Shown here: one piece after another, positions 1-32,000 of the stretch
Layout: every line of letters starts with the position of its first letter
Position numbering within the stretch: position 1 is the first letter of the stretch
NCBI GenBank assembly: GCA_963746975.1
Contig: CAVVDE010000012.1
Coordinates: 66,798-98,797 of the forward strand
Reading direction: 5' to 3'
DNA: 32,000 bases
From: an uncultured Gaiellaceae bacterium
Lineage (GTDB): Bacteria > Actinomycetota > Thermoleophilia > Gaiellales > Gaiellaceae
Translations under genes and position numbers: made by a program
Notes under the pieces: model-generated
What the model was told of the DNA's origin: nothing
The model's input: the letters and a program-made list of their open reading frames with translations, nothing else
The model's database searches: none

Positions 1-1501
<1,501 letters not shown>

Positions 1502-1526
1502 ATCCCGTTCCGCTCCGGCGCACGCG

Positions 1527-1556
1527 CTGCGGAGAAGCCGCAGGCCCGGTGCGGGC
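1527..1556 (+). terminator. two tandem GC hairpins downstream of the cyclase gene (possible U-tract-less terminator)
   Basis: CTGCGG-agaag-CCGCAG (1527-1543) is followed directly by GCCCG-gtg-CGGGC (1544-1556). There is no T-tract, and short stems like these are common by chance in GC-rich DNA. Confidence 0.2.
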
Positions 1557-1612
1557 GTCCTCCCGATGTAGGCTCGAGGCATCCCTGCGAGGGTGAGCCC
1601 GAGGAGGCCTGT

Positions 1613-2749
1613 TTGGACGAGCCCAAACGCGCGACGATCGAGCCCGAGGAGCTGGAGACGCTCGTCGCCGCGCTGCGACGCCGGGGCTACCTCGTCGTGG
1701 GGCCGACCGTGCGCGACGGAGCCATCGTCTACGAGGAGCTCGAGACCGCCGACGAGCTGCCGGTCGGGTGGACGGAAAAACAGGACGCAGCCACGTATCG
1801 ACTCGAGCGCCGCGACGACGAAGCCCGCTTCGGCTATGCGGTCGGGCCGCATTCGTGGAAGCGATTCCTCTTCCCGCCGCGAGTACGGCTCTGGCAAGCG
1901 AAGAGAAACGGCGACGGCGCGCTCGAGGTCGAGGAGGACGCTCCGGACGCGAGACCGCTGGCGTTCCTCGGAGTTCGCTCCTGCGACCTGCACGCGATCG
2001 CGATCCAGGACCGCGTCTTCATCGGCGGCCGGGTCGTGGAGCGTGACTACGCGGCGCGCCGAGCGGGCGCCTTCGTCGTCGCGGCGAACTGCTTCGAGCC
2101 GAGCGGGACGTGCTTCTGCGTCTCGATGGGTACAGGGCCTCGCGCCGAGTCGGGGTACGACCTCGCTCTGACGGAGGTCCTCGAAGGCGGGCACCGCCTC
2201 CTGGTGGAGGTCGGCACGGAGCGCGGCGCCGAGGTCCTGGCCGAGCTCGAGTCTCGGCCCGCGACGACTGCCGATCTCGACGGCGCAGCTCGCGCCGTCG
2301 ACAGCGCGGCCGAGCGCATGGGCCGCCACATGGACGCGCGCGACCTCCGCGACCTCCTCGCCGAGAACCTCGACCACCCGCGCTGGGACGACGTCGCCGA
2401 TCGCTGCCTCACGTGCGGGAACTGCGTTCTCGTCTGCCCCACGTGCTTCTGCTCGACGGTCGAGGACCACACCGACCTTTCGGGCGAGCACGCCGAGCGT
2501 TGGCGCACGTGGGACACCTGCTTCTCCGTCGACCATGCCTACATCCACGGCGGGAGCTTCCGACCGAGCCCCCGCTCCCGCTACAGGCAGTGGATGACGC
2601 ACAAGCTCGGCACGTGGCACGACCAGTTCGGGACATCAGGCTGTGTCGGCTGCGGGCGCTGCATCACGTGGTGCCCGGTCGGTATCGACATCACCGAGGA
2701 GGTCGCCGCGATCCGCGCGACGGGAGGAGACGACGGTGCGACAGCTTGA
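1613..2749 (+). CDS. hyhB: [NiFe]-hydrogenase group-3b-type beta subunit (AsrA-like 4Fe-4S protein)
   Basis: TTG start sits 5 nt after GAGGAGG. Ferredoxin-type motifs [16 protein letters not shown] and [16 protein letters not shown] are present. It is the first gene of a B-G-S-L subunit order. Confidence 0.85.
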
Positions 2750-3200
2750 AGAGATACTCGGCGACGTCCCGTTCCTCGAGGGGATGAGCCAGGAGCAAAT
2801 CGCGCTGCTGGCGGGGTGCGCGTCGAACGTGCACTTCGACGCGGGCGAGGTCGTCTTCCGGGAGGGCGACCAGGCGGACACGTTCTACGTCATCCGCCAT
2901 GGCACCGTTGCGATCGAGCTGCACGCGCCCGCACGCAACGCGATGACGGTGGAGACGATCGAGGCGGGCGAGGTCCTCGGCTGGTCGTGGCTCTTCCCGC
3001 CCTATCGCTCGCACTTCGACGCGCGCGCGCTCTCGAGCGTGCGGGCGACCGCCTTCGACGGAGCGTGCCTCCGCGGCAAGTGCGACGACGACCCCGTGCT
3101 CGGCTACGACCTCGTCAAGCGCTTCGCGCAGGTCTTCACCGAGCGCCTGCACTGGACGAGGCTGCGACTCCTGGACATCTACGGTGACGGCGTCGCCTGA
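2736..3200 (+). CDS. stand-alone cyclic-nucleotide-binding domain protein (154 aa, no HTH), embedded in the hydrogenase operon
   Basis: GTG 2736 follows GGGAGGAGA and overlaps the hyhB stop by 14 nt. The protein reads [27 protein letters not shown]...[18 protein letters not shown]...[25 protein letters not shown]. This shows the beta-barrel and a phosphate-binding-cassette-like GE..G...P.RS....A. It ends about 40 aa after the cassette, so there is no DNA-binding domain. Confidence 0.85.
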
Positions 3201-4014
3201 GCTCGCACTCGCGCCGGGCCCGATGGTGCCCCGGACGTTCACGGTGCAGGAGCGGACGCAGGAGACGGCCGACACGTGGACGCTCGTGCTCGCGCCGCGT
3301 TCGGGCGAGCAACTGGACGTCGCTCCCGGCCAGTTCGTGATGGTCTACGTCTTCGGGATCGGCGAGGTGCCGATCTCGGTGAGCGCCCCGCCGCTCGTGC
3401 TGACCGTGCGCGCGGTCGGAGCCGTCTCGAAGGCGATCTGCGCATGTGCGCCCGGCGAGGTGCTCGGCATTCGCGGCCCCATCGGCAGCGTGTGGCCGAT
3501 CGCGGAGTGCGAGGGGGCGGACGTAGTCGTGATCGCGGGCGGCATCGGCCTCGCGCCGCTCCGCCCAGTCGTGCTCGGTGCGCTCGAGCGGCGCGGGCAC
3601 TACGGCGAAGTCGTCCTCCTCTACGGAGCCAGAACTCCCGGTGACCTGCTGTATACGAAAGAGCTCGAGAGCTGGCGCGACGCCGCCGCCGTCCACACGA
3701 CCGTCGACGCCGCCGGGCCGGAATGGACGGGGAAGGTCGGTTTCGTGCCGCAGCTCCTCCCCGGCGCCGAGTTCGACGCCGACTCGACGACGGCGTTCGT
3801 CTGCGGTCCGGAGATCATGATGCGGCTCAGCGCCGACGCCCTGATCGATCGTGGTGTCCCGCCCGCGCGGATCTACATCTCGCTCGAGCGAAACATGCAG
3901 TGCGGGCTCGGCCACTGCGGCCACTGCCAGCTCGGCCCGACGCTCATCTGCCGCGACGGCCCGGTCTACTCGTACGAGGTCGCAAGGCCGTGGCTGGAGG
4001 TGAGAGAGCTGTGA
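3184..4014 (+). CDS. hyhG: [NiFe]-hydrogenase group-3b-type gamma subunit (AsrB/FNR-like FAD/NAD(P)-binding protein with C-terminal 2Fe-2S)
   Basis: Contains the NAD(P)-fold motif [16 protein letters not shown] and the C-terminal cluster [25 protein letters not shown] 3184 overlaps the upstream gene; ATG 3223 (MVPRTFTV) is an alternative start. Confidence 0.85.
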
Positions 4015-4787
4015 TCGCCGTGAAGACGAAGCCCAAGCTGGCCGTCTGGAAGTTCGCCTCGTGCGACGGCTGCCAGCTGTCGCTGCTCGACTGCGAGGAC
4101 GAGCTGCTCGCGCTGACGAACGAGATCGAGATCGCGTACTTCCTCGAGGCGACGAGCGGCACCGTCGAGGGTCCCTACGACCTCTCCATCGTCGAAGGGT
4201 CGATCACGACCGCGCACGACGCCGAGCGGATCCAGCGCGTCCGCGCCTCCTCGAAGGCGCTCGTCACCATCGGCGCCTGCGCGACCGCGGGCGGGATTCA
4301 GGCCCTGCGGAACTACGCCGACGTCGCGGAGTTCGCGCGCATCGTGTACGCGTCGCCCGAGTACCTCTCGACGCTGGACACGTCGACGCCGATCTCGGCA
4401 CACGTCCCCGTCGACTTCGAGCTGCACGGCTGCCCGATCGACAAGGGCCAGCTGCTCGAGGTCCTGTCGGCATTCCTCCACGGACGGAAGCCCGGCATCC
4501 CGTCGACGAGTGTCTGCACGGAGTGCAAGCGGCGAGGCACCGTCTGCGTGATGGTCGCGCACGGGACGCCGTGCCTCGGCCCCGTCACGCACGCCGGCTG
4601 CGGAGCGCTGTGCCCGTCGTACAACCGCGGCTGTTACGGCTGCTTCGGCCCGAAGGAGACGCCGAATACCGTCTCGCTCACACGCCAGCTCCGCGTCCTC
4701 GGCATGGACGACCGGGGCGTCGAACGGGTGTTCCACACGTTCAACACCGAGGCGCCAGGCTTCAAGGAGGTGCAGGTCGGTGGCTGA
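4011..4787 (+). CDS. hyhS: [NiFe]-hydrogenase small (delta) subunit
   Basis: GTG 4011 overlaps the hyhG TGA as GTGA. The protein reads [27 protein letters not shown]...[16 protein letters not shown]...[46 protein letters not shown]. Confidence 0.9.
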
Positions 4788-6072
4788 GAGGCGAACCATC
4801 AAGACCGACTACCTCGCGCGGGTCGAGGGTGAGGGCGCGATGTCGGTCCGCCTCCGCGACGGCGAGGTCGAGCACGTCGAGCTGCGGATCTTCGAGCCGC
4901 CGCGCTTCTTCGAGGCGCTGCTGCGCGGCCGCTCGTTCATGGAAGCGCCCGACATCACGGCCCGCATCTGCGGCATCTGCCCCGTCGCGTACCAGATGAG
5001 CTCCGTCCAGGCGATGGAGGACGCCTGCGGCGTCGACATCCCGGAGCCGATCCACGCGCTGCGCCGCCTCCTCTACTGCGCCGAATGGATCGAGAGCCAC
5101 GCGCTTCACGTCTACATGCTCCACGCACCGGACTTCCTCGGCTACGCGGGCGCGGTCGAGCTTGCACGGGACGCGCCTGCAGCGGTCGAGCGCGGGCTCG
5201 CGCTGAAGAAAACGGGGAACGAGCTGATGTCGCTCATCGGGGGCCGCGAGATCCACCCGGTCAACGTCCGGGTCGGCGGCTTCTACCGGGCCCCCACCCC
5301 GCGCGAGCTGCGCACCATGGTCGACCCGCTCGAGCGCGCACGAGACGCGGCGCTCGAGACGGTCCGCTGGACGGCCGGCTTCGACTTCCCCGAGCGCGCG
5401 GTCGAGTGCGCGCTCGTCGCGCTCTCGGCTCCCGGCACGTACGCGATCGAGCGCGGCCGCATCGCTTCCGACCAGGGCCTCGACATCGCGGTAGGCGAGT
5501 ACGACGAGCACTTCGTCGAGGAGCACGTCGAGCGCTCGAACGCGCTCCACTCGCGGACGCGCGAAGGGGCCAGCTACCTGTGCGGGCCGCTCGCCCGCTT
5601 CGCCCTCGGCGCCGACCGGCTGTCGCCGCTCGTGCAGGAGGCGGCGCGCGAGGCCGGCGTCGAGGCGCCCTGCCGCGATGCCTTCCGCAGCATCGTCGTG
5701 CGCAGCCTCGAGCTCGTGTATGCCTGCGACGAGGCCCTGCGCATCATCGAGTCCTACGAGGAGCCGGAGGCGCCGTTCGTCCCGGTCGAGCCCGTCGCCG
5801 GTGTCGGCCACGGAGCGACCGAAGCGCCGCGTGGTCTGCTCTACCACCGCTACCGCATCGACGACGAGGGCACGATCCTCGACGCGAAGATCGTCCCGCC
5901 GACGTCGCAGAACCAGCTCGCCATCGAAGAGGACCTCCGCGCGGTCGTCGGGCAGTACGCCGAGTTGCCCGACGACGAGCTCCGCGGGCTCTGCGAGCAG
6001 GCGATCCGGAACTACGACCCCTGCATCTCGTGCGCGACGCACTTCCTCGACCTCGAGGTCGAGCGGCTGTGA
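4780..6072 (+). CDS. hyhL: [NiFe]-hydrogenase large (alpha) subunit
   Basis: AAGGAGG lies 9 nt upstream of GTG 4780. The N-terminal metal motif [10 protein letters not shown] and the C-terminal motif DPCISCATH are present, followed by a 9-aa tail (FLDLEVERL) for endopeptidase cleavage. Both C-terminal Cys are TGC codons, so this is not a NiFeSe form. Confidence 0.95.
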
Positions 6073-6527
6073 GAGTCGTCGCGGTGGGAGTGGGAAACCC
6101 GTACCGCTCGGACGACGGCGCCGGCCTCGCGGTCGCCGAGCGCCTGCGCGAGACCGCGCCGGAGATCGAGGTCGTGACCTGCGAGCAGGAGCCCCTCCGG
6201 CTGCTCGACGCCTGGAACGGAGCGGATCTCGCCATCGTCGTGGACGCGGTCTCCTCGGGCGCCCCTTCCGGAACGGTGCACCGCTTCGACGCCACGTCGG
6301 AGCCCGTGCCGTCCACCGTCTTCCGCGGGTCGACCCACGCCCTCGGGGTGGGTGACGCGATCGAGCTCGCCCGGACGCTCGGTCGCCTGCCGGACCGCGT
6401 GCTCGTCTTCGGGATCGAGGGCGAGCGCTTCACGGCGGGAGAACAGCTCAGTCCCGCCGTCGCGGCCGCGGTCGAGCCGCTCGCGTCGGAGCTCGGAGAG
6501 GAGGCGAGATGCACGAGCGCGCGCTGA
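6069..6527 (+). CDS. hydrogenase maturation endopeptidase (HycI/HoxW family)
   Basis: GTG 6069 overlaps the hyhL TGA as GTGA. The protein reads [26 protein letters not shown]...LAIVVDAV...[13 protein letters not shown], matching the GxGNxxxxDDGxG and H motifs of the family. Confidence 0.85.
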
Positions 6528-6772
6528 TGCAGGACGTCATGTCGCGCATCGAGGAGCTCGCCCGGGTCGAGGGCGCATCTCGTGTGACGCGCGTCGACGT
6601 CCGGCTCGGCGCCCTCTCCCACTTCACCCCGGACCACTTCGGGGAGCACTTCGAGGACGCGTCCCGTGGAACGGTCGCGGAGGGGGCCCTCGTCGTCGCG
6701 ACGATGGGCGCGGACATCACCGACGTGAGCGCCTCGGACGTCGTCGTGGAGAGCGTGGAGGTCGAGGTCTGA
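6509..6772 (+). CDS. hypA: HypA-like nickel metallochaperone lacking the zinc-binding domain (87 aa, no cysteine)
   Basis: Starts with the MHE nickel-binding N-terminus ([60 protein letters not shown]...). The translation contains no Cys, so the usual CxxC...CxxC site is absent. It overlaps the protease gene by 19 nt and hypC by 1 nt (TGATG). Confidence 0.6.
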   Translation: MHERALMQDVMSRIEELARVEGASRVTRVDVRLGALSHFTPDHFGEHFEDASRGTVAEGALVVATMGADITDVSASDVVVESVEVEV

Positions 6773-6984
6773 TGTGCCTCGGCGGAATCGCGCGGCTCGA
6801 CGAGACCTGGGAGGAGGACGGAGCGCGCCTCGGCCGCCTCGACGACGGATCGGTGGTGACGCTCTCGTTCCTCCCGGACGCAACGCCCGGCGCCTACGTC
6901 CTCGTCCACCTCGGCATCCCCGTGGAGGTACTCGAAACCGCCACGGCCGAAGACGCACTCGCACTGAGAGGAGAGTCCCCGTGA
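6772..6984 (+). CDS. hypC: hydrogenase assembly chaperone HypC/HupF
   Basis: ATG 6772 gives MCLGGIARLDETWEEDGARLGRLDDGSVVTLSFLPDATPGAYVLVHLGIPVEVL. This has the essential N-terminal Met-Cys, the OB-fold pattern and the typical ~70 aa size. Confidence 0.85.
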   Translation: MCLGGIARLDETWEEDGARLGRLDDGSVVTLSFLPDATPGAYVLVHLGIPVEVLETATAEDALALRGESP

Positions 6985-7901
6985 CCACCCGAGCCACCGG
7001 AGTCGCCATCGCCTTCGTCACCGCCGTCGTCAGCGGCGTCTCGGTCTACGTGAACTCGAAGGGCGTGTCGCACTTCGACGACGCGACCGTCTACACGACC
7101 GCGAAGAACGCGATCGCCGGGCTGCTTCTCGTGGCGCTCGCGCTCCCGATCCTGATGACGCGCCCGGCGGGGGGGCGACGACACGCGCGACCGGAGAACC
7201 GCCGCGAGTGGCTCGGGCTCGTCGTGCTGGCGTGTATCGGAGGCAGCGTTCCGTTCGTCCTCTTCTTCGAGGGCCTCTCGCGGGCAACCGCGACACAGGC
7301 GGCGTTCATCCACAAGACGCTCGTCGTGTGGGTCGCGATCCTCGCCATCACACTCCTCAAGGAGCGGATCGGGCCGCCGCACCTCGCCGCCATCGCTCTC
7401 GTCGTCGCCGGCCAGGCGTGGCTCGTCGGAGGGGGCCTCGGCACGGTCACCTTCGGCGCGGGCGAGGCGATGATCCTCGCGGCGACGCTCCTCTGGGCCG
7501 TGGAGGTCATCCTCGCGAAGGTGCTGCTGGGCACGCTCGACACGCGGACGCTGGCGGCCGCGCGCATGGGCCTCGGCACGGTGGTGCTCGTCGGCTGGCT
7601 CGCCGTCACCGGCCGCGTGGGCGACCTGCTCGCACTCGGCTCGGAGCAGTGGGTCTGGGCGATCGCCACCGGGCTGCTCCTCACCGCCTACGTCGCCACG
7701 TGGTACGCGGCGCTTGCGCGCGCGCAGGCCGTCGACGTCACCGCGGTGCTCGTGTTCGGCGCCGTCGTGACGGCGGTGATCGCGCGCGTCGCCGACGGCA
7801 CCTCGCTCGACCCGGTCGGCATCGCGCTGATCACCGTCGGCGCGGTGCTGGTGGCGGTCGCGGCGCTCCGCCGCTCCGACGAGCGACTCGCGACGACGTG
7901 A
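6981..7901 (+). CDS. EamA/DMT-family membrane transporter
   Basis: GTG 6981 overlaps the hypC TGA as GTGA. The protein appears to contain about ten hydrophobic segments in two halves, typical of the drug/metabolite transporter fold. Confidence 0.8.
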   Translation: MTTRATGVAIAFVTAVVSGVSVYVNSKGVSHFDDATVYTTAKNAIAGLLLVALALPILMTRPAGGRRHARPENRREWLGLVVLACIGGSVPFVLFFEGLSRATATQAAFIHKTLVVWVAILAITLLKERIGPPHLAAIALVVAGQAWLVGGGLGTVTFGAGEAMILAATLLWAVEVILAKVLLGTLDTRTLAAARMGLGTVVLVGWLAVTGRVGDLLALGSEQWVWAIATGLLLTAYVATWYAALARAQAVDVTAVLVFGAVVTAVIARVADGTSLDPVGIALITVGAVLVAVAALRRSDERLATT

Positions 7902-8650
7902 CCGCAGGTCCCCTCCTCTTCGCACGGTACGCGTATCCGCCGAACTCGCTCGGCTACTGCGGCGCAGACGAGACACGGACGCTGCTCGAGTACGGGAACG
8001 CCGAGGCGTCCGACGGAGGCCTGGCCGAGCTGGCGAGAACGTTCGAGGGCGCGTGGCCGTACCTCACGCTCATCGCGCACGCGAACGGGATCGCCGACCC
8101 GCTCGACCCGAGGGTCGTACAGGCCTACTGGGTCGGCAACGAGCTGCTCGACCAGGTCGAGCCGAACGATCTCGCGAGGCACGTCGACGAACGCTTCCGG
8201 GGTCGGGTCGGCCGCGCGACCGAGCATCTCGTCGACACGGTGGCGGCGGGAGCCGTCCCGCACCACTCCTTCCACGTGTTCGCCGTCTATCCGTGGCTCG
8301 GGCTCTTGCGAACCGGGATCGTGGAGGAGCCGCTGTACGTCCTCGACCGCTGCCGGATCACGCCTGCGCGGGTCCTTTCCGTGTCGGGGGACGACGCGGT
8401 CGTCCGGCTGCGCCCGCTGCGCTGGACCGGACACACGCTCGAGCTGGACGCCTGGACGAGCCGGGAGGTTCGCTGGCGCGACGACGGGCTCTCGCTCGTC
8501 GCGCCGACACCCGGCGACCGGGTTTCGCTCCACTGGGACTTCGTCTGCGACCGGCTGACCCGCGAAGAGGCGAGCGGTCTCGACCGTACGACGCGCCGGG
8601 CGCTCGGCGCGGTGAACCGCTCCGCCTCGACGGCGGCCGCTCTGGCCTAG
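7898..8650 (+). CDS. conserved hypothetical protein (resembles the DUF6390-type proteins I recall next to actinobacterial hyp genes; unverified)
   Basis: GTG 7898 overlaps the EamA TGA as GTGA. The protein reads VTAGPLLFARYAYPPNSLGYCGADETRTLLEY...WPYLTLIAHANGIADPLDPRVVQAYWVGNELL...VPHHSFHVFAVYPW...VSLHWDFVCDRL. Composition looks coding; I recognise no catalytic motif. Confidence 0.7.
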   Translation: MTAGPLLFARYAYPPNSLGYCGADETRTLLEYGNAEASDGGLAELARTFEGAWPYLTLIAHANGIADPLDPRVVQAYWVGNELLDQVEPNDLARHVDERFRGRVGRATEHLVDTVAAGAVPHHSFHVFAVYPWLGLLRTGIVEEPLYVLDRCRITPARVLSVSGDDAVVRLRPLRWTGHTLELDAWTSREVRWRDDGLSLVAPTPGDRVSLHWDFVCDRLTREEASGLDRTTRRALGAVNRSASTAAALA

Positions 8651-8659
8651 ACGCTCCGA

Positions 8660-9157
8660 CTAGGCCTGCAGGTGCGCCTCGACGAACCAGAGGTGCTTGT
8701 CGATCGCACGGGAGACCTCGGTGAAGAGGTCCGCAGTGTCCTGGTCGCCGAGCTCGCTCGTCGTGTCGATCGCTTCCCGTGCGCCCGCGCCGAACGCGGC
8801 CAGGCGATCGGCGACGACCTCGACGGTCTCCTTGCCCGCCACGGCGTCCAGCGGGTACTCGTCGAGCGTCGTCGCGGCAGCCGCCATGCGTGCCGTTCCC
8901 AGCGCCATGCCGCCGAGAGCGGTCGCCCGCTCGGCGATCATGTCGACGAACTCGAGCACAGATTCCGCGACGGCGTCGTAGAGCTCGTGGAGCTGGATGA
9001 AGTCGGTGCCCTTCACGTTCCAGTGCGCCTGCTTGAGCTGCGAGTAGAGGTCGAAGCTGTCGGCGAGGCGCGCGTTCAAGAGCTCGACCGACTTCTCCCG
9101 CGTCGCCTCGGGGATGTCATTGCGTGTCGCGAACGTGTGCGCTACCTGCGTGGCCAC
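8660..9157 (-). CDS. dps: Dps (DNA starvation/stationary-phase protection protein, ferritin-like)
   Basis: Full-length 165 aa: ...LNARLADSFDLYSQLKQAHWNVKGTDFIQLHELYD...DQDTADLFTEVSRAIDKHLWFVEAHL, the classic Dps ferroxidase-site pattern. Confidence 0.95.
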   Translation of the reverse strand: MATQVAHTFATRNDIPEATREKSVELLNARLADSFDLYSQLKQAHWNVKGTDFIQLHELYDAVAESVLEFVDMIAERATALGGMALGTARMAAAATTLDEYPLDAVAGKETVEVVADRLAAFGAGAREAIDTTSELGDQDTADLFTEVSRAIDKHLWFVEAHLQA

Positions 9158-9223
9158 GTCGTCTCCCTTCGTTCGACTACCGAGAGGCTACCCCCATCCT
9201 CCCGGCCCGAACCGTGTGAAGCG

Positions 9224-9691
9224 TCAGCGACGCCGGAGTGTCGCGAGGCGCTCGAGGCTTGCGTCCGGCCACAGCTTGTCGGTGTCGTAGTACGTGTTGA
9301 AGGCGGGCACCGATTCCGGAAGGGTCACCCAGGGGAGCTTCGAGCGCGCGTAGATGTGGACGTCGGGCTCGACCGCGGACGGGTCGTCGAGCGTGCCGGC
9401 GCGAACGAACCGAACCTTCGCGCTCGTGTACTGGCTGAACACCGCGACCTGGCAGCTCGGACAGCGCCAGATCTTCTGCTTCTTGCTGCCGCTTCGCCGC
9501 ACGGAGACGGCAACCGGCTCCCCTGCGAGGAGCTCGACCCGGTCGGTCTCGATGAGGATGTTCACGACGAACGCGCTCCCGGTCTGCCGCTGGCAGTTGA
9601 GGCAGTGGCAGCAGTGGACGAACAGCGGCTCGGATGCGAGCCGGTACCGAATATCGCCACACGAGCAGCCGCCCTCGAGTCGAGCGCTCAC
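9224..9691 (-). CDS. GFA-family (CENP-V/glutathione-dependent formaldehyde-activating-like) zinc protein
   Basis: Starts MSARLEGGCSCGDIRY, followed by ...VHCCHCLNCQRQTGSAF...WRCPSCQVAVF. GTG start sits 4 nt after GAGGAGGGA. Confidence 0.9.
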   Translation of the reverse strand: MSARLEGGCSCGDIRYRLASEPLFVHCCHCLNCQRQTGSAFVVNILIETDRVELLAGEPVAVSVRRSGSKKQKIWRCPSCQVAVFSQYTSAKVRFVRAGTLDDPSAVEPDVHIYARSKLPWVTLPESVPAFNTYYDTDKLWPDASLERLATLRRR

Positions 9692-9797
9692 GATCCCTCC
9701 TCTTCGCGGCCGAGACGATCGAGGAAGGCCACGATACGCGCCTGCGCGGTCTGGCGTGGCGACTCCAAAGGGGCACGGTCGCTTTTGCCGCTCCTTC

Positions 9798-10016
9798 TTA
9801 TCGGGGTGTCCAGAAGCCGGTGACCGTCCCTTCGATCGTCGCCACGCCCTCCGGTCCAGCGAAGAGCGTCTGGAGCGGAATGTCGCAGGTCACGGTGTCC
9901 GTGATCGGTGCCGCCTTCGACGAGGTATCCGTCTTGGGCTCCGGCGCGCCGCCGGTCGGCGTGAACGTGAACGTCAGCACGAACGCCGTCGGCACGGATA
10001 CGGACGAGCTCGCCAC
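9798..10016 (-). CDS. hypothetical small Thr/Ser-rich protein (72 aa)
   Basis: It fits exactly into the gap between modC and the GFA gene on the same strand, and G/C predominates at third codon positions. There is no convincing RBS, and the overlapping plus-strand frame shares third positions, so codon bias is not discriminating. I saw no family signature. Confidence 0.3.
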   Translation of the reverse strand: MASSSVSVPTAFVLTFTFTPTGGAPEPKTDTSSKAAPITDTVTCDIPLQTLFAGPEGVATIEGTVTGFWTPR

Positions 10017-10061
10017 GTCGTGGACCCGTGTGAACTCACCGTTGCCGCGACTGACTCACGA

Positions 10062-11096
10062 TCAGCGCGGGAAGAGCCGGGCCGCCGTCGCCTTGAACGA
10101 CGCCGTCGCGAGGACGCCGGGACGGAGGTCGAGGCGATCTGCAGACGCCGCCGTGATCTCGGCGACGATCGGCCCGACCCGCACGCGCGTGCGGTTCCCC
10201 ATCGGCGCGACCGAGATCACCGCTCCACTCACGTGGTTCATGCGCGAGTCGTCAGGCGTATGCGAGCCGAGAGAGACCTCCCACGGGTAGACCGCGACGT
10301 TGACGGCGCCGCTCGCCTCGTCGGCACTCCACACCGACAGCCCGCCGTCGAGTGCGACGTGGCTCAGGCCGTCGCGCGTCTCGACGACCTGCCCCGGAAG
10401 GACGGTCGCCCCGGTGAAGCTCGCCACGAACGCGTCCCGTGGCGTCGCGACGAGATCGGTCGGCGTCGCGAGCTGGAGCACCACGCCCTCGCTGATGACG
10501 CCCACACGGTGCGCGAGCGTCGCGGCGTCCTCGAAGTCGTGTGTGACGAGGATCGCGGGCAGGTCGAGCTCGTCCAGCAGCTCGCGGAGCTCCGCACGAA
10601 CCTCCGCGCGAGTGTGCGTGTCGAGAGCCGACAGCGGCTCGTCGAGCAGCAGGAGCGCAGGGTCGCGCGCGAGCGCGCGGGCGAGCGCCACGCGCTGGCG
10701 CTCACCGCCCGAGAGCTCGCCGATACGCGCTCTCGCGAGATCGCCGATACGGAATCGCTCGAGCAGCGGCTCGACGTCCTCGTTCCGCCGTGCGCCGAAG
10801 CGGACGTTGTGCCACACGTCGAGGTGCGGGAAGAGCGCGTACTCCTGGAAGAGGTAGCCGACCTGGCGCTGCTCGGGAGGGACGTCGACGCGTGTGGAGG
10901 TGTCGAGCAGCACGTCGTCGTCGAGCGCGACGTAGCCCTCGTCCGGCCGGAGGAGTCCTGCGACGACGCGCAGCACGGTCGTCTTGCCCGCGCCCGACGG
11001 ACCGACCAGCGCGACGGTCTCGCCGCGCTCGACCGTCAGGTCGGCCGACGCGCGGTAGCTGCGAAGAGCGTGAGAGAACCGGACCCGGAGCGCCAT
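10062..11096 (-). CDS. modC: molybdate-type ABC transporter ATP-binding protein with C-terminal TOBE domain
   Basis: Walker A GPSGAGKT, signature LSGGERQRVALARAL and Walker B LLLLDEPLSALD are present. The C-terminal TOBE-like region reads GAVISVAPMGNRTRVRVGPIVAEITAASADRLDLRPG. It lies downstream of modA and modB. Confidence 0.9.
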   Translation of the reverse strand: MALRVRFSHALRSYRASADLTVERGETVALVGPSGAGKTTVLRVVAGLLRPDEGYVALDDDVLLDTSTRVDVPPEQRQVGYLFQEYALFPHLDVWHNVRFGARRNEDVEPLLERFRIGDLARARIGELSGGERQRVALARALARDPALLLLDEPLSALDTHTRAEVRAELRELLDELDLPAILVTHDFEDAATLAHRVGVISEGVVLQLATPTDLVATPRDAFVASFTGATVLPGQVVETRDGLSHVALDGGLSVWSADEASGAVNVAVYPWEVSLGSHTPDDSRMNHVSGAVISVAPMGNRTRVRVGPIVAEITAASADRLDLRPGVLATASFKATAARLFPR

Positions 11097-11944
11097 CGAG
11101 TCACGAGCTTGACGGACAGCAGCACGAGCGCGCTAGTGACGATCAGGAGCGCGCTGATCGCCAGGGCGACGTCGAAGTCGATGTCGAACTGCTCGTAGAT
11201 GGCCAGCGAAAGCGTCTGCGTGACTCCCTGGAGCGAGCCGGCGAACATGATCGTCGCGCCGAACTCCCCGAGACCGCGAGCGAACGCAAGAGCCGCGCCC
11301 GCGCCCAGGCCGCCGCGAGCGAGCGGGAGCATCACGCGCGCGAAGACGCGAGCCGGACGCGCACCCAGCGTCCTCGCAGCAGCGGGCAACGTCGGATCCA
11401 CGACCTCGAACGACGCGATCGCGGTGCGGACGTAGAACGGGCTCGCGACGAAGGTCACCGCGAGGACGACCGCGACCTTCGTGAACGCGATGTCGATGCC
11501 GAGGGTTTCGAACGTTCCTCCGAGCAGCCCGACCCTGCCGAACGCGACGAGCAGGCCGATTCCGGCGACCGCCGGCGGCAAGACCAGCGGCAGCTCGACC
11601 AGCGTGACGAGCGCGTCCCGAATCGCGCCCTGCCGTGTCGAGATCCAGTAGGCGGCCGGCGTGCCGAAGACCAGGATCGCGAGCATCGAGATCGTGATCG
11701 TCTCGGCGGTGACTCTCAGCGCATCCTTGGCGGCGCCCGTGCCGAGCGCCGAGACGAGGTCGCCGGGGGGCACCTGAAGGAAGATCGCGACGACCGGGAG
11801 CAGCAGGAAGAGGAGAGCGACGCCCGTGGCCAGAACGAGCGTCGCTCGGAAGAGCCCGTCGCCGATCAGGCGCCGGGCGGGGGAAGGAATCCGTACTCCT
11901 TCAAGGCTCGTTGGCCGCGCGCGGAGAGCAGCATCCTGATCCAC
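11036..11944 (-). CDS. modB: molybdate ABC transporter permease
   Basis: The C-terminal 280 aa of ORF 11036..12622 are hydrophobic, with the permease EAA-type loop PTLPAAARTLGARPARVFARVMLPLA. The start is uncertain: GTG 11944 is the first in-frame canonical start near the modA stop. The 3' end overlaps modC by 61 nt. Confidence 0.8.
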   Translation of the reverse strand: MDQDAALRARPTSLEGVRIPSPARRLIGDGLFRATLVLATGVALLFLLLPVVAIFLQVPPGDLVSALGTGAAKDALRVTAETITISMLAILVFGTPAAYWISTRQGAIRDALVTLVELPLVLPPAVAGIGLLVAFGRVGLLGGTFETLGIDIAFTKVAVVLAVTFVASPFYVRTAIASFEVVDPTLPAAARTLGARPARVFARVMLPLARGGLGAGAALAFARGLGEFGATIMFAGSLQGVTQTLSLAIYEQFDIDFDVALAISALLIVTSALVLLSVKLVTRWRSGSGSLTLFAATARRPT

Positions 11945-12603
11945 GCCTGGGCCGCAGCCTTCTTCGATGAGCTCGAGACGACGGCGATCTCGTACCGAAC
12001 GCGCGGCTGTGCCCAAGCAGGGATGCGGATCACCTTCACCCGGTCTGCGACGGCGCGCGCGTCCGTCACGTAGACGAAGCCGGCATCCGCCTGCCCGAGC
12101 GCGACCTTGCTCGTGACGGCGCGCACGTCGGTCTCCTGGCTCACCACCTTTGAGAGCACGGAGGAGAGCCCCAGCTTCCGCAGCACCGTGCGCGTGTACG
12201 CACCGACCGGAACCCCTGTGCCGGCGACCACGAGCTTCGCGGGCTTCCGCCGCAGGTCGTACACGGAGTGGATCCCCGCCGGATTCGACTTCGGAACGAT
12301 GAGCGCGAGCCGATTCGACGTGAACGTCACCGGCTTCTGGACGAGCCCCTGCTTGAAGAGGCGCTGCGTGTTGAGCGGCGCCGCCGACGCGAAGAGATCC
12401 GCCGGCGCGCCGTTCCGGATCTGCGTCTCGAGCGCGTTGGAGCCGGCGAAGCTGTATGTCTGCCCCGGGTCGAGCGCGCGGAACAGGTCGGTCAGCGACG
12501 CCGCTGCATAGATCGTCAGCCGCACCTGCTTCGTTTGCGCCGGGACCGCGGCGACGAGCGCCGCGAGGGCAACGAGCACGACGACCGAGATCCGGTAGAT
12601 CAT
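11866..12603 (-). CDS. modA: molybdate ABC transporter periplasmic substrate-binding protein
   Basis: Signal-like N-terminus MIYRISVVVLVALAALVAAVPA, then LTIYAAASLTDLF...FAGSNALETQIRNGAPADLFASA...GFVYVTDA, the ModA family pattern. Confidence 0.9.
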   Translation of the reverse strand: MIYRISVVVLVALAALVAAVPAQTKQVRLTIYAAASLTDLFRALDPGQTYSFAGSNALETQIRNGAPADLFASAAPLNTQRLFKQGLVQKPVTFTSNRLALIVPKSNPAGIHSVYDLRRKPAKLVVAGTGVPVGAYTRTVLRKLGLSSVLSKVVSQETDVRAVTSKVALGQADAGFVYVTDARAVADRVKVIRIPAWAQPRVRYEIAVVSSSSKKAAAQAWIRMLLSARGQRALKEYGFLPPPGA

Positions 12604-12604
12604 C

Positions 12605-12646
12605 GGTAGCGGACGCTACCACGTCTGTAGTTATTGATTGACTACC
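12605..12646. promoter_or_regulatory. nested palindromes in the very short modA / padR-tsaA divergent region (candidate operator and promoter core)
   Basis: GGTAGCG-ga-CGCTACC is a perfect 7-2-7 inverted repeat at 12605-12620. GTAGT-tattgattg-ACTAC lies at 12627-12645. Both share GTAG...CTACC half-sites. The second surrounds the only AT-rich stretch, which includes TTGACT. Confidence 0.35.
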
Positions 12647-13687
12647 GACGTGAGCCGCGCTCCCCGTACCGACCCCTCGCTGCCCGAGTGGGCCGCTCTA
12701 GGGCTGCTCTGCGAGGAGTCACGCCACGGGTGGGCGGTGGCGCACGAACTCGCACCCGACGGCGAGATCGGCCGCGTGTACTCGTGCACGCGGCCTCTCG
12801 TCTACCGGGCCCTCGGCCAGCTGCGCGATTCGGGCCTCGTCGAGGTGCGCGGTCGAGCTGTGAGCGACACGGGCCCGGCGCGTACGACGCTCGGCCCGAC
12901 TCGGGCCGGCCGCGCGGCCTTTCGCCGTTGGTGCTCGGCGCCGGTCGAGCACGTCCGGGACCTGCGGTCGGAGCTCATGCTGAAGCTGCTCTTCGCCGAG
13001 CGCGCGGGCCGCGATCCCGCGACGCTCCTCCGCGCGCAGGCGGCGCAGCTGTCGAGCGCCGAGCTCGCACTCGAGCGACAGGCGCGGGCGACGGCCGACT
13101 TCGACCGAACGCTCGTGCTCTGGCGCCTCTCGGTCGTCCGGGCGTCGCTCTCGTTCGTCGAGGCGCTCCTCGATCAGCGGACGGTCGAGCCCGTCGTGTA
13201 CAGGCCGATCGGCCTCGTCGCATCCGCACACGACGATCTCGACGGCATGCCGCTGCAACCGATCGCGGACAGGACCGGCGAGTCCCGGATCGAGATGTTC
13301 GAGGCACATCGGGGCTGCCTCGAGGACCTCGAAGGGTTCTCGCACGTCTGGGTGCTCGCGCATCTGCACGAGACGACGGGGTGGGATCCGGCCGTACCGA
13401 CGTTCCTCGACGACACGACGCACGGCACGTTCGCGACCCGCTCTCCTCGGAGACCGAACCCGGTGGGCCTTTCGCTCGCGCGCATCGTCACCGTCGAGGA
13501 GCTCGCGGTCGTCGTCGAAGGCATCGATCTCCTGACCGGAACGCCGGTTCTCGACCTCAAACCGTACGTCCCACTGTTCGACGTCCCTGGCGAAGACGTC
13601 CGCTCGGGCTGGTTCGAGGGGCGCGCAGAGCGAGTGTTCAAGCGCCGCTCGGACGACCGCTTCGCGCCCCGAAGCCGTCGCGCATAG
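12638..13687 (+). CDS. fusion protein: PadR-family winged-helix regulator (N-terminal ~175 aa) plus TsaA/TrmO-like (UPF0066) domain (C-terminal ~165 aa)
   Basis: The N-terminal part LPEWAALGLLCEESRHGWAVAHELAPDGEIGRVYSCTRPLVYRALGQLRDSGLVEV plus a helical C-terminal extension matches a full-length PadR. The C-terminal part YRPIGLVAS...LEGFSHVWVLAHLHE...HGTFATRSPRRPNPVGLSLARIV...LLTGTPVLDLKPYVPLFD matches the YaeB/TrmO signature (GxFATRSxxRPNPIGxS, DGTPxxDxKPY). Start is TTG 12638 or GTG 12650. Confidence 0.8.
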   Translation: MTTDVSRAPRTDPSLPEWAALGLLCEESRHGWAVAHELAPDGEIGRVYSCTRPLVYRALGQLRDSGLVEVRGRAVSDTGPARTTLGPTRAGRAAFRRWCSAPVEHVRDLRSELMLKLLFAERAGRDPATLLRAQAAQLSSAELALERQARATADFDRTLVLWRLSVVRASLSFVEALLDQRTVEPVVYRPIGLVASAHDDLDGMPLQPIADRTGESRIEMFEAHRGCLEDLEGFSHVWVLAHLHETTGWDPAVPTFLDDTTHGTFATRSPRRPNPVGLSLARIVTVEELAVVVEGIDLLTGTPVLDLKPYVPLFDVPGEDVRSGWFEGRAERVFKRRSDDRFAPRSRRA

Positions 13688-13786
13688 CGCGATACGTACT
13701 AATCCCCCTGCCGAAATCACGACTTCTCCCGTCGCACCGCGAGCGCAGAAGGCGCACTCTCGAGGTGACGACGACCGGGGGCGCGG

Positions 13787-15431
13787 ATGAGCGAGCACGG
13801 GACGAAGCGAGTCCTCATCGCAGGCGGTGGAGTTGCAGCACTCGAGGCTGCCCTCGCCCTCAGAGAGCTGGCGGCCGACCTCATCGCCGTCGAGCTCCTG
13901 GCGCCGCACGCGACGTTCGAGTATCAGCCGATGTCCGTCGCCGAGCCGTTCGGCCTCGGCGACGTCATGCACCTCGACCTCGATGATCTCGTCGAGGAGA
14001 TCGGAGCGCACCGGATTCCAGCCGGTCTCACCGGCATCGACGCGTGGCGGCACACCGCGCACACGACGACGAACGTCGAGGTGCCGTACGACACGTTGCT
14101 CGTCGCATGCGGCGTGCTGCCGCTGCCTGCGGTTCCGGGTGCGACGACGTTTCGCGGCTCGGTCGACGCGCCGAAGATCGGGCACCTCCTGGAGGAGCTC
14201 GACGCGGGCGACGTGCGCTCGGTCGCATTCGTCATCCCCTGGGGCGCGGTCTGGTCGCTGCCGGCCTACGAGCTCGCGCTGCTGACGGCCGTCCACCTCG
14301 GCGACAGGGGGATCCGTGATGCGCACGTCACGCTCGTGACACCCGAGACGGAGCCGCTCCAGGTCTTCGGGTCGCCGGCGAGCGACGCGATGAGGAGCCT
14401 GCTCGACGCTCGGGGCATCGAGCTGCGTGCCGGCGCCTATGCCGGAGGTTTCGCGGACGGCTCGCTCGAGCTGGTTCCGGGCGGCTCGCTCGCGGTCGAA
14501 CGGGTCGTCGCCCTGCCGAGGCTCGAGGGAGCGCCTCTCGACGGGATTCCGCAGACGCTTGCAGGGTTCATCCCGGTGGACGCCCACTGCCGCGTCCACG
14601 GGCTCGCGAACGTCTACGCAGCGGGCGACATCACGAGCTTCCCGATCAAGCAGGGCGGTCTCGCAGCGCAACAGGCGAACGTCGCGGCCGAGGCGATCGC
14701 GGCCGCGCTCGACGTCTCGATCGAGCCGAGGCCGTTCCAACCGGTTCTCCGAGGGCTGCTGCTGACCGGACGCGAGCCGCGCTACCTTCGCCGCGAGCTG
14801 AGCGGACACGCCGAGCACGAGCCGGTCACGACGTACGAGGCCCTCTGGTGGCCGCCCGCGAAGGTCGTCGGCCGGCACCTCGCACCGTTCCTCGCGCGCG
14901 TCGCCGGAGCCGAGGCACCTGCCGAGATCCCGGCACCCGAGTCGGGATCCGTACCCGTGGAGATCGAGCTCGAACCGAGCACCACCGCACTGTCGGCCGT
15001 CCCACGGCTCTCCCTGGTCGAGCTCGGGCCCGAGGAGGTCGAGATCGCCGACGTCATGGCCGAAGCGGTCGTCGTGGCGCCGGAGGACACGCTCGGCGAG
15101 GTGGCCGAGTACCTCGTCGGCACGGGATCAGACCGCTGCCGCCGTGGCCGAGTACGGCCGCCTCATCGGCATCGTCACGACCTCGGACGTCATTCGCGCG
15201 TCCGCGGCGCGCATCCTGCCGGCTGAGGCGCGTGCCCGGCACTGGATGACCGCGGAGCCCGTCACCGTCTCACCGACCTATCCCGTCTCGGCGGCCGTGA
15301 TGCTCATGGCCGAGTACCGGATCCACCACCTGGTCGTCGTCGACGGCGCACGCGTGGTCGGGATGATCGACGTCGAGGATCTGCGGCAGGGTGCACCGAC
15401 GGCCGGCTCGGAGTTCGAGCGCGTGTACTGA
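13787..15431 (+). pseudogene. SQR-like NAD(P)/FAD-dependent oxidoreductase fused to a CBS-domain pair, interrupted by one frameshift near 15125-15143 (pseudogene or assembly indel)
   Basis: N-terminal Rossmann motif KRVLIAGGGVAALEAALAL, and later VYAAGDITSFPIKQGG. The first CBS motif is split: IADVMAEAVVVAPEDTLGEVAEYLVGTG is in the 13787 frame, and AAVAEYGRLIGIVTTSDVIRA continues in the 15144 frame. The second CBS (WMTAEPVTVSPTYPVSAAVMLMAEYRIHHLVVVDGARVVGMIDVEDL) is intact in the second frame. Confidence 0.75.
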
Positions 15432-15440
15432 GTCGGCGCG

Positions 15441-15743
15441 CTACGAGTCGTCGTCCGGCACGAACGACACCTCGTCGACGTAGCACCAGAACCAGGGCTC
15501 GTACGGCTCGACCGAGCGAATGATCGGATGGCCGGTGTCGCTCGCGTGAGCGCTCGCGTGCCGGTTCGGAGAGTTGTCGCAGCAGAGGATCCGGCCACAG
15601 CTCGTGCAGCGCCGAAGGTGCACCCACCAGCCGTCGATCTCGAGACAGTCCTCGCAGCCGGGGATGTTCTCCGGCACGTCGGCGAACTCGATCGTGTCCA
15701 GGTGGCTGCAGGCCGGAGGCATGACGTCGGACGGTACCTGCAC
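15441..15743 (-). CDS. UBP-type zinc-finger (zf-UBP) domain protein
   Basis: CSHL...CEDCLEIDGWWVHLRRCTSCGRILCCDNSPNRHASAHASDTGHPIIRS..EPWFWCYVD matches the zf-UBP Cys/His pattern. The start is GTG 15743 or, perhaps more likely, ATG 15722 (MPPACSHL). Confidence 0.85.
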   Translation of the reverse strand: MQVPSDVMPPACSHLDTIEFADVPENIPGCEDCLEIDGWWVHLRRCTSCGRILCCDNSPNRHASAHASDTGHPIIRSVEPYEPWFWCYVDEVSFVPDDDS

Positions 15744-15747
15744 CCAT

Positions 15748-15917
15748 TAGATGGTCGATGCCACGAGATCGCCAGCTCGGGGGCGTGAGCTGGCCGCTCC
15801 GGGGCGCGAAGCGCACGCCCGACGCCAGGCCGCTTCGCGGCCTGCGTCCGGGCGGTAGCGGACCGGACGCGCCAGATCGCGCATCCGGACGCGCGAGATC
15901 GTGGCCTCGACCATCTA
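15748..15917. repeat. imperfect ~21-23 bp inverted repeat bracketing a hairpin-rich divergent intergenic region
   Basis: The left arm tagatggtcgatgccacgagatc (15748-15770) matches the reverse complement of the right arm gatcgtggcctcgaccatcta (15897-15917), which is tagatggtcgaggccacgatc. The match is an 11-nt perfect core plus 7 more nt, with one mismatch and a 2-nt indel. Internal perfect hairpins are GCCAGCTC-N8-GAGCTGGC (15771-15794) and GGCCGC-ttc-GCGGCC (15828-15842). Confidence 0.4.
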
Positions 15918-15920
15918 GGC

Positions 15921-16610
15921 TTGCCGCCCGTGCAGTCCGCGTTCGACGTCCGGCCGCTCGACGGCTCCGCGCTCGCGCTCGAGACGCGCGTCCTCGCAGC
16001 GGCGGAGTCGGCAGTCGTCGGCGACGAATCGAGAGACACACTGCTGTTCGTCGCCCACGGCGCCGGGTCGCTTGCCCTCGACGGCGCGAGTCACGCGCTC
16101 GCGACATCGACGGCGGCCCTCGTGCTCGCAGGAGAGACCGCGACCGTCTCGGCCGAGGACGAGCTCGAGCTCGTCGTCGCGACGGTCGGCGGCGACGTGG
16201 ACCTGCACGCGCCGATGGGACCACGCGACGTCGTCACCTCACTCGAAGACGCCGACGAACAGAAGGCGACGGGCGATCGCTCGTTCGAGATCCTCTTCGG
16301 GCCGCACAACGGCTGCACGCGAGCGACCCTCTTCGCCGGCTTCATCCCTCCTGGCACGGCGCCGTGGCATTACCACCTGTACGACGAGATCGTGTGGGTT
16401 CCCGAGGGGCCGGGTCGGTTGCACCTACAGCAGGGCGACGAACCGCTCGGGCCGGGGTCGGCGTTCCGGCTGCGCCCGCGCCAGGTGCACATCGTCGAGA
16501 ACGCGAGCTCGAGCGAGATGACGATCATCGGCGTGTTCACGCCGGCCGGAAGCCCGTCGGCCGCCTACCTCACGGCCGACGTCGCAGCCGAGTACCGCAT
16601 CGCGGGATAG
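15921..16610 (+). CDS. cupin-domain protein (two-barrel layout; C-terminal barrel carries the metal-site-like motif)
   Basis: GTAPWHYHLYDEIVWVPEGPGRLHL...GPGSAFRLRPRQVHIVEN resembles the cupin motifs G(x)5HxH...E and G(x)5P..G...H..N. The start is TTG 15921 or GTG 15930. Confidence 0.7.
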   Translation: MPPVQSAFDVRPLDGSALALETRVLAAAESAVVGDESRDTLLFVAHGAGSLALDGASHALATSTAALVLAGETATVSAEDELELVVATVGGDVDLHAPMGPRDVVTSLEDADEQKATGDRSFEILFGPHNGCTRATLFAGFIPPGTAPWHYHLYDEIVWVPEGPGRLHLQQGDEPLGPGSAFRLRPRQVHIVENASSSEMTIIGVFTPAGSPSAAYLTADVAAEYRIAG

Positions 16611-16614
16611 CGCC

Positions 16615-17667
16615 GTGGCGCTCTCGATCCCGGTCACGTGGAGCGACGCGCACCGACTCCACGCCCCGGCGACCGCGGTGTGGGTCGGCGTCCCGATCGA
16701 CGCCGACGAGCTCCCCGAGCGAGCAGAGTTGATCCGCTCGGCACTCGCGGAGGCCGGCGCTCCGGTCGTCGACGCCGTCCCGCACTCGGACGACGCGCTC
16801 CTCGCCGTGCACGACGCCGGGCTCGTGGAGTTCCTGCGCACGGCGTGGGAGAACTGGCAGGCGGGCGGGATGCCGGACGAGGCAGCGCAGCCCGACGTCG
16901 TCGGCTACATCTACCCGACCGCCGGGCTCCTCGGTGAGGTCGAGCCGCACATGCCGACGGCCCTCTCCGCGCGCACCGGCGCCTGGTCCTTCGACACGAT
17001 GACCGCCGTGGGGCAGGGAACATGGGAGGCCGCGCGAGGTGCGGTCGACGCCGCTCTCACGGCAGTCGACCTCGTTCTCGAGGGAGCACCCGCTGCGTAC
17101 GCGTGCTGCCGTCCGCCCGGCCACCACGTGACGCGATCGGCCTTCGGCGGATCCTGCTACGTGAACAATGCGGCCGTGGCAACGCAGTACCTCCGCGACC
17201 GGGGCAAGACGCGCGTTGCGATCGTCGACGTCGACGCCCATCACGGCAACGGGGCGCAGACGATCTTCTGGGAACGCGACGACGTCTTCACCGGATCCGT
17301 CCACGTCGATCCGGGCGCGGGCTGGTTCCCACACTTCCTCGGATTCGCCGACGAGACCGGCACCGCCAACCTCAACCTCCCACTCCCGCCGGGTTGCGGC
17401 GACCCGATCTGGCTCGCGGCGGTCGACCGCCTCGTCGCAACCGCCGAGGAGCACGAGGTCGACGCGCTCGTCGTCGCGCTCGGCGTCGACGCCGCGGCCG
17501 GCGACCCGAACTCGCCGCTCGCCGTGACCGAGGACGGGTTCCGCAAGGCGGGCCGCCGACTGGGCTCGCTCGACGTCCCGACCGTCCTCGTGCAGGAGGG
17601 CGGCTATGTGCTGGAGACGATCGGACCGCTCGTCCGCGCGACCCTCGAGGGTTTCGAGAGCGCGTGA
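16615..17667 (+). CDS. histone-deacetylase-family (arginase/deacetylase superfamily) amidohydrolase, acetylpolyamine/acetoin-utilisation type
   Basis: CCRPPGHHV...VAIVDVDAHHGNGAQTIFWERDDVFTGSVH...ALGVDAAAGDP...VLVQEGGY gives the catalytic HH, the DxDxHHGNG zinc site and the terminal EGGY. Confidence 0.9.
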   Translation: MALSIPVTWSDAHRLHAPATAVWVGVPIDADELPERAELIRSALAEAGAPVVDAVPHSDDALLAVHDAGLVEFLRTAWENWQAGGMPDEAAQPDVVGYIYPTAGLLGEVEPHMPTALSARTGAWSFDTMTAVGQGTWEAARGAVDAALTAVDLVLEGAPAAYACCRPPGHHVTRSAFGGSCYVNNAAVATQYLRDRGKTRVAIVDVDAHHGNGAQTIFWERDDVFTGSVHVDPGAGWFPHFLGFADETGTANLNLPLPPGCGDPIWLAAVDRLVATAEEHEVDALVVALGVDAAAGDPNSPLAVTEDGFRKAGRRLGSLDVPTVLVQEGGYVLETIGPLVRATLEGFESA

Positions 17668-17993
17668 GCACGCCGCCTCGCCGCCCGGTGCTCCTGTACG
17701 ACTCCGGCTGACGCTTTTGCCGCTGGGCGGCGCGTGTCGTCGTCCGCCTCGATCGCCGGGGGCGGCTCGCCGTCCTGCCTCTCGACGACCGCGTCGCGTC
17801 CGCGCTTCTCGCCTCGCTGGCCGAGCACGAGCGGTTCGCCAGCTGGCGGCTCGTCAAGACGGACGGCTCGACACTCGGCTACGCGGTCGTCAGAGGGCGA
17901 GTGCCGGACGCGCTCTACCGGCTCGTGGCCGACCACCGGAAGTTGCTCGGCCGGTTGGTGCCCGACGGTCCCGCTCCCCGCCGCTTTCCGTAA
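17664..17993 (+). CDS. DCC1-like (DUF393) thiol-disulfide oxidoreductase with in-frame TGA at 17709-17711 in place of the first Cys of CxxC; candidate selenoprotein, or nonsense pseudogene
   Basis: GTG 17664 overlaps the deacetylase TGA as GTGA. The frame reads VSTPPRRPVLLYDSG[TGA]RFCRWAARVVVRLDRRGRLAVLPLDD...GRLVPDGPAPRRFP then TAA at 17991-17993. The LLYD-x-x-C-x-x-C plus basic helix plus R.GRL..xPL pattern is the DCC family N-terminus. G/C-ending codons continue across the TGA. The ORF track misses it because each half is under 60 aa. Confidence 0.65.
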
Positions 17994-17996
17994 CCC

Positions 17997-18789
17997 TCAG
18001 CCGAACCAGTCGCGCAGCGGGAGGCTCTGGCCGAGCGCCGAGAAGTCGCCGTCTTCCCGGATCGCCTTGGCGGCGTCCGCGAACGCCGCGACCGCAACCC
18101 AGGTCAGGCCGCCTCCCACGCTGATCCGCTGCGCGCCGGCATCGGCGATCTCGGAGAGCGTCAGGCCACCGAGCGCGAGAACGTTGACAGGACGCGTGAC
18201 CGCGTCGCACACCTCTCGTATCTCCGACGTCGTCCTGAGCCCGGGCGCGTAGAGCACGTCCGCGCCCGCCGCCTCGTACGCCTGCAGGCGTGCGATCGTG
18301 TCCGTGAGATCGGGATTGCCGCGGATGTGGTTCTCGGCTCGTGCGGTCAGCGTGAACGGGAAGCCCAGGCCACGAGCGGCCTCGACGGCCGCCGCGACTC
18401 GCTCGGTTGCCTCGCCGACCTCGTACAGGCGACCCGAGGGGTCGTAGTCCTCGATCGAGCCGCCGACCGCGCCCGCTTCGGCGACGCGGGCGATCGCAGC
18501 TCGCTGTCGCTGCCGGCGAGCTCCCGTATCCGTTCTCCAGGTCAACCGAGACAGGGAGGTCGGTCGCTCGATCCAGCGCGGCAGTGTGCTCGGCGACCTC
18601 GTCGAGCGTCGCTCCGCTGTCGAGCCGGCCGAGCGTGAACGCGAAGCCCGAGCTCGTCGTCGCCAGCGCCTCGAAACCGAGGGCCTCGAGCACTCGGGCC
18701 GACCCGACGTCCCACGGGTTCGGGATCACGAATGGCGCGCCCTCGTGGAGGGCGCGGAAGGCCTCCGCTTTCTGCTCCTGTCTCGTCAC
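17997..18789 (-). pseudogene. isocitrate lyase/PEP mutase family protein (2-methylisocitrate lyase / carboxyvinyl-carboxyphosphonate phosphorylmutase-like) with one frameshift near 18495-18510
   Basis: The N-terminal part, from ORF 17890..18789, is MTRQEQKAEAFRALHEGAPFVIPNPWDVGSARVLEALGFEALATTSSGFAFTLG...PVSVDLENGYGSSPAAT. The continuation, in ORF 17997..18545, is AIARVAEAGAVGGSIEDYD...TLTARAENHIRG...ARLQAYEAAGADVLYAPGL. The two pieces are contiguous in the family fold but lie in different frames. Confidence 0.8.
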
Positions 18790-19748
18790 CGGATCTCGAG
18801 CACGACCTTGCCACGCTTTCCGCGCTCGTGCACGCGAGCGAACGCCGCCGGGGCGTCGGCGAGCGGGAACACCGCGTCGATCGCGGGCCGAATCCGGCCC
18901 GCCTCGATCAGCCGCGCGAGCTCTTCGAGCTGGTCGCGCGACTGCTCGACGACGAAGTAGAGCGCGGCGATGTCGTCTCGTCCGTGCTCCGGCGGTTCCT
19001 CCGCCACGGACACGATTCGCCCTCCCGGCCGCACTACCTCGACGGCGGACGCCAGCGCATCGCCTCCGACGGTGTCGAAGACGAGATCGACGGGCTCGAT
19101 GGACTCCTCGAGGCGCTCAGCTCTGTCGACGACCTCCTCGGCGCCGAGCTCACGCACCAGCTCGAGATCGGCGGCAGACGCCGTCCCGGTCACGTGTGCG
19201 CCGCGCTCGTGCGCGAGCTGGGTCGCGAAGTGACCAACACCGCCGGCGGCACCGAGAACGAGGACGCGCCGGCCCGCCTCCAGCCGACCGTGGTCGAACA
19301 GGCCCTGCCACGCGGAGAGCGCGCCCATCGGCACTGCGGCAGCCTCGACGTGACTCAGGCTCCCCGGCTTGGCGGCGAGGACGCTCGACGGAACCGCGGC
19401 GTACTCGCGGGCGACGCCGTCGCGGTCGAACGGCGTGAGTGCGTAGACCTCGTCGCCGACTCGCAGGTCGGTGACGTCGGATGCGATCTCGCTGACGACG
19501 CCAGAGACCTCGTACGACGGGACCGCGGGGAGCCGATCGACCGGCCACTCGAGCTCGTCCCGCGTGATCGCAGCGGCGTGAACCTCGACGAGGACCTCGC
19601 CCGGCCCGGGGTTCGGAATCGCGAGCTCCTCGAGCGCAACACGCGGCGTGGGCTCGCCGCCGTGCAGGCGTACCGCCCGCATGACGCCGCTCCCGCCCGT
19701 CGGCGATCCGACGTCTCCCGCGCTCTCGAACTCCCTGACATCGCGCAT
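18786..19748 (-). CDS. NADP-dependent oxidoreductase, medium-chain dehydrogenase/reductase (quinone oxidoreductase-like) family
   Basis: MRAVRLHGG...GPGEVLVEVHAAAITRDELEW...VLVLGAAGGVGHFATQLA...RGKVVLEI. ATG 19748 has a strong GAGGAGGGG upstream; ATG 19682 (MRAVRL) is an alternative start. The stop overlaps the GTG start of the PEP-mutase gene as GTGA. Confidence 0.9.
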   Translation of the reverse strand: MRDVREFESAGDVGSPTGGSGVMRAVRLHGGEPTPRVALEELAIPNPGPGEVLVEVHAAAITRDELEWPVDRLPAVPSYEVSGVVSEIASDVTDLRVGDEVYALTPFDRDGVAREYAAVPSSVLAAKPGSLSHVEAAAVPMGALSAWQGLFDHGRLEAGRRVLVLGAAGGVGHFATQLAHERGAHVTGTASAADLELVRELGAEEVVDRAERLEESIEPVDLVFDTVGGDALASAVEVVRPGGRIVSVAEEPPEHGRDDIAALYFVVEQSRDQLEELARLIEAGRIRPAIDAVFPLADAPAAFARVHERGKRGKVVLEIR

Positions 19749-19784
19749 GTCCCCTCCTCAGTCAACTCGATCTGCCTCGCTGGC

Positions 19785-19827
19785 AAGTATCTTATTAGAA
19801 AGTATCCTTCGCGGAAGTATACTGCCG
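19785..19827. promoter_or_regulatory. three AAGTAT(C/A) direct repeats at 15-bp spacing plus a near-perfect 16-bp palindrome; candidate MarR operator in a divergent promoter
   Basis: AAGTATC occurs at 19785 and at 19800, and AAGTATA at 19815. CGGAAGTATACTGCCG (19812-19827) is palindromic in 7 of 8 pairs around GTATAC. This is the only AT-rich stretch between the MDR gene and marR. Confidence 0.4.
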
Positions 19828-19833
19828 CGAACG

Positions 19834-20346
19834 ATGCCGGACGAGCAGGAGCTGGACCACATGGACGCGATCCTCACGCAGTGGCGGCGGGAGCGGCCGG
19901 ACGTCGACGTCACGGCGCTCGGCATCATGGGTCGCCTCTTCCGCGCGGCGCAGCTCACAGACGCCGCGCTCGCGGGCGGCATCGCGCGGCACGAGCTGCA
20001 GCCAGGGTGGTTCGACCTCCTCGCCGCGCTCAGGCGCGCCGGACGGCCCTTCGAGCTGAACCCGACGCAGCTCATGGCCGCCACCATGCTCTCCTCCGGC
20101 GGCATGACGAAGCGACTCGACCGGCTGGAGGGCGCCGGGCTCGTCGAGCGCCGTCCGGACCCGAGCGATCGCCGTGGCACGCTCGTCCGTCTCACGAAGA
20201 AGGGCCAGGAGACCGTCGACGCCGCGCTGGTCACGCATGTCGGGAATGAGGAGCGACTGCTGCAAGCACTGTCCGCAAGCGAGCGCCGCACGCTCGACGG
20301 GCTCCTGCGCAAGCTCCTCCTCGAGCTCGAAGCGGCGTCCGACTAG
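19834..20346 (+). CDS. MarR-family transcriptional regulator
   Basis: ATG 19834 gives MPDEQELDHMDAILTQWRRERPDVD...LNPTQLMAATMLSSGGMTKRLDRLEGAGLVERRPDPSDRRGTLVRLTKKG, showing the MarR winged-helix with the DRR wing. Confidence 0.9.
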   Translation: MPDEQELDHMDAILTQWRRERPDVDVTALGIMGRLFRAAQLTDAALAGGIARHELQPGWFDLLAALRRAGRPFELNPTQLMAATMLSSGGMTKRLDRLEGAGLVERRPDPSDRRGTLVRLTKKGQETVDAALVTHVGNEERLLQALSASERRTLDGLLRKLLLELEAASD

Positions 20347-21509
20347 CGCGCCGCCCGCAGCTCCGCGCGGAACTCCCGCAACCGAGCCGTCTCGAGCGCG
20401 ATCGAGAAGGCAAGGATCACGATGACCACGCCGAGCGTCACGATCGCATCGGCGCCGTCGAGCAGCACCGCGACCACGAGGACGAGCGCGGCCGCGGCCA
20501 GGCGCTCCCAGGCGACCCGGCGCACGACCCGAAAGCGCATGAGCGCGAAGCCGCACAGGAAGAACGCGATTCCGAGACCGAGCGCCCAGCGGCCCGGCTT
20601 CGACAGCGGGTCGAGCGGATGCTCGAGCGTCTTCTTCGCCGCGACCGCGTACAAGATGATGCCGAGCACGAGCGGATAGTGAAAGTACGTGAAGACGTCC
20701 CGTGCGAGAACCCCCCGGGCAGGTCCGGACGCTCGTTTCAGCGAACGCTCCGCGGCGACAGCGGTGAAGTCGAAGTACGCCCACCACAGGGCAGCCACTC
20801 CGGCGAACGCGATCACGACCGAGACCGCGTACGTTGCATCGCGATCGAGGCCGGCAGTTCCGACGCCGATCGCGACGATCGACTCGCCGAGAGCGATGAT
20901 CACGATCAGTGCGAAGCGCTCGGCGAAGTGGGACGGTGACACGTGCCAGTCCGCTCGCGCGACGGTCAGCGTCCCGACGACGTCGATGACGAGCGAGGCG
21001 AGCCACACCCAGGCGCGGTAGTCCGCGTCGACGAAGCCGCCGGCGAGTGCGACCGCCGCAGCGATGAGGAACCAGGGCGCCAGGCGCAGCGTCGCCCGCA
21101 GCGTTTCGGGCTCGTTTCGGACGCCCCATGAGTACAGCGTCGAATTCAGCACGCGGACGACGAAGTAGGCGACCGCGAACCAGGCGGCTTCGTCTTGGAA
21201 GGCGTGCGGAACTGCGAGGGCCATGAAGAAGCCCGCGACCATGGCGGCGAAGATGATGAGGCGGGTCACCGCGTTCTCGACGTCGATCGCATTCGTCATC
21301 CACGCGTACGCCGACCACGCCCACCACACCATCGCGAGGACGAGCGCGGCGCGGGCAAACCCCTGCAGGCTCGGGTCCTCGAGGATGAGCGCGGTCACCT
21401 GCGTGAACGCGAAGACGAAGACGAGGTCGAAGAAGAGCTCGAGGTAGCTGGTCTTCCGCTCTTCCTCCTCGACGTTCGGCTCGACGACGAGGCGCTCGAT
21501 GTCGGTCAT
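20343..21509 (-). CDS. ltrA: low-temperature-requirement protein A (LtrA) family membrane protein
   Basis: ATG 21509 gives MTDIERLVVEPNVEEEERKTSYLELFFDLVFVFAFTQV..., the LtrA N-terminal signature, followed by multiple transmembrane segments. The start overlaps the upstream peptidase stop as ATGA. The longer 771-aa ORF is an Arg-rich artefact. Confidence 0.85.
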   Translation of the reverse strand: MTDIERLVVEPNVEEEERKTSYLELFFDLVFVFAFTQVTALILEDPSLQGFARAALVLAMVWWAWSAYAWMTNAIDVENAVTRLIIFAAMVAGFFMALAVPHAFQDEAAWFAVAYFVVRVLNSTLYSWGVRNEPETLRATLRLAPWFLIAAAVALAGGFVDADYRAWVWLASLVIDVVGTLTVARADWHVSPSHFAERFALIVIIALGESIVAIGVGTAGLDRDATYAVSVVIAFAGVAALWWAYFDFTAVAAERSLKRASGPARGVLARDVFTYFHYPLVLGIILYAVAAKKTLEHPLDPLSKPGRWALGLGIAFFLCGFALMRFRVVRRVAWERLAAAALVLVVAVLLDGADAIVTLGVVIVILAFSIALETARLREFRAELRAAR

Positions 21510-23083
21510 GTGAGCGTGACGGCCCGGGCAAGAGATTCGACCGAGAGCGACGATCCCGACGCCTGCTCGACGAGACGATCCCAGCGCGCCGACTCGCCGG
21601 CGGCGAAGAGCCGCTCGCGGAGGAGCGCGCCCGCCTCCGGGCGGTCGACGATCCCGCCCACCTCGGCCTCGAGCGCCGCCGCCAGCTGGAGCGCGACGAT
21701 CGCCCCGTAGAGATAGGTGTGGTAGTAGACGGGCGAGACGGCGATGTGGATCTTCGCCGCCCAGTCCGGCGCTCGGCGGCCGTCGGGTGGAGTCACTCCC
21801 TGGTACCGCCGCACGAGCTCCCACCAGAGCGCGTCGAGGTCTCCGTCGGGGTCGGCATACAGCGCGCGCTCGAACGTGTTCATGACGAGGACCCAACGCG
21901 TGAAGACGAGAAGCTCGGCGGCTCGCGCCGCGAGCAGGCGGCCCTCCAACTCGGCGCCTTCGCCCGCGCTCAGCCCGAGAATGCGCTCGAGCCACTCGCG
22001 CCGCCATGCAAGCGCGCCGCAGAGCAGCGCCGACGCCTCCGTGGCGACGAGGTGCGTCGAACGCAGCGTCCACGGAAGGTCGTCGCTCAAGCCGAGGTCG
22101 TAGACGCCGTGACCAAGCTCGTGGAGCATCGTGTCCGCCGAGTCGTGCGTCTCGGCGACGTTCGCCAGGATGCGCACGTCGTCTCGCCGGTCGATGTCGA
22201 TGCAGAACGCGTGCTGGTTCTTGCCGGCCCGCGGGTAGAGGTCGCTCCGGGCGATGATCCCCTCGGCATCGAGCCCGATCCCCTCGATCGTGCGGCGGGC
22301 GAGCGCCACGATGTCCTTCCCCTCCAGATACGGGTCGAGATCGACGGCCGAGTCGGGCGGCGCCTCCTGGAAGAACGGGTCGGCGTAGTTCCACGGCCGG
22401 AGCTCCCCCACCGAGCAGCCGAAGCGTGTGGCAAGCCGCTCGTCGAGCGCGCTCTTCCACCTCGCGAACGGCTCGGCGGTGACTCGATCGCATTCGCCGA
22501 GCGTCACCGCCAGCCTGGTCTCGTCGAGTTCGTCGGTCGACAGGCTGAGTGCGAACCAGTCGCGATGGCCGAGCGAGCGCGCGGCCACGTTGCGTAGGCG
22601 AGCGAGCTCGCGGACGTCGTCGGCCACTTCGGCGCCGACCGTCTTCGACGCCTCCCACGCCTCCCGCCGCTCCCCGGGATCGTCGCTCCGCCGCAGGATC
22701 CGCTTGATCTCGGTGTCCCCCACCTCGTCGCCGCCGACCACCCCCCGGTGTCGCGAGAAACGCAGGTCGACGTATGTCTCGAGCTCGACGATCCGCGACC
22801 GGAGCCCGTCCGGCACCTGGCGCCGAACCATGGCGTTGTGCAGGAGGTCGAGCCGGCGTCGATCCTGCCCGCCCGCGCCGTTACGGCGAGCAGCCTCGAC
22901 CGATGCGAAGAGCGCGCGATCGGCGAGCGCGTCCGACCACGCCAGTTCCGCATGCGTGCGCCTCTCGGCATTCTCCTCCGTCGCCTCGACCTGCGAGTTC
23001 CACCAGCCGAGGTTGGACTCGACCGCGAGCGGCGCGAGCCGGGCCTCGACCTCGTCGGCGATCCTGGACGGATCCGCCGTCAC
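21506..23083 (-). CDS. HExxH zinc metallopeptidase (M3/M2-like oligopeptidase or carboxy-dipeptidase type)
   Basis: GTG 23083 overlaps the upstream TGA as GTGA. Contains ...WWNSQVEATEENAERR...DTMLHELGHGVYD...TEASALL...SPVYYHTYLYG. This gives HELGH plus a downstream E, and the layout looks gluzincin-like. The exact MEROPS family is not resolvable by eye. Confidence 0.8.
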   Translation of the reverse strand: MTADPSRIADEVEARLAPLAVESNLGWWNSQVEATEENAERRTHAELAWSDALADRALFASVEAARRNGAGGQDRRRLDLLHNAMVRRQVPDGLRSRIVELETYVDLRFSRHRGVVGGDEVGDTEIKRILRRSDDPGERREAWEASKTVGAEVADDVRELARLRNVAARSLGHRDWFALSLSTDELDETRLAVTLGECDRVTAEPFARWKSALDERLATRFGCSVGELRPWNYADPFFQEAPPDSAVDLDPYLEGKDIVALARRTIEGIGLDAEGIIARSDLYPRAGKNQHAFCIDIDRRDDVRILANVAETHDSADTMLHELGHGVYDLGLSDDLPWTLRSTHLVATEASALLCGALAWRREWLERILGLSAGEGAELEGRLLAARAAELLVFTRWVLVMNTFERALYADPDGDLDALWWELVRRYQGVTPPDGRRAPDWAAKIHIAVSPVYYHTYLYGAIVALQLAAALEAEVGGIVDRPEAGALLRERLFAAGESARWDRLVEQASGSSLSVESLARAVTLT

Positions 23084-23592
23084 GCCGCCGTCGACTGGAC
23101 GAGGCTCACGACCCGGATACCCGTCCGGAAGCGATCGAACGACTGCTTCCAGGTGTACCCGGGCCAGCGGTACTCCACCGCTCCGCGCACGACGTCGTAC
23201 ACCGCGGTGTAGAGCGTTCCCATTCCCCACCGGTACGCACCGGAGAAGAGCGGCGGGTAGTCGTAGTTGCGGACGAGCATCGGGCTCGCCGCGCGTCCAG
23301 ACGCCCTGCGAGCAGCCCGGAGAGGTACGAGGGAGGCCGCCACATCGAGAGCATCCGGGCCTCGAGGTCGCCGCCGCCCGCGAGCTCGCACAGCCGCTCG
23401 CCACGTGGGGACGAGCTCCGGCATGTGCTCGCGGAGCATGCGCGCGGACTCGGCGTAGACTCGCACGCGCTCGTTCGCCCTCGTGCAGGAACCACGGGCG
23501 GTAGCGCGGCCAGTGGTTATCGAAGAGCGCCTGCCACTTGCTCGCCCGGCAGCAGCCTCTTCGACGGCCTCGAAGGTCAGCTCGAGGCTCAC
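23080..23592 (-). pseudogene. remnant of a C45-family (acyl-CoA:6-APA acyltransferase-like, autoproteolytic) gene, split over three frames and apparently truncated
   Basis: Pieces in order: VSLELTFEAVEEAAAG, then KWQALFDNHWPRYRPWFLHEG, then ANERVRVYAESARMLREHMPELVPTW, then ERLCELAGGGDLEARMLSMWRPPSYLSG, then CSQGVWTRGEP, then MLVRNYDYPPLF... They alternate among the three minus-strand frames. The family assignment comes from my recollection of the G|CS nucleophile context and the xRNYDY motif. Only about 170 codons are present, whereas I recall this family being about twice that length. Confidence 0.5.
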
Positions 23593-25065
23593 AGCATCTT
23601 GAAGGAGAAGGGCTCGGGCGGCGGGAGCGGCGTCGCGAGCGGAGGTGGGACGCCCTGGAACTGCGCCTTGATCCCCGAGATCCAGAGCGAGCGCCGCTCG
23701 GTGAGCTCGTGGTCGTCGGTCTGCAGACGGCCGCGTGGTCACGAGGATCCCGAGATCGGCTCCGGGGTAGCGGAACTGTCCCTCCGCCGGCGATGCGGAG
23801 GTAGAAGGCCTCGTCCTCGCTCGGCGACGGTGTGCCAGTCGGTCTCGCGGCGGACGAAGCGGATTCCTCCGGGCGCCTTCGGATCGAGACGCCAGACACC
23901 GGAGCGCGGCGCATGCGGTGATCAGCTCGACGTCGTCGTCGGTCTGCTTGAGGATGAACTGGCTCCACTCGTCGACGGCACCCGGGTGCGCCCACGCCTC
24001 GTTCAGCGCGGCGACGTCGATCTCGTACTCGACGTCGGCGAACTCGATGAGATGGAAGAGGAAGAGCGGCATGTCGCCGTACGCAACGGCGGTGACGTTC
24101 GTCATGGAGCTCGCCCCGGTGACGCGCGGGTTGAGCTCCCGAGGTAGAGCTCGCCCGAGTCGACGTCGGCGAGGAAATCGAGCTCGAAGTAGCCGAGGTA
24201 GCCCTCCTGTCGCAGGCGGTCGCCCATCAGCCGGGTGTATTCACGAGCGAGCGAGCGTTGCCGCTCGGTGAGCGCCGTCGCGAAGACGTCGTTGCCGCAC
24301 CAGCCGCCGCCGTACGGCGTGAGCTCGGGGAAGCCGGTGAGCTCGGTCATGAGCGGACCGACGAGAGTTCCGTGCCGCGTGATGACACCCTCGATCGCGG
24401 CCTCGCAGCGGGTCGATGCGCTTCATGACCTTGAGGTCGTGATCGACGAGCTCGCAGCGTGCGCGTCCCAGTCCGCGGGCGGTCGCGACGAAGAACGTCG
24501 TCTGGCCGGAGTCGCCGTACGGGGTCTGCACGACGAGGTTCTGGCCGAGATCCGCAGCCGAGAGCGAGCTTGCAGCAGGTCGCCGTACGAGTCGGCGCGA
24601 CCGAGGACGTTGGGGACGCTCGGCACGCCGGCCTCGTCGGCGAGCCGCGTCGTCTCGATCTTCGAGTCGAGCCGCGTGCGGAGCGCCGCGGAGGGGAAGG
24701 CGAGCTCGAGCCCGGCCTCCTCGGCGAGCCGCTCGGTCTCCTCGTCGAACATGAGGAAGACCGCCTTGCCGTGACCGTCTCCGCGATGAAGTCGTGCACG
24801 TCCTTGTGGGCGAGGAGGTAGTTGCAGATCTCCTCGATCGACTCGAAAGCCGGCGGTCGTGGTACGTCGGCACGAAGACGTTGGGGTGGTACCCGTCGAA
24901 CGAGTCGTAGTAGTTGACGTAGCGGAAGGTCGGGATCCAGCGGTCGATCCCGAGGAGGTTGAAGGCCGTCGCCGAGACGAAGTAGACGGGTGTCGTCGCC
25001 GTGCGGAAGAAGCGGCGGATCTCCGAGATGCTCTGGAGCGGCCGGGCCGTCGCACGGTCGCTCAT
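23589..25065 (-). pseudogene. ATP-grasp ligase (PGM1-like, with pre-ATP-grasp N-terminal domain) broken by at least 9 frame switches
   Basis: ATG 25065 overlaps the M20 TGA as ATGA. Recognisable consecutive pieces are: MSDRATARPLQSISEIRRFFRTATTPVYFVSATAFNLLGIDRWIPTFRYVNYYDSFDGYHPNVFVPTYHD; PAFESIEEICNYLLAHKDVHDFIA; GDGHGKAVFLMFDEETERLAEEAGLELAFPSAALRTRLDSKIETTRLADEAGVPSVPNVLGRADSYGDLLQ; LSAADLGQNLVVQTPYGDSGQTTFFVATA...ELVDHDLKVMKRIDPLR; AAIEGVITRHGTLVGPLMTELTGFPELTPYGGGWCGNDVF...GYLGYFELDFLADVDSGELYLG; ELNPRVTGASSMTNVTAVAYGDMPLFLFHLIEF...DEWSQFILKQTDDDVELITA; APRSGVWRLDPKAPGGIRFVRRETDWHTVAE; EDEAFYLRIAG; GQFRYPGADLGILVT; RGRLQTDDHELTERRSLWISGIKAQFQGVPPPL...FSFKML then TGA. The length of 1477 nt is not a multiple of 3. 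Confidence 0.8.
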
Positions 25066-26324
25066 CGAAGGCCGCACCAGTCGCGGACGAGGAGCGCGAG
25101 CACCTGAGCAGTCTGCACCACCGACGGGAGATGGACGCGCTCGTCGACCCCGTGGATGCGCTCGGCGTACGGCCCGATGCAGGCGGTCGGAATCCCCTGA
25201 CCGACGAACGCGCGCGCATCCGTCGTCGCGGTGGTCGGTCCCGTGACGGCGTCCTCCTCCGTCACCGCCTTCCAGGCGGCTGCCAGCGCACGAACGATCG
25301 GCTCGTCGTCCGCGACCGTCGTTCCTTCGTTGGCGAAGCCGGAGTAGCGAACGGTCGGCACGTGCGCGGTGAGGTAGGCGCTGTCCGACGCGGCACGCGC
25401 GACGGCATCCTCGACGCGCCGCTTCAGCTCCTCGATCGATGCCCCCGGATACGTCGCGATGCGGCACGAGAGCGAGCATTCGGCCGCAACTGTGGACGGC
25501 CAGTCTCCTCCCGAGACGACTCCGACGTTGAGGTTGATCGGGTGCGGCACCGAGTCGAACGGCGGCGGTGGCTCGGCGTTGAGCTCGTCTTCGAGGAAGT
25601 GCAGCTCGCGGACGATCGCGGTGCCGGCCTCGATCGCGCTCACACCGTCCTGCGCCTCCGCGACGTGCGCCGGCGCACCGGCGATGTCGACGTGGAACCA
25701 CAGAACCCCGACCTGCGACGTCGGGATGAACGCGGGGTACGGCTCCGGGATCACGACTGCATCGGCTTGGAGGCCGGAGAGCGCGCACTGGAGGGCGCCG
25801 TTCCCCCCGCACTCCTCCTCGACCACCGACTGCAGCTGGACCGGAGCGAGAGGTGCGAGACCGAGCCGCTGGAGTGCAGCGACCGCGCCGACGATCGCCG
25901 CCAGGCCCGCCTTCATGTCGCCGGAGCCGCGCCCGTAGAGCCACTCGCCCTCGCGGACGGCCGCAAACGGTGGCGTGCGCCAGAGGCGCTCGGACGCAGG
26001 CGGGACGACGTCGATGTGACCGTTCAGGACAAGCGAGCATCCGCCGTCGCCCGTGGCAGGCCAGTCGGCGACGACGTTTCGCTTGCCGGTGACGTCCCAG
26101 TCGAACGGCGCCGCGCGCGGATCGGAGCGCAGGAGGTCGGCGTCCAGCGGGATGTCGACTGGCTCGAGGCCGAGGAGATCCCGGAATGCCTCCTCGATGA
26201 TCGCCTGCCCTCGCTCCTCGTTCCCGAGCGTCGTCGGCGCCTCGACCAGCCGCACGAGGAGATCGACCAGCTCGTCCTCGACGCCCGCGACCGCGTCGAC
26301 GATCTCGCGGTCGGAGACGCTCAT
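25062..26324 (-). CDS. M20-family metallopeptidase (ArgE/DapE/acetylornithine deacetylase-like)
   Basis: Intact 420 aa: LVLNGHIDVVPP...WLYGRGSGDMKAGLAA...VVEEECGGNGA...GPTTATTDARAF, giving the HxD, GRGxxDMK and EE metal/catalytic motifs. Confidence 0.9.
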   Translation of the reverse strand: MSVSDREIVDAVAGVEDELVDLLVRLVEAPTTLGNEERGQAIIEEAFRDLLGLEPVDIPLDADLLRSDPRAAPFDWDVTGKRNVVADWPATGDGGCSLVLNGHIDVVPPASERLWRTPPFAAVREGEWLYGRGSGDMKAGLAAIVGAVAALQRLGLAPLAPVQLQSVVEEECGGNGALQCALSGLQADAVVIPEPYPAFIPTSQVGVLWFHVDIAGAPAHVAEAQDGVSAIEAGTAIVRELHFLEDELNAEPPPPFDSVPHPINLNVGVVSGGDWPSTVAAECSLSCRIATYPGASIEELKRRVEDAVARAASDSAYLTAHVPTVRYSGFANEGTTVADDEPIVRALAAAWKAVTEEDAVTGPTTATTDARAFVGQGIPTACIGPYAERIHGVDERVHLPSVVQTAQVLALLVRDWCGLR

Positions 26325-26435
26325 CGGGGCGCGATCCTACCCACGCGCATGACGCAGGGAAATGCACGCCATATTCGCTGCAAATCAACCACTTTTCTCC
26401 CCACGGAGCTCGTAGCTGCATTCACTCTGGGGGCA

Positions 26436-27170
26436 ATGAGAAGAAGTCTCGGGCCGCTGCTCTGCGAGCTCCATGCGCACACGCGGTGGAGCGACGGCGA
26501 GCTGACGGTCGCCGAGCTCGTCGATCTCCACGGGCGGAGCGGCTTCGACGTGCTGTGCGTCACCGACCACGTCGTGCGTTCTGACGACCCGTGGCGCGTG
26601 GAAGAGGGCCTGCACTTCAGCTCCGTCGAGGAGGAGACCTTCTCGCTGTACCTCGGTGAGATCGAGCGAGAAGCCGCGCGCGCCTGGAGGACGTACGGAC
26701 TCCTCGTCGTCCCCGGCCTCGAGCTGACCTTCAACGACCCGGAGCCGGTCATGGCGGCCCACGCGGTGGCAATCGGCCTCCGGGAGTTCGTCTCCGTCGA
26801 CGACGGCATCGCCGAGGCGATGAGATCGGCCACCGAGGCCGGCGCCGCACTCATCGCGGCGCATCCGAACGCAGACGAGCCCGAGCGAGTGCGCGGCCGC
26901 CTGACGAAGCGCTTCTCCCGCGACGCCGGCCTCCGCGCGCTCGCGCATCGCTTCGAGCTGTTCAACCGGACCCAGCTCTTCGGCTGGGTCGCCGACGCAG
27001 CCCTCCCGGCCGTCGCGAGCGGCGACTTCCATTCGCCCGAGCACCTGCTGGGCTGGAAGACGCTGCTGCCGAGCCGTCACGAGGAGCAGGCCGTGGTCGA
27101 CTACCTGCGATCGCCGCGTCCCGTGTATCTCGCCCGGCTCGACGACGAGCTGACGCGCGTCGCTGCCTGA
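26436..27170 (+). CDS. PHP (polymerase and histidinol phosphatase) domain metal-dependent phosphoesterase
   Basis: ATG 26436 gives MRRSLGPLLCELHAHTRWSDGELTVAELVDLHGRSGFDVLCVTDH...AHAVAIG...LIAAHP. The HxH...DH...H pattern is typical of PHP domains. The upstream part of ORF 24990..27170 is antisense to the M20 gene. Confidence 0.8.
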   Translation: MRRSLGPLLCELHAHTRWSDGELTVAELVDLHGRSGFDVLCVTDHVVRSDDPWRVEEGLHFSSVEEETFSLYLGEIEREAARAWRTYGLLVVPGLELTFNDPEPVMAAHAVAIGLREFVSVDDGIAEAMRSATEAGAALIAAHPNADEPERVRGRLTKRFSRDAGLRALAHRFELFNRTQLFGWVADAALPAVASGDFHSPEHLLGWKTLLPSRHEEQAVVDYLRSPRPVYLARLDDELTRVAA

Positions 27171-27191
27171 GCCACCGCTAGCGTTCCGCGC

Positions 27192-28247
27192 GTGAGCGCG
27201 GTCGACGTCAAGACGCTTCCTTGGAGTTGGTACACGGACGCTGCGGTCCTGCAGCTCGAGCGCGAGCGCATCTTCCGCCGGTCGTGGCAGTACGTCGGAC
27301 ACGCGGGCGACGTGCCCGAGCCGGCGTCGTTCTTCACCGCGTCGGTCGGCGACGTTCCGGTCGTCGTCGTGCGAGACGGCGACGACGAGCTTCGCGCCTT
27401 CCTCAACGTCTGCCGCCACCGCGGCTCGCTCGTCTGCGAGGGCTCGGGTCGGCGCGAGACGCTCCAGTGCCCCTACCACGCGTGGACGTACGGGCTCGAC
27501 GGCCGCCTCATAACGGCGCCGCGCTCGAAGCGCGAGGGCGGCATCGAAACGTCCGAGCTCGGCCTTCTTCCACTCAGCCTCGAGACCTGGGGGCCGCTGA
27601 TCTTCGTGAACCCCGACGTCGGCGCCGAGCCGCTCGAGCTCTTCCTCGACGGCATCCCCGAGCGGATAGCCGACGCAGGGATCGACCTCGAAGCACTCCG
27701 CTTCCTGCAGCGGTCGGAGTCCGAGCTGGACTGCAACTGGAAGGTGTCCGCGGAGAACTTCCTCGAGTGCTATCACTGCCCGACGGCGCACCCGGGGTTC
27801 TCGGCGGTCATGGACGTGAACCCCGATGCGTATCTGCTCGAGACGAGTGCGGGCCGCATGACGCAGCACGCCCCGCCGCGAGCGCTGCCGAGGGGCGCCT
27901 ACGACCCGACCGGCGACGTCGAGCGCGGCCAGTTCCACCTCCTCTTCCCCGGCACGGTGATGAACGTCATGCCGGGGCGGCCGAACTTCTCGATCGGGCC
28001 GATCGTCCCGCGCGCGCCCGAGAAGACGTACCGCTTCCTCGACTATTTCGTGGCCGAGGACGCCGACGAGGCATGGATCGAGGAGTCGCTCGCGTTCGAC
28101 GCGCAGGTCGGAGCGGAGGACCGGGTTCTCATCGAGCGGGTGCAGGCCGGAATGCGCGCGGGCTTCATCGAGAACGGTCGTCTCCTCCCACAGTCGGAGC
28201 AGCTCATCGCGCACTTCCAGGCGCTGGTCGTCGAGGCGCTCGCGTAA
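27192..28247 (+). CDS. Rieske [2Fe-2S] aromatic-ring-hydroxylating oxygenase alpha subunit (choline monooxygenase/GbcA-like)
   Basis: Rieske motif CRHRGSLV...CPYHAWTY. Mononuclear iron region NWKVSAENFLECYHCPTAHPGF. Confidence 0.9.
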   Translation: MSAVDVKTLPWSWYTDAAVLQLERERIFRRSWQYVGHAGDVPEPASFFTASVGDVPVVVVRDGDDELRAFLNVCRHRGSLVCEGSGRRETLQCPYHAWTYGLDGRLITAPRSKREGGIETSELGLLPLSLETWGPLIFVNPDVGAEPLELFLDGIPERIADAGIDLEALRFLQRSESELDCNWKVSAENFLECYHCPTAHPGFSAVMDVNPDAYLLETSAGRMTQHAPPRALPRGAYDPTGDVERGQFHLLFPGTVMNVMPGRPNFSIGPIVPRAPEKTYRFLDYFVAEDADEAWIEESLAFDAQVGAEDRVLIERVQAGMRAGFIENGRLLPQSEQLIAHFQALVVEALA

Positions 28248-28296
28248 GACGGCAAACGCTTCCGGAATGTCTCCAATGGGTTAACGTGCCGCGCGC

Positions 28297-28914
28297 ATGC
28301 GGATCAGCCTGACCCCGCGCACCTCCGAGTTCTTCACCCTCTTCGGCAAGGCAGGCGCAAACGCACTCGAGGTGTCGCGCCTGGTCGAGCGCCGCTTCCG
28401 AGAGCACCCGAACTCCGGAATCACGCAGGAACAGGTGAAACAGGTCGAAACCGAGGGCGACTCGATCACACGCGAGCTCATCACGCTCCTGAACACGCAG
28501 TACGTGACGCCGTTCGACCGCGAGGACATCTACCAGTTCGCAACCGAGGTCGACGACGTCGTCGACTACCTCGAGGAGGCGTCGGACCTCCTCAGCCTCT
28601 ACGGCGTGGAGATGCCGACGCGTCACGCGGTCGAGCAGTGCGGGATCATCGTCCAGGCGTGCGAGCAGTTGGCGCTCGCCTGCGACAACCTCAAGGGGAT
28701 GCGCGGGGTCCAGGAGGCGCTCGTGCAGGTGAAGGCCTACGAGGACGAGGGCGATCGCGTGCTCCGCGACGCGCTGGCGGCGCTCTTCCGCGACGAGGGA
28801 ATCGACCCGCTGATCGTCATCCGCTGGAAGGACATCTACGAGGCGCTCGAGCGTGGGCTCGACGCCTGCGAGACCGCCGCGAACGTGATCGCGAACATCC
28901 TCGTCAAGAGCTAG
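28297..28914 (+). CDS. DUF47 / PhoU-like phosphate-transport accessory protein (YkaA type)
   Basis: MRISLTPRTSEFFTLFGKAGANALE...ETEGDSITRELITLLNTQYVTPFDREDIYQFATEVDDVVD...EDEGDRVLRDALAALF...IRWKDIYEALERGLDACE. It sits directly upstream of a PiT transporter, the usual pairing. Confidence 0.85.
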   Translation: MRISLTPRTSEFFTLFGKAGANALEVSRLVERRFREHPNSGITQEQVKQVETEGDSITRELITLLNTQYVTPFDREDIYQFATEVDDVVDYLEEASDLLSLYGVEMPTRHAVEQCGIIVQACEQLALACDNLKGMRGVQEALVQVKAYEDEGDRVLRDALAALFRDEGIDPLIVIRWKDIYEALERGLDACETAANVIANILVKS

Positions 28915-28926
28915 GAGGCGGCACGC

Positions 28927-30015
28927 GTGGACCTCACGCTCGTCGCCGTCATCGTCGTCGCGCTGTTCTTCGACTTCACGAACGGCTTTCACGACACGGC
29001 GAACGCGATCGCGACGAGCGTCTCGACGCGCGCACTGACGCCGCGCACCGCGGTTGCCGTCGCGGCCGTTCTCAACTTCGTCGGTGCGTTCGCGTCATTC
29101 GCCGTCGCGGCGACCATCGCGACGGGGATCGTCAACCCCGACGCGATCACGCTGAACGTGATCCTGGCCGGCCTCGTCGGCGCGATCACGTGGAACCTGA
29201 TGACGTGGTTCCTCGGCCTGCCGTCGAGCTCGAGCCACGCGCTCATCGGAGGCGTGGCCGGATCCGCGATCGCCGCTTCGGGCGTCGACGTCATCAACTG
29301 GGACGGGATCTGGGAGAAGGTCGTGAAGCCCGGCGTCCTGTCGCCGACGATCGGCTTCGCGGCTGCTTTCGCGCTCATGCTGGCCACGATCTGGATCATC
29401 CGCCGGCGCTCTCCGGCGCGCGTCAACCGTGTCTTTCGCCGTGCGCAGATCTTCTCCGGGAGCTTCGTGGCGTTCACGCACGGCACGAACGACGCCCAGA
29501 AGACGATGGGCATCATGGCGCTGGCGCTGATCGTCTCGGGCAACCTGAACGAGGACTTCACCCGGCCGCCGAGCTGGGTGATCGTCTCGTCGGCTCTGTC
29601 CATGGCCCTCGGCACGTATGCGGGCGGTTGGCGGATCATCAAGACGATGGGCACGCGGATCGCGAAGATCGACCCCCCGCAGGGCTTTGCGGCCCAGACC
29701 GCGTGTGCAGGGATTCTGTGGACGACCGCGCACTACGGCCTTCCGGTCTCGACGACGCAGACGATCACCGGCTGCGTGATGGGCGCGGGCGCGACGCGGG
29801 GCTTCTCGGCCGTCCGCTGGGGCATCGCGGGCAACATCGCCATCGCATGGGTGTTGACGCTCCCCGCCGCCGGTCTCGTGGGCGCGCTCATGGAGGAGGT
29901 CACGAACCTGCCCGCGGGTGATCTCATCGTGTTCCTGCTCGCGGGCGTCATCGCGGCGGCTGCGTTCACCGCCCGCCGGTACGAGACGCGGCGCCTCGTC
30001 CCCGCGCACGCATAG
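28927..30015 (+). CDS. pit: inorganic phosphate transporter, PiT (PHO4) family
   Basis: The two PiT signature repeats are FFDFTNGFHDTANAIATSV and FVAFTHGTNDAQKTMGIM. The protein is polytopic and hydrophobic. Confidence 0.95.
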   Translation: MDLTLVAVIVVALFFDFTNGFHDTANAIATSVSTRALTPRTAVAVAAVLNFVGAFASFAVAATIATGIVNPDAITLNVILAGLVGAITWNLMTWFLGLPSSSSHALIGGVAGSAIAASGVDVINWDGIWEKVVKPGVLSPTIGFAAAFALMLATIWIIRRRSPARVNRVFRRAQIFSGSFVAFTHGTNDAQKTMGIMALALIVSGNLNEDFTRPPSWVIVSSALSMALGTYAGGWRIIKTMGTRIAKIDPPQGFAAQTACAGILWTTAHYGLPVSTTQTITGCVMGAGATRGFSAVRWGIAGNIAIAWVLTLPAAGLVGALMEEVTNLPAGDLIVFLLAGVIAAAAFTARRYETRRLVPAHA

Positions 30016-30018
30016 CGT

Positions 30019-30040
30019 CTTCACCGGAAGCTCACCCCAC
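30019..30040 (+). promoter_or_regulatory. possible PHO-box-like pair of 11-nt direct repeat units upstream of ppk1
   Basis: CTTCACCGGAA and GCTCACCCCAC are adjacent 11-nt units with TCACC cores exactly 11 nt apart (30020-30025 and 30031-30036). They resemble the GTTCACC repeat units bound by PhoP in Streptomyces. There are only two units, and the taxon is unknown. Confidence 0.25.
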
Positions 30041-30069
30041 GAGGTGGGCTGCCGATACAGAATGCAGCA

Positions 30070-32000
30070 ATGGCCACGCGTGCGCGTCCGGAATCTGCCG
30101 AGAACCTCCTCAACCGGGAGCTCTCGCACCTCGAGTTCCACGGTCGCGTGCTGGAGCTCGCAACCGACGAGACGCTGCCGCTCCTGGAGCGGGTGAACTA
30201 CTGCTCGATCTTCTCCTCGAACCTCGACGAGTTCTTCCAGGTACGTGTTGCAGGCCTCCTCGGGCAGGCGGAGTCCGGGCTCGCCGTCCGGTCCGCGGAC
30301 GGCCTCACTCCACAGCAGGCACTAGCGCGAATCCGCGAGCGCGTCCTCGAATTCTCTGCGCTGCAGTCCCGCCTGTGGAAGCGCGAGCTCCGTCCGGCGC
30401 TCGCGTCCGAGGGGGTCACGGTCGGCGGCATCGAGGATCTCAGCGAGAAGGAGCTCGCCGAAACCGAGCGGCGCTTCCATCGCGAGATCTACCCCGTGCT
30501 TACACCTCTCGCGGTCGGACCGGGGCAGCCGTTCCCGTACATCTCGGGCCTTTCGCTCTCCCTCGCGATCTTCGCCGAGGACCCGGAGATCGGAGAGGAG
30601 CGGTTCGCCCGCGTGAAGATCCCGGAGGGCCTGCCGCGGTTCTACGAGCTGGGTGGCCGCGGACTCTACGTCCCGCTGGAGCAGATCATCGCGCATTTCC
30701 TTCCATCGCTCTTCCCCGGCGTCGACATCGTCGAGCGCGCGGTCTTCCGGGTGACACGGGATGCGGACTTCGAGGTCTCGGACGATGCCGACGACCTCCT
30801 CGAGGCCGTCGAGACCCAGCTTCGCCGGCGCCGCTTCGGCGACGTGGTGCGCGTCGAGGTGAGCTCGTCGGCCTCATCGGAGATGGTCGCCCGGCTGCAG
30901 AGTGGGCTCGGAGCCGACGAGACGCAGATCTACCGCGTCGAGAGCCCGCTCGACCTGTCCGAGCTCAGGGAGCTCGTCGCCGTCGACCGTCCGGATCTGA
31001 AATTCGAGCCGTGGATCCCCGTGATCCCGCCGCGCCTCGCGATGGCGCAGAGCGCTCTCTCGAAGATCTTCGACGAGATCCGCCGCGGCGACGTCGTCGT
31101 GCACCAGCCGTACGGATCGTTCATCGCGAGCTTCGAGGTCTTCGCACAGGCGGCTGTCCGTGATCCGAACGTCATCGCAATGAAGACGGCCGTGTACCGC
31201 ACGAGCGACGACAGCGTGCTCGTCGGCTCGCTCATCCAGTGCGCCGAGTTGGGAAAGCAGTCGGTCTGTCTCGTCGAGTTGAAGGCGCGCTTCGACGAAC
31301 TCCGCAACATCGAGTGGTCCAGGGAGCTGGAGCAGGCGGGCGTCCACGTCGCGTACGGCTTCCCCGATCTGAAGATCCACGCGAAGATGACGCTGATCGT
31401 CCGGCGTGAGGGCGACGCTCTCCGCCGGTACGTGCACATCGGCACCGGCAACTACCACGCCGCGACGGCGCGGCTGTACGAGGATCTCGGGATCTTCACG
31501 GCCGACGAGGACATCACCGCCGATGTCGCCGACCTCTTCAACTACATCACCGGCTTCGGGCGGCCTCAGAAGTTCCGCAAGCTCCTGGTCGCGCCCTTCA
31601 CGCTGCGGAGCGGGCTCGTCGACGAGATTCGCTCGGTCGCAGCAGCGGCCGGCGAGGGGAAGCATGCCCGCATTCGGCTCAAGCTCAACCACCTCGTCGA
31701 TCCGAAGATCGTGGACGAGCTGTACGCCGCGTCACGGGCGGGGGCGCAGATCGACATCATCGCGCGTTCGACGTGCGCGCTCCGACCAGGCGTCGAGGGC
31801 CAGTCCGAGAACATCCACGTGCGCTCGATCGTCGGGCGCTTCCTCGAGCACAGCCGGATCTACTCGTTCGAGGCGGGCGAGCGCATCGCGACGTACATCG
31901 GCAGCCCGGACCTCATGCAGCGAAACCTCGACCACCGGATCGAAGTGCTGATGCCGGTCGAGAACGCACGCGTCCGCCAGGAGATCCACGCAGTCCTCGA
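30070..32000 (+). CDS. ppk1: polyphosphate kinase 1, 5' portion (runs off the right edge)
   Basis: ATG 30070 gives MATRARPESAENLLNRELSHLEFHGRVLELATDETLPLLERVNYCSIFSSNLDEFFQVRVAGL. Later the same frame reads KIHAKMTLIVRREGDALRRYVHIGTGNYHAATARLYEDLGIFTAD. I spot-checked the frame at both ends, and the ORF track lists no terminated plus-strand ORF in this frame across the interval, consistent with it staying open to position 32000. That is why the track omits it. Confidence 0.95.
   Translation, partial: MATRARPESAENLLNRELSHLEFHGRVLELATDETLPLLERVNYCSIFSSNLDEFFQVRVAGLLGQAESGLAVRSADGLTPQQALARIRERVLEFSALQSRLWKRELRPALASEGVTVGGIEDLSEKELAETERRFHREIYPVLTPLAVGPGQPFPYISGLSLSLAIFAEDPEIGEERFARVKIPEGLPRFYELGGRGLYVPLEQIIAHFLPSLFPGVDIVERAVFRVTRDADFEVSDDADDLLEAVETQLRRRRFGDVVRVEVSSSASSEMVARLQSGLGADETQIYRVESPLDLSELRELVAVDRPDLKFEPWIPVIPPRLAMAQSALSKIFDEIRRGDVVVHQPYGSFIASFEVFAQAAVRDPNVIAMKTAVYRTSDDSVLVGSLIQCAELGKQSVCLVELKARFDELRNIEWSRELEQAGVHVAYGFPDLKIHAKMTLIVRREGDALRRYVHIGTGNYHAATARLYEDLGIFTADEDITADVADLFNYITGFGRPQKFRKLLVAPFTLRSGLVDEIRSVAAAAGEGKHARIRLKLNHLVDPKIVDELYAASRAGAQIDIIARSTCALRPGVEGQSENIHVRSIVGRFLEHSRIYSFEAGERIATYIGSPDLMQRNLDHRIEVLMPVENARVRQEIHAVL

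Follow-up and report, generated by a model that had tools for sequence, protein, structure and literature searches.

Can a UGA codon that falls on the active site of a small redox protein be read as selenocysteine in an uncultured Gaiellaceae bacterium, or does it mark the end of a damaged gene? The question is raised by a locus within a stretch of 32,000 nucleotides, the whole of which is called the window here. The reading frame of interest runs from GTG 17664 to TAA 17991-17993, with a TGA inside it, and its translation is VSTPPRRPVLLYDSG*RFCRWAARVVV...PRRFP* (features in Table 1). A preliminary description of this DNA had recognised the frame, its GTG start and its coupling as GTGA to the stop of a deacetylase gene, and had assigned the TGA to the first cysteine of a CxxC motif. 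Frame, start and coupling read as described, and the start site agrees with those of homologues (MTPRRPVLLYD, MSSPRRPVLLYD). We consider it very probable that 17664-17993 encodes, as an intact gene, a DCC1-like thiol-disulfide oxidoreductase which contains selenocysteine. Judging from sequence comparison, its in-frame TGA is almost certainly decoded as selenocysteine.

Table 1. Coordinates of the features at the locus, numbered along the window
Feature	Position	Strand	Remarks
Histone-deacetylase-family gene	16615..17667	+	PF00850, E=3.3e-62; TGA stop overlaps the GTG start of the proposed selenoprotein gene (GTGA)
DCC1-like (PF04134) thiol-disulfide oxidoreductase gene, 109 residues	17664..17993	+	Complete; proposed selenoprotein, motif D13-S-G-U16-R-F-C19
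In-frame UGA, proposed selenocysteine codon U16	17709..17711	+	Aligned to the first Cys of CxxC
TGC, second (resolving) Cys, C19, of UxxC	17718..17720	+	Invariant among all homologues
Alternative small hairpin GCCGC-UGG-GCGGC	17719..17731	+	First fold of the preliminary description; mutually exclusive with the 17725-17745 hairpin
SECIS-like hairpin in coding sequence	17725..17745	+	17725-17732 (GGGCGGCG) pairs with 17738-17745 (CGUCGUCC); loop 17733-17737 CGUGU

The family assignment and the position of the UGA within the motif are supported by a profile match and by an alignment of homologues. With cysteine substituted for the stop, the protein matches PF04134 (E=2.7e-8, 35.5 bits against a gathering cut-off of 27.8); residues 10-63 lie on positions 1-55 only of the 113 in the profile. 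The precomputed PF04134 domain is also present in Cys homologues of 65-78% identity. In the alignment with 58 full-length Cys homologues (59 sequences), the stop occupies the C16 column, which is invariant, as is C19, and D13 is nearly so. The DxxCxxC motif is therefore present with UGA in place of its first Cys, as had been proposed. Any internal restart could lie only downstream of C19, so this residue is useful only if the UGA is read through. A length of 107-110 aa is usual for the bacterial subfamily; the window protein is short, not deleted.

The predicted architecture was examined with an AlphaFold model of a Cys homologue which is 78% identical (P0002; pLDDT 78, pTM 0.69). Its secondary structures follow the order beta-alpha-beta-alpha-beta-beta-alpha. 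The CxxC motif (residues 15-18) is located at the N-terminus of helix 1 (residues 16-28). When this model was compared with the PDB using Foldseek, nearly all hits were Trx, Grx and DsbE, none of them significant (best E=0.066, TM ~0.4), and searching the PDB by fold and by sequence returned no significant solved relative.

Relatives of the gene were drawn from species-representative genomes and soil metagenomes. The preliminary description had pointed to orthologues and the choice they make between TGC and TGA, and they are not uniformly of the TGC type. Outside the window, the first-Cys column holds TGA in 76 loci and TGC or TGT in 71; TAA or TAG is found in none. The hosts of the TGA forms belong to the Gaiellaceae, the Solirubrobacterales, other Actinomycetota, the Gemmatimonadota and the Acidobacteriota, that is to three phyla, and live in soil. 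TGA forms reach down to ~45% protein identity, with 45-87% identity downstream of the UGA. Upstream of it, R-P-V-L-L-Y-D is invariant and the third positions of these codons vary (entropy of 0.9-1.7 bits). All 69 distinct TGA-form genes possess an in-frame start before the UGA with no intervening stop, and this start lies 11-22 codons ahead of the UGA in 68 of them. Furthermore, 31 of the 69 use TGA as their true stop, which rules out a reassignment of the genetic code. Sec and Cys forms are intermixed on the tree. The TGA-form genes went unnoticed because gene callers shorten them to 66-85 aa.

An RNA element downstream of the UGA was the other proposal of the preliminary description. According to the bSECIS model (Zhang and Gladyshev, summarised in PMC13188914), such an element comprises an apical loop of 3-9 nt with a G in its first two positions and a stem of 4-16 bp; it lies 16-37 nt from the UGA and has an MFE <= -7.5 kcal/mol. 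The coding-sequence hairpin of the window agrees with every one of these rules, with a loop of 5 nt that begins G[G/U] in the family, a stem of 6-9 bp, a UGA-to-loop spacing of 21 nt and an energy of -12.4 kcal/mol (z = -2.84). Its conserved core consists of 6 bp, 17727-17732 paired with 17738-17743, and the stem of the window itself extends to 8 bp with no bulge. The full 6-bp stem together with a G[G/U] loop occurs in 52 of 53 distinct TGA sequences versus 7 of 64 Cys sequences (Fisher p = 3e-24, a value which is only indicative because the sequences are related), and the G[G/U] loop as such in all 53. RNAalifold, given 39 TGA forms, arrived at the hairpin de novo; from 28 Cys forms it obtained no structure. 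Published rules and distribution thus speak for the proposed element, which is mostly absent from Cys forms. Cys sisters of Sec forms, namely L013, L014, L015, L024 and L039, have lost it. A few Cys forms keep it (L031, L056, L069, L071 and L075), so GC-rich codons for Ala, Arg and Val account for part of the hairpin.

How far the RNA itself is under selection can be judged from the pattern of substitutions. Across the 39 TGA sequences, the core pairs are formed in 233 of 234 cells. Compensatory changes convert G-C to C-G in L001, and G-C or G-U to A-U in L058, L070, L034 and L100. Covariation is modest since most stem positions never vary: of 9 pairs, only 4 change on both sides, and the score observed for these 39 sequences is reached by 29 of 500 shuffles. 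Ala-Ala-Arg-Val-Val/Ala codons make up the stem, which is why it hardly varies at all. The four-fold-degenerate sites of codons 10-18 past the UGA have a mean of 0.39 bit against 1.27 elsewhere (p = 1.3e-4), and the rare codon CGU, which provides the loop U, is retained in 20 of 22 sequences. This freezing of synonymous sites only across the hairpin stretch suggests selection at the RNA level, acting on a hairpin that appears specific to the UGA forms.

Rfam returned no SECIS or tRNA-Sec match, either for the whole window at the gathering threshold or for 17600-17900 at E<=10; this null is uninformative because the bacterial SECIS families of Rfam are narrow. The 52 nt past the UGA of the window, folded alone, are no better than shuffles (z = +1.09), and their MFE structure favours the alternative hairpin of Table 1. 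Given this value, folding stability alone was rejected as evidence.

The exact pairing differs from both hairpins that had been drawn by eye in the preliminary description, although both of these exist in the sequence. The smaller one (17719-17731) probably arises incidentally from the codons for Cys-Arg and Ala-Ala. It is mostly paired among homologues, without compensatory change, and 9 of 39 sequences lack its closing pair. Only 12 nt separate its loop from the UGA, and the loop of Phe-type sequences, UUC, contains no G; as a bSECIS it fails the spacing and loop rules. A longer fold that contains it (17710-17738) was also set aside: it shows no two-sided change, its lower stem is only 75% paired, and it breaks the spacing and loop rules. 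The second by-eye fold, in which the 3' arm is shifted by +3 nt with a bulged U and an 8-nt loop, reaches 56% pairing among homologues versus 87% at register 0. The register retained is 17725-17732 with 17738-17745, closed by the 5-nt loop.

Selenocysteine decoding also relies on dedicated genes, and these were sought around the homologues. In L050, one contig carries both a TGA-form gene and, 2 kb away, a tRNA-Sec (anticodon tca). L071 contains selA, selB and tRNA-Sec (selC), and selD is present in L042, L046 and L069; all four are MAGs of Gaiellaceae or Actinomycetes that carry Cys forms. Many SelA proteins bear a Gaiellaceae name, and none of 120 SelA matches could be placed on a contig bearing a TGA-form gene. 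The 32-kb window holds no selA, selB, selD or tRNA-Sec, and neither sel genes nor tRNA-Sec were found in the 72 metagenome loci. DCC1-like genes recur no more than 10 kb from sel genes in L042, L046, L050, L069 and L071, which may point to a functional link with selenium or redox metabolism. SelD was considered as a second selenoprotein and rejected, as relatives carry a Cys-type SelD.

The genomic setting is variable. The deacetylase-family gene upstream and the proposed selenoprotein gene are probably co-transcribed, given the GTGA overlap of stop and start, and the same neighbour is found in L002, L003 and L004. Database searches returned no record of the deacetylase protein of the window itself, and its ADH protein only on a Logan contig of 1.5 kb which stops short of the proposed selenoprotein gene. 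Among the 62 loci scanned, the upstream gene encodes a methyltransferase in 11, a cupin in 10 and a deacetylase in 9. A conserved operon partner was therefore rejected because the upstream gene differs between loci, and for the same reason the context offers no hint of the substrate.

Three other explanations of the TGA have to be weighed. One treats it as a simple nonsense change, or as a mistake of assembly, within a gene that is decaying. Frameshifted genes do occur in the long-read MAG-type assemblies from which the window and its nearest relatives derive: the minus-strand PEP-mutase gene of the window is split by a frameshift, and the nearest related contigs show similar fragmentation, for instance in the genes of L003. 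The preliminary description had already noted such lesions as a caution, and the PEP-mutase frameshift bears it out; these other lesions are, however, indels typical of long-read errors. The TGA is shared by 76 other loci from many species and is never replaced by TAA or TAG, and the frame is intact on both sides of it and under purifying selection. Illumina (short-read) assemblies are among the TGA loci, and a long-read error is therefore excluded. As a whole, decay or error is scarcely credible. Another explanation is that translation ends at the UGA and an internal start gives rise to a truncated protein, the upstream part serving as a leader peptide or regulator. Automatic annotation of many relatives indeed calls truncated ORFs of 66-85 aa, but the called starts vary among relatives, and past the UGA the window has no in-frame ATG, GTG or TTG until near the gene end. 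Moreover, both the segment between the UGA and the called starts (R-F-C-R-W/F-A-A-R) and the upstream beta-1 strand are conserved as protein. According to the model, a product without beta-1 and the CxxC would miss the core of the fold. We regard such an internal start as very improbable.

The remaining explanation accepts readthrough and questions only the residue: a near-cognate tRNA-Trp or tRNA-Cys, stimulated by the hairpin, would yield W-x-x-C or C-x-x-C. The conservation pattern demands readthrough whichever residue goes in. What separates the options is that the UGA occupies the classic Sec/Cys exchange site, that the hairpin obeys SelB-type bSECIS rules including the G[G/U] loop, and that a tRNA-Sec lies near a TGA-form gene (L050) in a lineage where sel genes are common. 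In addition, Trp as nucleophile would kill the motif, and Cys gives no reason to retain a costly UGA. Insertion of another amino acid is thus very unlikely, and decoding as selenocysteine remains our preferred reading.

On this preferred reading, decoding might proceed as follows. The ribosome would arrive at the UGA with the hairpin and its CGUGU loop 21 nt 3', the RNA of the hairpin being at the same time the codons of helix alpha-1 (W-A-A-R-V-V-V). The hairpin would recruit SelB with Sec-tRNA(Sec), so that selenocysteine would be inserted and termination avoided. The product would carry a D-x-x-U-x-x-C active site at the N-terminus of its first helix, within a thioredoxin-like fold. Sec would replace the attacking Cys, and C19 would resolve the selenenylsulfide. 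[quoted passage not shown]

Beyond the single gene, it is likely that the DCC1-like/DUF393 proteins include a large branch of DxxUxxC selenoproteins, not described in the literature searched, with its own conserved and coding-embedded SECIS, present in Gaiellaceae, Solirubrobacterales, Gemmatimonadota and Acidobacteriota and subject to repeated Sec/Cys switching. About half of the close soil homologues would then be Sec forms, mis-annotated as hypothetical proteins of 66-85 aa. If so, a widespread redox protein is made with Sec in Gaiellaceae and related soil lineages, which are abundant yet hardly represented in culture. Selenium use would be a common trait of some of the most abundant uncultured soil Actinomycetota, and the prokaryotic selenoproteome would gain a family. 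The DxxUxxC genes are shortened or missed by every automatic annotation, since the family is missing from the May 2026 catalogue and from the NCBI models; with a model made for this family, dozens to hundreds of mis-called genes would be put right. The Sec/Cys switches form a clean natural series, in which the SECIS is gained or lost in step, and this could be useful for studying the mutual constraint between SECIS and protein. Furthermore, because Sec marks the catalytic nucleophile, it provides a handle on the function of bacterial DCC1-like proteins.

The preliminary description knew of no Sec-containing DCC-family protein, and our searches agree. The literature search found no description of a Sec-containing DCC/DUF393 protein. 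PF04134, DCC and DUF393 are absent from Table 1 of the 2026 selenoprotein catalogue (PMC13188914) and from other selenoproteome papers. NCBIfam release 20 gave no match to a selenoprotein model, with TrbB at E=0.06 only. From the sequences compared, the window gene and its TGA relatives would form a selenoprotein family new to the 2026 catalogue and the NCBI models, of a UxxC thioredoxin-fold kind that is already known.

Three known systems provide the closest comparisons. Arabidopsis DCC1 is described as a thiol-disulfide oxidoreductase with a DxxCxxC motif which reduces CA2 through direct interaction (review, PMC7598583). With the DCC1-like/DUF393 family (PF04134; Arabidopsis DCC1, 'DCC family thiol-disulfide oxidoreductase YuxK'), the window protein shares the profile, the N-terminal DxxCxxC-type motif and the length of the 107-110-aa bacterial subfamily, and Cys members of the family are 65-78% identical to it. 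It differs by the UGA in place of the first Cys (DxxUxxC), by the SECIS-like hairpin within the codons of helix 1, and by leaving the C-terminal half of PF04134 unmatched. The UxxC thioredoxin-fold selenoproteins (Trx, Grx, DsbA-like, thiol:disulfide interchange and Prx-like) have Sec for the N-terminal nucleophilic Cys of a CxxC at the start of helix 1, which is the arrangement proposed here, and they too have abundant Cys homologues and repeated Sec/Cys interchange. The window gene nevertheless belongs to a separate sequence family with only weak structural matches to solved Trx, Grx and DsbE (E>0.06), and its family also differs in its hosts, which are aerobic soil Actinomycetota (Gaiellaceae, Solirubrobacterales), Gemmatimonadota and Acidobacteriota. 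Lastly, the hairpin resembles the bacterial SECIS of the E. coli fdhF type in being a coding-sequence stem-loop just 3' of the UGA, with a small loop that reads G then G/U, whereas its sequence is unrelated to the SECIS families of Rfam.

The DCC1-like gene of the window very probably encodes a selenoprotein. This reading, proposed in the preliminary description and based on comparison between sequences, is supported by the conserved TGA column and by the hairpin found in the TGA forms, that is, in relatives with TGA at the first redox Cys (Cys forms carry TGC or TGT there). The remaining doubt arises because the Sec machinery is known here from relatives of the window's genome, and because the data are computational.

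The frame translates as VSTPPRRPVLLYDSG*RFCRWAARVVVRLDRRGRLAVLPLDD...LGRLVPDGPAPRRFP*, and the TGA stop of the deacetylase overlaps the GTG start as GTGA; frame, coupling and in-frame TGA are as originally described. With Cys substituted for the stop, the product matches Pfam PF04134 (DCC1-like thiol-disulfide oxidoreductase) with 35.5 bits against a cut-off of 27.8, which confirms the family membership. Furthermore, alignment with full-length homologues places the stop in the invariant first-Cys column of D-x-x-C-x-x-C, so that the TGA indeed replaces the first redox Cys of CxxC. The short length of the protein does not reflect a deletion, since the closest Cys-containing homologues (65-78% identity) comprise 107-110 aa.

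Coordinates of the features in the window and in related loci (L-numbers; genome or metagenome contigs)
Feature	Position	Strand	Remark
DCC1-like gene	17664-17993	+	start GTG 17664; in-frame TGA at first-Cys column
Histone-deacetylase-family gene	16615-17667	+	PF00850, E=3e-62; TGA stop
SECIS-like hairpin	17725-17732 with 17738-17745, loop 17733-17737 (CGUGU)	+	comparative pairing
Neighbourhood genes	15441-15743 (-), 15921-16610 (+), 18786-23995		order mostly common to L003, L004
PEP-mutase/isocitrate-lyase-family gene, N-terminal part	ORF 17890-18789	-	convergent with the putative selenoprotein gene
PEP-mutase/isocitrate-lyase-family gene, PF13714 positions 84-239	ORF 17997-18545	-	overlapping frame
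Pyr_redox_2 ORF	13787-15226	+	Arg/His-rich tail at end
ORF overlapping the Pyr_redox_2 ORF	15144-15431	+	CBS-type domain by eye
Sec machinery near Cys-form gene	L071 1311-5405		tRNA-Sec, selB, selA upstream of DCC1-like gene
selD upstream of DCC1-like gene	L042, L046, L069 ~1180-2190		3 Gaiellaceae MAGs
tRNA-Sec	L050 7666-7758		downstream of TGA-form gene

The TGA recurs at the same column in many relatives. In a first protein search, full-length Cys homologues came up together with dozens of matches of 66, 73 or 83 aa lacking both the N-terminus and a Pfam domain. On five contigs with such truncated calls, the frame runs on upstream through an in-frame TGA at the same column (PVLLYDxG-TGA-RFCRF/W). 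Scanning GTDB representatives, one genome for each species, yielded 73 loci. TGA occupies the first-Cys column in 31 of the 60 loci that an initial motif search matched (a count that includes the window and those five contigs), in one more locus, L034, and in 12 of 14 loci of a third subfamily (LLYSGG-U-RFCRWAARVVA...CWWLVLRDG). The metagenome scan, one of whose two search patterns demanded a Cys codon, added 32 TGA loci. Pooled, and with the window counted as TGA, 76 TGA loci (53 distinct 42-nt sequences) stand against 71 TGC/TGT loci, and neither TAA nor TAG was found at this column among them. Both codons therefore occur in orthologues, and the relatives are not all TGC. The carriers belong to Gaiellaceae, Gaiellales, Solirubrobacterales, other Actinomycetota, Gemmatimonadota and Acidobacteriota/Vicinamibacterales; public sources label the TGA forms only ‘hypothetical protein’.

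A long-read error as the source of the TGA is excluded, because several carriers are Illumina assemblies (k141 SMAG bins, a palsa bin, IMG contigs). Elsewhere in the family, the N-terminus of P0104 (a homologue of 108 aa) is in a different frame, and the frame is lost near the C-terminus in L055 and L070; all three stem from long-read MAG contigs and fit indel errors. Across 22 distinct TGA-form genes from the window's subfamily, the heptapeptide R-P-V-L-L-Y-D upstream of the UGA is invariant, while its third codon positions show 0.9-1.7 bits of entropy. This peptide is under purifying selection, which argues that the UGA is translated: with termination 7 codons further on, its conservation would serve no purpose. 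An in-frame start (ATG, GTG or TTG) precedes the UGA in each of the 69 distinct TGA-form genes without any stop in between, and in 68 of them it is situated 11-22 codons before the UGA. TGA is also the true terminator in 31 of these 69 genes, as well as in the window's deacetylase; the lineage thus uses the standard code, and the recoding is site-specific.

For the RNA, alignments started at the TGA and RNAalifold was run on 39 distinct genome TGA sequences and 28 Cys sequences. The former gave a single consensus hairpin (columns 19-24 with 30-35, loop at columns 25-29), whose six core pairs are formed in 233/234 cells; no structure was found in the latter. With the metagenome included, a full stem with a G[G/U] loop is present in 52/53 distinct TGA sequences versus 7/64 Cys sequences (Fisher's p = 3e-24, indicative only as the sequences are related). 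Sec and Cys forms are interspersed on a neighbour-joining tree, and the Cys forms adjoining Sec forms (L013, L014, L015, L024, L039) have broken stems. Entropy at four-fold-degenerate third positions has a mean of 1.27 bit over the gene as a whole and drops to 0.39 bit in codons 10-18 after the UGA (Mann-Whitney p = 1.3e-4). The two Ala codons read GCG in 22/22 and in 21/22 sequences, and the Arg codon, the source of the loop U, is the rare CGU in 20/22. Compensatory changes are few: one G-C to C-G exchange through two synonymous changes in L001, and G-C/G-U to A-U exchanges in L034, L058 and L070. Covariation is modest (29/500 shuffles match the observed score of the 39 sequences) because the stem is nearly invariant. 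Downstream of the TGA, as anticipated, a hairpin is kept by the TGA forms and largely missing from the Cys forms. A few Cys forms (L031, L056, L069, L071, L075) keep the full stem and G[G/U] loop in the first 40 nt after TGC; these may be SECIS remnants, fossils of recent Sec-to-Cys conversion, or a product of codon usage.

The window hairpin conforms to the bacterial SECIS model of the literature (quoted in PMC13188914): apical loop of 5 nt (model 3-9), stem of 6-9 bp (4-16), G then G/U in the first loop positions, 21 nt from the UGA (16-37) and MFE of -12.4 kcal/mol (at most -7.5). Only 2/200 shuffles fold as well. The longer 52-nt stretch is no better folded than shuffles (z = +1.09), and its MFE favours an alternative fold containing the GCCGC-ugg-GCGGC hairpin suggested earlier. 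No two-sided changes are seen in this fold, and pairing in the lower stem reaches only 75%; the hairpin itself has its loop 12 nt from the UGA, and the UUC loop of Phe-type sequences is without G. We regard it as a by-product of codons and reject it as SECIS. The second fold suggested (17725-17749, bulged U, 8-nt loop) covers the right region, in a register that pairs less well across homologues (56% at +3 versus 87% at 0).

No tRNA or sel gene was found in the 32-kb window. The Sec machinery is present in the lineage, as judged from related loci; of the four genes, tRNA-Sec is found next to a TGA-form gene. ARAGORN detected tRNA-SeC (anticodon tca) 2 kb from the TGA-form gene on the Solirubrobacterales contig L050, and also in L071. 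In tblastn searches with E. coli SelA, SelB and SelD, selA and selB adjoin the L071 tRNA-Sec, and the DCC1-like gene is preceded by selD, ~8.8 kb away, in L042, L046 and L069 (all MAGs of Gaiellaceae or Actinomycetes that carry Cys-form paralogues). The L071 SelA fragment retrieved 5906 matches at E<1e-10; the best are 70-79% identical, several being named L-seryl-tRNA(Sec) selenium transferase [Gaiellaceae bacterium]. Among the matches listed (P0121-P0240), nearly all Gaiellaceae-like SelA calls measure only 230-315 aa (E. coli: 463 aa), and contigs several hundred kb long are no exception; the N-terminal domain may be absent or annotated as a gene of its own, or the genes may be broken up. 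The repeated proximity (2-9 kb) of DCC1-like and Sec-machinery genes in these five loci may reflect a functional link or chance.

Upstream neighbours vary among loci (methyltransferase, cupin, deacetylase), and the deacetylase pairing is confined to the window's sub-clade. The order zf-UBP (-), cupin, deacetylase, Sec-DCC, PEP mutase (-), Zn-ADH (-), MarR, LtrA (-), M3 peptidase (-) is mostly common to the Gaiellaceae contigs L003 and L004 (MarR called in L003 only, M3 peptidase in L004 only), which places the window in Gaiellaceae. The PEP-mutase gene is split by a frameshift into two overlapping frames and is whole (262-263 aa) in L002 and L004; the split has the appearance of an indel error from long reads rather than of decay. 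Another indel may split one fused gene at ~15100-15431. In L050 (3748-5246), ORFs resembling an ArsR-type regulator whose C-terminus is rhodanese-like and an arsenite-methyltransferase-like class I SAM methyltransferase lie upstream of the TGA-form gene, and an ORF on the opposite strand resembles an MBL-fold protein. These ORFs, read by eye, suggest a sulfur, arsenic or selenium redox context.

In agreement with the preliminary description, no Sec-containing DCC-family protein was found in the sources searched. The open-access literature gave no Sec link to DUF393, DCC or YuxK, although an earlier mention elsewhere is possible. PF04134 is absent from Table 1 of a May 2026 review of all known or predicted prokaryotic selenoprotein families (PMC13188914), further published selenoproteome surveys do not mention the DCC1-like family, and no model of NCBIfam release 20 matches the window protein. 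The founding member, Arabidopsis DCC1, is described as a DxxCxxC thiol-disulfide oxidoreductase which reduces CA2 (review PMC7598583). A PDB sequence search found no solved relative. The AlphaFold model of P0002, a 78%-identical Cys homologue (pLDDT 78), has the order β1-α1-β2-α2-β3-β4-α3; Trx, Grx and DsbE account for almost all of its PDB fold matches, none of which is significant. We infer that the product is a UxxC reductase in which Sec would act as the nucleophile and C19 would resolve the selenenylsulfide. The CxxC of the P0002 model lies at the N-terminus of α1, like the attacking Cys of thioredoxin-fold oxidoreductases. Sec/Cys pairs of this kind, at the leading residue of CxxC in thioredoxin-like proteins, are well known.

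Follow-up and report, generated by a model that had tools for sequence, protein, structure and literature searches.

A sharp-edged cluster of single-base indels in two adjacent genes of an uncultured Gaiellaceae bacterium is very probably a local failure of the long-read consensus

The stretch of DNA analysed here, referred to as the window, comprises 32,000 nucleotides of a contig from an uncultured Gaiellaceae bacterium (GCA_963746975.1 CAVVDE010000012.1:66798-98797). In the NCBI and ENA records, the contig from which it was taken has a length of 952,850 nt and carries the proteins of the window, the base composition of which is approximately 70% G+C. The nearest genomes are metagenome-assembled genomes (MAGs) of Gaiellaceae and Gaiellales, many of them from records of the type 'MFD... 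contig_N', and the best genome match in the searched collection was 80% identical. The minus strand carries a tightly packed row of genes for an M20 deacylase, an ATP-grasp protein, a C45/AAT-family protein and an M3/M2-like metallopeptidase (Table 1), to which an LtrA-family gene also belongs. Adjacent genes are coupled by overlapping stop and start codons (ATGA or GTGA) at positions 25065-25062, 23592-23589 and 23083-23080. The same order was found in the three orthologous loci that were fetched, i.e. M20, ATP-grasp (490 aa), AAT/C45 (328 aa), M3-like protein (~524 aa) and LtrA. In two related loci (L039 and L040), the ATP-grasp/C45 pair is naturally absent from between M20 and M3.

Table 1. 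Genes, patch boundaries and indels at the locus, with positions counted from the first letter of the window. Bracketed letters are inserted bases and hyphens within a motif are missing bases; L003 is the reference orthologous locus.
Feature	Position	Strand	Evidence or remark
M20 (ArgE/DapE-family) deacylase gene, intact	25062-26324	-	NF005306, 430 bits
ATP-grasp gene (NF005096 / PRK06524 'biotin carboxylase'-like)	23589-25065	-	12 single-base indels
C45/AAT-family gene remnant	23080-23592	-	6 single-base insertions, 160 codons missing
M3/M2-like metallopeptidase gene, intact	21506-23083	-	no indel vs L003 (23256-19832)
Anomalous patch	23257-24857	-	18 single-base indels, ~1 per 89 nt; 480-nt deletion bounds low-coordinate end
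1-nt deletion (CAC GA- CCG)	24857	-	L003 alignment
1-nt deletion (ATC G-C GGA)	24784	-	L003 alignment
1-nt insertion (CT[G]C AAG), outside runs	24573	-	L003 alignment
1-nt insertion (GG[C]T GCG), outside runs	24557	-	L003 alignment
1-nt insertion in or beside GCCC (C) run; compensating pair, first half	~24477-24480	-	homologue comparison
1-nt deletion (GCT GC- GAG); compensating pair, second half	24453/24454	-	homologue comparison
1-nt insertion (CT[G]C GAG), outside runs	24406	-	L003 alignment
1-nt deletion (CTC GG- GAG), compatible with G-run contraction	24139	-	L003 alignment
1-nt insertion (AC[C]G CAT)	23918	-	L003 alignment
1-nt insertion (GC[C]G AGC)	23824	-	L003 alignment
1-nt insertion (GCC[G] GCG)	23788	-	L003 alignment
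1-nt insertion (ACC[A] CGC)	23736	-	L003 alignment
1-nt insertion (GC[T] GCT GCC)	23554	-	L003 alignment
1-nt insertion (GAG[C] AAG), outside runs	23540	-	L003 alignment
1-nt insertion (AG[T]C TAC), outside runs	23459	-	L003 alignment
1-nt insertion (CG[A]G CGG), outside runs	23398	-	L003 alignment
1-nt insertion (CTC TCC GGG C), placement ambiguous	23322	-	L003 alignment
1-nt insertion (GAG CC[C] G ATG)	23284	-	L003 alignment
Deletion junction NYDY|PPLF, exactly 480 nt, in frame, 160 codons	23256-23257	-	orthologue alignment

In the three-frame translation of the minus strand, the ATP-grasp and C45 genes yield family-like peptide that hops between frames, and an earlier, sequence-only reading of the window had counted at least 14 frame switches confined to these two adjacent genes. 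The indels were placed with MAFFT and BLAST against four orthologous loci (L003, L005, L001 and L002), with further support from L038 and L041; L003, an intact locus from a JGI assembly with 84% nucleotide identity to the window, served as the reference. Junction counts obtained by blastx against the stop-to-stop ORFs of relatives were too noisy, and a codon-phase HMM and tblastn chains were used instead. Comparison with the orthologues bore the earlier count out as a slight underestimate: the patch contains 14 insertions and 4 deletions of one base each, 18 events in all, between 24857 and 23284. As deposited, the ATP-grasp gene is 1477 nt long versus 1473 nt expected. All junctions listed previously lie within approximately 20 nt of an indel, and those at 24560 and 23545 each resolve into two insertions, 14-16 nt apart. 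The compensating pair suspected at 24448-24481 proved to be one insertion and one deletion; its repair converts ATPADWDAHAAELV to ATARGLGRARCELV, and the restored segment FFVATPADWDAHAAELV fits the pattern DW[DE]xHA, carried at this position by 28 homologues.

The sequence-only reading had also proposed that several junctions arose where a G/C run had become one base shorter. This applies to the deletions, all 4 of which are compatible with contraction of such a run, but not to the 14 of 18 events that are insertions, approximately half of which (~7/14) fall outside any run. The particular repair suggested at 24853 (cgcccggc) gives DRPAF versus EPPAF in the orthologues; the simplest assumption is that the GAG/GAC codon at 24857 lacks its third base. 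A comparison of the contexts of the 18 sites found no slippery motif common to them. A methylation-like GCWGC context was considered and set aside: five of the 15 insertions in the window create GCTGC on the coding strand, but among insertions in other long-read loci the proportion is at background (4 of 78). The GC skew of the patch, -0.105 on the coding strand versus -0.04 to -0.05 in the orthologues, was likewise discarded as a signal, being partly a property of the gene.

Outside the patch, only 3-4 events were found in 30 kb. The codon-phase HMM, run on the whole window, placed non-boundary frame breaks elsewhere only near 15126 and 18494, matching the two further frameshifts noted earlier near 15130 and 18500, and the 7.4-kb alignment with L003 shows just two gaps beyond the patch, both of them intergenic. 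The probability that 18 of 21 events would fall by chance into 1.6 of 32 kb is P = 4e-21. The flanking M20 and metallopeptidase genes had been described as intact and still coupled to their neighbours; indeed both flanks are clean, the start overlap of M20 and ATP-grasp being kept as ATGA and that of the metallopeptidase as GTGA. An isolated insertion at 18498, distant from any deletion, is of the same kind as the insertions of the patch.

The one exception to the single-base events is the 480-nt deletion. The orthologous C45 proteins, each of 328 aa, are recognised by both PF03417 and NF040521. The deletion removes residues 111-270 of 328, in agreement with the former estimate that about half of the gene was lost, and thereby most of the PF03417 domain, which spans residues 101-302 of the L003 protein; the window encodes no intact AAT domain. 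In the orthologues, a microhomology of 4-6 nt, CGCC(GA), lies one base inside each of the two breakpoints. None of approximately 35 relatives with a C45 gene carries the deletion, and two metagenome scans, one of JGI metagenomes for the NYDY|PPLF junction at the codon level and one for a strain-specific 23-mer, gave no match. The deletion may be a real variant, since it is exact, in frame and bounded by microhomology at both ends in the orthologues, or an artefact, since it is matched neither in the relatives nor in the metagenomes; the odds are roughly even. If real, it would illustrate on a small scale how a C45 enzyme can be lost at the strain level, from a gene pair whose presence varies among relatives.

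With the indels repaired, the ATP-grasp gene reads as 490 codons without a stop. The pieces recognised previously had contained no in-frame stops, and none was found in the 487 + 168 = 655 repaired codons of the two genes. A rough stitch of the ATP-grasp pieces already scored 642 bits on NF005096, collinear over profile positions 10-434, and matched homologues of 490 aa at 86-88% identity. The repaired protein, aligned from position 10 to 479 of the 493-position profile, reached 729.6 bits, above the cut-off of 684 and compared with 738.7 bits for an intact orthologue; its identity to the L003 orthologue is 91%. It is only after repair that the protein belongs to NF005096, as no single deposited ORF covers the family. 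In agreement with the sequence-only reading, the stitched pieces align collinearly to genuine ATP-grasp and C45 proteins.

Selection on the repaired genes resembles that on their neighbours. Relative to L003, dN/dS was 0.10 for ATP-grasp and 0.26 for C45, compared with 0.23, 0.17 and 0.10 for flanking genes, while the patch, with a dS of 0.44-0.52, matches the flanks (0.50-0.57). Among 211 columns that are near-invariant in 120 homologues, 2 are changed in the repaired ATP-grasp protein, other members averaging 0.62 changes and reaching up to 12. The orthologue alignment, in which indels were to be weighed against substitutions, holds 18 single-base indels and no measurable excess of substitutions. 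Bacterial pseudogenes carry several times more substitutions than indels, the latter varying in length and being mostly deletions; a natural pseudogene old enough to have acquired 18 indels would be expected to carry many more substitutions and some stops. Neither relaxed selection nor loss of conserved residues, stops or mixed-length, deletion-biased indels were found here. Given the absence of stops, the family score of 729.6 bits, the dN/dS of 0.10, the flank-like dS and the 2 changes in 211 columns, natural decay is excluded, in line with the earlier remark that the patch does not look like long-term neutral decay, and the coding sequence beneath the indels is under normal purifying selection.

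Related loci were probed with five intact L003 proteins by means of tblastn chains, and records named 'contig_N', mostly MFD MAGs, were taken as long-read. Frame switches in this gene cluster occurred in 13 of 25 long-read loci but in 0 of 18 short-read loci (Fisher P = 1.6e-4). The genes are read in one uninterrupted frame in orthologues L003 and L005-L009, as in every short-read orthologue. With short-read relatives as the reference, 123 net +1-type and 42 net -1-type events were counted in the other long-read loci, i.e. 75% insertions, mostly in non-homopolymer contexts; the share of insertions in the patch (14/18, 78%) is similar, roughly 3:1 in both cases. Densely affected, sharply bounded stretches recur: one long-read locus (L042) had 0 events in 5.4 kb followed by 57 in 10.5 kb, with a sharp edge between the two stretches, and another (L040) had 44 in 15.5 kb. 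In a short-query search, ENA contigs between 50 kb and 1.7 Mb long yielded at least 13 fragments (70-211 aa) of the 490-aa protein. The Microflora Danica (MFD) MAGs were assembled from Nanopore reads with Flye plus one round of Medaka (PMC12313526), and Nanopore bins below approximately 40-fold coverage still need polishing, their indels fragmenting gene calls (PMC9262707, Sereika et al. 2022).

A second assembly of the strain reaches almost to the patch. A Logan contig from run ERR11748452 (L004) encodes an identical M20 protein and matches the window at 1508 of 1509 nt (99.93%), but stops at 24895, 38 nt short of the first indel. Its end is as expected if consistent read coverage falls off at the edge of the patch, though it may also be a coincidence. 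Exact-protein look-up retrieved no further assembly of the strain, the M3 and LtrA products being without a match in the gene index, and two short-query protein searches yielded no fragments from the same strain, the matches being the 82-aa ORF of the window itself and fragments of more distant origin.

Together, these data make it very probable that the 18 single-base indels are local errors of the long-read consensus and not mutations of the organism, since a normal gene lies beneath them and the same error pattern recurs in sister long-read assemblies but in none of the short-read ones. Contig size and relatives make a Nanopore assembly with Flye, followed by a single Medaka round, the most likely origin of the contig. 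Approximately 1.6 kb would then have been poorly supported, by very few covering reads, by a mixture of two co-assembled variants, or by both, and read-level single-base errors, mostly spurious insertions, would have outlasted polishing. Stepwise changes in read depth would be expected to produce sharp-edged patches at read-level accuracy, and an indel rate of ~1% is in the range of raw reads. That the end of the patch coincides exactly with the 480-nt deletion suggests that the assembly was led along a faulty read, or along a rarer molecule or variant in which these 480 nt are missing. The cells themselves would be expected to have an uninterrupted ATP-grasp frame of 490 codons. Several observations count against an artefact: classic Nanopore errors are homopolymer deletions, whereas the patch holds mostly insertions, about half of them outside runs; a 480-nt deletion is atypical for a consensus error; 5 of the 15 insertions create GCTGC; and the remainder of the window is clean, so that a special local cause must be assumed.

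Such a cause may be that the locus is heterogeneous in the sampled population and that the assembler was on a thinly covered minority path, as suggested by the coincidence of patch end and deletion and by the absence of the gene pair from two related loci. A more specific form of strain collapse, in which every indel would represent tandem alleles of a synonymous SNP, was considered but is not relied upon. Each of the 14 insertions is compatible with a tandem of two alternative bases at a third codon position, but objective placement favoured the third position for 11 of 14, versus about two-thirds by chance, which is not distinguishable from random. No second haplotype was recovered that would document a mixed-strain collapse. 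Among the three options that the sequence-only reading had left standing, a low-quality or mixed-strain consensus is the favoured one, at the expense of both recent inactivation and a locally indel-prone process.

Real and very recent inactivation, in which the 480-nt deletion cost the C45 enzyme its core and a now useless ATP-grasp/C45 pair began to accumulate frameshifts, is improbable. The deletion itself does have the exact ends and short terminal microhomology in orthologues of a real slippage deletion, the pair is evidently dispensable in those relatives that lack it, and the flanking genes retain their overlapping start and stop codons. However, inactivation would have to account for 18 indels without a measurable excess of substitutions, with dS as in the flanks, a dN/dS of 0.10, 2 of 211 conserved columns changed and no stops. 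Moreover, apart from the deletion every indel is 1 nt long and 78% are insertions, unlike what is generally known of pseudogene indels, and the signature follows long-read technology in the sister assemblies.

We consider it very improbable that a locally indel-prone process generated the patch, such as a double-strand break whose repair by error-prone synthesis left the 480-nt deletion together with untemplated insertions. If true, the patch would record one recent event in a soil Gaiellaceae lineage, a one-sided tract of ~1.6 kb with ~1% single-base insertions and no substitutions. It is indeed one-sided and ends exactly at the deletion, its events are nearly all of one kind, and the lack of accumulated substitutions fits a single recent event. 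Yet we know of no repair tract with ~1% single-base insertions unaccompanied by substitutions, identical insertion-biased noise extends over at least 10 kb in other long-read MAG loci with no deletion adjacent, and the insertion at 18498 arose far from any deletion. Deliberate decoding, by which programmed ribosomal frameshifting, transcriptional slippage or editing would still yield the full-length protein, is scarcely credible: the repaired reading is indeed full-length and family-like, and wrong-frame stretches seldom meet stops (as expected anyway at 70% G+C), but 18 sites of both signs would be needed that share no slippery motif, the frame-0 reading from the ATP-grasp ATG reaches a stop at 24241, and at these positions all short-read orthologues have an uninterrupted frame.

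The patch is thus almost certainly not a real biological feature. Its consequence is that garbled protein products of these genes, ORFs of 341 aa and 82 aa, stand in the public record, and long-read MAGs of this kind would mislead any count of pseudogenes, gene losses or 'novel' proteins. Similar patches could be flagged without access to reads by many single-base indels, mostly insertions, in a sharp-edged cluster, provided that dN/dS is normal and conserved residues are present once the indels have been removed.

Compared with known systems, the patch resembles pseudogenes under neutral decay, for instance those of reduced genomes, in that adjacent genes carry many frameshifts and a large internal deletion, but it differs from them by the lack of excess substitutions and of stops, by its dN/dS of 0.10 and by indels that are 1 nt long and biased towards insertion. 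With prfB, dnaX and the IS3 transposases it has in common that the protein can be read only through a change of frame; these, however, use one conserved slippery site shared by orthologues, whereas the patch has 18 unrelated sites, none of them shared. The textbook Nanopore error, a deletion in a long homopolymer, is spread thinly along the genome, in contrast to events of which 78% are insertions and about half lie outside runs, crowded within 1.6 kb next to the 480-nt deletion. Consensus errors from collapsed strains (mixed haplotypes) are, like the patch, local and situated beside a structural variant, here in a variably present gene pair. The consensus errors of Nanopore-only MAGs (PMC9262707, PMC12313526) share with the patch that single-base indels split genes whose protein remains family-like, and that long contigs are affected while the short-read assemblies of relatives are free of them.

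The sequence-only reading noted two frameshifts outside the patch, near 18500 and 15130. The first is a one-base insertion relative to three related loci, which splits a gene resembling PEP mutase and isocitrate lyase; it is isolated and lies outside any run (coding strand AG[C T]GCG), and is the same type of event as the indels of the patch in the ATP-grasp and C45 genes. The second break looks like two one-base deletions approximately 20 nt apart, one in a G run (ACGGGATC) and one in a C run (CCGCCGTG). Reading through in three frames yields LVGTGIRPLPPVAEYGRLIGIV; stitched together in this way, the peptide aligns with positions 1-55 of the 57 in PF00571, a CBS domain.

The window has 15 one-base insertions, and five of them sit within a coding-strand GCTGC pentamer of their own making. 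This context was not enriched at the insertions of other long-read loci (4/78, the background level), and in the window it could reflect either a genome-specific systematic miscall or chance. Frameshift-dense stretches much larger than the patch were found in two other long-read MAG loci: L042 (MFD02242.bin.2.312, contig_10121) displayed 57 net frameshifting events in 5888-16431 and none in 503-5887, both relative to the short-read locus L017, while L040 (MFD00962.bin.2.40) displayed 44 events across its entire 15.5 kb. An insertion bias was common to both. Public databases carry the frameshifted ORFs of the patch as ordinary proteins of the 952,850-nt source contig (341 aa, P0128; 82 aa, P0140).

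Features located in the window and in related loci.
Feature	Sequence	Position	Strand or gene	Compared with
One-base insertion	window	18494-18500	minus-strand gene, ~17997-19116	L001, L002, L005
Frame break near 15130	window	15115-15145	plus-strand gene ending 15431	
GCTGC-creating insertions	window	24572-24576, 24554-24558, 24405-24409, 23549-23556, 18496-18500		
Frameshifted ORFs deposited as proteins	window	23083-24105, 24102-24350	minus	
M20 then M3-like gene without ATP-grasp/C45 pair	L039	7332-10221		
M20 then M3-like gene without ATP-grasp/C45 pair	L040	10007-12905		

Plus-strand GC skew was +0.07 to +0.13 in window 23501-25000 and near zero in the remaining window. On the coding strand, the skew of the ATP-grasp gene was -0.105, compared with -0.04 to -0.05 in the orthologues of L003 and L005; this difference is too large to stem from the 18 indels. 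The window differed from L004, an independent Logan contig (run ERR11748452), solely at 26327 (C in the window, T in L004), a position that precedes the M20 start codon by 3 nt. Either strain variation (a SNP) or an error in the consensus could account for this difference.

In L039 and L040, one a short-read and the other a long-read locus, the M20 and M3-like genes are separated by about 100-150 nt and the ATP-grasp/C45 pair is naturally absent; the pair is therefore variably present in Gaiellaceae. The conserved four-gene row of M20 deacylase, ATP-grasp NF005096, C45 acyltransferase/hydrolase and M3/M2-like metallopeptidase (window 21506-26324), with stop and start codons overlapping between genes, was found repeatedly in Gaiellales and Solirubrobacterales MAGs among the compared loci (L001-L044). 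The ATP-grasp protein gave no Pfam match; among solved structures, it resembles biotin-carboxylase domains only weakly (E = 5e-4 for pyruvate carboxylase 3tw6).
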